NCBI GenBank assembly: GCA_004431415.1
Contig: QPMI01000181.1
Coordinates: 26,299 to 90,298, forward strand
Reading direction: 5' to 3'
Length of the DNA stretch: 64,000 nt
Source of the DNA: Cyanophora paradoxa CCMP329
Lineage: Eukaryota > Plantae > Glaucophyta
A program made the translations under genes and the position numbers. The notes under the pieces are model-generated. The model was not told the DNA's origin, searched no databases, and saw only the letters and a program-made list of their open reading frames with translations. This document shows, piece by piece, positions 1-64,000 of this stretch; positions within the stretch are counted from its first letter, which is position 1; every line of letters starts with the position of its first letter.

Positions 1-1074
1 ACTTCTTCTAATGTGGTTCAAGAATGGACAGCACCTTTAACGGCATCGAATGTAGTTCAAGAGTGGATAGCACCATTGACTGCATCGAATGTAGTTCAGG
101 AATGGATTGGACCTTTAACAGCATCGAATGTGGTTCAAGAGTGGATTGCGCCATTAACTGCATCGAATGTGGTTCAAGAGTGGATAGCACCTTTAACAGC
201 ATCAAATGTGGTTCAGGAATGGATATCAGATTACTTACCTCTCACAGGAGGGACACTGTCAAGTAATCTTACCATCTCGGGTAATCTCAAAGTGTCAAGC
301 AACATTCAATTAGGAACTCATGGGACGGTTTTAGATGTGACTTATGACACACCCTATTATCCTATCACATCCAACACTGACCCTGCATTTACAATTCCGA
401 ATTGTCTTATAGCTGCAAAACCATCTGGCTATGCCCATCTACAAAATGGGCATGGAACAACGATCACCAACCGAGCAACATTGGCTGTTCCATTCATTCC
501 ACAATTTTTTATGACTGGTTCCTCACGGGAATCATACTATAAAATAAATCCATTACTAAATAACCAACTTACTTTGAAAGCATCTGACAACCCCAATTCA
601 TCCATTCATTTGTTTTCAAACAGAAATGATACTGTGGATTGGAGTGAGGGAATAACAATATTTAGTGTGTGTAGTGTGAGGTCACTTACATTGGTCCATG
701 CAGTGTTTGGCGTGTTTAATTATAATGTGCATGAAGTAAGGTATGGCACACACATAGATTGGTTTGTGAACCCACCTGTTTGCAAATGGGGCATGAATAG
801 ATATGTCCATGTTGCTGATGGGGTTAACATGCAATATGGAACACCAACATATAGTAATCTCCCAACTGTCTATATGCCTTATGAGGAATATGCAAATTAC
901 AAATTTGCATACTGGGACACAACCATTACTTCAAACAGCATATCATATTCAATGAATGGGAAGCATTTAGGAACTGTTGCTGGTAACTGGCTTCCACCAT
1001 CATCATTTAATAATTTAGGACCTGCAAATATTGGGGAGAGTTTGCAGAACTACTTGTTTTCAATAGAGCCTTGA
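1..1074 (+). CDS. Fibre/adhesin protein segment 1 (open from window start; 13-aa repeats, YLPLTGGT motif, LamG/concanavalin-like module); continues into the next ORF by a -1 shift
   Basis: Frame open from base 1 (TSSNVVQEW...). The -1 frame at 1035-1070 reads GEFAELLVFNRAL, matching GEYIIFNRAL of the second module. Confidence 0.7.
   Translation, partial: TSSNVVQEWTAPLTASNVVQEWIAPLTASNVVQEWIGPLTASNVVQEWIAPLTASNVVQEWIAPLTASNVVQEWISDYLPLTGGTLSSNLTISGNLKVSSNIQLGTHGTVLDVTYDTPYYPITSNTDPAFTIPNCLIAAKPSGYAHLQNGHGTTITNRATLAVPFIPQFFMTGSSRESYYKINPLLNNQLTLKASDNPNSSIHLFSNRNDTVDWSEGITIFSVCSVRSLTLVHAVFGVFNYNVHEVRYGTHIDWFVNPPVCKWGMNRYVHVADGVNMQYGTPTYSNLPTVYMPYEEYANYKFAYWDTTITSNSISYSMNGKHLGTVAGNWLPPSSFNNLGPANIGESLQNYLFSIEP
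8..228 (+). repeat. 39-bp coding tandem repeat (SNVVQEWIAPLTA), about 5.5 copies
   Basis: Repeated aatgtggttcaagagtggatagcacctttaacagcatc units. Confidence 0.9.
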
Positions 1075-2000
1075 CCGAGATTGAGAAGCAACAGGTGAGG
1101 TATTATATTCAGCAGATGTATGGATTTCCTATAACTCAACCTCTTTACTATCCTGATAATATGCGAATATCAGCAAATTATCTCTATCTAAACAACTTAC
1201 ACATTGGTTCAAATGCTATCATTCCAAACTATACCACATCAAATGTGGTTCAAGGTTGGATACAGAACCACACACCTGCGTGGTCAAATATCACAGATAA
1301 ACCATTAACTTTTGCTCATGATGCTCATTCTCACACAAAGTCAGAGATAACAGATTTCGCCCATTCTCACACAAAGTCAGAGATTACAGATTTTGCACAC
1401 ACCCATTTATGGGCAGATCTCACAGACAAACCGCTCACGTTTACTCCTTCTGCGCACACTCACACAAAATCACAAATAACAGATTTTGCCCATTCTCATA
1501 CGAAGTCAGAGATTACAGATTTTGCACACACCCATTTATGGGCAGATCTCACAGACAAACCGCTCACGTTTACTCCTTCTGCGCACACTCACACAAAGTC
1601 TCAAATTACAGATTTCGCCCATTCTCATACAAAGTCAGAGATAACAGACTTTGCCCACACTCATTTATGGAATGACATCACAGACAAACCATCAACGTTT
1701 GCCCCTTCTGCGCACACTCATGATTACTTGCCTCTCACAGGAGGAACAATTTCCTCAAATCTTACGATTTCATCCAACTTGAATGTTATAGGAAAAATTC
1801 AAATTGGAGACAAAAATACAAACATTGATGTATACTATGACGCACCCTATTATCCTGTTACTTCTAATACAGACCCCGCTTTTGCCATACCAGATTGCCT
1901 CTTAACAATAAGATTAGATGTTGTCCCTGTCGGCATAAACATCAGTCACGCCTTTATTGCAAATAGAGCAACTACGGCAATTCCCTTTATTTCCGGGTAA
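1071..2000 (+). CDS. Fibre protein segment 2 (His-x-His phage-tail-like repeats, second YLPLTGGT module start)
   Basis: HTHTKSQITDFA and HLWADLTDKPLTF repeats. YDAPYYPVTSNTDPAFAIPDCL parallels YDTPYYPITSNTDPAFTIPNCL in segment 1. Confidence 0.7.
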   Translation: MTEIEKQQVRYYIQQMYGFPITQPLYYPDNMRISANYLYLNNLHIGSNAIIPNYTTSNVVQGWIQNHTPAWSNITDKPLTFAHDAHSHTKSEITDFAHSHTKSEITDFAHTHLWADLTDKPLTFTPSAHTHTKSQITDFAHSHTKSEITDFAHTHLWADLTDKPLTFTPSAHTHTKSQITDFAHSHTKSEITDFAHTHLWNDITDKPSTFAPSAHTHDYLPLTGGTISSNLTISSNLNVIGKIQIGDKNTNIDVYYDAPYYPVTSNTDPAFAIPDCLLTIRLDVVPVGINISHAFIANRATTAIPFISG

Positions 2001-2035
2001 CCTTCCCATGGTCAGGATACAACACAATAACTCAA

Positions 2036-3607
2036 TTGAGATCTGATTACAATAACCGAAACATTGCCCAACAACCTACTTATTCATATACAAGCCGGGA
2101 ATTTGGAATGCCGTATCCCGTAACTGTGGATTGGTCAAAAGGTATCACCATCTTCTTTGCAGGTTCTTATAGATTTTGGGGACCGTGGGTAGATCTCTTA
2201 AATTTTAGTTCACCAGATGGAACTAATAAAGTATCCTTTGGGACAACAGGTAGCAGTATGGGTATACATTCTTATACAAGCAATGGTGTGACTTACCCAG
2301 CAGCACACTTAAATTATCCCACATCGTATTCTGAGTTGTCGCCGAATCATTGGGACTTTACAGTTTCTTCAAATGTCTGCACTTTCGGATTTAACGGACA
2401 AGATTTAGGCACAGTCATTACAGAAGTGGATTATCTTCCACCTTCCACTTTTAGTAGGATGGGTGTTGCCTATTTCATTACGGCAGTAGGGGAATATATT
2501 ATATTCAACAGAGCATTGACATTTGATGAAAGGCAAAAAGTGAGATATTATATGCAAGATTATTTTGGCTTTCCAAAAAAGCAAACAATCGTTATTCCTG
2601 ATAATCTACGCATTTCTGCTGAAAATGTTCATATTAGAAATTTAATCGTTTCTTCAAATGCAAGCATTCCAAACTATACCACATCAAATGTGGTTCAAGG
2701 TTGGATACAGAACCACACACCTGCGTGGTCAAATATCACAGACAAACCGTTAACGTTTGCTCCTGATGTTCATACTCACACAAAAGACCAAATATCAGAC
2801 TTTTCCCATTCTCATTTATGGAATGACATCACAGACAAACCGTTAACCTTTGCTCCTGCTGCCCATTCTCATTTATGGAACGACATCACCGATAAACCAT
2901 TAACCTTTGCTCCTGATGCTCATTCTCATGCATGGACAACCATTACAGGTAAACCATTAACCTTTGCTCCTGATGCTCACACTCACACAAAGTCTCAAAT
3001 AACAGACTTCGCCCACAATCATTTATGGGCGGACATCACAGACAAACCGTTAGCGTTCACTCCTACTACTCACACTCACACAAAGTCTCAAATTACTGAT
3101 TTTGCCCACACTCATTTATGGGCGGACATCACAGACAAACCGTTAACATTTGCTCCTGCTGCTCACTCTCATTTATGGGCGGACATCACAGACAAACCAT
3201 TAACATTTGCACCTGCTGCTCATACTCATGATTGGATAGGTATTACAAATAAACCTTTGCTGTTTCCGCCCGATGCTCATACACACCCTTGGAGTAGTAT
3301 AACAGAAAAACCATTAACATTTCCGGCAACAGCTCACACTCATTTATGGAATGATATTACAGACAAACCAACATTTGCAACTGTTGCGACAACCGGAAAT
3401 TATGATGATTTAATTAACAAGCCAACATACACAGCGCCCACAAATTTTGACGCTACAAGTATTATTTCCACAGATCGCACAGGTGATTGGAGAAATTACA
3501 ACGGAGGAATATTGACAGGGGACACAAATACTTGGGCGAACACATGGGCTGCTTCTGATGAAGATTGTAGTAGCTGTAAAATGTATTGGAATGTCCAACA
3601 GGAATGA
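2036..3607 (+). CDS. Fibre protein segment 3 (second lectin-like module, long HxH repeat shaft, FATVATTGNYDDLINKP motif)
   Basis: TVDWSKGITIF and EYIIFNRALT duplicate segment 1. Many HLWxDITDKPLTFAPxAH repeats. Confidence 0.7.
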   Translation: MRSDYNNRNIAQQPTYSYTSREFGMPYPVTVDWSKGITIFFAGSYRFWGPWVDLLNFSSPDGTNKVSFGTTGSSMGIHSYTSNGVTYPAAHLNYPTSYSELSPNHWDFTVSSNVCTFGFNGQDLGTVITEVDYLPPSTFSRMGVAYFITAVGEYIIFNRALTFDERQKVRYYMQDYFGFPKKQTIVIPDNLRISAENVHIRNLIVSSNASIPNYTTSNVVQGWIQNHTPAWSNITDKPLTFAPDVHTHTKDQISDFSHSHLWNDITDKPLTFAPAAHSHLWNDITDKPLTFAPDAHSHAWTTITGKPLTFAPDAHTHTKSQITDFAHNHLWADITDKPLAFTPTTHTHTKSQITDFAHTHLWADITDKPLTFAPAAHSHLWADITDKPLTFAPAAHTHDWIGITNKPLLFPPDAHTHPWSSITEKPLTFPATAHTHLWNDITDKPTFATVATTGNYDDLINKPTYTAPTNFDATSIISTDRTGDWRNYNGGILTGDTNTWANTWAASDEDCSSCKMYWNVQQE

Positions 3608-4581
3608 AATCTTGTTATATCTATTATGCTTGTCATTACAATTGTAGATACTTTGATGTGGTGGGAATTTATCCTCCAACAACTGTGTATACATATTTAC
3701 GAGTAAATGCCTATTCTACTGCAATCGACCCATCAAAGGAATTCAAACAGTATGTTGGAATAAATTGTGAAGGACTAACCAAAGTTGGTGTTCATGGACA
3801 GAAAGGAAGAATTTATTTACCCGGTCCAATTGCTGTTGGATGGAGCAAAAACCCTGCTGTAACTTCACACAGTGGTTACTGTCATTGGGATAATATCTTC
3901 GGAAAACCAACAGCTTCAACATCTGTCGGTCCTCACTCACACAGCAAAGCAGATATCACAGATTTTGCACATACTCACACAAAGGCAAATATTACAGATT
4001 TTGCCCATACTCACACTAAATCAGAAATCTCAGATTTGCCTTCTTTTGATCCATTCACAGCCAATACGATCACAGCAAATAATACTATGTATGTAGGATC
4101 GGGTTCAATAGTAACTCCTGCATCACCCACAAACCAAGAAACATGGTTCTTCCACAATTCCGCAAACTTTTATGATAAAACACTGCTCTGTCGTGGAAAT
4201 GCTTATGCAAGAGCATTTTATGCGATGAATGCAGGAACCACAAACACAATCAGCCAAGTTCCATCTTGGTATGATATAGAAAGACGTTTCAAATCAGGAA
4301 AATATCAAGCCACAAGTGGTGTTATAAGCGCGGGTCAAACAACACAGCATGCATATGTTTTATATTGGGACCCACCTTTTTACACTCAGACACCTGTTGT
4401 AAATGCCACACTTCAAGGAACTCCTGCAACAAACCCAGGGGATGTAGATTTTAGAATTGGAATCTCAAACTCCACAGCTAACTACACAACAATCTATGTG
4501 ACATTCATAGCATCCCCTACTCTATCTGAAAGTCGAAGTATCACATGCACTATCCATTGGACATGTCATGGTATACCATAA
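3586..4581 (+). CDS. Fibre protein segment 4, C-terminal (HxH repeats, putative head domain)
   Basis: Same HTHTKANITDFA repeats. The C-terminus FYTQTPVVNATL...IHWTCHG resembles small beta-sandwich fibre-tip domains (inference). Confidence 0.65.
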   Translation: MECPTGMKSCYIYYACHYNCRYFDVVGIYPPTTVYTYLRVNAYSTAIDPSKEFKQYVGINCEGLTKVGVHGQKGRIYLPGPIAVGWSKNPAVTSHSGYCHWDNIFGKPTASTSVGPHSHSKADITDFAHTHTKANITDFAHTHTKSEISDLPSFDPFTANTITANNTMYVGSGSIVTPASPTNQETWFFHNSANFYDKTLLCRGNAYARAFYAMNAGTTNTISQVPSWYDIERRFKSGKYQATSGVISAGQTTQHAYVLYWDPPFYTQTPVVNATLQGTPATNPGDVDFRIGISNSTANYTTIYVTFIASPTLSESRSITCTIHWTCHGIP

Positions 4582-4630
4582 TTAACTCACAGATCGCTTT
4601 ATTTTTCTAATCTTCTTAGTAAAAGAAGCA

Positions 4631-5476
4631 ATGGGTGAATACAACCGAGTCCAATTACCGGTTTACGCATTGGGTGCGCCCGCAATTCATTTCAGACAAC
4701 ATGAAGTATCCGATGAGATTCGTGGTATGGAATCAACAGAACGCGCAAACTCAGGAAATGCGTTCGATAAAAACAGTGTGATTCGCGTAAAAGAACTACG
4801 AGCCGATAAGAATTCGGGTGTGGTAAAAACAACTCAATTATTGGTTACAAATGCGAATTTTCAATCAGCAAACGGAGAACCCGATGCGTATGGTGTAGAT
4901 ATCAAAGCATTCCAATTCGACAATACGCGAGCCGCCGCCGTTATCCGATCAGGAGGCGCTGTTATTGGTGGTGGATGCCGAGTATCCGGAATGCTTGGCT
5001 CTTCTGCTGCGTTTAACGATATTCCGGACACCTTACCTGAACATGCAGATAATCCCCAACGAATGCGTATGTTTCTTCCATGTGGAGATTCCCCATATGC
5101 TTTTGCTATCATACGAGCAAATGTAAATATAAATGATGCTACCCAACCCCAAGGTATTGACGGACCTTGGAAAATGGCTGATCAACTTTTACCGAAAGCG
5201 ATTTACTCCATGTGTCGCTCTCAGAATGGAGGTGTAGAAGGATATACATTCATTGTTCAAGCGGTAGGTCATGGAGGGCGTGGATGGGTTATAAGAAATC
5301 CTGCAACACAACCCAACACTTTTGATTTTTGGGCATCTGAGGTTGGAGGTTATGATATTATGATTTATGGATATCGTAATGATGAGGCGGCATGGGCTGT
5401 TGCTAACTGCATAAATCCCGATGCTCAACTATCGAATTTCTATAATGAACCATACCCCGAAGATCCCGTCCCATAA
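4631..5476 (+). CDS. 281-aa viral structural/fibre-associated protein (paralog A)
   Basis: Intact ORF. SGGAVIGGGCRVSG fibre-type motif; C-terminal LPKAIYSMC...VQAVGHGGRGW...YDIMIYGYRND resembles a C-terminal domain common on viral fibre proteins. Confidence 0.75.
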   Translation: MGEYNRVQLPVYALGAPAIHFRQHEVSDEIRGMESTERANSGNAFDKNSVIRVKELRADKNSGVVKTTQLLVTNANFQSANGEPDAYGVDIKAFQFDNTRAAAVIRSGGAVIGGGCRVSGMLGSSAAFNDIPDTLPEHADNPQRMRMFLPCGDSPYAFAIIRANVNINDATQPQGIDGPWKMADQLLPKAIYSMCRSQNGGVEGYTFIVQAVGHGGRGWVIRNPATQPNTFDFWASEVGGYDIMIYGYRNDEAAWAVANCINPDAQLSNFYNEPYPEDPVP

Positions 5477-5495
5477 TTATGTTTCGATATATTAA

Positions 5496-6339
5496 ATGGC
5501 TGCACCTGCACCACCTGAACGCATCTTAACTGCGCAACTATCGTTAGCTGCGCCCGCAAACCACGTATTACAGCATGCTATTATCGATAATATCGATGGT
5601 CTCGAATCCACAGAAATCGCACCAACTCTCAATACCTTCGGTGATACTCATATGCTGAGACTGAGAGAGTTGCGATGTGACACCAACAGTGGAGTGGTGA
5701 AAACAACGAGACTTCTTGTAACAAATGCGAACTTCAACGCTCATTATGGAGATCCCGACAGTTACAATGATGATAATAAGGTTACCAACTTTGCTTACGA
5801 AGCAAGAAGGGCGCAATTAAATGTAGATCCGGAGGCGCTTATATTGGGGACGGACTAAGAGTTGGTGGTATCATTGGAGCGCCTCTAATCGTAAATGACC
5901 AACCCAATCCTGATGATGAAAACACGAGAATTAGAACGTATTGCCCGGGTATGAATGAACCTTACATTATTAAAATAAACACGATTATAATAAACCTGCA
6001 AACTGCCGTAATTGACATAATAGAACCGCTGGGAAACCATTACAGATATACCGAAAAGCTACCTGCGGATATTTATGCATTATGTAGGAGAACCGATGTA
6101 GCAAGACCACGTATTACAGTTCAAGTAGTCCCCGTCGATAATTTTGGTCTTGCTTTCCATTCATTGCCTCTTTTGGATACGCAAGATGATGAATATATAA
6201 TTAGGGCAACACAACAAGGAACATTCACGGTTATTATGTATGCCGAAAGAAACGATGCAATCGCAAGAGGAAACCGCTATGGTCAATATCTAACCACAAA
6301 TCTCTATAATCCATCGGCGGTAGCGATCCGCTACCATAA
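5496..6339 (+). CDS. Paralog B of the 281-aa protein, with two single-base frameshifts (~5825, ~6324)
   Basis: RELRCDTNSGVVKTTRLLVTNANF matches KELRADKNSGVVKTTQLLVTNANF. The shifted frames give RSGGAYIGDGLRVGG and the end DPLP* (paralog A ends DPVP*). The repaired length is 846 nt, identical to paralog A. Confidence 0.72.
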
Positions 6340-6360
6340 ATCTACGGTATATATAGAGGA

Positions 6361-6633
6361 ATGGATGAAAAAACAAGGAGATTTATTGAGTCTGCGATAA
6401 TGGTTCATGGACTTGATAAGTTTGATTACACCGAAACTGTCTATAAAAAGGCGCAAGAGAAGGTATCTGTGAGATGCCTGCAATGTAATAAAGTCTTTCA
6501 GACTTATGGATTTAACCATATAAAGGGGTCAGGATGTAGACAGTGTTCTAAGAAACACTCTCATGCATACAGAAAAAAGACTACATGGGGAATCGTAATA
6601 GAAGAGAAACCGATTATGTTATATTTTGATTAG
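6361..6633 (+). CDS. Stand-alone zinc-ribbon protein (DUF723-like module usually attached to homing endonucleases)
   Basis: FIESAIMVHGLDKFDYTETVY...KVSVRCLQC...F...NHIKGSGCRQC follows the HGxKYDYSKVxY...C..C...NH..G.GC..C pattern. Confidence 0.7.
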   Translation: MDEKTRRFIESAIMVHGLDKFDYTETVYKKAQEKVSVRCLQCNKVFQTYGFNHIKGSGCRQCSKKHSHAYRKKTTWGIVIEEKPIMLYFD

Positions 6634-6779
6634 AGTTTCGAAAGAGAAATGAGCATCTTTCCGCATTTACCTTTGGTTATTATGCAAGTATCAAAGCAAT
6701 TCGGACATGTCTTATGATAATGGAGCATTATGATATCGACCAACTCATACGGAAATACTTTCGCTAAGATGGTTCGCAT
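6630..6779 (-). CDS. 49-aa Cys-containing mini-protein (below the ORF-track cutoff)
   Basis: ATG at 6779 to TAA at 6630 gives MRTILAKVFPYELVDIIMLHYHKTCPNCFDTCIITKGKCGKMLISLSKL. It fills the gap, and its stop overlaps the stop of the convergent ORF. Confidence 0.5.
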   Translation of the reverse strand: MRTILAKVFPYELVDIIMLHYHKTCPNCFDTCIITKGKCGKMLISLSKL

Positions 6780-6819
6780 CCTACCAATTTCGTTTTTTAT
6801 TTTTCTATATAATTCATAA

Positions 6820-7218
6820 ATGAATCATCGCGGTTCCCATGTAATGTTAGATTACAAGTTCAATCATCCATTGATGGTGGGATTGGAAAACTTGGAGACC
6901 ACAACAACGTGGTTAATGCAATTTTTACAATCTATTATACAAGAGCAAGGTATCCGAGTTGTTCACAAGCATTGCGAGATTTTCGATGGTGGTGTTTCGC
7001 CACCGGGTTTTGCGATGGTATTACTTCTTGATGAGAGCCATTGCACCGCTCATTGTTACTCTGACCAAGGAATGTTAGCGATTGATGTATTCACTTGCGG
7101 AACCGAAGCGCAAAGTAAGACCTCCGTAATATCTAAATTGATAGATGAGAGAATAACAGAGATCTTTTCAGGGTTGGAGAAAGCGGAGAAGCAGATAGCA
7201 GCGCGATTTCCGAGTTAA
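6820..7218 (+). CDS. speD: Prokaryotic-type (short, class 1) S-adenosylmethionine decarboxylase proenzyme homolog
   Basis: N-terminal GxH..LD, PxG...LLLDESH (autocleavage Ser giving the pyruvoyl group), H in TAHCY, and AIDVFTCG. The 132-aa length is typical of SpeD/SpeH. Confidence 0.85.
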   Translation: MNHRGSHVMLDYKFNHPLMVGLENLETTTTWLMQFLQSIIQEQGIRVVHKHCEIFDGGVSPPGFAMVLLLDESHCTAHCYSDQGMLAIDVFTCGTEAQSKTSVISKLIDERITEIFSGLEKAEKQIAARFPS

Positions 7219-7266
7219 TCACACTGAGATTTTGAAGAAATATAACATGTCTTATTGAATATCGTC

Positions 7267-7541
7267 AGGTGTAACAGGTGTAACAGGTAAATCCCAAACT
7301 TCGCTCCTAGGGAGGCCAAAAACCCAAAACTTTGGGATTTACCTGTTACACCTGTTACACCTTGGGATTCACCTGTTACATCTATCAAACAAAGCATTAA
7401 TATATTCGATTCCTTACATTGATTATAGTGTCATGTAACAGGTGTAACAGGTGTTTCCCAAACTTTCCTCATAGGAGATGAAAAATCCAAAACTTTGGGA
7501 TTTACCTGTTACACCCGTTACACCTTGGGATTCACCTGTTA
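7267..7541. repeat. Two copies of an iteron-containing inverted-repeat unit (TGTAACAGG/CCTGTTACA); origin-like
   Basis: Perfect 32-bp inverted repeat 7267-7298/7331-7362 with a 32-nt loop; degenerate second copy at ~7434-7541. Confidence 0.85.
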
Positions 7542-7550
7542 CACATTGAT

Positions 7551-8335
7551 TATCGACTGTTTAATTGGACATGTTACACTTGAAACACAATTTTGATACA
7601 GTAAAAAACAGAATCCAATCTTATCAATTGTTTAATTGGACATAATGCAACTCTGGGGTCATTTTTGATACAGTAAAAATCTCAACCGAATCTCATCGAT
7701 TGTTTAATTGGACATAATGCAGTAACCATCTCTTCCAACAAAATACGCCGCAATCTCATCAATTGTTTAATTGGACATAATGCAGTAACCATCTCTTCCA
7801 ACAAAATACGCCGCAATCTCATCGATTGTTTAATTGGACATAATGCAGTAACCATCTCTTCCAACAAAATACGCCGCAATCTCATCGATTGTTTAATTGG
7901 ACATAAGGCAGTAACCATCTAATCCAACAAAATACGCCGCAATCTCAACGATTGTTTAATTGGACATAATGCAGTAAGGAGTGAATTATTTTCATCCGAT
8001 ATTTCATCGATTGTTTAATTGGACATAATGCAGTAACGAGTGAATTATTTTCATCCGATATCTCATCGATTGTTTAATTGGACATAATGCAGTAACAAGT
8101 GAATTATTTTCAACCGATATATCATCGATTGTTTAATTGGACATAATGCAGTAACCATCTCTTCCAACAAAATACGCTGCAATCTCATCGATTGTTCAAT
8201 TGGACATAATGCAGTAACGAGTGAATTATTTTCAACCGATATATCATCGATTGTTTAATTGGACATAATGCAGTAACGAGTGAATTATTTTCAACCGATA
8301 TTTCATCGATTGTTCAATTGGACATAATGCAACTC
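7551..8335. repeat. 13-copy array of a conserved core (catcgattgtttaattggacataatgcagtaac) with three recurring linker types
   Basis: The TGTTTAATTGGACA core starts at 7558, 7629, 7701, 7764, 7827, 7890, 7953, 8012, 8071, 8130, 8193, 8252 and 8311. Periods are 71,72,63,63,63,63,59,59,59,63,59,59. Confidence 0.92.
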
Positions 8336-8380
8336 TGTGTGAATTTTTGCGATTTCCGATAGAATGGGCGGTGGACTACT

Positions 8381-8628
8381 TCAATCGTGATTATATCAAT
8401 CGTGATTATATCATAAATTTATGTTCCTTCAATCGAGATTATATCAAATTTGCATAAAATACATATTAATCGCGTTTATATCAATAAATTAATCGATATT
8501 ATATCAATTGTTTAATCGAGATTATTAAAATTTAATATAAAAATACATATTTATCGATTAATTTATACATATTTATTAACATGAAAATACATATTTATCG
8601 ATTAATTATACAAATTTATTTAAGAAAA
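8381..8628. repeat. Very AT-rich sub-terminal stretch with repeated AATCGNGATT-like palindromes
   Basis: tcaatcgtgattata x2, aatcgagattat variants, aaaatacatatttatcgattaatt x2. Confidence 0.75.
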
Positions 8629-8713
8629 ACACATAAAGAAATACAAATTTAAATCCAGGAGCGAAGCGCGAAGCGCGTAGCGGAGGGATTTAAATTTGTA
8701 TTTCTTTATGTGT
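8629..8713. other. Terminal stem-loop: perfect 28-bp inverted repeat with a GC-rich loop
   Basis: acacataaagaaatacaaatttaaatcc (8629-8656) is the reverse complement of 8686-8713. The loop contains GCGAAGC GCGAAGC GCGTAGC. Confidence 0.92.
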
Positions 8714-9496
8714 AACCCAATTCGTTAACCAAACTCGAAACTCAAGAAGTTATTACAGAGTGCGCATTCGCATGCGCTAGCGCTGCAGCTAATATTTATT
8801 GTCCGGCGACAATGCAAATACTCACCTTCAACTGGCCGGCGGCAGGTGCGACTCTGACGGGAGACCTGTCAAGGAGGAGAAGCGGCTTGTAAACGAGCTG
8901 TACATCAAATCGAACAATCTTGCCGTCCTCGTCATCGCAGAGTCCGCGGCGCTGGTCCTCCTGCTTGCTGTGAATAATTTTTGGGTGAATCCATCGCTGA
9001 ACGCGAGGGAATCTGGGATTTCAAATGCGCTGGCCGGCAAGAATAAAGAAGCAATCATGATATACAAAGGCGAGATATGCAGTCTCCTTGCCTCAAATGG
9101 TTCGTTACCAGCCGGCTGATGTTAATAATCGCGTGCTTAATTTTCATGGTAGACGAGGTTCGCGATGAGTTGGCTTCGGAATTTACGCGTCTCAAGATAC
9201 AGACGGCAATGAAATACAAGGATGAATATCGAGTGTACGAGATCGCCAACTGTCCTCTCCATATGCGTGGCAATATGCACAACGGCAAGATCAAGCCATC
9301 CTCATCGATCGCACCGGTCGACGTTGAAGGTGCCGGAACATATGCAAGGCTACCCCCAGCCCCGGCCATCATAGACAGTAACTACAACGCGTTCGCGTAT
9401 GGTGACCCATCGATCGCGAAGAACGTCCGGCATCGCCCTCATGTTAGTGGACCCTCTGCAAATCCTGACCAGCTGCAGCCTCATCATGACGAATAG
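8714..9496 (+). pseudogene. 3' part of a spliced gene of unknown function, apparently truncated by the viral element
   Basis: Putative exons 8714-8759, 8846-8941, 9008-9069 and 9153-9496 join in one frame (PNSLTKLETQEVITE CDSDGRPVKEEKRLV...IAE ESGISN...YK DEVRDEL...HHDE*) using host-style donors gtgcgc/gtccgc/gcgaga. Confidence 0.45.
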
Positions 9497-9708
9497 ACCA
9501 ACGGTAGTACTAGTTCGAGTTCAGTGTATTCCTGCACACCTGCATGCACACAATCGACGATCTTCTAGGACGACCATCAATTTTGTTGTTCCTGCAGATA
9601 TGTGCTCGCAGCCTCGTGAGCTGTAGCGCTTCTAGATCTGATGTAAATCGACTCGCGATCAGCTATTGCAACTTGTGGATGTGTGTGTGTTGTTTGTTGG
9701 GTAAAGGA

Positions 9709-9732
9709 TGTGTGTGTGTGTGTGTGTGTGTG
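9709..9732. repeat. (TG)12 microsatellite
   Basis: Direct reading. Confidence 0.9.
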
Positions 9733-9855
9733 GTGTGGTGGGGGTTCAGTGCAAGAGTTCTAAGTGCGTTCGATCCGCTGTCGACGTCGACATGGTTCAA
9801 CTCACTTCACACGTACACGCCCCCTGGCCCAGGCCCCCCCGAGCCCCCCCCGCCC

Positions 9856-12800
9856 CTACTCCTGGGAGAGGACCTGGGTGATGGCGCGGACGACGGGCGA
9901 GGCGGCGACGTCGGTGCGCGGCTCGGCGAGCTTGCGCTCCAGCAGCTCGTCCACCAACGCCCGCAGCTCCCGCGCCAGCACCGCCACCCGCGCCGGCGCG
10001 TGGAACTCGATCTGCAGCGCGACGGGCTCAGCAACCGGTACGAGATGGATTTTAGGAGGTTTAAGATTTTAGTTCAGGGGCCTATCGTTTCCAGATTACG
10101 AGACGCGGGTGGGTGGGAGTGGGGCCGCTCGCGTCGCACCCAGCCGTCGACGGCGACGACGGCGCGCTGGTGGTCGACGGAGATGGGGCCCCCGAAGAGC
10201 AGCAGCGCGAACGGCGACACCTGCACCGGCGAGATGTCAGGAGGGAGGAGGAGGCGGCCGCGGCGGTGCAGGTGGCGGGGCCATGCAGCGGTGCCGGCCG
10301 CGGGAGCTCTTTTTTTTGGGGGTGGGGGGGGGTGGGGGGTGGGCGGGGGGGGACCATGGAGGAATCGCGGATGAAGACCTTGTTCGTCTTGACCTGCGCG
10401 CCTGCATCAGCGAACGAAGAGGGGGCACGAGGGGGAGGGGGGGGGTTAGGGTCGCGCGCCTTCTCGAGGAAGACGAGCCAGCGGGACTCGAAGTCGGTCG
10501 AGGCGAAGTTGACCGAGCCCGGGTGCAGGTGCACCCGCCCTGCCGGCGCGCGGGGAGCGGCGGCGTCAGGCTCGAGCCGGGCCGCAAGGAGCCGGGGGCG
10601 GCGGGCGGGCGGGTCGAGGGCGGCGGGCGGGCGGGCGGGGCGGACCGTCGTGCTTGGTGGAGTGGGTGATCTCCCGCGCCTTGTGGTCCTTCGCCATGCT
10701 GCCCCCGCCGTCTCCGCGTACTGCGGGGGGGGGGGGGGGGGGGGGGGGGGGCAGGGGTTAGACGGCGGGGAGCGAATGGGCGGGGCGGATAATTGCGGTC
10801 TCTTCAGTCCACGCACAGGGCGGACCCCTCGCAGGATTCTAGCAAGCAAATGCACGGGGCGGATGGAGGGAGGGAGGGGGCGGGCCGGGGAGGGGCGGGG
10901 GGCGGGGGGCGGGGGGGAGGGGGGAGCGGACCTTTGTCTCGGGGAGCTCGACGGAGACGACGTTGGGGTAGAGCCCCGCCGCCAGCACCGCCCGCACCTG
11001 CGCGGCCCGGCGGTGGTCGGACCCGGGGCGGGGGGAGGGGGGGGGGGGGGCGGCGGGCGGGGGGGCGAGAAGGGGGGGGGGGGGGCGGGGCCCCGGGCCG
11101 TCTCTAGGGCCTCTTGGGAAATGTCGTGAAAGCTTAGGTCATCTTTTTCTCTAGATCACGTCAGATCTCTAGGCCGCGTTTGAATTCTCGCAACGAGGCC
11201 GTCGCTTGGGCCATTTTCAACAAAGGGTTTCTTGGCGGCGGGCGAGCGCGGGGCCGGGCCCGCACCAGCTTCACGTTCTTCGCCTGCGCGTTCGCCCGCG
11301 CGCCCTTGGCCTCTGCGCGCCCGGCCCCGCCCCGTGAGCCGGTCATCGGCGGTGTAAAGAAGCCTGGAAAGCCCGGGGCGCCCAGCGAGTCTAGGGCGCC
11401 CAGGCTTCTTCTCGAGCGAGACAGAGAGGCGCCGGTTCGGGAAGCCTGGAAAGCCCACGGCGCCCGGGCGCGCGAAGGAGTGGCTTCGGGGGCGCACCGA
11501 AGCCGATGTCGCGGAGGAGGTCGGCGAACTGGTGCCGCAGGTCGCTCATCGTCCGAAGCGTCTGCCGCGACAGGAAGTGCTGCGCCGCCGGCCGCGCGAG
11601 AGGCGAGACGAGTCAGGCCGAGCGCGTCGACCGGGAAGCACGCGGAATGGTTCGAGGCGTTCTAGCGCGCAAGCTAGGCTAGGTAGGCCATGCGGTTGGC
11701 GCCGGCCCGGCCCCAGCCAACTCCGAGTCCGCCCTCGTCTAGCTAATGGCTAATGCTAATGTGCCTATATATGCTAATGGCTTGTGGCTATATATGCCAA
11801 GCAAGTAACGCGAGCGACCTCGTTGCAGTAGGCGTCGTCGCGGCCCTGGGAGCGGGCGTCGAGCCAGCCGTTGTAGGCCCGCAGCGTCGTCAGGTGGTCC
11901 GAGCGCCCCACCGCCATCCCACGCTTCGCCTTGTTCGCCTGAGGGCGACGGGGAGGGCGGGCGGGATGAGATGAGGGGCAAGCGGTGAGATAAGAGCTTT
12001 GGTAAGAGCGAGCTAGGAAGCCTAAGATGTTTCTAGGAAGCTAGGAAGCTTGAATCGAAGCGGAAGGCAGCTGGACTCCTGCAGCTGCAGCTCGCAGCCG
12101 GGGCTCTCGATCCATCGGGCGCGGGCGCGGGGGGCACCTCGTCGCGCTTCTCGAGGGGGGCGACGAAGGGGGAGCGGGAGGAGAGCCCCGCCGCGATCGT
12201 CAGGATCGGGTCCACGCACCTGCCGGGGCCGGGGCGACGGCGTCAGATAGGGAAGGAGCACAGCGGAGGAAAGCGCAGGGGGCGGGCGGGCGGACTGGAA
12301 GACGGCTTAGCTAATAATTAAGACTCTGAACTTAGTTTATAGTTACGATTATGAACTCTTCGAGCAGGTAAAGCAGCGAGCAAATCAAAGCAAAGCGGGC
12401 GGACTGGAACACGGAGGCGAGGAGGAAGGACGGGAGGAGTAAAGGATCTATCTATCTAAATATCTGCTATGATGAAAGGATCTATCTATCTATCCATCCG
12501 AACTCTATTATTATGAACTCTTAGAGCGGATAAGCAAGCGGAGGGGGCGGTTTGGAAGATCTCCCTCTATGGTAAAGCGGGCGGACTCTATCTTGTTCGT
12601 AAAGGACCTCCCTATAAAGGGGGCGGGCGGGCGGAGGGGCGGGCGGACTGGAGGACGGAGGCGAGGAGGAAGGACGGGAGGAGTAAAGGATCTATCTATC
12701 TATCTATCTCTTTATCCAGCCTCCGGTCTGGAAAGTCTCTTTATCCATCTCTTTATCTTAAGCAAAGCAAAGCAAAGCAAAGGGGGCGGACTGGAAGACG

Positions 12801-15176
12801 GAGGCGAGGAAGGACGGAAGGAATGAAGGATGTTTTTTTTTATCTCTATCATAAAGGATCTATTGTTATTAATCTATCGGGCTGGGTCTCTATCTCTATT
12901 ATAAAGGATCTCCTTGTAAGGAAAGGAAGGTGCGGGCGGGCGGACTGGAAGACGGAGGCGAGGAGGAGCATCTTGCCGACGCGCACGTCCACCGGCAGCG
13001 ACGCCAGGTGCCGCCCCAGCGGCGTCGCGCCCCCCTCCCTGCGCGGAGGCGCGTGAGAGGGGGGAGGCCGCAGGAGGCCCGGCGCTAGTGCGAGGGGCGG
13101 CCCTGCGTCCAACGTCTATGTCCCTCTTTCGATCTAGTGCCTCGCTGTTCTGGTCTGTCTGTCTCGGGCCGCGGCGCACGCGTTGAGGGCGCCGATCTCC
13201 TTGAGGACCATCACCGCCGCCTCCACCTGCCGCCCCCGTCGCCAAGAGCGGGAGGGGGGGGAGAAAGAGGGGGGTGCGCCGGCGGCGCGCCTGCTCGCGG
13301 GGCGGGGGCTGCAGGGCCTCCCCAAGGAAGGCCTGCGGGTCCCCGTACCCCAGCACCTGCGCGGGGGCGAGGGGAGGGCCGAATCAGCGATGCCGGCCAG
13401 CCTCTCTGTCTACCCGAAGTCACGGACCTCGATTTGGAGGCAGAGCTGCTCGAGGGGCACGCGGAGCATCTCGGGCAGCTGCTGCTCCGCCATCGCCTCG
13501 TGCCGCCGCCGCGTGAAGAGCCGGAAGCAGCGCCCCGGCCGCACGCGCCCCGCCCGGCCCCGCCGCTGCTTCGCCGACGCCTGCGGGCAGGGGCGGTCAG
13601 CCCCGTCCGTCTGGTATGGCACGGCTCTCGTGGGGGATCGTCCAAGGCGCGCCTTGGAGACCCACGTCTCGACGAGGGCCGTCAGCCGCGTCGCCGCGTC
13701 GTACTGCCCCCCGCCCGCCCGGTCAGAAGATGGAGGAGACGGAGGAGAGTGAGGAGGGCGGGGCGCCTGATTCTCTCCTAGCTATAGGTTCTCCTAGTTT
13801 CTCTAGGAACCGAGGAGGGCGGGTAGGGAGGGGCGGGGTACCTGGTTCTCCTTGACGCGGCCGGCGTCGACGACGTACACGCAGTCGTCCACCGTGATCG
13901 ACCTGCCGCCCCGGCCCCGCCCCGCCTCTCAGCATCGGCCTCGGCCTCGGCTTCAAGGTATCCAGTCTCTACTGATTCGCTTGAGCTTCTAGTGCGCCCG
14001 GCCCTCCGCCGCCCCGCCCGGCCCCCTGCCGCCGCTCCCTAGACGATTTGCGATGGCTCATGTGGTCCACGCACGTCTCGGCGATGTTGGTGGCGATGAC
14101 GACCTTGCGCGTGTTCGGCGGCGCCCGCTCGAAGATCCGCTTCTGGTCCGAGCTGCGCCCCGCCGCCCTCAGCCGCGCGGCGACCGCCGCTTTGAAGGCG
14201 GGAGGGCGCGGACCTGGCGAGGGTGGAGTGGAGGGGCAGGAGGAGGAGACCCCGCACGCCCCGCAGCCGCTCGTGCACCGCCTGAAGCGAGGCGGGAGGG
14301 TTAGGGGGCGGAGGAGGCGGCTCTACAGGCGCTCTCTCTGCACGTGGAGAGGGGTACCTGGATCTCCTGGATGCCCGGGAGGAAGATCAGGATGGCCCCC
14401 TCGCTTTCCTCGGTGTGGATCTGGGGAAGGGGGATACAGGGTCAGAAACCTGTTTAGGAGAAGTGGGGGGAGGGGGGGGAGGGGGGGGGGGGGGGTCGGC
14501 ACCTTCATGACGAGAGCCTCGACGAGGTCGTAATTGATCTGGGTAAGGGGGTACGGAATCGGTGAGCAGAGGGGTACACCCGCGCGTAGGGGGGACGCGC
14601 GGCTCCCGCTCGCCTGCTCCTCGTTGTCGGAGAGGGTCACGAGGGCCTTGACCGTCCGCTCGCTGTACCCCTGCGCAACAAAGAGAAAAGGTGAGCTCAG
14701 GTGAGTTCAGGTGAGGGGGTACGGGGTTTTCGGACCTTGTACTGGGCGGACGCCTCGGCGAGCTCGTCGAAGGACGTCGCCTCCTCGGCCGCCGCGGGCC
14801 CGTCGCCGCCGCCGGCCGCCGCCGCGGCAGCGGCCGCCGCCGCGCGGCTCTGGTTGCGCTTGCGCGAGGGGCGCCACTCCAGCGCGTAGCTGGAGCAAAG
14901 GTATCAGACCCAGATGGACACGGAAAGAGCAAGCCGAATGGAAGGCGGGGCGAGTGCTCTCCCTTCCATCTATTCGCTATTTATCTCCTTGACTTTGCTA
15001 TTTATCTATCCAGAAGGAAGCCGGGGCGGGGGGCGCGGCGCACCCGTCGCAGAACTCGAGGGTGTCCTCCAGGAAGTACTCCTTGACGGGGTGCGTGAAC
15101 CCCGGGATGTCCACCGCCGGGCACCTGAGAACAGAGGATGAGATGAGACAGATGAGGCGGGCGGGCGGGCGGGCGG

Positions 15177-15207
<31 letters not shown>

Positions 15208-18200
15208 CGGGCGGGCGGGGCGCGCCCGGCGAAGTAGTTGGAGAAGAGGTGCGCGTTGATGGTCGCCGACATGAGCACCACCTGCCCGAAGAAGGCGCTC
15301 GCTCGGGCTGGATCTATGTCGGGTTTGGGGTGGGGGCGGGCGTGCCTTGAGGTCGGGGCGGGCGGGGAGGAGGCGCTTGAGGATGACGAGGAGGAAGTCG
15401 CTGTCCAGCGACCGCTCGTGCACCTGCCCCCCGGCCGCTCGGCTCAGAAGAAGATGCTAGAAGATGCAAGCAAGCTAGAGAGTCGAGGGGGCCCGAGCAA
15501 CAAGGGCCCGCGCCCTCTCCGCTTCGACTTCTAGTTCGGCTGCAAGCCAGCTAGAAGACGCAAGACGCAGGCTAGCTAGAGAGCTGAGCTTGGCTCGCTC
15601 GCCTCGTCGATGAGGAGGTGGGTGCAGCGGGCGAGGCGGGGGTCGGACTGGAGCTTGCGGAGGAGGACGCCCGTCGTCGCGAAGAGCAGCCGCGTCTCCC
15701 GCGACGCCACCGACTCCAGCCGCACCTGCGGGGGGCGCGGGCGGGCGTCAGGAGAGGGAGAAAAGAGGTCAGGCGCCGGGGTCATGGCCGAGGGGCCGCC
15801 ATCCATCAATCATAGCTAGATCCCGCCCCCATGGCCGAGGGGCCGCCGATTTGATAGCTTAGGTCCAGGGTTCATTCCCGAGGGGCCGCCATCAAGAATA
15901 GAACAGAAGGACCCGAGGCCCGGGGGGCGGACCTGGTAGCCGACGGTGGCGCCGGCCTTCTCGCCCCGCTCGTACGCGACACGCTCCGCCACGCCTGCGA
16001 CGGGAGACCGGGTCGCATCGCACCGGGGGGTACGGGGGGGGAGGGGGGGGGGAAGCGGGGCGCGGGGCCGAGTGCCGTCCCAGAAGGCCCCTCGAGCCCC
16101 CAGCAGGGGCTCGGGGGGATGCAAATAGACGGGTACTTCAAACTCCCCCGGCTCCCTCCCTGCCCGCCCCCTCGCGGCGCGGGGCGGGGCGGGGCGCGTG
16201 TCGGACCGATGGCGGAGATGCGGCGGGGCTGGGTGCAGACGATGGAGCAGTACTCGCCGGCCTCCAGCGCCGCCTCCAGGATGAACTGGGGGACCTGCGG
16301 GGGGTAGAGGGGGGGCGAAGGTGAGCGCGGAGAAGAAGAGGAGGAGGCGTCGCTAGGCTAGGCCGGGCTTCGCAGGCGTGCGGCGCCTAGCCTCGAGGGC
16401 GGGCGGGCGGGGCGGGGCGGGGGGGACCTGGGTTGACTTGCCGCAGCCCGTCTCGCCCCGCACCAGCACAACCTGCGCGCCCAAGGGCAAGGGCTCAGGG
16501 AGGGAGGGAGCGCCGCCAACAACACCAGCGAGAGCTTAGGATGAGAAGGCGGCCTCCAAGCAGCCAGGACAGGCGGGGCGGGGCGGGGCGGGGCGGTTTC
16601 AAAGGGCGGGGCGGGGGCACCTGGTTGGAGGCGACGGCGGCGAGGACCTGCGAGCGGAAGGAGGCGGCGGGGAGGCGGCCCCGCGCCGCCGCCACCCGCG
16701 ACCCCTCCCCGGACTCCGCCCTGCCCGGGCCGAGCGCGCGGCCGGTTAGAGGGAAGGCGCGGCTCGCTTTGGCCTGATCCTTAGCTAGCTTCGGCTCGAA
16801 AGGGGCGTAATCTCTACCTCGTTCTTAGCTTTCCGGTTGTCGTTGCTTTCTTCTTCAGCTTAGCTTCTTCTTTAGGATTGTAACCTCTGGAACTGGAGGG
16901 GCGGGCGGGGGCGCACCAGGCCTTGGCGGCCGCCCGCAGGCGCGCGAGGTGCGCGGGGTCCTCCGCCGCGTGCGGCGGCCGCGCCGGCGGGCCCCGCCCG
17001 CCCGCCGGCCCCCTCCGGCCCCGGGCTTGTCAGCGCCCCGGTACACAGTTGAGCCGCTGCGAGGGGCGAGGTCGATAAGGCGCCCGTTCCTACGGCCTTA
17101 AAACAAGGCAGACGAAGCCCAGCGGACCTGCTGACGCTCGCCGTGTCGTCGGCCGGCGGTGGCGGGGCCGGCGGCGCCGCTGCGGGTGCCGGCGCGGCCT
17201 GCGGCGCCGCTTCGACCGCGGCCGCCGGGCTATCCAGCTCCTCCCACGACTCCGAGGCGCCCTCCTGTAGCACAGGCGGCGCCGGGGGCTTCGGCACGTC
17301 CGCCTTGAGCGATCCGGCAGGCGCGGCCGGGGCAGCCGAAGGGGCCGCCGGCCCCTCCTCCGCCGCCGCCTTGCCGCCCTTGGCGCCGCCCTTGCCGCCG
17401 GCCTTGCCGCCGCCGGCGCCGGCGCCGCCCTTGCCGCGGCCCTTTGCGGCGGCGCGGGCGAGGGAGGCCTTGTGCGCCGCCACTGCGCATGCCGCCCCGG
17501 CGCGAGTCAGATGAACGAAGACTCGCCCACACACGCTTGCGAGAGCGGTCTACAAGCGGCCCAGGCGCAGCCTCAGCCCAGCCTCCCTGCGGCGGACCTG
17601 CGGCGGCGGGGTCGTTGCCCGCGGCGACGGCGGCGGCCGCGACGGCCTCCTCCTCCGCCGCCGCCCGCTTCTTCGCCTCCTCCTCCTCCGCCCGCTGCGC
17701 GCCCGAACCCGTCAGGCCGAGCCGAGCCGAGGCGGACTCGAGGCCTTCGCGGGAAGGAAGCCAAGCCCTTCACCGGCTTAGGCTCCCAGGCTAGCGCCCT
17801 AGGGCTCGCCCGTCTCTCAGGGTAGGCCGCGGACCGCCTCTCGAGACACATCGAAAAGGCTAGCCTGCTTGCTTGGACCTTCCCCAGCTCCGCGGGGCGG
17901 GGGGCGGACTCGGGGGCCGTGGCGGCGGACCTGCTGCTCCTTGAAGCGGATGTTGCGGCGGATCTCCTCCGACGTCTCCGCGTCCACCTCCAGCGTCACG
18001 CACCTGCAAGAGGGAAGAGGAACTAGTTAAGAGGCGCTGGTGGGGAGGCAGAGCTCGAACGAGCTTTGGAGCTTCGAAGAGGCCGCTTTAAAGAACTTTA
18101 GGTCTTTAAAGAGCTTTGGAGCTTCAGGGAGGGAAGGAGGACGAGGGAAGAAGAGCTAGTCAGAGGGGCAACGAGGCAGAGCTTTAAAGAGCTTTAGAGC

Positions 18201-21200
18201 CTTCGATGAGAGAGCTCCGGCTCACTTAGCTTCCTTAAGCTCTAAAGCTTTTGACCTTTAAAAGAGGCCGCTTTAACGAACTTCAGAGCTTTAAAGAGCT
18301 TTAGAGCCTAAAAAGAGCTTCAAAGAGGGCGCACTTGAAGGTGCCGTCCTTGTTGAGGGTTGGGGCCGCCGCGCCCGTGCCCGGCGCCGGCGGCGCCGGC
18401 GGCGACGGCGCCCGCGGGATCGGCGGCAGCGCCGGCTCGCCCTGCGGGGGGGAGGGGAGGGGAAGGGGGGGGGGAGATGTTTTAGAAGAGGAGAAAGGGC
18501 GGGATAGGATTAGAGGGGTACGCGTGCGCACGTTCGCGCCGGCCAGGATCATGGGGAGGGAGGACTGGAGGAACATGACGAGCGAGAAGACGACGGGTAC
18601 CCCCGCCTGGAGAGGGGGGTACAGGCGTCACGGAGGGTACGGAGGATGTTGAGAGGGGGGGGGTACCTGAGCGACCGCCTGCTCGGCGAGGCGAACGGTG
18701 GCATGGAGGCGGGCCCGGGGGGGAAGGGAGCTGCGAAACGAGGGCGTCGGGAGGGTACGGAACAAATGACCAGGAAGGCCGGGGGTACATTGCGGTGAAG
18801 GAGACGAGGGGGGCGCGAGAGGGGTAGAGGCACTCCTTCGGGAAGAAAAACTCGACCGTGCAGGGGCCGACGACGGCGGGGTCCTCAAACTGAGAGAGAA
18901 AAATGCGTTGGTACCCCACAAAGCCACCAAAAAGGAGGGAAAAGGGGTACCGTGACGGAGAGGCCGTCCCCCTCCGGGAACCGGTACAGCTGCGTTCCAA
19001 AAATAGACTCGAGGGCGACCAGCTCCTCCTCCCTCTGGGCCGCCAGGTCCTCCTCCTAAAGGGGGGGGGGAGATGTCAGAGGGGTACGGGATTCGGGAAG
19101 GGGGGTACTTGGCGAACCTTGACGAGGGCGCCCCCGGGCGGCCGCTGACCGCCGTCCACGAGAACTGTCGGTTGGGGGGGGGGGAAGAATCAAAGGGGGG
19201 TAGGGGATGAATCAGGGGGTACCGAATCTCGCACGTCCGAGGAGGAGGAAGAGGGCGGCGCGGGAGTCGCCGCGGGCCTTCTGGAGGGCCCAGCTGGCGT
19301 ACCCCTGGGGCCACCCGAGGTCCCGGATCCGGGCGCCGGCGTCCCCCGGGCCGCCCGCCTCCCCCCCGTTCTCCCCTTCGGCCTTGTTCTTGCCCTCGCC
19401 GCCCTTCTTCTGGTTCGCGAAGGCAACGACCTGGAGGAGGAGGAGGGGACGGCGGGCAACGTGAGAGGGATCGCAAGATACATCTAGGGCGCTCGGAGGC
19501 CGGAACGCGAGAACGCTCGCGGTCCCGAAGCAGATCAAAGGGAAGGGAAGGGAAGGGGGCGGGGGAGGGCGGACCTGGATGCCCTTGGAGGGCTCGAAGG
19601 CCTTTGGGAGGAGGTGCTCGGGCACGTTCAGCATCAGCCAGTCCAGGGCGCCCGCCAGGTCCTGGATGAGAGGGAGGTTGGGGAAGGAGGAGGAGGAGTG
19701 TGAAGGAGGATGAGGAGAAGGGCGGACGGAGGAGGCGCGGGCGGCCTGGTCGGCGTCGGCCTTGTCGAAGCCGAGGTTCGCCAGCTGCGTGATCAGCTTC
19801 CGCACCTGCCGGGAGGGCGGGGGGCGGGGGTCAGGAGAGAGGGGAGGAGCCTGGAGGGAGGGTGCGCGGCCGGCCGGCCGGCCGCGCCCTTCCCCCCGCT
19901 TCGCCCTCCCTTCCCCCCGCACCTCGGACTCCTCCCGCTTCTTCCCCGCCAGTTCCTCCAGCAGCTCCTGCGGGGCGGGGCGCGTCAGCCGGCGGCGGGG
20001 CGGGCGCCGCCGAGAAAGCGCTGGGCCTCGGCGTTTAGGGCCCCTCTCGTCTTGGGCGGCGTTCTAAGCTCCCCCGCCCCCCGGGGCGCGGCCGGGGAAG
20101 GGCCCCGGGCCTCGGCGCCCTCGCCAGAACGCCTCTCCTTCTCGGGGGGGGAGGGCGGCGGGGGGGCGGACCTGGGAGGACTGGTCCGCGGCGAGGGCCG
20201 ACGCGTCCTGCGGGGGGCCCCGCGCGTCAGGCGAGGCCGGGTCGAAAGGCGCCCAAACGGCGCCCCAGGCGGCAGCTAAGGCTTCCTAGCCCCGCACGCC
20301 GCCCCGCCCCGTGCGCCCCAGCCGCCGCCCCCGCCCCCCTCACGCACGCGGGAGTTCTCGCGGATGACGCGCTCGACGAGGGCCCGCGTATCCGCGTCCA
20401 GGTGCACCGCCGTCAGCTTCTGCTTGGAGCGGGGGCGAGGCCGAGGCGGGTCAGGGCGTAGTAGAGTTAGGCGGGCGGGCGGGCGCGCGCCTTGGTGGTC
20501 TGCTGGGCGGCGGCGTTCTCCTTCTCGCGCTCCGCCGCCTCCGCCGCCTCCTTTGCCGCCCGCTTCGCCTCCTCCTGCGCCACCGCGTGCTTCTCCGTCT
20601 GCACGGGGGGGAGAACGTTCGTCAGGCGGAGCGCGGGGAGGAGCTCAGAACGCTACACGGCCTGCTGAAGGAGCTAGACAAGAGAAGAGAGACAGCGCCC
20701 AGGGCTACACGATTTGGAGTCGCGAAAGTCCGTTTGGGGCGGGGAGAGGATTGGGGGGAAGGGGGGTACCAGGGAGCGCCAGAGCTCCTTGTATGCGGTG
20801 GGAAGGATGCGGTACATCGGGTTGTCGGGGTTCAGCCCGTGCAACGCCACCTGTGGAGGGGTACAAGAGTGTCAGGGCGGGGGAGGTGAGGCGGGGGTAC
20901 GCAGCGGCTGGGGTGCAGGCCGCAGGGGGTGGGTACAGAAATCGCGCACCACGGCCATGTGGTGCTGCGCCTCGGCGACGGAGGGGAAGTTCTCGCCGTC
21001 CTGCGGGTACGCTAAGCGGCGCAAGGAGTGGGGGCGGGGAAGGAGGGGGGGTACGGCACGCGCCTCGAAGAGCCGCTCGGCGTCGTTCTTGAGAGTGGGG
21101 ATCTTGGGAATCTGCAGGCAGAAGCGGAGGAGGCTCAGCTGCGGCGCGGTGCGCTTGGGGAGGGGGGGATGGAGCGCCTTGACTCGGAAGCGAAAGCGGC

Positions 21201-21743
21201 CGCCGGGGCAGCTGATCTGCTGCCACTCCGGCTTCGGCCGGTGGTTCTTCTGGCAGTACTCGTTCAAAAACGTCTTGGGCGTCTTGCCTGCGCGCGGAGC
21301 GAGGGCCGAAGGCGTCAGGCGCGCGCGATCGCCGCAGGAAGCGTTCTCGGGTCCATCTGCGCACCCGTCCAGTCGCCGAACAGCGTTTTCTGCGAAGCGG
21401 ACGGTCGGATGGACGCGCTGCGGTCGCGCGCACGGCGGTCGCACCCGCTCATCGGGCTTTGGCGGCTCAGTTGGCGGCGGCGTGTCCTTGCCGCCCTTGC
21501 CGCCGGCCTTCTTGCCCTTCTCGGGCTCCGGCGGCGGAGCTGGCTCCTTACCCTTCTTGCCGCCCTTAGCGCTCGCCGGCCTCGCCTCAGCTGCGCGCTC
21601 GGTAGTGAGCGCCTGGCATGCGGTCGGCGGCGGCAGCGCGTCGCGATCCGCGCGCCTTCCTCGGGCTCTTTGCCTTTCTTCTTCGACGAGCTCGACGCGC
21701 TCGAGCTGGTCGCGTAACTCTCCGGGCCCTTCTTCGGGCCCAT
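9856..21743 (-). CDS. DHX57: DEAH-box RNA helicase, DHX57/Ucp12-like (dsRBD-like N-terminus, UBA, RWD, helicase core, HA2/OB); many introns
   Basis: Exons give GETGCGKSTQVPQFILE, CTQPRRISAI, VGYQVRLE, TTGVLLR, DEVHER, MSATIN, ILIFLPG, PLHS, ATNIAETS, QRRGRAGRVRPG, PEMLRVPLEQLCLQI, LTPLGRHLASLPVD, HPGSVN and KVFIRDSS. Also a UBA (LANLGFD...ALDWLMLNVPE), an RWD-like segment (EEELVALESIF) and KTPKTFLNEYCQK. Start MGPKKG at 21743, stop after QVLSQE. Confidence 0.85.
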
Positions 21744-21888
21744 CGCGCGGCGCGCCTCCTCCGCCCTGACTACCGCCTCCGACGCCTCACCTCAATCGGC
21801 TGTGTCTCTCGCGCACGTCGGCTGCTCGCTGGCTTCGCGCTGCGTGGTCTTCTTTCCCGGGTACAGCGCTCGAGCCGGGTACAAGGCG
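21744..21888. promoter_or_regulatory. Probable bidirectional promoter/5'UTR region (145 nt between divergent ATGs)
   Basis: Helicase ATG at 21743 (-) and ATG at 21889 (+). Confidence 0.5.
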
Positions 21889-23711
21889 ATGGAGCCGAAG
21901 GACCACGGGGTCTACTACGGGCAGCTGATGCTGACCCCACGCTTCGGCCTCCCCGTGTTCGCCGTGGTCGTGGCGACGGAGGATCAGCGCCCGCCGAAGG
22001 AACCCATATTCGACAAGTTCGAGCCCGTACTCGACCAGCGGCTACCGTACGCCGACCTCGAAAAGCTGTGCCAGAAGGAACCGGTGCGCGCCGCGCTGCC
22101 GCCGCACATTCGCCCCTCGCATGACCGCTTTCGCGCACATGCGCAGTGGCTGTGTGCACTAGCGGTGGGTGGTGCGTGAGATCGGCGGCTCGCCAGGTCC
22201 CGAAGCCAGCCGCCCGCCGCGCCTAATGTCGGCGCGGTCCGCAGTGAGCGAGGACGCCCCGCCGTGGCAGCGGAAGCTATGGGAAACCCTCATCGACGAA
22301 GAGCTCATTCGCGTGTCGAAGGGATTCCGCGCCTCGGTCTCTAGCAGCGGCGGGGACCGGTACCTGTACTGTGCGCGCCTCGCCCGCGCCCTGGCCATGG
22401 CCGGCGCTGCGGCAGCGCCATTCCGACGCGGGCGGGCCCGAGCGCAGGCGTCCCGTGGCACGCGGCGAGCGGAGCGATGCAGGCGCTCAAGGGCAACGAG
22501 CGCGCAGCCGACTTCGATCTCTTCTGCGTTCTCGCCCCGGGCCCCGCCCCCGCCTCCTCTCCCCGCGGCGGCGGGCTCTCCCGCACAGGCAGCGCTAGCG
22601 CCCGCCCCGCAACCGTCGCCACGCTTTTGGCGGCCAAGAACGCCGCTTCCGCCCCGCCATCCTCCCCCGCCCCCGCCCCCGTCCAGGGCGCCTCCGCCTC
22701 CTCCTCGGCTCCATCCACCGCCCCGGCCGGCGCCGCGGCTTCCAAACCGGCCGAGGCCCCTTCTACGAAGTCCAGGAACCTGCCGGCTTCGATCAAGCCC
22801 AAGCAGCCGGCCCCGGCCGCCAAGCCCCCCGCCCCCTCCACCCCCACCCCCTCCGCCCCGCCCCCTCCGCCCCCGCCCCAACCCCGCCCACCGAACCTGC
22901 CCCTCCGCCCCGCCCCCGCCAAGGCACCCCTAACCCCTCCAATACGCCGTCGCCGTCAGCCTCCCCCCCGCCCTCCGCCGCCCCCAAGCCCTCCGGCCCC
23001 TCCTCTGCTCCTGTCGCCCCGCCCAAGCCCTCCGGCCCCTCGCCCCCCTCCGGCTTGGAGCCCGCACCCTCCCCCCTCACCGGCCCAGCAAAGACCGACA
23101 AGCCTTCCGCTGCCGGCTCCAAGCCGCGAATCGACCCGGCGGCCATCGGCGCCGCGGTGGCCGGCCCCGCGCCGCTCTCGAGGGCGCCAGGAGCGAAGTC
23201 GCTCCCGGCGGGCGGTACATCCAAGCCGGCTCCGCCTCCGGGCGGAATCTCCATACCCCGCACCTCCTCCGCCTCGTCCAGCACTTCCTCCCCCTCCCCC
23301 CGGGGGGAGCCCTCCTCGCCCCTCTCCGCCGACACCGACGGCCCCCGCATCCCCAACGACCGGCTCTCGGCTGCTCTTGGGGAGGCAAAGCGAGCGATCG
23401 AGAGCGGCGCGTACGCACACGCACCCTCGTCCGACTCCCGAGAATCTCCCCCAGTTACGCCCAGGGCCAATCCGGACCCGCCCGTGCCGGCGCCCGCCCA
23501 GCCCCCCGCCGCCCCCTCCGCCCCCGCCCCCGCCCCCGCCCAGGCCCCCCAGCGGCCCGCCTCTCGCCTCCTCCCCTCAGTTCGCCCCTCTGCTGCCTCT
23601 TCCTCCACCTCCGCCCCCACTTCCACCTCCGCCACTGCCCCCGCCTCTGCCCCCTCCACAGATTTGGGCGCCTCCGACGGACCCCCTGCAAAGAAGCCGC
23701 GGTCGAGTTAG
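21889..23711 (+). CDS. Hypothetical protein: short globular N-terminus plus a long Pro/Ala/Ser-rich tail ending in an NLS-like PPAKKPR
   Basis: Exons MEPKDHGVYYGQLML..., VSEDAPPWQRKLWETLIDEEL..., ALKGNERAADFDLFCVL...; a frame change occurs in the C-rich tract near 22950-23050. Confidence 0.55.
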
Positions 23712-24442
23712 CCCCACCTGCAGCTGGCCCTTGCCGGCCGAAGCAGAACTCGGAACGAAACAAATTAAAGGGGCACAGTACGCTTGAGCGACAGATCATA
23801 ATCATACAGAGGGAACAAGTTAGCAAAGAGCTTCCACAGTTTCAATCCTACTCAATCGCAAGCGTTAGTTGCCGCAGTGGTATGAGTGCCAAAATCGGCC
23901 GGGCTATGGAGGCCCTTATACTACTTTGCAATTAAATGATTCTGGCAAATAATGATCCTGATACTACTTTATATGATTCGTATAGATTACAGCGAATAAT
24001 AAAGTACCACGAACTACTGCTTGCGTACGAATACTCATGATCAGCGACTAGGTATAGAACAGCGACTACAAGACAATCGATACCCATCGATAATAAATTT
24101 TCAAACCGTTGAAATACGTGCGTCCTGATTCTATATATCGCATCACTGACAAAATAGATCGTGACATCGCAGGCACTCGGGCCGGGAGGCGAAAATATTA
24201 ACGAGCTGCAAACCATAAGCTTTGCACTGCGGCAGGCTCAAGTCCCGAGTATCCGCAGGCACCTGAGTTCAAACTATCAAACCTTAAGGCTAGTGAGCGT
24301 ACAAAACATAAGCTATTACATTGCAAAATACGACTTTCTGAAGAAAATAACGAAAATGAAGTTGCACAACTATCACCCTTGCTATGATATGTTACACGAT
24401 AACTAATTGCCCAGCTCGAAGAAAGGAAGAGATCTCCTTGGA

Positions 24443-27400
24443 TCAGACGGAATCCGGGTCGACAGGGCGGCGCTCACGGAATACGTTGATCTGTCCTATG
24501 GCCGCGCTGCGCCCCGCGTCCGCCCAGACGCCCGGGGCCGGGGCCGGCCTGGCCCCCGCCGCCGCTGGCGCGGGCGACGCGCCCCCGCGCCAGTCGCCGG
24601 CGGGTACGGGAGATCCCCCCATCGACCGCCTCCGGAGCTCGCGGCGGTACCCCTCAACGACGGGCGGCGCCCGCAGGTTGTCGATGGGGGGCGGGGAGGA
24701 GGACCGTTCCCCTTCGTTCGCAGCTCCGGAGGCGCTGCTGGGGGGCGGGCCGGCGACCATCGAAGGGTCGTAGTGTATCGTGTTGGACATCACGATTGGC
24801 GTCGCGGACGCGTGGAGAAGCAGCTGCGGCGAGTAGCATAAGAGAAGTCTATGCTGGGAGGGGGAGGGTGATAAAGCGGAGAGGGGTACCGGGCCGTGGA
24901 TGTCGTTCGCCTCGAGAAGGCCCTTCGAGCCCGCGGCGAACTCCACCGCCGGGATTAGATCCCGCGCGGGCGTCTGATCCTCGGCGGGTTGCGGTCCGCG
25001 GGGGGTACGCCACGAGGCGCCGCCGACGCCGCCCGGCGCGCCGCCGCCGGCGGTCCGGAGGCGGTTCCCCCGGGCCGCGATGTCGCCCCCGTCCCCCACA
25101 AGAAGGGCGGACCCCCCGACAGAACACAGGCTGTTGCCCTACCCCCCGCGAAGAATCAGCGGAGCGAGCGAGCGGGGAACGAAAAAGGGGAAGCTCACGT
25201 CGATCTCCACCCTCGACTCCGCGATGCGTACCCCCCTCCGGCACTGGTCGACGATGGAATTCTGCGGCAGGCGAAGAGTTGGGGAGGGCACGACATGGGA
25301 GGGGGGTACGGCTCACCTGCAGCGAGCCGGAGGAACGTTCCTCGAAAAAGACGGCGTCCCCCGAAATGAACCGAAACTCGCACTCCCTCGCCGCCGCCTC
25401 CGCGCCGCGCTGCGTGGGGTACGTCGTTCAGAAGAAACCCGACGGCGTACCCCGCCCGCCCAACTGAAAACCGTACCCGGGCGCCCACGCCGGCGGACGA
25501 GTTGGACACAGAGCACTTGTGAGCGGCCAGCGAGGCGCCGGGGCCCTGGAGGGGGGTACGGCCCGCTCAGGGCGCGCCCCAGGCAGGCAGGGCTTGATCG
25601 GGGCGGGGCGGGGCGGGCCGGCGCGCCTGGGACAGCATGGAAGCGGCGCCCCGGACGTTGAAGAGTGTGCAGCCGCGCAGCTCGGTACGGCCCTTGTCCG
25701 AAGCGAGGGATCCCACCCTGCCGCCCGGGCGTTGGACGGGGGCGGGCGGGCGAGCGGGCGGGGCGGAGGAGAGGCGGGGTACTGCAATGCGCACTCGCAG
25801 TCGTGGATCGTGCAGGCCTTGAGGGTGGTCGTACCCCTGTGCGCCGCCAGGGCGCCGACCTGGGGGGAAGGAAGCGGTTGGCAGGGGAGTACGCGAAGAG
25901 GGCGGCGGGGGAGGGGGGTACAGGGCGCACCCGCAGATCGCAGAAGTCGGTGCGCTCGAGGGTCGCGCTGGCGCCCTGCGGGGAGGATCAGCGGGGGGTA
26001 CAGCGGCGGACATTCAGGGGGGTACAGGCACGCACGGCGTTGCAGACGACGCCCCAGCCTGAGGGGCTACCGCCGCTTTCGGCGCAGCGGAGGCGGCAGG
26101 CGGTGAGGGAGGCGTTCGTCCCGGGCCCGTCGAGCTGCGCGCGGGGGGGGTACCGATAAGCTCGAAGGTACCGGGGGTACTGCAGCCGTGCGCACCAGGA
26201 TGCAGCACGAGTCGGGCTGACACGCGATCTGCGGGGGCACGGGCTCAGCAAAGGAGGGGGGGAAGGATGTCGCGGGGGGTACAGCGGGCCTCGACATCGG
26301 TGAGCTTGAGGGCTCCGTTGACGACGTGGAGGGCCCCCGTCTGCCAGGGGTACGTCGCTTCCGCGGGAGGCTCCGGGGTAGAGGAGCCGGAGCCCGGGGC
26401 GGATCCGGAGGGCACGACCAGGGGCGGGAGGCCGCCGGGGGTACCGGAATCGGCGTCGGCGACGTTGATGGATGGCAGACGACCGAGGGACTGGAAGACG
26501 GGGGAGGGGCGGGGGAGCAGGCGGCCGGGGAGGGAGGTGAAGACGGAGGGCTCGGGGGGCGCCAGTGGGGGCTCGGTGCTGGGGGCGCGGGGGGGTAGGC
26601 TGCCGAAGGACGCGATGGCGAGCGAGGAGCGGCGGGAGCCGGGGGCCGAGGACGTGGAAACGGAGGATCGCCCGGACAGGCGGGGTACGTCGAGGGAAGA
26701 AGTGGGGGAGCCGGAGAGTACCCCCCCCGGGAGCACAGACATGGACCGGGGCCGTCCGAGGGGCGGCCGGGCCCGGGGCGCCGCGGCGGCCGCCGGCGCG
26801 TCCAGCTCGGGGGTACACTGCTCGACCTCCGCGTGCTCGGAGCCCTCGGGGGGTACCGCCCGCAGCGTCAGGTTCTGAAAACTGCGGCGGAAGGGAGATT
26901 GAGGGGGAGGAGAGGGAGCCCCCAGGGGTACAACCGTACGGAAAAGCGCGCACGTCACGGTGGGGGCATCGATGCGGAGGGCGCGGGGCCCCGAGAACTC
27001 AATCGTGACGTCACCGCTGGCTTCGCCCATGCCGGCCACCGTGCAGCTCCGCATCAGCGTACCCGCCTCCTCGCGGTAGGTCCCCGGCGCGAGGTAGACC
27101 GTGCCTCCTGCGCGGCGCGGCGCGGCCGGCCGGCCGAGAGTCAGCGCTCTGACTCGACCTCCGGGCGGATCAAATCTTGCGAGGCGCGTGCGCTCTAGAT
27201 CTCGCCTTGGTTGACCGCGGCGAGCCCATCGCCGAGGGTACGGAAGTAGTTCGGACCAGAAGCGTCCTCGCGCAGCGTGACGAAGACTGGCGCGCGGATC
27301 GGAGGCGGTGACAGGTCAGAACGCGATGGGCGAATTCGAACACGCGTGCGGCGAAGGGCGCGGGGCACCATTAAGCAGCGCCCGGCGCGACGGGCGGCGC

Positions 27401-27749
27401 GGGCTCTGTGAGTTCACTTCAGTTCGAGGCGCGGTTCGCGACGGCGGGCCAGGCCTCACCGCGGCTGCCAACACCTGGGCTTCCTGCGCCTTCGAACTGA
27501 AGGCGCTGAGAGAGGAGAAGGACACCGGCGCCTCCTGCGCCTTCGAACTGAACGAAGATTCCTGCCGTGGCTGCGCCGCACGTGCGCAACTGTTAGCCCA
27601 GAGCCCTGGACTCGGGAACACTCGCTCCGATCCTGCGGCAATTGCAATGGCGCAGGGAGGGCCGCCCGGGCCGGGGCGCGCACCAACGGCGAGCGTGTCG
27701 GCTTGCTCGCGCCCCCTCGGAGACCGTTCCAGAATGCCTCGTCGCTCAT
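24443..27749 (-). CDS. Right-handed beta-helix (pectin-lyase-fold) repeat protein, multi-exon
   Basis: YFRTLGDGLAAV...GTVYLAPGTYREE...VTIEF...FQNLTL, GALHVVNGALKLTDVE, ASLTACRLR, TTTLKACTIHDCE and TELRGCTLFN. Start uncertain. Confidence 0.6.
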
Positions 27750-28898
27750 GGTGCCTGCTGCGCTCTAATCGCGGCCGGGCGGGCGGTCACAGGATCCGGA
27801 TCCGGAAATCGATCGCTGCCGCGGCCGCTCGGGGGCCTCGGGAATGGGTTCAAAGGCTCTCCGCGCACCCCACTAATGGCGAACAACGTCGGGCGAGCAC
27901 CGGGGCACGAGGCCGCAGGGAAGACAGCCGAGAGCCCGCTTAAGGAACTAAGCTTGAGCTGCCAGCGCTTTCCACAGCCTCCCAGGCCTTGACTACCGCG
28001 GTAGGCCGGCTGCAGAGTGCAGCGGCAACTTTGTGCCGCTTCTTGCTGCCGCAATGCGTTGCCTGCAGACTGCAGCTTGAGCCGCGAAGCCTCCGGGCAC
28101 GGGGGTACCCGGTGACCGATCCGAGCGTCGTCTGAATGATTGGACAGCGAGTTGATAAAAAAAGGCTCAACTTGAAGGCCTCTCTCCGGAGTCCGCCGCA
28201 GAGCGGCAGAGCCGCAGAGGCCCGCATGCGCAGTCCGCCCAACCGCGACGTTACCGCAGCGCTAGCCGTGTGGCCCGTGTTCGATCGCGATCCCGACGCG
28301 CGCCGCGGCCGCCGCGGGCGCGCACGCGGCGCCGGCGGCTCAAATATTAATCAACCCTAGATTTAGATTCTGGAGTCTAGACCAACTGCAAGCCTTTGAA
28401 GGCTAGCCTAGTACTAGTAGACGTCGCGCGGCCTCGCGCCCGTCGCCACCACTCAGCGGCTCAGCTTCAAGTCAGCGAAGCATTCCTTTCGCAGACTTCA
28501 AATTCGCCCGGCCTTGATGAGTCCCTTGACTCTCGCCAGTGTCGCCACGTGCACCCCTGTCTTTTCAGGTTTCAGCGCGAGCTCGATCGCGAGCACGTGC
28601 GTTCGAGTTTGGGCTTTCAGATTTCTCGAGTTGCACTTTGTCCTGCTAAACTCTACTATAATCCGAGAGGCTTGAAGCTAGGACCTAGGATCCCGGCCCG
28701 GAGCCCTGGGTTCGAATTTGATTCTCTCGATCGCGAGGCTTGCGCATGCGCTCGCGGCCCGCGCGCTCGAGCTCGGTGGGCCCGCGCGCGCGCGGAGGAC
28801 CTGATGGGCAGATAGATTCCCGGGCCCATGCTTGAGCTTCAGAAGGCTCCTTTGCCGACGGCCGCGGCCGCGCGCACGCAGCGTCACGCAGCTCATGA

Positions 28899-31764
28899 TC
28901 AGGGCGGGGCGCAGGGCCCCGTCTTGGTGAAGCGGGCGAGAAAGAAGCCCGGCAGGTCGCTCCCGGACTGCGAACGAAGGGCGAAGGGGAAAAAGTCAGG
29001 CGGGGAAAAGGCGAGCGAGGGGAGAGGGGGGAGGGCGCGCCCCGTCCGACGGGTCGAACCGCTGCACCAGGCGCGCCTCCTCCTCGCTCAGGCCGGCGTT
29101 GGGGAGGGCCTGATCGCCGACTCAGAGAGACTTGACGAGGAGATTGGAGCCTAAGTAAGCAACAAGTAGCGGACCGGGCCCCCCACGCGGGGCTCCGCGG
29201 GTTCGAGTCGCAGCGGGAACGTATCCAGCGCGTGCCGGACCTGCCTCGCGATCGGTTTGTCAGTGGTTTGGCCGCGGCGAGCGAGAATCTCGGAGATCCA
29301 CGATCGCGATCGCGGACCATCATCTCGTTCTCGAGGGGGCTGATCGTGCACGTCGAGAAGACGAGCGTACCCCCGACCTTCAGCACCCGAACCTGCACGC
29401 GGGGTGCGGGCATCGGACGGGGGAAGGAGCCGCAACCCCGGGCGATATCGATGGGGTGGCGCCGGAGCCGCTCGTCCAGCCCGCTCGCGGTCGAGCTGGC
29501 GTCCGGCCGATGTCTAGCCCTCGTCAAGCGCAGTCTAGCTAGCCTCGTCGAGCCCAGTCTAGCCTCGGGCGGGGCGGGGCGGGCGCACGGCGGCCCAGAG
29601 GAGGGCGCGCTGGTACTCCGCGTGCTTGCGCAGCTCCGCGGGGGTGATGTCCTCGTCCAGCTTCGGCCGCAGGCCTGCGAAGGAGGAGGAGGAGGGTACG
29701 CTTCAGCGGGGCTTGGCTGCAGGCCCGGGCTGCGGGTCTAGGCTGCGGGCTGGGCCTGGGCCTAGGACCGTCCAGGTCAAGGGCGAGTTCATCCTAAAGC
29801 GGGCCTTGGCCAAATCCACGAGGGCCGCTGGAACGCGTCCAGAAGCCGCGAGGGGGCCCGGAAGGGGAGGAAGGGGAGGGGGGGGAGGCGAGTTGAGCTT
29901 GAGGTTTCTTGTGCCAGATAGCTGGCTTAGAGAGAGGGCGCGGGCGGGGGCGGGGCGGGGGCGGCCATCGGCCGCGCGCATGCGCACCGAGGGCGGAGCA
30001 GGGGGGGTCGAGGAGGACGCGGTCGAACCACTCGTCCGGGAAGCCGGTCCTCCCGTAGTCGTGCCCCTCCGCCTGGGGGGTACCCTCGCTCGGCTTGAGC
30101 GGCGCGGCAGCGAAGGCGGAGGCTCTAGGGCTCTAGATTCGGGCGCTGCCCGGGGCGCCCCGCCCCCCCCGCACCTCGGGTCCCTCCCTCGGCAGAGCCG
30201 CCTCCTCCGCCGGCGTCCGCTGCGGCGCGAGGGGAGGATAAGGGGGGGGAAGATCCGGGGGGGTACGCGTACCTTGCGGGATGCCTTCGTGGCGTCCAAC
30301 CGGAGGGCGCGGATGCACTTGATCCCGAGGGAGGCCGCCGTACCCGCGATCACGTCCGCCTTGGGGGGTACGTTGGCGGATTTTTTTTGAATGGGGGCAT
30401 TCGTCGGGGTACAGGCCACCTTGGATTTCGTTCGGTCGAGTGCGTAGACGACGCCCTTGTCCCCCATCAGCTGCGCGATGTGCGTCGTCTTGCCTGACAG
30501 GGGGGGTACGCGGATTCAGTTTGCTGTGGAGTGCGAAGGGCGGCCGGTCGGGGGGAGGTGGGGGGTTACCGCCGGGGGCCGCGCATGCGTCCAGAATCCT
30601 CTCTCCGGGCTGAGGCTGATGGGCCGGGGAGGGGAAAGCGAGCGTGAGAGGAGGGGGGTAGAGAGAAACAAGCGATGCGGGGTACAGGTGCGGACATTCA
30701 GGACGTGGGCGACGACGGCGGAAGGCAGGTTCTGCAGGTACATTAGGCCCTCCAGTACCCCGTTCATTCCTGCCGGCGGGGTACATGAAAGCGTTAGCTC
30801 GAAGGGTACGGGAGGGGTACGTGTACTGAGTTACTGTACCGGGCGCGTTGTGGACGCGCTCCGTGAATCGGACGGCGCAGCCGCTCGTAGCACGGAAGAT
30901 TTCAGAGCGGGACTGGGGTACGGGATTGCGTCGGGGAAGGGGGCGCGAGATTCTTCGCGGACGGGACGGGGGGTACCATCTCCGCGATCCCGTTGCCGAG
31001 GAAGATGTCGCCGTACCCCCTGTCGACGATGGCCCCCCGCAGCGATCGCATCTTCACGTCGACGCAGACGGATACCGTGTCTCCGGCGCTGACTGCGGGG
31101 GCGGGTTGGGGCGTGCGGGCGCAGAGCTAGGGCCGGGCCGCACTGTTCCGTTCGGCCGCGAGGACGCCGGGGGCGTACAGTTCCGCCCCGCGCATGAGCG
31201 CCTCTCCGGTCTTGCGAGTGACGACCACCTCTGCGGCCGCGGGCGCTCAGCCCGTCGCGAGCAAGCTGCGGCGGCGGGGCGCGCGGCCGGCAGATCGAAC
31301 CCGGGTAGGACCGCGAGGGGCGCTGCGAGGAGCCGGACGGGATGACGATCATGTCGCTCAGGACGGGGTGCGGCTGCGCTCGGAACTGCGGCCGCGCGTG
31401 GGTCGCTGGTTAGGCTGAGCGCGATCGGCGGGTCCGGTGTGCGGGGCCCTAGCGCTAGCCGCGGGTTGCGCGCGGCGGTCTAGTTGCACGCGTCGCGCTC
31501 GGCATGTCGCACCTCGGTCGCCGCGAGGTGCTCGTTGAGGCGCGCGATGAGCTCCTCCCGCGTGGTTCGCAGTGTGTTCGTGCGGATCGTGGTGTGCGCC
31601 GGCGGCACCGCCAGCATCTTCAGCAGCCGCTCGAGGCGCTCCTCGCTGTAGTACTGCAGGAAGAACGCCCGAACCTCGGGGTGAAGCTCTAGGGCCGTCC
31701 CCGCCGGTCCCGAGGCAACTGCCGCCTGTTCCGCGGTCGACGTGCTGTCCCCGGCGCCCTGCAT
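28899..31764 (-). CDS. NSUN6: tRNA m5C methyltransferase NSUN6-like (PUA + RsmB/NOP2 domain)
   Basis: PPAHTTIRTNTL, GEALMRGAELYAPGVL (PUA), [75 protein letters not shown] and GFFLARFTK. Confidence 0.9.
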
Positions 31765-31840
31765 CGCTCGGCTGGCGAGTTCGGGGGCTGCGCCGATTTG
31801 GCGCCGTACCCCCAGTTCAGCACAGGTGCCACAGGATAGG
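31765..31840. promoter_or_regulatory. Very short divergent intergenic region (76 nt ATG-to-ATG)
   Basis: NSUN6 ATG at 31764 (-) and PTGES2 ATG at 31841 (+). Confidence 0.5.
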
Positions 31841-34139
31841 ATGTTTGCGCAGGCCTCCCGCGCGTCGACGGTGCTGGCGGCTGCCAGGAAAGAGGTGAGA
31901 GCGCGCAGGCGGCACCGCCCGGCCGGGGGCCTCGACAGGCGACGAAGCGACGAGCGCCGGGATGACCGAGCGCCGCGCAGGCGTCAGCGGTCGCGCGGCG
32001 GCTGCAGCCGTACCGCACGTACTCCGGCGGCTACGCAGCGGGCGGCCCCGCGGCCGCGCAGGCGGGCTGGTCGCCGCTCAGCAAACTCCTCGCGGGCGCG
32101 CTCCTCGTCGGGTCGGTGGCCGCTCCGACGTCCGCCTTCGCTTGGTTCGATCGGAAGAAGTCCACGTCTGCGTCCGCGGACTTCGGAGACCGCCTCGGTC
32201 CCGTCACATTCCAGGTCCGCGGCGCGGCACGCGCGCCGCCCCAGCCCGCCGGGGGCCGCGGAACAACGCGACCGGAGTCATTCGTGGCCGCTGGCGGACG
32301 CTCGCGCCCTCCTTGCGCTTAGCTACGGCCCGCGCCGCTTGCCCGAGGGCCGGCCGGCTCTCGACGCTTCGCTTCGCCGCGGACTGACGGCGCCTCTCCG
32401 CGGCAGGACGTCGAAGTCGTTCTCTACCAGTATGACTCCTGCCCTTACTGTGCGCGCGCGCGCCGCCTCCTCCGCCGCCGCCGCCTTCCCTCTTCCCCGC
32501 ACTCTCTGACCGCCGGTCCTCGCGCAGGCAACAAGGGTGGGCGCCGCGGCAGCGATACCCTTCCCTTCCCGTACCCCTTGCTTAGCCTCTCGCTTTCGCA
32601 GTCAAGGCGTACCTGGACTACCACAAGATCGTGCGTACCCCCCCTCGTCTCGGGCCGGTCGCCGTACCCCGCCGCGCCCCGCCGACGCGCCCCGCCCCGG
32701 CAGCCGTACAAGGTGGTGGAGGTGAACCCTATGTACAAGAGGGAGATCAAATGGTCCCTGAAGTACCAGAAGGTGCGAACGAAAAGAGGCCGGCTCCGGG
32801 CATGCGCAGGGGGCGCTGACGTCCGCGGGGTACCGCAATTCCGAATGCGCAGGTCCCCATCCTGACGGTGAATGGAGAGGCGCTCATCGAATCCTCGCGC
32901 ATCATCGACGATCTCGACGAGATGATGCACGCAAAGGCCGCCAGGTCCGATTCGAACCGATCGGTTTCTACTGGCGCCTGCCAACGGAAGCGCCCGTGTA
33001 CCCCCGCGCAGCCTCAAGATGAAGGCGCCCAAGATGACCGCCGATGAGGAGGAAGAGGAGCGCAAGTGGCGGCTCTGGGCCGACAGCCACTACGGTACCC
33101 CCCTCCCGCTTCTACACCTTTGTGTATTCCTGTGCCCCTTCCGAGCCCGCTCCTCGTACCCCAGTGCACAGCTTGAGCCCTAACATCTACCGGACGATGG
33201 AAGAGGCGTACCAGGTACCCCCCAACCCGGCTGCCTCTTCCTCCCCACCCCCCCCCACCCCCCCACCCCCCCGCCTAACGCGGAGTACAGGCCTTCGAGT
33301 ACATTTCGAAGAACGGAAACTTCGGCTGGTGGGACCGCGAGACGGGTACGCGATCCTGACGGGGTCCCGGGGGGGGGGCGAAGGGGGGTACCCAATTTAA
33401 GTTCTTTGTCTCATTACCTCCCTTCCCCGCCCCCCCCTCTCCTTCCCACCCTCAGCCCGGTACTTCGGGATGGTTGCCATGTACATGGTGCGTCGCGTAC
33501 CCCTCCTTTCCGGTACCCCCCTCCCCTGACGCCTTGTCTACCCCTCCAGATCGGCTGGAACATCGCGCGCAAGCACGGCTGGAGCGACGTCCGCTCCGTC
33601 CTTTACGAGGTGCCGTACCCCCTCTCCCAACACCGCGAGGGACCCGCGCTCTTCCTGCTTCCTGATCCCTGTACCCCCCTCCAGGCGACGGATCAGTTCA
33701 TCGACGCGATCGGCCCGAACCGGCCCTTCCTGGGGGGTAACCGCCCCAACAAGGCCGACCTGGTACCCGCGCTGCTCTCCGCACACCGTACCCCCCCTTA
33801 AGTCCTCCGCAGGCGATGTTCGGAATGACGCGCGCGATCGAGGGCCTCGAGTGCGCCCATACTTCCCAGACTCTCCCCGTACCCGTGCTGACCTGCTCGC
33901 TCGAAAAGCACCTGGAAGGATTTGATGCAGAACACGAGGATGCAGGGCTGGTACGTGCGCATGCAGGACACGGTCGGGCCCTCCTCCCGCGTGCGCAATC
34001 CCGTACCCCCCTGAGCAACCTGTACCCCCCTCCCCCTGAGCTCTGGCCCCCGCAGGTCAAGGGGGAGCCGACGGTGGAGCCGGCGGCCTCGAAGGGACAC
34101 TACGTCGCGTCGATTCGGGACGCCTCGCGGCCCCAGTAG
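31841..34139 (+). CDS. PTGES2: Prostaglandin E synthase 2-like glutaredoxin/GST protein with a probable mitochondrial presequence
   Basis: VVLYQYDSCPYCNKVKAYLDY, PYKVVEVNPM, VPILTVNGE..ESSRIID, KWRLWAD, LSPNIYRT, FLGGNRPNKADL and WYVRM. Confidence 0.9.
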
Positions 34140-34770
34140 CCCGGTCGGCGCCCGCCCGACCCGGCCCGCCGGGCCGGCCCGGCCCGGCCTGGCCCGCGGT
34201 CGCTGCAGCTATGAAATCGATGCACGGGGCCCCCAGTAGCGCGACCTGCGCGGCCTGCGTGCCCGCTGCGTACTAATCGGCCGCGGTATATTATTCTGAA
34301 CCCTTCAAAAATTCGAATGGAGTCCTCTGCAGCGCCGTGACGTGCATGTGCATGCACATATGCGGCCGCGCGCGGGTCGACATTGGCACATGCGGCTGCT
34401 GCGGCCCGGCGCCGGCACCAAATTAAAGAATTCGAATTCGAACACATTGAACCAAGGCTCTGGGGGTACACTCACCTCCGACTTGGCGGCGAGGGCATGC
34501 GCCGCGGCGTGTCGCGGCGGCCTGGGGCCGCGTCGGACATCCTAGATAGTTACAGCGGCGTCCCCGATGACGAGGCCTCGCGCCATTCCTGGTCGCGCGG
34601 CTCGCGGCTCGCGCCGACGCCGGCGTCTGTCGAAGACGATCATGGCGGTGCGCGCGCGTGTTCTCCGAGTAGTCTTCTGCTGCAGCGCTGGCTCCCCATC
34701 CTGATGTGCGAGCACAGCCGCTGGCGGCGCCGGAAGGTCGTCTCGCTCGGGGACCGCCGCCATCACGTTC

Positions 34771-37700
34771 ATGCCGCTCGCAACAGTGAATGGTGCTCCG
34801 GGTGAGTCTCCGGCTGCTCGTATACTCGGCGCGCCGCACCGCCCGGGTGGCCGTTTCGAATCCACGGCCGGCGCCGCGGCCGGCGCGGGCCGCGGCCCGC
34901 GCCGCCCCTGCGGCGGGCCGCGGTCACAGGCGCTTGCCTGCTCTCGCTGGTGTCTCATATCAACGGCGCAGGCGATCTTGATCTCGCAGGCGGCGATCGC
35001 TTGCCGCTCCTGCCGTCTGGCGGTCTCGGCAGCTCGGACCCCTTGCCCGCGGCAATTGCAAGCGCTGGCATCTCATCATCGGCTCCAGCCAAGAGCGGCA
35101 GCGGCGGCCCTGCAGCGGGGGCGGGATCCGAAGCAGGCCCAGGCGCATCCGCAGATGCCGCGGCCGCAGCTAAGAATCTTGTTGAAGCAGCGAAAGCGGG
35201 AGACTTGGCCACAGTGCGGTGCGTCCACTTTAAGAACGCTCGCGTGATCATCAGATCTAGCTAGAAGATCCGCGACTCACATTTCTGCAGGAGGCTTCTG
35301 GATCGCGGTGCTGCCGTGGATGCGCCGGCGGCAGCTAAACAGGAGAGCGGGTTCACCTGGACCGTTACGGCTCTGTGTGCCGCCTCCAGAGCCGGCCACG
35401 AGGACGTCGCCAGGCCAGCATCCTTCTAGCGCGCGGGTGGTTTCGTCGCTTCCTGATCGGTTCCGGGCCGGATGGCGCAGGCTGCTGCTTGATCGGGGCG
35501 CGGCAGTCGACGCTCGAGACTCGAACGGGCAGACCGCCCTGTACAACGCCGCTGAGAAGGGACACGAGGCGGTCGTCCGGCGCGCGAGTCCGGCTTCGAA
35601 TTCGATTCGGGCCGCCCGCGCAGAGGGCTTACTCGAACCTCGCAGGTTGCTGCTGGAGCGTGGAGCGGCGGTGGATGCCCGGGCGGAGGGGATTCGGGAC
35701 ACCGTGCTGCACCGGGCAGTCATGAATGATCAAGCGGGGGCAGCGAGGTTCGCGGGCCGGGGCCGGGGCTGCTCTGGGTGGCTACGAAGACCCGACCGGG
35801 CCCCGCCAGGCTGCTGCTGGAGCGCGGGGCGGAGTTGGACAGCCGCGCCGAGTACGACTCGACCCCGCTCCACTACGCAGCCGGTAACGGCAGTGAGAAT
35901 TGTGCGAGGCGCGTCGCTTTGATTCGCGTCCATCACGGAGCGATCAATCGCTCACCGGGCGCGGGCGGGCGCGCAGGCTGCTGCTCGAGCGCGGGGCGCC
36001 GGTGGACGCGGCCGACGAGTTCGGGCGGCGCCCCCTCCACAGGGCCGCTGAGACTGGCCACTTGGGGATCGCCCGGTGCGCGGCCAAGCGGGCTCGATCG
36101 GAGGAGTGGGAGCCGCCCGCGACCGCGCCGGCTGCGGGAGGGGGGGGGGGGGGGGGGGGGTGGAAGGGTTGGGAGGGGAGGGGGGAGGGGGGGGGGGGGG
36201 GGGGTTGGGGGGGTGGGGGGGGGGGGGGGGGGGGGGCGGCCGCAGGGCGGACAGACGGACAGACGCCTTACCGGGCCGCGCAGGCTGCTGCTGGACCGCG
36301 GGGCGGCGGTGGACGCTCGGACCTCCGGCAAGTGGACGCCGCTGTTCGATGCTGTTTCCTGGGGGCACGAGGCCGTGTGCCGGTGCGCGCGCGACGGCGA
36401 ATGCGTGCCGAAATTGGAGCCGGTCTCCCATCCCAGAAATATTCCCCGTGCCAACCGAACCCGCGCAGGTTGCTGCTCGAGCGCGGAGCGGCGGTGGACT
36501 CTCGGGACGAGGATGCCTTGACCGCGTTGCACCTCGCTGCGAAGAAGGGGCGCCTGGAGATCGCCCGGTACGCCGCGGGGGCGGCCGTCGAGCTCGCTTG
36601 CTTAAGCTTGCTCGGGGCCGGCCGCGCGTGGGCTGACGCCCGACTCGGCTCGGCGCGTCCCGCCAGGCTGCTGCTGGAGCGCGGGGCGGAGGTGGACCCC
36701 CGCGAATCGAACGAAATGACGCCCCTCCACCACGCGGCCGCCGGGGGCCACGAGGCCATCGCGCGGTGCGCCGGCGCCCGCGCCCGCGCCCGGCGCCCCT
36801 GCGGCGTATCGAGCTCAACGGACCCGCTTCCGCAGTCTGCTGCTTGAGCAGGGGGCAGCGTTGGACTCGCGCGACCGCGAGGGGAGGACGCCCCTCCACG
36901 CCGCCATTCAGAAGGGCTACGAGGGCGTTGTGCGGTGCGCACTCCGAGCTTTCGTTTCGCTTGCTCTTCGTATGTTGCTGATTGTCCGATCGACTGCAGT
37001 TTGTTCCTCGAGTCGGGGCGCGCGGTGCCGTGGGCGGCCCGCGGCGCGGACGGCCTGTCGCCGGTCCAGATCGCGTTGGACGCGAAGAACACGCCGCTGG
37101 TCAAGGCGTTCTTCTTCGGGCCGAGCAGCGGGGGCCTGGGCCTCCAGTTCTCCAAGGAGGGCGCCCCCGAGCTCTGCCGCGGCCTCGTGGGCGTGATGGG
37201 CCTCGACCTGGACGTGCGGGCCGTCGTGGCGAAGTTCCCCGCCGGCAAGCTCAACGTCGTCCTGGCCGTCGCCAAGCTGTTCCAGGTGCCGCGCCGCCGT
37301 CGCGCGCCTCGGACGGGCCGAGCGTGTCGTGATCGCCCGCCGGCGCCGCGGACCGAACGTTAACGTGTCGCCCGCCGGCGCCGCGCAGGAAACCGCGAGC
37401 GAGGACGAGCAGGCGACGCTCGGCGACCGCCTGAAGGAGCTGGAGGGGATGGCCGTCGAGCTGCTCGACAGGATGGAGGCCGCCTTCTCCGAGCGGCTGC
37501 AGCGCCGCCGCTACGAGAGATCCGAAACCGGTGAGATTGTGGCTCGATCTCTGCGACATGTACATTGGATGCGGGGCGGATGACCTTTTCTCGGCAGGAC
37601 CCTGGTTCACGGCCGTCAAACGCGCTTTCAACAAGATCGAGTCAGCGTCCGACCGGGGCGAAGGGCTCGACGCGGAGATCGAGGCGTGCCTGGCGCAGAC

Positions 37701-40700
37701 GCCGCACGACGCTCGGGACTCGTGGCTCGTGAAGACGACCCTCGCCGTGCGCAGTCGCCAGCGTCCTCTTCGGATACGAGTACTAGTGGCTTTTTAACGC
37801 GCGCGCCCTCGCAGACGTGCGACAGGGAGCGTCTGGCGTCCCTCAAGGACGCGGGGATGCCCATCCGCGATGCGGTGGAGGCAAGCTTTGAACCTCGAGC
37901 TTAAGCTTAAGCTAAGCTTTACCTTAAGCTTAAGCTGAGCTTGAGCTTCAGGTGCTGGAGGCGTGCCTGGGCGGCCAGGCGTCCGCCCTCGACATGGCCC
38001 TCGACCTCGGCTTCACTTCGGTCGTGGTGCGAGCCGGCGCCGCGCGCGCCGATGCGCTCCGTCTGTCTGCGTCGCCGCCGATGTGGGCGCGCGCGCGCAG
38101 GGGCACCGCTTCGTGCAGCGCTACGTGAACCGCATCTGGGAGGGCGGACCGCCGCTCTCCGTGATGTCCGTCCTCCCCGCGTCGCTGGCGGCCGCGCTGC
38201 CGTGGGGGCCCACGCTCTGGACCGGCGTCCAGTGCAGCTTCTGCAAAGTGGTGCGCGGATGTCACCTCCAACGCCGCAGTTCTAAGAGAGGCTGACCCGA
38301 TCAGCGCAGAGCCCGATCATTGGCACGCGGTTCAGGTGCATGGAGTGCTCGACGGAGATCTGCGCCGACTGCAGGGCGGCCGGATTCCACTCTTCCCACG
38401 AGCTGGACAAGATGGAGAAGCCCAAAGCGAAGCCGTCGACGTCCGACCGGGAAGCCGACTCGAAGGAATCCCAGCGGTCCGCCGCCACCGGCACCGAGAC
38501 GGGGCAGCTGTGGTACGAGTGGCGGACGAACGCGCTCGGCGGCTGGCGGGGGCGGCTGGCTATGGAGCTCGGCGCATTCCTGCTCTTCCTCGCCCTCCTC
38601 GGGGCCGGTGAACGTTAACTCTGATCGGCATCGATTATCAATGCCGTTGCTCGCGATCGGTCGATATTGTTCTTACTCTGAGGTTTGTGGGCAGTGGTCT
38701 TCCGCGGAGGCGGCTGGCTCCTCGCGCCCCTCGCGCTGCAGACCCTCGGCCTGATCGTCTACGAGGTCTCCCAGGTGCTCTCTCTTGAAATCATCGGAAA
38801 TGTATCCAAGTCGCCGCCCGATGATGGCGCCACGTGCGCACAGCTCCTCGACGAACGCCGATCGGGGGGCGTCGCCGCCTACTTCTCCAACGTCTTCACC
38901 TGGATCGACTGGGCCGTCCTGACCATATCCTACAGCCCGCCGCCGCCGCCGCCGCCCGCCGCCTGCCCCTCGCCTCTTGCCTCTGTCCACGCCGCCGCCC
39001 CTGACTCTGTCTGCTGCGCCCGCCCGCACGTGGCTCTGGCGGCCTCCGCCTGCGCCCTCTGCGCCGAGGCGCTCAACCTCCAGGGCGCCCTCCGCACCGC
39101 CCCCATCCCCGTCCTCTCCGTCGGTCCGCGCTCCGCATTCGTGCTGCTCGCCCGCCGTACACACTGCGCCTTGATGTAGATTTAAGAACTACACTTTCTT
39201 TCTTCGATTTTTCGTTAGCGTGATTTCGAGCATTGTGATCGCCCACCCGACTAATCCGTAGCTTTAAATTTCACAATTTAGTAGCTTGCGCCTTGGTGTA
39301 GCTTTATATTTTACAATTAAGCTTTCTATCGTTGATTTTTACTAATCCGCTGGGCCCGCCTCGTTGACGTTCGTCCGCCAGTGTCCATCCCCGCGGGCCT
39401 GCGCCTCCTCGAGTTCGGGTTCATCAGCGAGGCCCTCGGCCCCATGCTCGTCGTCCTCGGCAAGGTGCTTATAAGCTTATACAACCTACTATGATATAAG
39501 CTTATAAGTGCCTTAATGTAAGCTTCTTCTTCTCGTGGCAAGGTGACCGCGCTCTAAAATCCTCCCGTGCCTTCTCGCGATCATGCCAACCCGCTCTCCT
39601 CCCCATTCACGCCCGCGTCGCTCGTGGCAGATGGCGAAGGACGTCCTGACCGTGCTCCTCGTCCTCGCCGTCGTCTTCGGCAGCTTCTGCTTCGGCCTCT
39701 GGGGCTGGTCCCTCAACGTGGGCTCGGGCGCAGGCGCGGAGGACGCCGTGAGCCTTGGCGAGATGGCGTGCGTAGCGCACTTTGCTTTGAAGCATCGATA
39801 ATATTTCAATTCCAATTCATTTGACGGCGCTGATCGGAACGCTCGCCGCGCACGGCACGGAAGCGGCGCGCTGTACTTCGCCGTGCTGGGCGAGAGCGAC
39901 TCGGGCGAGTTCGGCGCCCGCGTCCCCTACATCGGTCGGTCCGGGCGCCGCGCCCCCCGCTGTTCGCTAGCTATAGCCTAGTAGACACCCAGTGCAAGCA
40001 CCTTAGCCAACTTCGGCCACACCCAAGCCACCTCAGGCTATCTATCTGCACACGCCCACGCCCTCGCCCCCGCAGGCGCGGCGCTCCTCTCCGTCTACCA
40101 GATCCTCACCGTCGTCCTCCTCCTCAACGTCCTCACCGGCCTCTTCAGGTCAGTTCGTCCGTCCCGTCCCGTCCCGTCCGTCCCGTCGTCTGTTTGTTCG
40201 TTCGTGCCGCGGCGCGGTAGCACTCGGCCGACTTCTTCAATGCAATCCCGCGCCCGGTTTAATCGTCTTCGGCTTAATCTTGTTCGATTACAACATTAAT
40301 CTCGCGGCTCGCTCGGCTGGCTCCGCCTCTAGATCTAACGGAATGTCGCGCCCGCCAGCTCCACGATCACGGCCACGTTCGACAATGCGCGCCTCGTGTA
40401 CGCGTACGGGCGAACGAAGGTGCCCGAAGCTCTTTCCCTACCGTATCGATATATCCCCCGCTTGCTTTCGCGGCGTACGCGTAACACTGTCGGACCGGCC
40501 CCGTCAGATCGTGCTGCGGTACCACCGGAAGGAGCGGCAGGTGGTGGCCCCCTTTAACCTCGTCGGGCTGCCCCTCGCCTTCTCCCGCCGCCTCTCCGAC
40601 GCGGCCGTCGACCTCGCCTCGGGCCTCGCCCTTCTCCCGCCCCTTCTGCTCCTCGCCACCCTCGCCGACCTCCGCCGCCTCGCCGCCGCCCGCCTCTCCG

Positions 40701-41497
40701 CATCCGTATCCGGCAACAAAGAGAAGAAGAGGAGGGGCGGTTCCATGCTGGAGATCCGCATCCGGAGCGCTTGGCGGGAGGCGATCGACAAGTACCGATT
40801 CAAGCATCAGCAGCAGCAGCGGCGGCAGAGCGCGGCGGCGGCCGCTGATATCGATGGAGCCGGCAAGAGCGTCAGCGCGAACGCGTGCTGCGAGAAGTAC
40901 GACGAGTCTCGGGAGGCGCCGGACCCGATCCACACGGGGCCGCTCCACAGCGACGGCGGCGGCGGCGGCGGCGGCGGCGACGCCGGCGCGCCGCTTCACA
41001 TCGAGCGCCTCGAGGAGAAGGTGCGGATTGAAAGCAACTCGTTCCATTAATATTATTAATAGAGAGCGATGTAGTCATGTGCATTAGAGCGCAAATTCGT
41101 TAAGAGGCGTGCGGCTTAGAGATCAGAATAGGCATGCGCATTTCCACATGACTCAGTTAATTTGTCGGCCGCTCACGCGTGCCGCGGGCAGCTGGCGAGA
41201 CTGGAGGCGAGGCACGAGGCGGAGAGGCGCGCGGCGAGGGCCGAGGCGGCCCGCGCGCAGGCCGCCCTCGACGCCATCCTCGCCGCCCTGAGGCCCGGCG
41301 CCCCGGGCGCGGCCTCGGCCTCGGCCTCGGCCGACGCGTACGCCGGTGCGCCTGACTTTCGCAGTGGCGCCGCGCGCGGGCCGCTCTTAAAATGTTTTGA
41401 CCGCGAGCGGTGGCGCTGGCGCAGCGGGCGGCGGCGGGGGGGACGTCTTTGCGCGCCTCTTCCGGCGCTGACTGTTCGACAACGCCCTCCATTTTGA
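34771..41497 (+). CDS. Ankyrin-repeat TRP-like cation channel with an inserted ZZ-type zinc finger and a C-terminal coiled coil
   Basis: Nine or more ankyrin exons (LLLERGAAVD...TPLH.AA..GH), HRFVQRYVNRIW, YFSNVFTWID, LGPMLVVLGKMAKDV, LYFAVLGE (pore), VVLLLNVL and VAPFNL. 3' end approximate. Confidence 0.8.
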
Positions 41498-42388
41498 TAT
41501 TGAGATGTCCATTTCCAATTCCATATAACATGATATTATTTATGTCCATGTCTGCTCAGAAAATGAAGTATCCCGTCGCGGTGTCAGTGCCGCATTGCGA
41601 GCCGCTGGCGTGCGCGAGCAACGGCAACGCGCCCCGTGCTGCCACGCCTGCCGCTGGCGCTCTTAGTTTCGGGCTTCAGGATGCAAAAGGCGTACATCCG
41701 GTCCTCTCGAGCTCTCCGCGCTCCCGCAATCGCCCGTATCCGAATCGGAGCCAGATCCAGGACAGCCAGTAAATTAAACAGCTTAAGATCCGGTCCTTCC
41801 TCACGCGTACGCACCGGTCTGCACTGCAGCTGGGTCCAAATTGAACTCGGCGCCCGCGGCTGCCGCGCCGCTGGTCCCTCGATCTCGGCGAAGAACATCT
41901 AGACCGCAGCCCGCGGCCCATCTTGTGAAAAAGCCAGTTCTGCCCATCTTGAAAGCTTGCGAAGAAGCCAGTTCGTGAAGGTTGAATTAGAGATTCCGCG
42001 GCGCAAGGGAAGCCTTCTCAGAGTCTTCTGGCTGATGGGACCAGGGGCGTGAACCAAGACTGCGTAAGGTGGCGAGGTAGATTGCGGACAAACGAACATT
42101 TTTGCTACGAATATTTACAGCTATATATCTTTGGCCTCGGACTTCGAATTCGCATGCGCACAATGTCCGATGCATGTAGTGAGGATTTCCAGTGAGGCTA
42201 AGGGTAAGCTAGGCGGAGGGTTGAGCTGCAAGGCAGGCCTGACAATCATGCCTCCAGCCACCAGGCGCCGCCGACACACTTGTTGCAATTTTCGCGCTGG
42301 TTTCTTCCTAGAGCTGGCTATGGTGGATAGGACGGCTCCGGCTGCCGGCCCGGCAGGTAAAGGTGTTCTTCGCATACCGGGGCGCGCG

Positions 42389-45113
42389 CTACTTGCGCGC
42401 CGACCGCTTCGGGCAGTTCGGGTACGCGTGGGCCGGGTTGTTGAAGAACGAGTGCAGCAGGCGGTTCCCCGTTGCCTGCCGCGCAAAAACGTCACCTAGT
42501 GCGCGAAACCGCCACAACAGCAAGCGAATTCGAAAGCGGGCCTTGAAGTTGCTGTGGGGGGCGTCGGGGTTCGCGAAGGAGAGTTTGTCGAGCGTGGCGC
42601 TCGCGATGATGCCGTCGATCGCCTCGTACGCAGTCGCGCACGGAAATTCCTGAATTTCCGGCGGGATCAGAGATCGAAATCCGAGAGGTCGTGATCGAAT
42701 TAAATCGGACCTCCAGGAAGAGGGCGGCGACACCCGCGGTGGGCGCGGCGGAAATGCCTGGGCCCCACCCGTTCGCCACCGTGAAATCCGAGCCTTTCTT
42801 CCAGCAGTTCGTGTTCGTCTGCGAGAGAGCTCAATTTGCGCGGCGGGCTCGAAAAGGGACGATATGACTGCGAACGGACCTGGACGGCGGTCGTGTAGTT
42901 CTGCTCTGTAAGACCGTCGCACTCCACGGCCCAGCCGCTGGTGTTCAACTTGCACATCCACTGCGAGCCGAGCGGTGCCGTGTCGATGACCCTTTTCGGC
43001 GATTGGTCAACGTTGCGGGCAGCAGAAGAGAACGAGCTCGAGGTTTGCCCACGCGTACGCACCCGGGCGACCACATGTCGACGCACTTGCCGAACGCGGA
43101 GCCGAAAAACGGGTTCGCGGTGCTGTTGGAGTTGTCGTTCGGGCGCCACGCGAAATTCCAGAAGCCAAGGTAGTCCGGGATGACGTCCTCCTTGCTGCGC
43201 TCGAGGCGTTAACCTTATACTTCGTTCTTACTAACATTAAAGGCTTGTGGGTTTGTAAAAGAATAGAAAAAGCTCACTTTGCCACGCCGGCGAAGAGAGA
43301 GCCACGGATGCCAGACTGCACGAAGCTGCACGCGTTCGCGAGGAAATCAGGCCCGCTGCCGATCACGACGATCCCATTCTCCAGCGCCCTGCGAAACTCA
43401 ATTGTTGGAATATGCACGCACGGTTAACAATCCGGCGCGGACCTGTTGATGCTCTGGCGCATCGCGCCGTTGTGGTCGCTGACGTAGTGGGCGGACCGGC
43501 CAAAGCTGTGCACCGACATGACCGCCGGCCTCGATGTGTTCTCCAGCCTTTTCTCGATCACCCAGTCGATACCCTGCTCAAGCGTTAGATCGACGCCCTC
43601 CGAGCTGGGATGAGGATCGATGCACCATCGTGATCTGCCAATTCGGCGTGGCGGCGCCTCTACGATTGAAACGAGAGTCGTAGACTTTCACGGAAATGAC
43701 TGGCGAGACCAAGCGATCAGGCTGGTGTAGCGCGTACGCAGACTAACATTGAAAGCATTGTAACGCACGGCTTGCGTCGAACGCGGGGCCGTAGCCGTAG
43801 GCACCGATCATCGCGGCGATCGATGTGCTGGCGCCGGCGAACTCAGAGTCGAAGTACGGGTTGTTGTAGTTCGCGATGACCTCGGCGTTGTTGGGGTTGT
43901 TGTCGTTCGGCGGCCATCCGACGACCTAGAAAACGGAGTCCTCAGCTGCAGTGAACATGTTCATGGGCCAAACATTCATGGGAGCACCTGACAATATTCT
44001 TGCAGCACCGCACCGACTGCGGAAAAAATTAGAATGCTCAAAGAAGGCAAGCGCGGCATCGACATCGATCACGCGCCCGCGAATCCGGTCGGCAGCGACC
44101 GGCTGAACTCGTCCATGCCGTCCCGCACGCCCAGCGGCACGTCGCGGGTGCAGAACGCCGCGTGCTGCGCGTTGATGCCGGCGGCGACGACGTACACGTC
44201 CACCCCCTTCCCTGCGGCCGCGGAGGGATAGTCAGATTTAGAGAGAAACTCTGCAGCGCGAACCACGGCCGCGCGCCGGTATTTTTCCAGGTGTACTCTG
44301 ATGTGGCCGTCGGGTCGATCTTATTCTCCTGGTCAATGCGGTCCAGGTACCAGGGCACTGCGCATGCGCGAAAGAGAGGAGAGGATATGATTCGAGACGT
44401 GCTACTGCGAGGAGATGTTAAACGACTTGACTTTAAATTCAGCGCACCGTTCGTGATGGTCTTGGACTCGCGGTCGGGGATCGGGGTGCCGGCCATCTCA
44501 CAGACCGGCTCGGCGCGCGTCGACTCCCTCGGGCCGATGTCCGGCGAGTGCTCCTTGCAGATTTGGGCATCGTCGAAGGCGGCCGAGAGGCCGCGCCGCG
44601 GGCCCGCGGCCGGCTGCGGGGCCGACGTCGCCGCCGACGGCGAGCTTAAGTCGGCGGCTAGGTCCAGCGACTGGCTCGCCTCGACCTTCGCGAACTTGGT
44701 CCAGGCCTTCGCGAGGGGCACGATGCCATCGGACAGCCTGCGTTGTTGTTGAAATTATAAACCAATCCAAAGATATGCTAGAGAAGAGTCTGATCATGAT
44801 CAGTATGTTTTACCGTTCCAAGCGAAAGAGAGGAGAGAGGCAAAACCTGAGAGGCTCGAGCTCTCTAGATCTGGTTCTCAGACTTTCAGACTGGGCCTCG
44901 AAGAGGAGGACCTTGACTAGACTCTGAGACGGCTCCCCGCCGGGCCGGGCCCTCGAGGGGCCGGGCTGGCCATGGACGGGTGGACAAGTACCGCTGGACA
45001 AGCCGCCGAGCGAGGGCAGCGTGCAGGGCGTCCAGGGCCGCCAACTCCCCGGCCCCGCGCCGGCGGCCGGCCCAGCGGCCCAAACCCGGAGGCGCCCCTA
45101 GGCCTCGATACAT
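42389..45113 (-). CDS. Proteinase K-like subtilase (S8) homolog lacking catalytic residues
   Basis: PWYLDRIDQ, GKGVDVYVVAAGINAQH, GASTSIAAMIGAYGYGPA, SVKV, IDWVI...RPAVMS, GIVVIGSG..AC, FGKCVD and TAGVAALFLE. Start uncertain. Confidence 0.75.
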
Positions 45114-45719
45114 CAATTCAAGTTGATCTTAGGCTCGATTCACTGAATCATAAGCTTACGTATACAATACGTTAGCCATACACCACTGACGTCGTCACTA
45201 ATTTTTATAAGGCTCACTACTCGGAAATGTTTACACTGTTCCGAGACTCGCGTTCGGACACCACGGACATGCAACGAATCACTGCAGTTGCAACTGCACA
45301 TCAAGAGGCTGGTTGTGTCGAGAGTCGAATGGCAGAGATCAGAGCTAATAATCAAGAAACGCGTACGATTTGAATTTCGAACTGATCGAATTAAATCTGT
45401 CACATATGCATACTGCGGATTACGAATGTGATTAACTCATATGGTATTCTACCTGGACACGTGGATGTATGAAAATAGACTCCCAAACGGTATCTATCAT
45501 GATGATAAAAAAATGAAGCTAACGTCTGTATTAGTCCGAATCAATTATATATATCGCAAAAACAATACCACGACAAAGAGATCGAGAGAGAGAGAGAGCA
45601 GCTGATTGTGATCGGACGGAATTCAAGGAGCGCAGTCCGGGATCTCATTGTTCTATAGACCGATACTCTATTATCGTTATCTATCATTATTTGACTGTGT
45701 TTACACTGTATACGCAGAT

Positions 45720-46036
45720 TTAGCCCTTGTGCTTGGCATCGCGGTCGCGGTCGGCCCTCTTAAGCTTGTCGTCGTCGTCGTCGTCGTTCTCCTCGTCGAG
45801 GCGCTCGCCCATCTCGGCGCGCAGCGAGGCGACCTGCACCGCGAACTCCTTCGGGATCATCTTGATGAACTGCGCGCCGGCGGCCGGGCCGAGTCAGCCT
45901 GGCAGAGCTCGAGGCGCGAGGCGCGCGGGCGGGCGGATCGACCTGCGCCGTGCGGCCGCACTCGTCGCGGAGCCGCGCCAGCATCGACCGGAAGAGGAGC
46001 ACTGCGCATGCGCGCCGCGGCGGTGAGCGCAGCGCA

Positions 46037-46073
<37 letters not shown>

Positions 46074-49000
46074 GAGCGGAGGGGCGGAGCGGGTCGGACG
46101 GTAGGCCTAGGGCGGGGAGATAGCCTAAGGTGGATTAGGTGTGGCGGTAGAGTCAAGGCTAAGCTGCGCCCGGCACGCGTGACTTTGTGCACTGGTGTCC
46201 TTTATCGTCTCTAGCCGTTCGAACCGTCCCGGGCGGCTGCGGCTGGCGGGGGCGGAGGGGCGGACGGTAGAGGGCGGCGAGGAAGATGAGGATGAAGGAG
46301 AGGACGCCGGCCTCGGCCGCCAGGATGGACGCGATCCGCTCCTGCGCGCGCGTCGCGATCGCAGGATAGGGGCGAGGGAGTTAGCTGTAGGTCCCTCGAG
46401 CTCGCGGGTGTGGCGGAGGCGCTAGCTAGCTAGGCGTGCTCCCGTTCAAGAAGCGGCGGCGTCCCCCGTTCTCTCGCTTACGCCTAAATGCGCGCACCTG
46501 CGCGTCTTGGTTGTACAGAAGCGTCGAGAACTCGAACCCTGCGCGAGCGCGCGGAGCGAAGAGAACTTCAGTAATTATATATAATTTTACTCGGGCGCGC
46601 GCACGCGTGCGAAATTAAACAACAATAAATATTGCAACTCACCGTTGTCGATGTCCTGTCGACCGCAAGCAAGTTCAGGTCAGCGCGCATTTGGTTGTCA
46701 GCATGTGAAACTTAAAGCGAGTTGCGAGGCAGGCGCACGAAGCAGATGCCGTTCATGTTGTCGAGCGAGCGGATGCGGCGGAAGACGTCAGTCACGTTCC
46801 ATTGGGGGGTGACCTGCGGGCCCGGGCCCGCAGCCGGCGTCAGGTGTGGAGGAGGCCACCTTCCTCTGTTCGGTGAGGGGCGTCTCACCGCGTTCTCGGC
46901 AGGGGAGAGGTCCTTCCGGTACCGCCCTGCCGCGTCCAGCACGCCCGCGCTCTGCGCGGAAGCTTAAGTGAGCGCCGCAATTCCACCGCAGCGAAATTCG
47001 ATGAGGCGGGCCGGCCGCGATCGGACCCGCGCGGCGGTTGCGGTCTCCTTCAAAAAGACAGTGAAGACCCAATCCAGGCCTTGCTCCACCTTCACAAAAG
47101 TTCTAAGGCTCGCTTCCAAGAAATAAAGAGAATTACTCGAAGCCGAATCGTACCTCGTCGAGATGGTAGACGCGGGTGGGGACGCAGGCCGCCGGGTCGG
47201 TCCGCAGGCACTTCTGGCCCCCGTACATCACGGCTGCGCGACGCCGCGGCGGCTCAGAAGCGCGTAGATACGAGACAGGGTCTAAAACGCCTCACCGTCC
47301 TGCGGGGCGTAGCGGGGCCGGTCGAACGGGATCCTGCGGGCACGTGCGCGGCCCGTTCAGCAACCGCGGTCCGTTGCGAAGGACGGGCCCCAGCGCACCC
47401 GAGCGAGGCGTTGCCGTACTTCAGCGCGCGGAAGTACGTCTCGGTCCTCTCGACGGCGGCCTCCAGGCGCGTCGCCATCATCTGCTTCGTCGGCAGGATT
47501 TGCGCGTCTGCGACACCGAGGACGCCGGACACGGTTAGCTAGACGGCTCTTCGAATTCGTTGGGCGCAGTCTGCTGCGGCCGGCGCGCGAACCGTTCACG
47601 GTGAGCTCGAAGGCCCACATGTGCAGCTCGCGGATGAGCGTCCGGACCAGCCCCGAGAGCCGCACCTGCGCACGCGCGAAAATCGATACCAAGCTTCGAA
47701 GCGCGGGCGGGCGGGTGGCGCCGGCGGCCGCGGGCGGGCGCGCCTCGGCGGGGATGACGAGGAGCTGCTGGAGGAGGATGTAGCAGGCGATGAAGTTGGC
47801 GACGCACACCGCCGCTGCGTATGCGCGATCGCGAGTCGGGATCGATCGATATCGGGGGAGTCGAGCGAAATCAAGAAATTGCAATTGCTCGCTTGCACGG
47901 ACCGAGCACGAGGAACGCGATGATGTAGCGCGTCGTCATCTGAATAGCGCTGTAAGGAAATTGCGACCAATTTCCGTTTACGATTGCGACGGCTGCCAGA
48001 CGCGCCTTCGAGAAGATGTCGTGGGACGCGGGCGCCGGCGCCTGCTCCGCGCTGTCCTTGCCGGCCTTGCGCAGGCGGCGCTTGAGGCCCTCGAGCCAGC
48101 CGGCGGGCGAAACGTTGGCGGCGGGGGGTTGCGATTGCCCCATTGTCGCGGCCGAGAGCGGCGGGGAAGTGCCGGCCTCGCTGAGGGGCACGACGTCGAC
48201 GGGGGGCGCGGCCGTCCGCTTCAGGACCGAGTTCTTCCGCGGCTGCTGCTTGATCTGTTTCGGAAACCGGCATGAACTCGAGCGAATAAAGAGGAAGCAA
48301 AAACCGGACGTCGCGACCGACCTCTGGCTCGGGCGCGGCCGCGGTGGAGAAAGAGGAGGCAAGGAGGGGCCGCCTCGCGAGCGACGCCGTCATCAGGAGC
48401 GGGAGGCCGGGTGGCGCGGCGTTGGCGCCGCTCGCGGCGCAGCCGACGCCAGCGACTGTGTCGCGCCGCTCGTCGCTGACGCCGCGGAGCAGCTCCGCCA
48501 GCTCGCCCGAGAGGACGAGGCCGTCCAGCGCCGTGCCGCCCGCGGCCGCCGGCATGCGCACCGGCGCGGCGTCGGCGGCTGCCTCCACCTTCGCCAGATT
48601 CGGCCCATGCTCCGCGGCGCCCTCCTCGCTGTCCGAGAAGCTGCGCGGCCGGCGGATCTCCGGTTCCGGCTCCGCGGCGCCGGCCGTTGTCGACAGGTCG
48701 ATCGCGAATTCGAACACGGGGTCCTCGTGCACGGCACGAGCGGCCGCCTGCAGGACAAAAGTAGTTCCGTCGACGTCGTTGGATTCCTTCGCACCGGCGA
48801 AGCTGCCGATCGCGCCGACGCCATCGGAGGGTGTCGGCGAGGCGCGGCTCTGGGGGCCGAGAGCGTGGATGGGCGCGTAGTCTGACTGCGGCTGCGGCTG
48901 CGGCTGCGGGCCAGGGGTGACGATACGTAAGATCGCTTCTCCGAGATCGCGGGCGAGAGAGAAGCTAGAAGCTAGCAACGTCGATTCAAATGATCGATCT

Positions 49001-52000
49001 ATGTACCGCAAAGCATTTTACTAATTACGACGGCGCACCGATTCCTGGGCGACCTCGGCTCGGACACGGGCCAACGCCGACACGGCCTTGGGGCGCTCGT
49101 CGGCCCAGGACTGGCGGCGTGACGCCCCGAAGCTGTCCGAGCTCGGCCGCATGTGGTCCAGGGTCGGAGTCTCCTTTGCGGGGGCCGCGGCCGCTAGCAC
49201 TTTCGAGTTCCGGACGGACGCTGAGCGGGATGCGACGCCGCCCGAGCCCGCGTGCTCCTTGCGCTTGCTCGACGAAACAGGCCGGGATGACGGCTTCGAG
49301 CTCGGCCTTGGGCCGTTCCCCTGGACGCTTGCCGGCACGATCGATCCCGCACGCGACGGCGGCGCCGGGTGCACTTTCGCGCTCGCCGCTGCCACCGGCT
49401 CTTGCATCCGATCGAACCTGAACGAGAGGCTTACTTCTTTGTCGCGCCATAGACGTAGAGAGGGCGCGGCGCACCGGAGCTTGCTGGCCACGTGCGCGTG
49501 GAGGGCGGCGCGATCCTCGGCACCGTCGCCCTCGCCCTCCTCCCGGTCGCTGTTCTCCCCCGCCGCCTTGTCGCTCGCCGCGTCCTCCTGCCGAATACGC
49601 CAAGTCAGCAGAGATTCGGTACAGAAATGGAAACGCTTCGCTTCTGGACGGTCAACCGAATCGATCGCGTGCGGTTTATGTATACAATTGAGCGCGAAAA
49701 GGTCCAGGGACCGCGGGCGGCGGCGGGGGCGGCGGGGGCGGCGGGGGCGCGCCTCGTCCTCGGGGATGTCTCCCGGCTGGTCGTCGCCCTCGCCCTCGGA
49801 CTGCGAGTCCTCGTCCTGGTTCACGAACTTCATCGCCTTGTAGTGCTTGTGGATGCGCTTGATGACTGAAACGCGGCGCGTGAGCGACGGCCGCAGAATG
49901 GTCTCCGCTTCCTGTTCGACAGAGTCGCACCGGCGCTGGGGATGTTCGCGATGAGATCGCTGATGCCGTGCTTGGTGGAGCGGACGCGGTTGATGCTGGG
50001 GCGCAGGACGAAGAACCCAATAATGAAGAGCAGGGAGAGGCTCGCGATGACGAGGCCGATGAGTGACCCCTGGGCCGAGTGCGTCGTCTCCCGGATCTGC
50101 CGCGCCGCGCCGCGAGGCCGGAACACCGTTTAAATTTCGGCTTTGCCGTGCGCGCGCGTCGCACTCGCCCACCTCGTTCTCGTACGCGATCCCGAGGTCC
50201 TCGAGGGCCGAGTTGATGCCGCCGCTCTCGATCGCGACGTTGTCGAAGAGGAAGCGGAGCCCGACAATGTTCTTGAACTTGTCCCCCTGCAGGTCCTCCT
50301 TCGTGTATCGCTGCGCGAGCACGCGCGGCGGCCGCGTCGAACGCTGCCCATGGCCTAAGGCAGCAGCGGAGGAGAGCGGCGGACCGCGAGCTGCTTGCTC
50401 TCGTAGATCCAGCGGTGGGCGGCGTCCCAGACGCGCATCCCGACGAGCCGCTTCGCGCCGGCGTTTGGGTTCGTGTCATCGGGGATGTACTCGATCACGT
50501 CCTGAGGACAAGGACGAGGCAGGTATCAACATTTATATTGTGAAGTCAATTCAATGCAGTAGAACTACTCACCACGTTCGTCTGCTCCCAAGCGCGCAGC
50601 ACGCCCGCGTTCGTCGAGGGGCGGATGCCCTCCTTAGGAAAGCCGTTCATGTAAAGGGCTGTCGTGCCCATTAACGTTAGCGGACCCCAACAGATCTAAA
50701 TCGACAGTCTCATTGGTTAGTTACAATCGCGTAAGAGGGCGGACCCGAGAAGGCGTCGTCTTGCATCTTCGCGCGGACGACGACGTTGTTCTTCACCTGA
50801 AGAGTACGAAGCTCGAGTTAGAAGGGGCAGACGCGTACGTTTCCGTGCGCTTCAAGCTTGTAGTAACAAGCGTAAGCGCAAATAAAGCACCCGGTCGAAC
50901 TCCTTCCTGTTGTTCTCGAAGGCGTACATCTGGGTGAGGCGGACCCAGTACATGTTCGTCATGAAGGTGCGGTGCCCGATGGCCATCTTCATGCTCCGGA
51001 AGATCGACGCCGACAGCGTCTGGAAGAAGTTGCTGACCTGCTCGACACATGCACGTGAGGCGCTGATGAATAAATGATCGTATGAGAATTCGAAAGAAGC
51101 GCGCGCGCCTGGAGGTAGAGAGGGTCAGATGTAATATTAAATTATCGAAGCTTTAAGCTTTAAGATTTTAACGAAAGCTTTAAGAACGAAGCTTTAAGCT
51201 TAAGCGCGCCTGGAGGTAGAACGCGACGGCGAGGGCGCCGATGGCGAGGAGGCCGATGATGACGCCGACCGCGAGGCGGCTCACTGCCCTCTCCTCCCGG
51301 CTGTGCACCTGCAGAAACAGCGCCGGCGTCAGACATCGCCTTCTTTTTCATAGGCTTTAATAGGTCTTAATAGATAACCTTAATAGATAGGTCGTCATAG
51401 GCCTCAATAGGTTCTCTTCGGCCTTAATAGATGCGCACCTGGTCGGCGGCGTGGTGCTGCGCCCGCTTCCTCCGCGACGACCGCGAGCTCCCGCTCCGCT
51501 GCGAGTCAGAGTCAGATGTTCGGGATCGAAGAAAGAAGTTCGGGATCGAAGAAAGAACGTTTCTCGCCTGCGAGCCGCTCGCCGACTGGCTGTCCTCGTT
51601 CGTGCGCGCCGTCCGCATCCCCGCGTGCGCCCTAACAGCGAGCAGCGTGCAGCGCCGGCGCCGCTCTTATGAGATGATGGAACGGCGAAGGCAGAAGCTT
51701 AAGCCTCATAAGCGCCGGCGCCGCTCTAGTGAGATGGACTGGCGCCGGCGAAAGCAGAATTCGAAGCCGGGTCGATGGGGCGACGGCACCTGCTGTCGTG
51801 GTCCTCGAGCTCGTCGGCCTTCTGGAGGAGCTCGAGGCCCCGCTCCGGGTCGCTCCCGATCTGACTTAGATTTAGATGGCGTCGGCCGCGCGCGGCGCTG
51901 GGCGGCTTTGATGGAGCGCTGCTCGGTTCGCACCGTCTGCAGGTAGACGCCGTAGGCGCGCAGGAGGACCTTGGAAGTCGGGTACCTGCGCGACAACTCA

Positions 52001-55000
52001 GCGGGCGCCGGCGCCGGCGGGCGTGCAGAAATCAGGACGAGCTCGAGAGCGGCGCACTTCTTGTGCAGCTGGCCGTAGGCGTCGTCCGCAGCCCGCTTCG
52101 CCTGCAACGCGATTTTATAATTAGTTTATTATTCAAATTTGGATAGGCAGCGTCTCTTGCCTTCTCGATTTCCTGTAGGACGTTCGTGAGCTCGCCGAGG
52201 CCCTCCGACGCGATGGATCCCCGCTTCATTCGCCTGCGGAAACGCTCACGCGCTCCGCAGAACAAATTCGATTGCACTGTATATATATATGAGACCGCTC
52301 GCCTCACGAGGGAGGCCCAGAAGCCCTTGATGAGCTGCAGCGCATGGTTCTGGTCCGCCGTGGCGCGGTCGTACCTGATTGTACGAAAAACGCGTCAGCG
52401 CGAACTCAAAGTTAACGACGAGCTTAAGCTTAGTGATCGGTTATCGTCGAATATCATAGTTGAATATTAATATTAAGCGCTAAGCGCACAGGTTGCGGAA
52501 CTCGAGGACGTCGACGAAGGAGGAGCGGTTGGCGGCGTCGCCGGAGAGGTTCGCCGCGTGGTTGCGGCTCTCGAACTCCATCCGCTTCGACGACATCAGG
52601 AAGCGCATGTCCAGCGGCGGCTTCTTGTACATCGCTGCGGGATCGATATCGGAGATTGCGCGATCAGAGGGCGATGTAGATTCGAACGCATGATTGAATT
52701 CAATTGAGCTAAAACCGAGATTAGATCTAGAGACGCTAGATTCATAACCACGATTCAAGCACGGCGAAGATTCGAACTCAAACCGAGATTATACTTGTAG
52801 ATGCTAGGTTATTTAGCACGATTCGAGCACGGCGAACCTTGCTTCATCTCGTTGATCGCGGCCACAGGGTCCCCGATGTGATACTGCAGGTACCTGTTTC
52901 GCCGTGGGAGAGCGGAACGGACACGCTCAGTCAGGCGACGATTTCCGTGCTTTCAGATCACATCAGATCTGATCCGAATGTGTGATAGAATGAATCTGAG
53001 AGGCCGCACGCGGAGTAACAAACGCGGATGTAGCAGGACCCCGAATGCTTCTCGAGCCTGACGAAATTGAAGCGACACCCGCATCAGCAGACGGGCGCGG
53101 CTTGCGATACGTTTCGCTTATCATCGGCGGCGGGTTCGAACCCGCGGCGGTAGAGGGTGTCGGCGACGGCCTCGCGGCGCTGTCGCTCCTTCTCCCGCTC
53201 TGCAGAGGCGGCGTCCTCTGGAGCGCCCCTGGCGGCCGCCCCGCCCCCGCCCCCGCGGCCGGCCTCCAGGTCGACGTCTGCCTCCGGATCCTGCTCGTGC
53301 TCGACTGCGAACGTCGCGGTCAACGAATGTATATTGAAAGATGCACGAGAGAGCGTTCGGTTAGATAGATACTCACAGGCAGCAACAGAACCGTCGTCGT
53401 GGTCGTTGACGCCCGAAGCGTTCGCGACGCTTCCCGTCGGAGAGCGAAGAGGGGCCGGCGTTGGCCGAATCGTGTACTTTTCGGCGGGGCCGGACCCGAT
53501 CGGCACCGCGGACCTGCCCATACAGATTACAAGGTCGATCATGCTCAGCAAGAGCAGCGGACGCACTGGTCAGGGCCAGATTCGGAGGTGGCGTTTCCTG
53601 TGCCGATTTCGGGCTTGGATGCCTTGGCGACGCTCGGCGATGGCTCCGGCGCCCACACAAACCGCGTCTCTACCTCTATCTGCGAAATCGGTGAGCGAAT
53701 CGAATTCGAATCGGCGAGCCGCAGTGGCGCGGTGAACTCTGCCGCACAAGGGCTTCTATTGCGAATCCGCCGGTGACGCCGAGCCACTTTTCCATGAAGG
53801 AGCGGCCCTGCTCGGCCGCAGCCTCCGCGTCCGACAGGTGCGCCCGCCGCCACGCGCGCCGCATCAGCGCCCAGTGCCGTAACGCTGCGGTTTCGTGGCT
53901 CTGATCAGGGCCGGGCGCGAGATGCGAGAGATGCGAATGGGCGCGGCGAGATCTAGACCGACCGCAGAGGGCGGCGACGAGGACGCCGGAGAGGACAGTG
54001 GCCGCGAGGAGGACGACCGAGAGGACGCTGTCCGTGCTCGCGTGGACGGCCGCGGGGGCCGCCGCGGAGGCCGGCGCGTCCTGCTGGATGAGGCACATGG
54101 AGGCCAGCGCGAAGAATGCGGCGCTGGCGAAGAGGCCCGCGCGGATCGCGTTCATCGCCCGGCTGTAGTACGCTGCGCGCGCGCGCGACCGCGATCGCGA
54201 GCCGGGCGGATCGGCGTTATAATTGGCGCCGCGGATCCGGAGGCGTTATAACAAGAGTGGGCCGGGTTCGCAGGGCGCACGCTGGAACCAGACCATGAGG
54301 AGCGAGTTGAAGGCGCAGACGAGCGCCAGGACGCCGTTCACCGTCTGCCGGCCCGGGCCGCTCAGAAAAGGCTCGCAGATCAGAGATGGAAGGCGGGCGG
54401 GCCCCGGGGCGGGGGCGCACGCGGGGGCTGGAGTGGAGGAAGCGGACGAGGAAGACGAGGCCGGTCTGGCAGAGGGTGTACACCAGGCGCAGCCGCCCGT
54501 GCGGGCTCGCCTCCACGTTCTGCGCATGCCCGGCCCCGCCGTCCGTAAATACGCATGGTCAGCGTCGCGGAATTCGTTCTTTTGATATCGGCCGCGCGGC
54601 ATCCCACACTTGAATTTAATTTTGTATCTTAAATCCCGACAGCCCCCGAGGGCTCGGACCTTGGAGAGGGGGCAGAAGTCGACGAAGAGGAGGGAGAGGA
54701 TGCAGGCGGCGGGCACGAAGGCGGCGATCTGCACCGCCCCGACCGCCGCGTACAGGATCCACGGCATCGACGTGATCTGCAGCGATGCCGATCGCGACGT
54801 CGCAAGTCAGACCACCCAAAGGAGGTAAGGATGTCGATTCCGCGGGCCCCGGGCGCGCGCGTACCGCGGAGGGACGTGGGGTGAAGCCGGGATCATCGGG
54901 GTCGAGCCTGCGCCGCGGGTCCGGACCGGAGTGAGGGGCGGCCGGTCGCGACCGTGAGGTCGGATCCGGAGCGCTCGCACCCCAACGTAAATGCAGAGGC

Positions 55001-56080
55001 CAGGATGTTGAGCACTGCAGTGCCAGGATGGAGCCGGGATATATTAGTGGTCAGTCATGATCAGGGGTCTTTAATTTAGCGAGATCGCGATTCACGATCG
55101 TTGCACGGGGCGAACCTGTGATGTAAAAAGCGCCGACCAGCAGCTGCGCGGCGATGATCATGAGCCTGGCGAGACCCACGGGACGGGCCGGGGCCGGGGC
55201 GGGGTGAGCCCACGTTGACGAGGAGCCGGAGGATTTTGGCGGGGAGGGGGAAGAAGTGCTGGTGCCGCAGGCTGACCCACAGGAAGCCGCAAAGCCCTAC
55301 CGGCCGCGGGGCCCGGCGGTTTTCAGGTCCAGATTTGATTCCCGGATTTCCGGGCGCGGGTCGGGCCGGGGGCCGAGGCGCACCGAAGGCGATCATAATG
55401 AGGGCGACGACCGTCCAGAAGATGGCAGCGAACGACTGCCCGAAGATCGTGTCCGTCACCAGCGCGTAGACTGCGCCAGTAGCGGCGTCCGCGTGAGGCC
55501 TAGATATAGGGGCGCTCGAAATTAAACGTGAATCAAAGCTGGCGGACCGTCGGGGCCCTGCGTGATCCAGCTGATGGTCGAGGGGGACCACGCCTGCCGG
55601 TCCGCCAGCGCCGCCAGCTGCCGGCCGGGCAGGGCGCATGCGATGATCAGATCTAGATTCATGGCGCTCGAGCCTTAATTTAGGCGCCGCGGATGGAGCA
55701 GGCGTCGACGGACCTGGAAGGCGTCTATGAAGCAGAGGACGACGGGGACGACCTGCTTCTGGAGGAGCCCGCGGGAGGCCGCGCTCGGGCCCGAGCGGTC
55801 CACCTGCTCCGGATCCCCGCGCCGTCAGCCGAGCTTGGGGCGGGGGAGGGCGGGGCGGGGCGGGGCGGGCCATGGTGGAGAGGACGGAGAAGAGGATCTC
55901 CTCGTAGCGGTTGGAGCGGAGGCCCTCGCTCGCGAGCCGCAGCGCCGCCGCGTGCTGCGCCGTGCTCGCCGCCGCCGCGTCGCCCGCCCCCGGCGCGCCC
56001 GGGTCCGCCCCGTGGCCGGCGCCGGGGGCCGCCGGCGCCATGGCCAGCGATCGCGACCGCCGCGTCGACGCGGGGGCCAT
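45720..56080 (-). CDS. TmcB/TmcC-like (tiny macrocysts) large multi-pass membrane protein, many introns
   Basis: N-terminal TM block (EEILFSVLSTM, LPAKILRLLV, HGRLRL, YYSRAMNAIRAG). TPR-like block (KPPLDMRF..., KGFWASL, ADDAYGQL..KYPTSKVLLRAYGVYLQTV). Further TM/extracellular segments, ending MIPKE...HKG* at 45720. Confidence 0.75.
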
Positions 56081-57289
56081 GCTGCGATGAGGGGCGCGCG
56101 ACCCGACGCCGAACGCTAATGCTGCTGGCCGCGCCGCGCCGGCTGTGGGCCCGAATGTGTGGCCTGCTGATCCGGCTGCCCTTCGACGTCTATGTTATAT
56201 TAGCTATCGACTCGGTGGCACATGTACAGCTAACGCTGCAGCGACTCGGCGATGATCAGGACAACTGTGGCCGAAGCTTGCAATTGACTCAGTGAGCTGT
56301 TGGGCGCGCCGCTAGCGCTCGCGGCGCCCGGCTCGCCGCGCTCGCCGGAAGCCGGCGCCGCCTGAAGCCCCGCGCCGCGCCGCGAATCGATATCGTCCAG
56401 GCCGGCTGCATGCGCAGCCGAGACGAAGCCTAGGCCAGCGCCTGCAGCTGAGTCACGAAGCTTAAGGCCTTCGAGTATTGATGCACTAGTACGTATACGT
56501 ATACTGCGCGTGCGGCACGATATCGATGATAAGAGTCACGGTCTGCGCTTTCGCCTCGCCGCGGCGCTCACCGGCATGCAGCTGGCACTGTTGTCAGACT
56601 TTAAGCGTCTTCGCGTAATGCAGCTTCTTCGCGTAACGCGCGGCAGTCAGACTTTAAGCGTCTACACTGGCACGGCCTGCAGCTGCAGCTGGATAGCTAG
56701 CTAGCTACTCCGGCGCTCGCGCGCGCTCTGCTGTGCTCAGCGGGCCTGACAGCGGCGCCGGCTGTCCGGAATCCGGATCGGATCGGACTTCGGGAGGGGA
56801 GTTGCCTCAGGGCCTGCGCGCGCATGCACTGTACATGTGGCCAGTCTGTGGGCCAGTCGACGTCGACGCGGCTGATCCTGATCCGAGGCCGGCCGATCGC
56901 CGCAGCGCGATGCTCTTCCGGGGTACCGGCGTAAGTCCTCTGACTCTTAGGCGAGTCCTAGCCGTTCGAGACTCCGGCTCAGGGCTTGACTCACCCCCAG
57001 GCAAGGCCCGCAAGGGTACCGGGTATTATCCGAACCAGCCCGTCACGATCCGAGTCACCGATTGTTTTCAATTGACGCGAATCGCACGCGCATGCAGCTG
57101 CGCATGCAGATGAAACTTCGCGAATTTACGGGCATGCAAATGACCGTCGCCGCCCGGCGCCGGCCGCAGACCGCCGCCGCGGCGCCGCGCGCGCCGCGCC
57201 GGGCGGCGCGCGGGGTGTCGCCGCCGACTCGGACTCGCCGGGGACCGGGCCAGGGACCAGCTCTAGACCCTCGGACCGGCCGGGTACGG

Positions 57290-57495
57290 TCGCTGCGCCG
57301 GCGGCGCCGCGGCCCGGCCCGCGGCCCGCGGGCGGCGGGCCGCGGGGGGCCGGGGGGCGGGCCGCGGGGGCCGGGGGGCGGGGCCGCGGGGCCGGGGCCG
57401 GGCGCGCGCGGCCGCCCCGGCGGGGCCCGGGGGGCGGGCCATGGACCTTTTCGGCCCGGGGGGCGGGCCATGGACCCGGGGGGCGGGCCATGGCC
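57290..57495. repeat. GC-only low-complexity tandem repeats (gggccgggggcgg; cccggggggcgggccatgg x3)
   Basis: Direct reading; intergenic. Confidence 0.6.
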
Positions 57496-57854
57496 AGTCT
57501 GCAGCTGCCGCAGTGCAGCGCCCCGCGGGGCCGGCTTCCACTGCGCCAGCAGCTGCAGCTGCAGCCTGCAGGCGTCGAGTGCTATAGCTAGTGTCACGTG
57601 CAAAGTGTACGCGTGCGGGTGCTGCACTCCGGCCTAGGGGTGTGCGCGTGCGGAGGTATTCGGTTTTTCAATTTGCCAAATTTGCCTCTGCATCAATATA
57701 TATATGCAGCTTCGACGCCGGCCGCCGCGCCGGAGTCGGGCGTCACTGATCATGATCATGACCCTCTGGCATACGGGCCCGCACGGCCTCGAGAGGCTGC
57801 GGCGCGAGGTCGAGTCCCCCCCGGGCCCGGTCCAAAATTAAAAATGACTCATGA

Positions 57855-59453
57855 TCACGAGTATTGACTCCTGGTACACAGACAACTGAACGAGATCTGG
57901 ACAGATAAAAAGCTCAACGTGAGCTTTTGGCCTCGAAAGGGACGCCCTCCTGTGGGGTACAGGGACCAGTTGTTGGCGGGGGTAGTGGAATCGGGAGGGG
58001 GCACGCGCACGGCCGTGACGTTGTAGGGGTACAGCCCCTCGAGTCGCCTGACGAGCCCCTCATGCCGGTTGTACTGCGGTTTTTTTTGGAGGGGGGGGGG
58101 CGTCAGGGGGGTACACCGCGCCCGGCTGCGAGGCCAGGGACGGGGCCTGCCTGATGGACGACAGCGTAGGGCCGCCCGAGCCCATTCAGCAGCCGCCCGT
58201 AGCTGCGACCCCGGGCTGAGGCGGAGCGGGGGTACGACGGAGCGGGCGAGGAAGGGGGGTACCGGTCCGCGCGGAGCGTCTTGACCGAGTGGAGGGTGGC
58301 GAGGTGGCCGGAGGCGTTGTCGAGCGCCTGTACCCCTTGCAGCGAGCCGCCCCACACGAGGTAGTTGTGCACTGGGGGGTACGGGGATGCTGATCAACGG
58401 GGGCGGCGGCCGGAGATGCTGGAAATCGAGCCATCCATCGAGCACGCGCACCGGCCTGGTCCATGCCGACGTGGTTGCAGCGGAGCAGGGCGAGATGCGC
58501 CTCCATTGCCCTCGCGTACCCCAGGACGCCGGCGACAGTACCCATCGTCGTGCCCGCGCAGGCGATGCGCCTGTCCAGCGCCGCGTCCGCCGCGGCCCGC
58601 CCCAGGCACTCCGTCTGCCACAGCTGGTTGTGGTAGTCGTCCCCTGCGCCGGGTCGCTCGGCGGCGCGCGGCGGCTGGCGGCGGCTGGCGGCGGCGGCGC
58701 GGCGCGGCGCGCACGGTGGGTCTGCTCGTCGAGGAAGACTTCCAGCTCGCTGCGGATGAATGGGAACGGGTCCAGCTGAAACACGACGTCTGCGCGGGGG
58801 CGGGCGGGCGGGCGGGCGGGCGCGGAGCGTCGGACCGAGGCGCGCCCTGGGCGCGCGCCGGGCGTTCTGTTCTGGCCGGCGACTCGCACCGAGGTCGCTG
58901 ATGAAGACCCGGCGGAGGCGACCGGCGTTCTGCTCCAGGTACTGCCTGTAGACCGCGTACCTGCGCCCAAAACCTTCAGCGAGAGCGCGCCGCGCGGAGT
59001 CCGGGGCGTGCACCTGTGGATCTCCGGGTTCCGAGGGGGAAGCGACGCCCGCAGCTGCGTGTCGTCATAAAGGATCGGCTGCGCGTTCCAGTCCCGGTAG
59101 ATCGCCAGCGTCTCCTCGCCGGGGACGTGCGTTTGCGGCGAGACGATCTGCGCGGGGAGACATCCAGGACGCGGCGGGACAGCAGGCCGTCAGAAATGGA
59201 TCGCGAAAGACACAAAGGCACCGCGCGGCGGCCTAGGGAGGCGCACGGCGACTTCGACGTCGGGCGCGACGCTCCGGATCGAGCGAAGGAAGCGGTAGAC
59301 GTACGCCGGCGGCACGAGGATGTTGCAGCCGATCACGAGGTCGCGCCGCCCCTCGGCTGCTGCCGAGCGGGCGAGCGCGAGGGCCGCCAGGAGGAGCGCC
59401 AGCCCGAGCCCTGCCGCGGGGCTCCTCCGATGCCCGCGAGGCCTTGCGGCCAT
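57855..59453 (-). CDS. Secreted/membrane-anchored GT-A-fold glycosyltransferase-like protein
   Basis: Signal/anchor LGLALLLAALAL, FLRSIR, RYAVYRQYL...VFISD..DVVFQLDPF (acidic metal-binding motif), CAGTTMG, MDQ..HNYL and VVHQYNRH. 3' end approximate. Confidence 0.7.
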
Positions 59454-60133
59454 CTCCGGCCTCCCTCGAGTCCTAGCTAGTGACGAGAGGCCCGCTTTCT
59501 GCGGTTCAAGTTGACAAGTTCGGCCAGGGGAGTACAGCAAATCAGGAACAAAGGGAAGCTGTCTAGCCCCTTCACCCAGGTGGCCGGCGAGCCTGCGTTC
59601 AACTCGGCAACCTGCAGAATAGCTTGCCCGGCAATGCCGCCGCCCGCCTCGCCCGCGGGGCTGCAACGAAGTGAGTCCCCAATCGTCGCGGGTGCCAGCT
59701 GCGCGCTGCCTGTTTTCGCGTTCTAGAAGGCGTGGATTTAGCGATCTCCCGGCTTCGAAGCCCGCGCGGAGAGGTGACGAACTCGCGCTCACATTTCGAC
59801 AGGCCCCGTGGCAGGCCAGGACCCGGGGAGCCCATCAGCCAGCGGGCTTCGGGCGCGGACGATGAAAGCTACATCGGCGCTTCTCGTAGACTTGCCCGCA
59901 GGTGGGTCCGGCGCTTCTCGCCCTGTTAGCTGGACTCGATCCCTCCGACCCGCGCGCCGCGCGCGGGATCGCAATCGGGCTCCGCGGGCGCAGCTAAGCC
60001 GCGCGACCCGCGCGCAGAGGCGGGCGAGATCGATTCGGGGCGCAAGCGGGGCACGCCCTCGCCGCCGGCCTCCCTTGACGGACTGCGGTCACCCTCGGCG
60101 GCCGCGGCCCTGGCGGGCGTCGACCCAGACGAT

Positions 60134-61215
60134 ATGATGGCGATGGCGGTCGCAGAGGCGCGCTTCGCGGCCGAATCGGCGCTGCGGGAGCGCGAGAAGG
60201 CGGCGGGGACGCTCGCGTCGCTCCGGGCGGCCCGCGCGGCGCTCTCGTCGGACCTGGACCTCCTCGTCGCGGACGGCGCGCGCGAGAAGGAGCGCGCGGA
60301 GGCAGCCATGCGCGAGATTCGCGAGCTGCGCTCCCGCGTCAGCGCGGCGAAGAAGGAGACCGAGTCGATCGTCGCGGCCTGCAGGCACGAGGAGAAGTCC
60401 ATCGCCGAGCTCCGCGGCTCGATCCGCAGCGCCGAGGAGGCCTACGCGCACGCGTCCGCCGCGGCCGACGAGAAGCGGTCGGAACTGGCGGCCATCGAGG
60501 CCGACCTGGCGGCCGAGCAGGCGCGGCGCGGGGCGGCCGCCGAGCGGCTGCGGCGGGCGCAGGAGGCGAGGGGGCAGGCGGCGGCGGAGTACGGCGCGCT
60601 GCTGGAAGCGCAGGCCGAGCTCCGCGAGAAGACCGCCGCCCTCCTCCGCGAGATGGACGAGCTCGGTGCGCCGCCGCCGCCGCAGCAGCACGCGTACCCC
60701 CTCCCCGTCCCTCTAGACGGGCGCCCGAGCCGCCCCTCGAGCTCGCCCGAGCACCCCCTGGCGCTGCCAGGGCGGGCTGGGCCTGTTCCGCCGATTCCCC
60801 CCCCCCCCCCCCCCCCCCCCCTCCTTACCCTAGCTACCTAGCGGCCTAGCAGGCTAGTAGCAGCCTAGCTGCCCGACCGGACTTGCCCGCTGAGGCCGCG
60901 GGGCGGGACGGGGCGCAGGGAAGCGGGTGCGGGAGGCGGGGAAGGAGGCGGCGGCCCTCGACTCGCTCGCCACCGACGAGGAGCGCCGCTACGCCTCCCT
61001 CGCCCAGGTCCGAATCTCTCCCGTCCCGGCTCGAATCCCGCGGGGGGCCCTTCTTCTTCTTCGTTCTCGCTCACGCCGGCGGCGGGGCAGACGCAGCTGA
61101 CGGTGGCGGCGGACCTGGAGCGGGAGCGGGAGCGCGCCGCCCGGCGCGCCGCCGAGGCCGCCGCCCGCGTCTCCGCCGACGCCGGTGCGCCCCCCTGAGA
61201 AAGGAGGATGGATAG
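60134..61215 (+). CDS. Hypothetical coiled-coil protein
   Basis: Long E/A/R-rich heptad ORF 60134-60841 with coding-like GC3 bias. Downstream exon structure uncertain. Confidence 0.55.
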
Positions 61216-61923
61216 AGGCTGCTAGAAGCCATCCCAACCGCTTAGCCGCGCGCCCGCCCGCCTCTGACCGGCGCGGGCAGCGTCGGCGCGGTCGCCCTCC
61301 CTCTCGGGCCGCCCCTCGACGTACCTCGCCCGCCTCACCGCCGCCGCCGGCGACGGCTGCAGCGCCAAGGGCGCCGCCTCCCCGCCCCGCTCCCCCTCCG
61401 GCTCCTCCTCCCCGGGGGGCAGGCGGGTCTCCGGGGGGGCCGGGGCCGGGGCCGGGGCGGGGAAGCAGCTGCCCAGCCCGGGGCCGGCCACCGTCTTCGG
61501 GGGCGGCTCCACCAGCGGCACCGACTCGCCCAAGCGGTGACTCACGCGAGCCGAGAGACGCCAAGCCGCTGAGCTGCGTTACGTACACGTCTCCAGTATT
61601 CTACCTATAGATTTGTTATGTTTATAAATTAGCCGGACCTTTCCGAAGTTCCCGGCGATCAATCTTCCTATTTGCGTAGCATGTAGAAAAGCTTAGTAGA
61701 GCACTCCGTCCGTTGAGGCTTGGTATCTAGCTAGGGTTTATATCTAGGTAACCTGCTTTTCAAGTGTTTCGCGTCAATTGCCCGTACTGCATTCAACATT
61801 GCATTATCGCGTGTTGCGAATGGGGAGGAAAGAGGAAGAAGGAGTGGGGTGTGTGTGTGCGTGTTGGGGGAGGGGGGGTACGGGGAACGGGGAGGGGGCT
61901 GGGGGTGGGGGTAGCTGATCTCA

Positions 61924-63943
61924 TTATCTACATGAAACTCTGGCTCCTGCAGCTGCGGAATCCAACGTGCAGAGTTTCGCGAGCTTAGTTAGGATCGACG
62001 ATGGCGAATGAAGACACGGGCTGCGGGGAGGGCGCGGGCCAGAGCCGCCTGCGCGGCGTCGGCGTTGACGACGCGCCGCAGCAGCCTCACGTTGACCTGA
62101 GGCGCTCAAGACCAAAAAATTGGACCGCGTCTCGCGATCAGGGTGGGCGGAGACCTCGAAGTCGCCGGCGGAGCAGCCGGCGAAGGCGGAGAGGTCGTCG
62201 AGCAACCCGCCCCGCAGGTCCTCATCATCGGCGAACACCTCCAGGGCGAGGCGGCGCAGCGGGTTGGCCGCCAGCGCCGCGGCGGCCGCCGCGGGCCAGC
62301 CGTTGTCGAGGAAGATGTGCAGTTCGAGGGAGAGGCGGCCCCGGGAAGCGCGGGCCAGCCTCGCGAGGGCCCCGATCTCTTCCTGTTCTTCCTGTTGGAA
62401 CGCCAAATCTGCGAGGCCCGCCCGATCGGGCCCGACCCTCAGAAAGCTTGCGATCGGGTGCGACCGGCGCGGGTCCGTGGCGCACCGGAGAGGCGCACGT
62501 CAAGGTCGGCGAGGATCGGCGAGCGCTCGAGGGCGGCGGCAAGGCCGGCGAGCTGGCGCGGGAGTCCCTCACTGCTGTACAGGAGCAGCGTCCCCAGGCT
62601 CCTTAGCGCCGGGTGCGAGCCCAGCGCAGCCAGGCCTTCCTCGCCCACTTCCTCCGACAGCTGCAGCGCGCGAGCAGTGGGCGGGAGCGCGGGAGGGCGG
62701 AGGGGGAGGGGGGGGGAGGGGAGGGGGTACAGGCGGACCAACAAGCGCCCGCGGAGGCGCTCGAGAGCAGGGAGGAGCGGGATGGCGCGCAGGGCGGCGG
62801 CCGAGAGCGTCGGATGGCAGGGTCTCGCGTTGCAGCGGAGCCTGCACAGGGGCATTTAGGACTCGATCAGACTCGATCAGACTGGAGGGGAGGGCGGAGG
62901 GGTACGCACTCTTTGAGGGAGCGCGCGGCGGGGCCGGAGGCGAGGGCCTCGAGCAACGGCGCGGCGTCCTGTTCCGGGCGAGGGGGGCGTTCGCCGCTCG
63001 CGAGGTGGACTTCCAGGGATTCGAGGGCGAAAAGACCGGCCAGGCCCACAGCTGCGGCGTCCTTGAAGTCTTCCAGGGCGATCTCCAGCTGCGGTTCAGG
63101 GGTGAGCTCGTGGCATTGCGGTGGCGCGAACGGGGGAGAGAGGGAGGAGGGGAGGGGGGGGGAAGGGGGGGCGGGCGGGCGGACCCGCTTGAGGCGCGGG
63201 GGGAGCTGATCAACGGCTGCGACGGCGTCGAGCTGGTTGACCGGGCAGTAATTCGGGAGGGAGAGTATCTCGAGGTTCGGAAAGGAGAGAGGCTCTCGGG
63301 GCCCTCCTCCGAGGAGGGACTCAAGGGAGAGGGGGGGAGAATGGGGAAGAAGGCCGTCGTCGCGCAGCTCGATGCTGCGGAGTGCGGGGCAGGCGGCGGC
63401 GCCCGGCGGGACGAGGGCGCGCAGGAATTCGGAGAGACAGCTGGAGCTGTAAGGGAGCGAGCACTCCACTTCGACGCCGCCGAGGCCGCCGCTCGCTGCA
63501 GAGCACGCGGCGACGAGCGAGAGGGTGGCCTCCCATGGGCGCCCCCCTGCACGCTGCATGCGCAGCGACGCTCCGGTGGCGACGCGGATCCACCTCCGGC
63601 CCCAGCCGGCGCCGCATTCCATTGGCATGCTGATTCCAGAGCTTGCGTCGGCCAGCTGGCCAGCGAGCTGCCGGATGTCCCACGAGAACTTTGAATCGAC
63701 GTCCAGCCTGCGCCAGAGCACGGCCTCAGCCGCCTCGCGCCAGCGGCGGCACACGGCGCGCGCTGCCGCTGCCGCTTGAAAGCCCAGGCGCTCGAGAATG
63801 TCCGCGACGACATCGAGAGGCAGCTGCTGGATCAGCGCTGGATATTCAGACGTGGACTTTGCCGCTGAATAAGCTGCAGGTGCACGTGTTGGCGCCGTAT
63901 CGATATCCCATCGGCTTGTTCTCTTGCGCTTTTCACGAGCCAT
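61924..63943 (-). CDS. F-box protein with a degenerate LRR-like C-terminal region
   Basis: LIQQLPLDVVADILERLG...ARAVCRRWREAA F-box; CPALRSIEL, FPNLEILSL and HPALRSL repeats. Frame breaks near 62860 and 62430 are probable introns. Confidence 0.78.
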
Positions 63944-64000
63944 GGATAATCGAGGCGCACGCTTATTGTATCACGAAACGTTTGTGCGTGCTCTCCGCCT

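What the first reader, a model, noticed from the sequence alone, without database searches (positions are those of the whole stretch)
1..8713. Endogenous virus end: fibre genes, a SAM decarboxylase and an elaborately structured terminus inside a GC-rich eukaryote
Seen: an AT-rich, intron-free gene block with viral fibre motifs abuts GC-rich, intron-dense host DNA through 1.45 kb of ordered repeats. Known: Polinton-like viruses and virophages integrate in protist genomes and stand out by low GC. Inference: this is the right end of such an element. The combination of AdoMetDC, iteron cruciforms, a 13-copy array and a triple mini-hairpin end is not one I recognise from described families.
Basis: partly seen in the sequence, partly recalled or inferred. 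Interest (0 to 1): 0.8.

Follow-up and report, generated by a model that had tools for sequence, protein, structure and literature searches.

The report
Hairpin-capped end of algal provirus
This is one end of a multi-copy, virus-like DNA element joined to the chromosome of a likely glaucophyte alga, most likely a polinton-like virus, and its closing 85-base palindrome is predicted to fold back to cap and prime the freed virus genome; the element type, its decarboxylase gene and palindromic ends have each been reported before.

Summary
Positions 1-8713 are a 39% GC block beside 67% GC intron-rich host DNA. The block ends in two palindromic blocks, a 13-copy array and an 85-nt palindrome (28-bp perfect arms, three tandem GCGNAGC). 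Public contigs of 4 of 4 DNA runs join this end to single-copy flank, with 28-30 element bases (short of the tool's 31), and show the element at roughly 4-14 times flank depth. The apparent gene fragments are likely sequencing frameshifts: there is one fibre gene of at least 1,525 aa and two 281-aa paralogues. The host is likely Cyanophora paradoxa. A published table finds AdoMetDC in 66 of 156 of its endogenous viral elements (integrase rve in 85), and palindromic ends are described for Halocafeteria PLVs and virophages. This scan noted similar hairpin-ended PLVs on other DNA of the same genome. Capsid, ATPase, polymerase, integrase and the left end lie outside the window, so family membership is unproven. 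Sister ends keep perfect arms despite 4-7 substitutions and always the same tip orientation, which favours a 3'-strand fold-back cap over flip-flop telomeres. Verdict: new member of a known kind.

The parts
1..4581 (+). Giant modular fibre gene, 5' end outside the window (at least about 1,525 aa): N-terminal 13-aa repeats, two copies of a roughly 300-aa module ending in a LamG-like motif (label recalled, no Pfam hit), three His-rich phage-tail-repeat tracts, C-terminal H-lectin/gp53-like head. Three single-base breaks near 1033, 1994 and 3594.
   Evidence: Four stop-free pieces in successive -1 frames; public contigs carry one extra base at 1994 and 3594 and one gap in the 372-1063 contig in 4 of 4 runs; PHROG/PF12789; Atlas head hit 0.91, H_lectin in 10% of that cluster
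4631..5476 (+). 281-aa protein, paralogue 1; likely virion-associated (conserved N-terminal module that is fused to a C1q head in two relatives)
   Evidence: Five hits among 1.84 billion representatives, one of them a repeat-rich chance-like hit; P0122 and P0123 carry PF00386; fold prediction failed, pLDDT 36
5496..6339 (+). 281-aa paralogue 2, split in the window by single-base breaks near 5808 and 6310
   Evidence: Read with X at the breaks: 281 aa, 35% identical to paralogue 1, 54% over 267 aa to intact P0121; extra base at both places in 4 of 4 runs
6361..6633 (+). 90-aa zinc-finger protein resembling the zinc-binding parts of HNH-type endonucleases; no nuclease domain seen
   Evidence: PF14311 E 2e-4 below cut-off; phrog_4605 E 7e-11, phrog_681 and phrog_559
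6820..7218 (+). Class 1b (prokaryote-type) S-adenosylmethionine decarboxylase homologue, intact; last gene before the terminus
   Evidence: PF02675; ESH and DVFTCG aligned with 2iii and 1tlu proenzymes; closest loci with context are giant-virus contigs L003-L005
7267..7383 (.). Palindromic block 1: 35-bp arms holding iterated TGTWACA units, plus a third partial arm
   Evidence: (z -9.6)
7434..7544 (.). Palindromic block 2, a diverged duplicate of block 1
   Evidence: z -4.5
7552..8331 (.). 13-copy array, period 59-72 bp; every copy keeps a 14-bp dyad TGTnnAATTnnACA, likely a dimeric-protein binding site
   Evidence: 13 of 13 copies, 0 matches in the other 55 kb
8379..8628 (.). Very AT-rich subterminal short repeats with ATCGAT-type dyads; 8528-8561 is shared with sister ends
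8629..8713 (+). Terminal 85-nt palindrome: 28-bp perfect arms; element boundary at 8713
   Evidence: flank contigs begin at 8684/8686; sister ends stop at the equivalent base
8657..8685 (+). Purine-rich tip with three tandem GCGNAGC mini-hairpin sequences on the strand whose 3' end is at the boundary
   Evidence: mini-hairpin properties from PMC13037366
8714..9700 (.). Single-copy flank, 50% GC, no Pfam hit in two ORFs tested
9859..15785 (-). 3' part of a host DEAH-box RNA helicase gene (DHX57/36/29 group), many short introns
   Evidence: EukProt model P0134 maps in order in 17 pieces, up to 100% identity; PDB hits DHX29/DHX36

Best explanation
The block is the right end of a multi-copy virus-like element joined to host DNA at position 8713, most likely a polinton-like virus inserted by a retroviral-type (rve) integrase, whose terminal palindrome is predicted to fold back on the 3'-ending strand once the genome is freed. 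Shown: the boundary, the repeats, the multi-copy state, the perfect arms, one tip orientation in all ends seen, intact fibre, paralogue and AdoMetDC genes. Inferred: the 28-bp stem with its G.A and mini-hairpin tip protects the 3' end from exonucleases and primes DNA synthesis without a terminal protein; the iterated palindromic blocks and the 13 dyads bind the element's own replication or integration proteins; the fibre and paralogue pair are virion attachment proteins; AdoMetDC boosts polyamine supply during virus production and belongs to a gene pool shared with algal giant viruses.
For: Junction contigs in 4 of 4 DNA runs with 0 differences over about 990 bases, breaking within 2 bases of 8713 as a graph branch would. 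Unique element contigs at 7.5-13.8 times flank depth over 1661-6343 and 3.7-5.9 times over 372-1063, with 0-1 differences over up to 1,273 bases. Two sister ends with 4 and 7 arm substitutions end at the equivalent base, have other flanks and, judged from loose-end strings of different contigs, the same changes in both arms. Tip orientation is the same in this end and both sisters, and no inverted-tip joint is listed. Published: 66 of 156 glaucophyte elements carry AdoMet_dc, 85 rve, 0 tyrosine recombinase, 139 A32 ATPase (PMC12220804 Table S6; columns matched by counting); PTR-PTR-H_lectin fibre in a C. paradoxa PLV; terminal palindromes go with non-pPolB replication and rve integrases, with a fold-back priming model; GCGNAGC hairpins melt at 70-76 C, resist exonuclease and bind SSB poorly.
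Against: No capsid, ATPase, polymerase or integrase gene is in the window and no relative with context was found (viral contigs; metagenomes), so PLV identity rests on association. The junction contigs carry only 28-30 element bases, under the tool's 31-base rule, and were not returned (depth 0 over 8724-9670 in X1 and X9; the tool warns that a filter drops records). No long reads were seen. No left end, so no terminal inverted repeat or target-site duplication was tested. Standard folding gives the tip alone no special stability (z -0.7); the model lacks sheared G.A terms. Table S6 gives counts, not co-occurrence, and 49 of the 156 elements have pPolB. Contig depth is not a copy number.
Confidence: 0.62

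Rival explanations
1. The free genome has covalently closed hairpin ends; the 85-nt palindrome is the unfolded print of that telomere, opened at the outer base of the stem, joined to the host by its 3' end and filled in by host repair.
For: Explains perfect arms with paired changes and a mismatch-rich tip in one fixed orientation in one step.
Against: Closed-end replicons known to me (poxvirus, recalled) resolve to both orientations; no resolvase or protelomerase in the window; no paper among 4 listed appears from its title to describe closed ends for PLVs.
Confidence: 0.18
2. The end belongs to a mriyavirus-like dwarf relative of giant viruses, which earlier notes place in dozens of copies in this genome, replicating by rolling circle.
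For: C1q/TNF-headed proteins with variable N-termini occur in yaraviruses. The AdoMetDC's nearest contexts are giant viruses.
Against: No look-alike of 4500-7250, 7250-8720 or 8440-8720 among the scan's windows. Mriyaviruses lack integrase genes and have direct terminal repeats in several contigs. The lines shown for those notes mention no palindromic end.
Confidence: 0.12
3. A capsid-less satellite or transposon-like derivative that borrows PLV ends and is mobilised in trans.
Against: A fibre gene of more than 1,500 codons and two intact paralogues are kept without stops, which fits a virion-forming element.
Confidence: 0.06
4. Chimeric assembly with a contaminating phage or virus.
For: Junction contigs fall 1-3 bases short of the 31-base rule and were absent.
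Against: Same junction in 4 of 4 runs from three different years; sister ends joined to other non-element flanks; no phage match.
Confidence: 0.02

Closest known systems
Endogenous PLV-type elements of Cyanophora paradoxa (PMC12220804 main text passages and Table S6; PMC10120064 Tables S1, S2, S4)
   Same: Likely same host; AdoMetDC in 66 of 156; phage-tail-repeat fibre with H-lectin head; 366 capsid hits show a large resident population
   Different: Termini, arrays and the role of AdoMetDC are not discussed in the passages found (0 hits for hairpin, palindrom, decarboxylase in the main text); which capsid group this end belongs to is unknown
Palindrome-ended endogenous virophages (subtypes 1, 2, 5, 6) and PLV subtype 4 of Halocafeteria seosinensis (10.64898/2026.07.28.741278)
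   Same: Palindrome at the very end of a low-GC integrated element; fold-back priming model; LamG and HNH accessory genes
   Different: 52-nt example versus 85 nt here; no mini-hairpin tip, fixed orientation or subterminal array in the passages read; stramenopile host
Class 1b AdoMetDC of algal giant viruses (Heterosigma akashiwo virus 01, Yellowstone Lake phycodnavirus 2; PMC9992855)
   Same: Small prokaryote-type pyruvoyl enzyme in a eukaryotic virus; nearest homologues with context sit beside NCLDV capsid, Erv1, RNase III and D5 genes (46-51% identity)
   Different: No spermidine synthase beside it in the window; tree placement next to the giant-virus clade is unresolved; substrate untested, and some homologues act on arginine or ornithine
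Parvovirus and poxvirus hairpin telomeres (recalled; cited as analogy in the Halocafeteria preprint)
   Same: Long stem with a mismatched or branched tip at the genome end
   Different: No flip/flop pair seen; the element is integrated with the palindrome open on both strands
GCGNAGC mini-hairpins of phage G4 origin, RSF1010 ssiA and N4 promoters (PMC13037366)
   Same: Same 7-nt motif, on one strand only
   Different: Three in tandem at a eukaryotic virus end; no protein partner known

Membership tests
Polinton-like virus | Double-jelly-roll major capsid and minor capsid genes | not testable with these tools
Polinton-like virus | A32-like packaging ATPase | not testable with these tools
   Not among the ORFs of 1-8713
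Polinton-like virus | rve integrase or tyrosine recombinase; pPolB or primase-helicase | not testable with these tools
   Not in the window
Polinton-like virus | Terminal inverted repeats, target-site duplication, 14-40 kb size | not testable with these tools
   Left end missing; no second copy in the other 55 kb
Polinton-like virus | Integrated, low-GC, intron-free, multi-copy | tested here: met
   typical rather than defining
Polinton-like virus | Long modular phage-like fibre (tail repeats, lectin head) | tested here: met
   same domain pair reported in a C. paradoxa PLV; Pfam hits are below cut-off
Palindrome-ended PLVs/virophages | Palindrome at the outermost bases of the element | tested here: met
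   for the right end only
Mriyaviricetes | HUH endonuclease, VLTF2, VLTF3, NCLDV-type capsid | not testable with these tools
   None in the window
Virophage (Maveriviricetes) | Virophage capsid, penton, ATPase and protease | not testable with these tools
   None in the window; Table S6 lists 0 virophage capsids among the 156 'PLV and mixed' glaucophyte elements
Tailed phage contaminant | Close phage homologues, no host junction | tested here: not met
   0 matches in 50,697 phage records for two proteins; host junction
Flip/flop hairpin telomeres (AAV, poxvirus type) | Both tip orientations present | tested here: not met
   3 of 3 end types share one orientation; contig 8569-8658 runs two bases into the tip unbroken in X1 and X9; no inverted-tip joint listed. 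Contigs can drop rare forms.
Class 1b AdoMetDC | About 130 aa, ES self-cleavage site, downstream His and Cys | tested here: met
Class 1b AdoMetDC | Activity on S-adenosylmethionine rather than arginine or ornithine | not testable with these tools
   Needs an assay; substrate switches are documented

The most novel reading that the evidence does not exclude
A family of glaucophyte PLVs has covalently closed or self-priming hairpin telomeres whose tip is a built-in triple mini-hairpin, opened and joined to the host by an rve integrase in one fixed orientation, with a subterminal 13-site protein array: a protein-primer-free end chemistry joining giant-virus-like telomeres to retrovirus-like integration, in an element that also carries a giant-virus-type polyamine enzyme in tens of copies.
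Probability: 0.2. Interest if true: 0.7.

Novelty: new member of a known kind. Interest (0 to 1): 0.36.

Why it matters
How PLVs without a protein-primed polymerase copy and protect their ends is open; the Halocafeteria preprint calls for tests. This end gives a concrete, synthesizable 85-nt substrate, sister variants that keep the arms while changing letters, and a culturable alga with apparently recent, near-identical copies. The AdoMetDC, so far only a column in a supplement, is a candidate metabolic gene shared between PLVs and algal giant viruses. The gain is detail on a known kind of element, not a new kind.

Tried and rejected
No whole genome is held, so the element could not be extended leftward. 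Related-locus scans of viral contigs gave only two tailed-phage loci for AdoMetDC (42-45% over about 45 aa) and nothing for the AdoMetDC alignment, the paralogue pair or the tip pattern. The array motif had 0 matches in metagenome contigs. None of 8 window proteins is in the 15-billion collection by exact sequence. Both structure predictions failed (pLDDT 36 and 38), so no fold search was run. The Atlas gave only leads under 0.9 for paralogue 1. Pfam found nothing for the fibre's internal module or head, even at E 10. Rfam: 0 matches in 6600-9800. Expression: no RNA holder listed; two RNA-guess runs laid on 8430-9670 gave 2 and 1 contigs, which says nothing on element transcription. The AdoMetDC tree (128 rows, quick method, careful search unfinished) leaves the window protein in an open fork with the 16-row clade holding the three giant-virus loci and an 85-row clade holding two archaeal-context loci; no donor is claimed. 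A transcription-end hairpin rule for all genes was considered: no perfect inverted repeat of 9 bp or more follows the other genes, so it is not supported, though blocks 1-2 could still end the AdoMetDC transcript. Pseudogene decay was rejected as the main reading of the frameshifts because public contigs carry the extra base; decay of this one copy is not excluded, since contigs drop rare variants. Literature searches: decarboxylase + polinton: 0 main texts; Cyanophora + mriyavirus: 0. Supplements of the two bioRxiv preprints were not seen and may describe such ends or genes.
Full report
Observation. The first 8,713 bases are 38.9% GC; 8714-9700 is 49.9% and the rest 67.1%. All genes in the block are on the + strand without introns. 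After the last gene come two palindromic blocks (7267-7383, 7434-7544) built of iterated TGTWACA units, a 13-copy array (7552-8331, period 59-72), AT-rich short repeats, and an 85-nt palindrome at 8629-8713. The palindrome has 28-bp perfect arms, cannot be extended outward, and has a 29-nt purine-rich tip with GCGNAGC at 8661, 8668 and 8675. It folds with z -12.9 (0 of 200 shuffles); three tandem GCGNAGC arose in 0 of 2000 shuffles, one in 103. All 13 array units keep the dyad TGTnnAATTnnACA, which occurs nowhere else in the window.

Is the junction real? Of 24 runs listed, 14 hold half or more of the words of 4500-10000. In the 4 DNA runs laid on 1-10300, one contig per run starts at 8684 or 8686 and runs to 9675 without a difference; in three of the four the same contig continues into the host helicase gene. 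That is 28-30 element bases, just under the tool's 31-base rule, but it is where a 31-mer graph must branch if many copies share the end. Against this: when I laid two of the same runs on 8430-9670 these contigs were not returned (depth 0 over 8724-9670; the tool warns that a filter drops records), and no long reads were available. One search adds two sister ends, in runs X15 and X19, that stop at the base equivalent to 8713 and continue into different non-element DNA. A chimera is unlikely.

Copy state. Listed unique contigs of the element lie at 7.5-13.8 times flank depth over 1661-6343 and 3.7-5.9 times over 372-1063, with 0-1 differences over as much as 1,273 bases, which suggests about ten near-identical, recently spread copies. 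Single contigs carrying a variant AdoMetDC lie at about 36, 39 and 55 times flank depth in three runs (my division values). The tool warns that depth is not a copy number; I use it for order of magnitude only.

Genes. All four runs carry one extra base, in homopolymer runs, at 1994, 3594, 5808 and 6310, and a one-base gap in the contig covering the break near 1033. Each frame shift is -1. Read with X at the breaks, 1-4581 is one stop-free fibre gene of about 1,525 codons with its start outside the window, and 5496-6339 is a 281-aa paralogue of 4631-5476 (also 281 aa; 35% identical) that matches the intact metagenomic protein P0121 at 54% over 267 aa. The fibre has a duplicated internal module, His-rich repeats hitting phage tail families and a head whose best Atlas hit (0.91) is a cluster with H_lectin in 10% of members, further hits H_lectin and Gp53-like; this is a lead, as the fold prediction failed. 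The paralogue pair's N-terminal module is fused to C1q in P0122 and P0123, which hints at virion attachment proteins. The decarboxylase is a class 1b AdoMetDC with the cleavage motif and catalytic-region residues aligned to solved proenzymes. Of 80 metagenome loci returned (of 156 confirmed), the top three (46-51% identity) are giant-virus-type contigs: L003 has an NCLDV capsid, Erv1, RNase III, D5-type helicase and capping enzyme, L004 has Erv1, RNase III and D5 (L005 shows the same neighbours by sequence, not scanned). The next two are archaeal-type loci. The quick tree does not resolve which clade is sister. Algal giant viruses encode working class 1b enzymes, and some phage homologues have switched to arginine or ornithine (PMC9992855, passages).

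Host. Earlier notes on this genome name Cyanophora paradoxa. I checked this: a EukProt gene model maps in order in 17 pieces onto the helicase exons at 9859-15785, its name follows the gene-name format quoted for that species, and 67% GC with many short introns fits the published 67.6% GC and 9.2 introns per gene (PMC6704402, passages).

What is known. PMC10120064 lists 366 capsid hits for C. paradoxa (supplement rows). PMC12220804 reports a fibre of two phage-tail repeats fused to H_lectin in a C. paradoxa PLV (passage), and its Table S6 counts, among 156 glaucophyte elements, AdoMet_dc in 66 (42%), A32 ATPase in 139, rve in 85, pPolB in 49 and tyrosine recombinase in 0 (I matched columns by counting; the table gives no co-occurrence). 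So AdoMetDC is a common cargo of these elements, though the main text has no hit for 'decarboxylase'. The Halocafeteria preprint (passages and section 7) finds palindromes at the ends of four virophage subtypes and one PLV subtype, linked to non-pPolB replication and rve integrases, and proposes fold-back priming. Viral genes in C. paradoxa are methylated and clustered (PMC12344493, passages). I also read passages of PMC11253617, 10.64898/2026.06.19.733378 and PMC13037366. Earlier notes of this scan describe 28-kb PLVs with 75- and 95-nt G.A-tipped palindromic ends and stacked iteron blocks on other pieces of the same genome; they are unchecked, and no look-alike of this end was indexed.

Mechanism. 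One search shows one sister end with 7 substitutions in the outer 18 arm positions and another with 4; the inner-arm strings from other contigs carry the same changes, so the arms appear to change together. Contig geometry puts the first sister at 85 nt and the second at about 95 nt, which matches the length in two earlier notes and is my main link to a 28-kb PLV. In this end and both sisters the purine tip lies on the strand whose 3' end meets the host, and no inverted form is listed, so flip/flop resolution is not supported. G.A pairs and GCGNAGC mini-hairpins can form only on that strand; such hairpins melt at 70-76 C, resist exonuclease and bind SSB poorly. Standard folding does not capture this (tip z -0.7). 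I therefore favour a 3' fold-back cap that primes synthesis in the freed genome (inferred), with integration through the same 3' ends by rve (inferred from the host's element census). A covalently closed telomere opened at integration fits the same data and is the main rival. The palindromic blocks and the dyad array are most simply binding sites for replication or integration proteins (inferred; untested).

Verdict. A real, integrated, probably recently mobile element end; most likely a PLV of a population already catalogued in this host; end palindromes and the AdoMetDC are in print as a preprint model and a supplement column. The triple mini-hairpin tip, fixed orientation and 13-dyad array were not found in the papers searched. 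Membership is unproven because the core genes and left end are outside the window. Interest 0.36.

Noticed in passing
window 5493-5498 and 6817-6822: The second paralogue and AdoMetDC both start in a TAAATG context preceded by TATATA-like sequence, recalling poxvirus late promoters (recalled). TAAATG occurs 7 times on this strand in 8.7 kb, so the signal is weak.
   Followed up: partly
window 7267-8713: The palindromic blocks (TGT-W-ACA), the array dyad (TGT-N8-ACA) and the very end (ACACA...TGTGT) all use TGT/ACA half-sites; TAAATCC occurs both in the blocks and in the terminal arm.
   Followed up: partly
window 8187-8207 and 8305-8325: The only variant of the array dyad (2 of 13 copies) makes it more symmetric.
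   Followed up: no
window 8714-9700: Single-copy flank of 50% GC between the element and the helicase 3' end, with ORFs lacking Pfam hits; could be an eroded insert or an unusual host gene.
   Followed up: partly
window 372-1063 versus 1661-6343: The first fibre module lies at about half the depth of the rest, and contigs join fibre segments in other orders, suggesting module shuffling among copies.
   Followed up: no
L003:9998-11599, L004:3656-5284, L005:1223-2830: GC-rich (57-62%) giant-virus contigs with a conserved AdoMetDC - Erv1 - RNase III - D5 helicase order.
   Followed up: partly
run X15, record 9: A run guessed to be RNA holds a 790-nt contig spanning a sister element end and GC-rich flank; DNA carry-over or read-through transcription cannot be told apart.
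   Followed up: no
run X19, record 11: A run labelled as a second organism holds a sister end at low depth (2.4).
   Followed up: no
window 35200-37400 (+), 28700-31500 (-), 32300-33800 (+), 62800-64000: From ORF text only: ankyrin-repeat gene, RNA methyltransferase-like gene, glutaredoxin-like gene and F-box-like gene; ordinary host genes, labels recalled and not tested.
   Followed up: no

What the first reader, a model, noticed from the sequence alone, without database searches (positions are those of the whole stretch)
6820..7218. Bacterial-type SAM decarboxylase as the last gene of an endogenous eukaryotic virus
Seen: intact ESH cleavage site, His and DVFTCG motifs, with no spermidine synthase in the window. 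Known: such pyruvoyl enzymes occur in prokaryotes, phages and some giant viruses, and some homologs act on arginine or ornithine. Decarboxylated SAM cannot serve as the normal methyl donor, and phage T3 destroys SAM to evade host systems. Inference: a lone AdoMetDC in a small integrating virus could drain SAM to blunt host methylation-based silencing or a helper virus's methyltransferases, or supply polyamine/aminopropyl groups for packaging or DNA modification.
Basis: partly seen in the sequence, partly recalled or inferred. Interest (0 to 1): 0.8.

Follow-up and report, generated by a model that had tools for sequence, protein, structure and literature searches.

The report
Arginine decarboxylase in an algal provirus
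A small virus inserted in many copies in an alga-like host carries an intact gene of the SAM-decarboxylase family that likely acts on arginine rather than SAM, so it would feed polyamine production during virus growth instead of draining the cell's methyl donor; such genes were already tallied, without comment, in related viruses.

Summary
The ORF is real: 132 aa, class 1b SpeD fold, with the Ser/His/Cys needed for self-cleavage. It is the last gene before the hairpin end of a multi-copy, low-GC integrated virus, probably polinton-like (PLV). The SAM-drain reading is not supported. The protein belongs to the branch whose assayed members (Poseidoniales, Gimesia, two stramenopiles) decarboxylate arginine only (SpeDA; PMC10407285). 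It lacks the AdoMetDC proline. All 80 best prokaryotic loci carry an agmatine-using SpeY-like gene, and 41 of 44 close long homologs are fused to SpeY or agmatinase, none to spermidine synthase. Its nearest placed relatives are giant-virus genes (46-51% identity), and five PLV-like contigs carry the same branch. Presence in PLVs is not new: supplementary tables list the domain in 66 of 156 glaucophyte PLV elements (PMC12220804) and in a 22-member virophage/PLV cluster (PMC7805220). New here are the substrate call and the giant-virus kinship. Activity is untested and the capsid genes lie outside the window.

The parts
6820..7218 (+). SpeD-family pyruvoyl decarboxylase proenzyme, 132 aa, SpeDA (arginine decarboxylase) branch. 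Predicted cleavage E72|S73; H78 and C93 kept; S81 stands where true AdoMetDCs have Pro.
1..8715 (.). Right part of a low-GC, multi-copy integrated virus-like element (probably a PLV); it runs off the start of the window.
1..4581 (+). Four overlapping fibre-like frames (1-1074, 1014-2000, 1967-3607, 3580-4581) with phage-tail-type repeats in the middle two; possibly fewer genes split in this assembly (the breaks were not checked against reads).
4631..5476 (+). 281-aa protein of no known family; its N-terminal domain is shared with proteins ending in a C1q domain, so it is likely a fibre or spike.
5496..6400 (+). Paralog of the 4631 gene, in two frames in this assembly. Read-derived contigs differ by single-base indels near 5808 and 6310, so the breaks are likely assembly errors.
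6361..6633 (+). 90-aa zinc-ribbon ORF like the N-terminus of HNH-type endonucleases; similar to a giant-virus ORF in L008.
7267..7525 (.). Two related long hairpins (7267-7362 and 7434-7525) just downstream of the stop codon.
   Evidence: z -10.8 and -5.4
7550..8331 (.). Sub-terminal tandem array: 13 copies of a 21-nt core spaced 59-72 nt apart.
8629..8713 (.). Terminal palindrome of 85 nt at the element-host border.
   Evidence: z -11.2, 0 of 200 shuffles

Best explanation
The gene encodes a SpeD-family protein that is predicted to cleave itself at Ser73 into a pyruvoyl enzyme and likely decarboxylates L-arginine to agmatine, which host enzymes would turn into putrescine and higher polyamines when the provirus reactivates. 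Shown: intact ORF, catalytic residues, fold, place in the SpeDA branch, and several variant copies in the host's reads. Inferred: processing and dimer formation by likeness to solved AdoMetDCs; arginine as substrate (about 0.75); exchange with giant viruses, in whose infections a PLV would replicate; and polyamine supply for translation and genome packaging as the selected benefit (the weakest step). A 132-aa enzyme that makes its own cofactor is a cheap way for a roughly 20-30-kb genome to raise flux at the first step of the pathway.
For: (1) Clade: in a 106-row tree (106 of 325 extracted sequences) the protein lies in a 63-row group, SH-aLRT 100, with Poseidoniales homologs and apart from three assayed phage AdoMetDCs. 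PMC10407285 assayed six members of one clade (Poseidoniales, MG II/III, Gimesia, Solirubrobacter, Nannochloropsis, Tribonema): all were active on arginine, none on ornithine or lysine, and the three of them tested failed to complement E. coli speD. (2) Neighbours: a DHS-like (SpeY) gene lies in 80 of the 80 best genome loci and an agmatinase-family gene in 17 of 80. Of 5 such genomes, 0 have spermidine synthase and 5 have an arginase/agmatinase-family gene. SpeY couples two agmatines (PMC13625781). (3) Fusions: of 52 long homologs, the 44 close ones carry DHS/SpeY (38), agmatinase (3), a methyltransferase only (2) or nothing (1); the 8 distant ones all carry spermidine synthase. (4) Marker: Pro at H+3 in 7 of 7 parsed spermidine-synthase fusions, 0 of 44 close fusions and 0 of 280 sequences with the GF motif; the window has Ser81. 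(5) Selection: of 11 listed base differences among sister copies inside the ORF, 8 are silent singly and 9 when two changes in one codon are read together; none touches S73, H78 or C93, and no indel is listed in the ORF. (6) Viral kin: L112 (51% identity, NCLDV capsid gene in the locus) and the syntenic L113 and L114 (46%) are the best metagenome hits. (7) Homodimer model 0.87 against best control 0.00, contacts agreeing at 96% or more, pLDDT 92; the mark was reached by 20 of 30 solved homodimers and 1 of 23 monomers, and a pass may come from memory of solved AdoMetDC structures.
Against: No viral member of this branch has been assayed in the papers read, and the assayed proteins themselves were not in my trees: I used relatives from the same taxa. 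The window protein is only 40-47% identical over its length to the archaeal homologs and has a long branch (0.5-0.6). Support for its small clade fell from 97-98 to 90-93, and all trees are quick trees on 133-138 columns. The Pro marker is imperfect: the assayed AdoMetDC of phage phiYS40 lacks it, and its position is my inference because Fig. 8 is not held. No partner gene (SpeY, agmatinase, agmatine deiminase, HSS-like) was found in 4 viral records, nor SpeY or agmatinase in 31 viral loci, so the downstream steps must come from the host, whose genome I could not search. Both eukaryotic-virus class 1b enzymes first tested in PMC9992855 were true AdoMetDCs.
Confidence: 0.62

Rival explanations
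1. Arginine decarboxylase used as a weapon: it consumes arginine, or makes agmatine as an inhibitor, to handicap the co-infecting giant virus or a host response.
For: Same substrate evidence as the best explanation. The gene stands alone, with no downstream enzyme in any viral record searched. PLVs are reported to cut giant-virus yield (abstract starts).
Against: Assayed members of the clade are slow: kcat/Km 20-180 per M per s and Km 0.7-3.4 mM, poor for a sink. Giant viruses carry the same gene (L112, L005, L008, L201), which fits a benefit to replication better than an anti-giant-virus role.
Confidence: 0.13
2. True SAM decarboxylase: it converts SAM to decarboxylated SAM, draining the methyl donor or supplying aminopropyl groups.
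For: Family match and intact catalytic residues. Class 1b enzymes of Algavirales viruses were shown to be true AdoMetDCs. One assayed AdoMetDC lacks the marker Pro. Seven relatives are fused to a SAM-type methyltransferase domain (P0179-P0185).
Against: Below the TIGR03330 cut-off. Only 36% identity over 42 residues to the assayed S-PM2 enzyme against 51% over 131 to the giant-virus kin. 0 of 44 close fusions and 0 of 5 kin genomes have spermidine synthase. Over half of PLVs and virophages encode their own DNA methyltransferase (PMC7805220), which a SAM drain would starve.
Confidence: 0.1
3. The viral sub-branch has shifted again, to ornithine or another amino acid.
For: Substrate shifts are frequent in this family. 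The viral sub-clade has lost its usual neighbours and is long-branched. An ornithine enzyme would need no host partner.
Against: The four SpeDC-diagnostic residues (Gln, Thr, Phe, Tyr) appear absent: V67, E72, C79 and A87 at the positions I inferred. Twenty positions are invariant across the window protein and 35 kin that include archaeal homologs.
Confidence: 0.08
4. A passenger picked up from a giant virus at the variable end of the genome, with no present role.
For: Terminal position; no partner gene; neighbouring frames look broken in this assembly.
Against: Mostly silent differences among copies. The two breaks covered by reads look like assembly errors. The domain is in 42% of glaucophyte PLV elements.
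Confidence: 0.07

Closest known systems
SpeDA, the pyruvoyl arginine decarboxylases of the Poseidoniales / Gimesia / Nannochloropsis / Tribonema clade (PMC10407285)
   Same: Fold, catalytic Ser/His/Cys, loss of the AdoMetDC Pro, branch of the tree, 40-47% full-length identity to Poseidoniales homologs.
   Different: Virus-encoded and alone, without speY or speB; nearest kin are giant-virus genes; not assayed.
PF02675 genes tallied in PLVs and virophages (PMC12220804 Table S6; PMC7805220 Tables S1, S6, S7, cluster PC_0120)
   Same: Same domain in the same kind of element: 66 of 156 glaucophyte elements, 72 cryptophyte elements and a 22-member metagenomic cluster.
   Different: Those tables give only the family label (PC_0120 also carries the label DNA methyltransferase); no substrate, origin or role is discussed in the text I read.
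Virus-encoded class 1b AdoMetDC, ADC and ODC (PMC9992855: cyanophage S-PM2, HaV01, pelagiphage HTVC201P)
   Same: Small PLP-independent polyamine enzyme carried by a virus, often alone.
   Different: A different branch. The eukaryotic-virus members assayed were true AdoMetDCs in giant viruses; the ADC was in a phage; no PLV or virophage is mentioned in its supplement.
Palindrome-ended endogenous virophages and PLVs of Halocafeteria seosinensis (10.64898/2026.07.28.741278)
   Same: Low-GC integrated element with a terminal palindrome.
   Different: No decarboxylase is mentioned in that text; this element's capsid and integrase genes were not seen.

Membership tests
Class 1b SpeD family (PF02675) | Profile match over the curated cut-off | tested here: met
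   47.2 bits against 25
Class 1b SpeD family (PF02675) | Ser, His and Cys equivalent to T. maritima S63, H68, C83, and the fold | tested here: met
   S73, H78, C93; model matches 1vr7, TM 0.71
Class 1b SpeD family (PF02675) | Self-cleavage to give a pyruvoyl group | not testable with these tools
   Needs protein
True AdoMetDC | TIGR03330 equivalog cut-off | tested here: not met
   50.1 against 75.65 bits
True AdoMetDC | Conserved Pro that separates AdoMetDC from ADC | tested here: not met
   Ser81; position inferred, checked on fusions; one assayed exception
True AdoMetDC | Link to an aminopropyltransferase | tested here: not met
   0 of 44 close fusions, 0 of 5 kin genomes, 0 of 2 viral records; the rest of this element was not seen
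SpeDA (arginine decarboxylase) | Falls in a clade with assayed SpeDA taxa | tested here: met
   SH-aLRT 99-100 with Poseidoniales homologs; the assayed sequences themselves were not included
SpeDA (arginine decarboxylase) | Cellular relatives tied to agmatine-using genes (speY, speB) | tested here: met
   80 of 80 loci; 41 of 44 fusions
SpeDA (arginine decarboxylase) | Decarboxylates arginine, not SAM | not testable with these tools
   Needs an assay
SpeDC (ornithine decarboxylase) | Four diagnostic residues Gln, Thr, Phe, Tyr | tested here: not met
   V67, E72, C79, A87 at inferred positions; figure not seen
Polinton-like virus | PLV-type major capsid, penton and A32-like ATPase | not testable with these tools
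   Outside the window; no genome held; no related contig found
Polinton-like virus | Integrated, multi-copy, low-GC, fibre genes, terminal repeat | tested here: met
   compare PMC12220804 section 13
Polinton-like virus | Inverted repeats at both ends and a target-site duplication | not testable with these tools
   Only one end is in the window

The most novel reading that the evidence does not exclude
PLVs and virophages have repeatedly swapped a lone, cofactor-free arginine decarboxylase with giant viruses and use it to steer the polyamine or arginine pool of the co-infected cell. That would make it a recurring metabolic control gene of giant-virus parasites, mislabelled as SAM decarboxylase in dozens of glaucophyte and cryptophyte proviruses, and a handle on what PLV accessory genes do.
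Probability: 0.35. Interest if true: 0.68.

Novelty: new member of a known kind. Interest (0 to 1): 0.42.

Why it matters
Small integrating viruses carry few metabolic genes, and what their accessory genes do is largely unknown. This gene recurs in many such elements, so the right substrate matters: arginine points to polyamine supply, SAM would have pointed to evasion of methylation. The question can be settled with a published E. coli complementation and CO2-release assay. It would extend SpeDA from prokaryotes, stramenopiles and one phage to eukaryotic viruses, both giant and small.

Tried and rejected
No whole genome is held, so the element's other genes and the host's agmatine pathway could not be searched. 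Attempts to name the element failed: the 281-aa ORF found no relative in viral contigs, none among 1008 word-index candidates, only Atlas leads under 0.9, 5 hits in the HMMER library, and gave an unusable model (pLDDT 35.6). The array pattern found 0 viral contigs. Expression: no RNA holder was listed and four same-species RNA runs held next to none of the stretch; this is no evidence either way. Run X20 (organism B, kind uncertain) gave 5 shallow contigs and was not interpreted. A single origin for the gene in the window plus five PLV-like contigs was rejected at p-AU 0.027 (test chosen after seeing the first tree); a single origin for the five alone was not rejected (p-AU 0.061). L004, L009 and L020 were not held for genome search. 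The careful tree did not finish. Literature: no paper joined polinton-like with S-adenosylmethionine decarboxylase. and term searches in five papers found no text on a PLV or virophage polyamine enzyme; the decarboxylase in PMC11633385 is phosphatidylserine decarboxylase. My working view that presence in PLVs was unreported was then overturned by two supplements. bioRxiv supplements are closed and a PMC10120064 file was cut; they may hold more. Nothing useful was found on the host's polyamine pathway.

Full report
Observation. The window holds a 132-codon ORF at 6820-7218 on the + strand. It matches PF02675 over the curated cut-off (47.2 bits, E 3e-12) and aligns with the solved Thermotoga and Aquifex AdoMetDC proenzymes across residues 60-111. 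S73, H78 and C93 correspond to the T. maritima S63, H68 and C83 named as essential in PMC10407285. An AlphaFold2 model from a 36-row alignment has pLDDT 92.5 and matches 1vr7 at TM 0.71. A two-copy model scored 0.87 against 0.00 for the best of 3 controls (contacts agreeing at 96% or more, pLDDT 92; mark reached by 20 of 30 solved homodimers and 1 of 23 monomers). That pass may reflect memory of solved relatives. The protein scores 50.1 bits on the true-AdoMetDC model TIGR03330, below its cut-off of 75.65.

The element. GC is 35-43% per kb over bases 1-9000 and 53-77% beyond. Upstream lie fibre-like frames with phage-tail repeats, a paralogous pair whose N-terminal domain recurs in C1q-bearing proteins and a zinc-ribbon ORF. 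Downstream lie two long hairpins, a 13-copy array and an 85-nt palindrome at 8629-8713 (z -11.2). Of 24 runs listed, 19 hold half or more of 3600-7300, all labelled organism A; the 20 holders span 16 studies, one of which may be the source of the window. Three DNA runs laid 262-300 contigs each on this stretch, most at 85-95% identity, so many variant copies exist. A contig matching the window over 1.27-1.28 kb with one gap has 9.5 and 10.6 times the depth of the host-side contig in two runs (538.6 against 56.6; 180.3 against 17); the tool warns that depth is no copy number. In 3 of 3 DNA runs the single-copy contig starts at 8684-8686 and runs past 10060, placing the border near 8715. It overlaps the element by only about 30-32 bases, at the limit of the bridging rule. 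Two frame breaks, near 5808 and 6310, coincide with single-base indels in contigs of all three DNA runs and are likely assembly errors. Capsid, ATPase and integrase genes are not in the window, so PLV is an inference (about 0.75) from these features and from PMC12220804 section 13 and 10.64898/2026.07.28.741278 (passages). Earlier scan notes name the host as the glaucophyte Cyanophora paradoxa and describe 28-kb hairpin-ended PLVs and mriyavirus-like elements in this genome; I did not test either.

Which enzyme. The protein search gave 125 homologs among 147 candidates; the best nine are 46-52% identical and the named ones further down are mostly marine group II archaea. In genomes, 551 of 577 pattern matches encode a relative; 78 of the best 80 carry archaeal titles, largely Poseidoniales. 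PMC10407285 (parts 1-5 of 7 read, figures not held) shows that a clade holding Poseidoniales, marine group II/III, Gimesia, Solirubrobacter, Nannochloropsis and Tribonema proteins decarboxylates arginine and not ornithine or lysine. The three of these tested did not rescue an E. coli speD deletion. Four independent checks place the window protein there. Trees: it lies with Poseidoniales homologs at SH-aLRT 99-100, apart from three assayed phage AdoMetDCs where those were included (quick trees; 106, 48 and 55 rows chosen from about 335). Neighbours: a DHS-like SpeY gene lies in 80 of 80 genome loci and an agmatinase-family gene in 17 of 80; 0 of 5 genomes tested have spermidine synthase and 5 of 5 have an arginase/agmatinase-family gene (incomplete genomes); SpeY uses agmatine (PMC13625781, passages). 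Fusions: of 52 long homologs, 41 of the 44 close ones are joined to SpeY or agmatinase and none to spermidine synthase, while all 8 distant ones are joined to spermidine synthase. Marker: the paper names a Pro that separates AdoMetDC from ADC. Taking it as the Pro three residues after the second His, it is present in 7 of 7 parsed spermidine-synthase fusions and absent from all 44 close fusions, from 280 of 280 GF-motif sequences and from the window (S81). Against this: phiYS40's assayed AdoMetDC also lacks it, the assayed SpeDA sequences were not in my trees, and no viral member of the branch has been assayed in what I read.

Viral distribution. The best metagenome loci, L112-L114 (46-51%), are giant-virus DNA: L112 has an NCLDV capsid gene, and L113 shares its Erv1, RNase III and D5 genes. 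The window protein groups with them (support 97, 98 and 90-93 in the three trees). Five IMG/VR contigs (L004, L006, L009, L011, L020; 4-20 kb) carry a gene of the same branch upstream of an A32-like ATPase and a likely penton-capsid pair; the L009 capsid scores 0.97-0.98 against capsid clusters in the Atlas. Four of the five group with the probable giant-virus contigs L200-L202 (97). One clade for the window plus these five is rejected at p-AU 0.027, but one clade for the five alone is not (0.061). Two or more exchanges between small and giant viruses are therefore likely; the direction is not shown. No partner polyamine gene was found in the 4 viral records searched (spermidine synthase in 2).

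Selection. Of the 40 differences shown (460 more hidden), 11 fall in the ORF. Eight are silent singly and nine when two changes in codon 68 are read together; none touches a catalytic residue and no indel is listed there.

Mechanism. Most likely the proenzyme cleaves at S73, dimerises and converts arginine to agmatine, which host enzymes carry on to putrescine and spermidine while the virus replicates. Polyamine supply is the role argued for viral enzymes of this kind in PMC9992855 (part 1 and passages). The assayed clade members are slow (kcat/Km 20-180 per M per s), which suits supply better than depletion. A SAM drain would also work against the DNA methyltransferases that over half of PLVs and virophages encode (PMC7805220, passage). 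The host steps and the benefit are inferred.

Novelty. Main-text searches found no discussion of such a gene in PLVs or virophages. Supplements do list it. PMC12220804 Table S6 counts PF02675 in 66 of 156 glaucophyte elements, 10 of 177 Cryptomonas borealis, 17 of 57 C. pyrenoidifera and 45 of 706 Rhodomonas lacustris elements, and in none of the other groups. PMC7805220 lists a 22-member cluster across virophages and GKS2-type PLVs. If the host is as earlier notes say, this ORF is probably among those 66. The presence is thus known at table level; the arginine assignment and the giant-virus kinship were not found in print. Verdict: a real, probably functional gene, a new member of the SpeDA kind in a context already tallied but never interpreted; interest 0.42.

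Noticed in passing
P0179-P0185: Seven long proteins join a SpeDA-branch domain to an NNMT/PNMT-type methyltransferase (PF01234), five of them also to a deoxyhypusine-synthase-like domain: a possible pathway to a methylated agmatine or polyamine.
   Followed up: no
window 8629-8713: 85-nt terminal palindrome with a mismatched GC-rich tip. In two runs one contig continues past 8715 with AT-rich element-like sequence instead of host DNA, hinting at end-to-end joined or longer-ended copies.
   Followed up: partly
window 7267-7525: Two related 90-96-nt hairpins built on a short repeated motif directly after the stop codon; possible transcript ends or origin-like blocks.
   Followed up: partly
window 4631-6400: Paralogous pair of about 280 aa with a conserved N-terminal domain that in P0140 and P0141 is followed by a C1q head: a likely swappable fibre-tip family with only 5 hits in the HMMER library.
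   Followed up: partly
L003 9986-10360: A 70.8-kb phage (RecT, YqaJ; 98% complete) carries a SpeDA-branch gene with no agmatinase, SpeY, agmatine deiminase or HSS-like gene.
   Followed up: partly
L196 178-612: The assayed AdoMetDC of Thermus phage phiYS40 lacks the Pro said to be fully conserved in true AdoMetDCs, if my placement of that Pro is right.
   Followed up: partly
L117 94-462: A low-GC, probably giant-virus contig carries an ATG8-like gene near its SpeDA-branch gene; a similar ORF follows the gene in L123.
   Followed up: no
PMC7805220 Table S1, virophage V523K orf16: This virophage homolog shows Gln, Thr and Phe at the SpeDC positions, so it is probably an ornithine decarboxylase; small viruses may sample more than one branch of the family.
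   Followed up: no
window 8716-9700: Single-copy stretch of 45-59% GC between the element end and the 70%-GC host DNA, with a 139-codon ORF on the minus strand (9077-9496) that matched no Pfam family as submitted on the + strand; unexplained.
   Followed up: no
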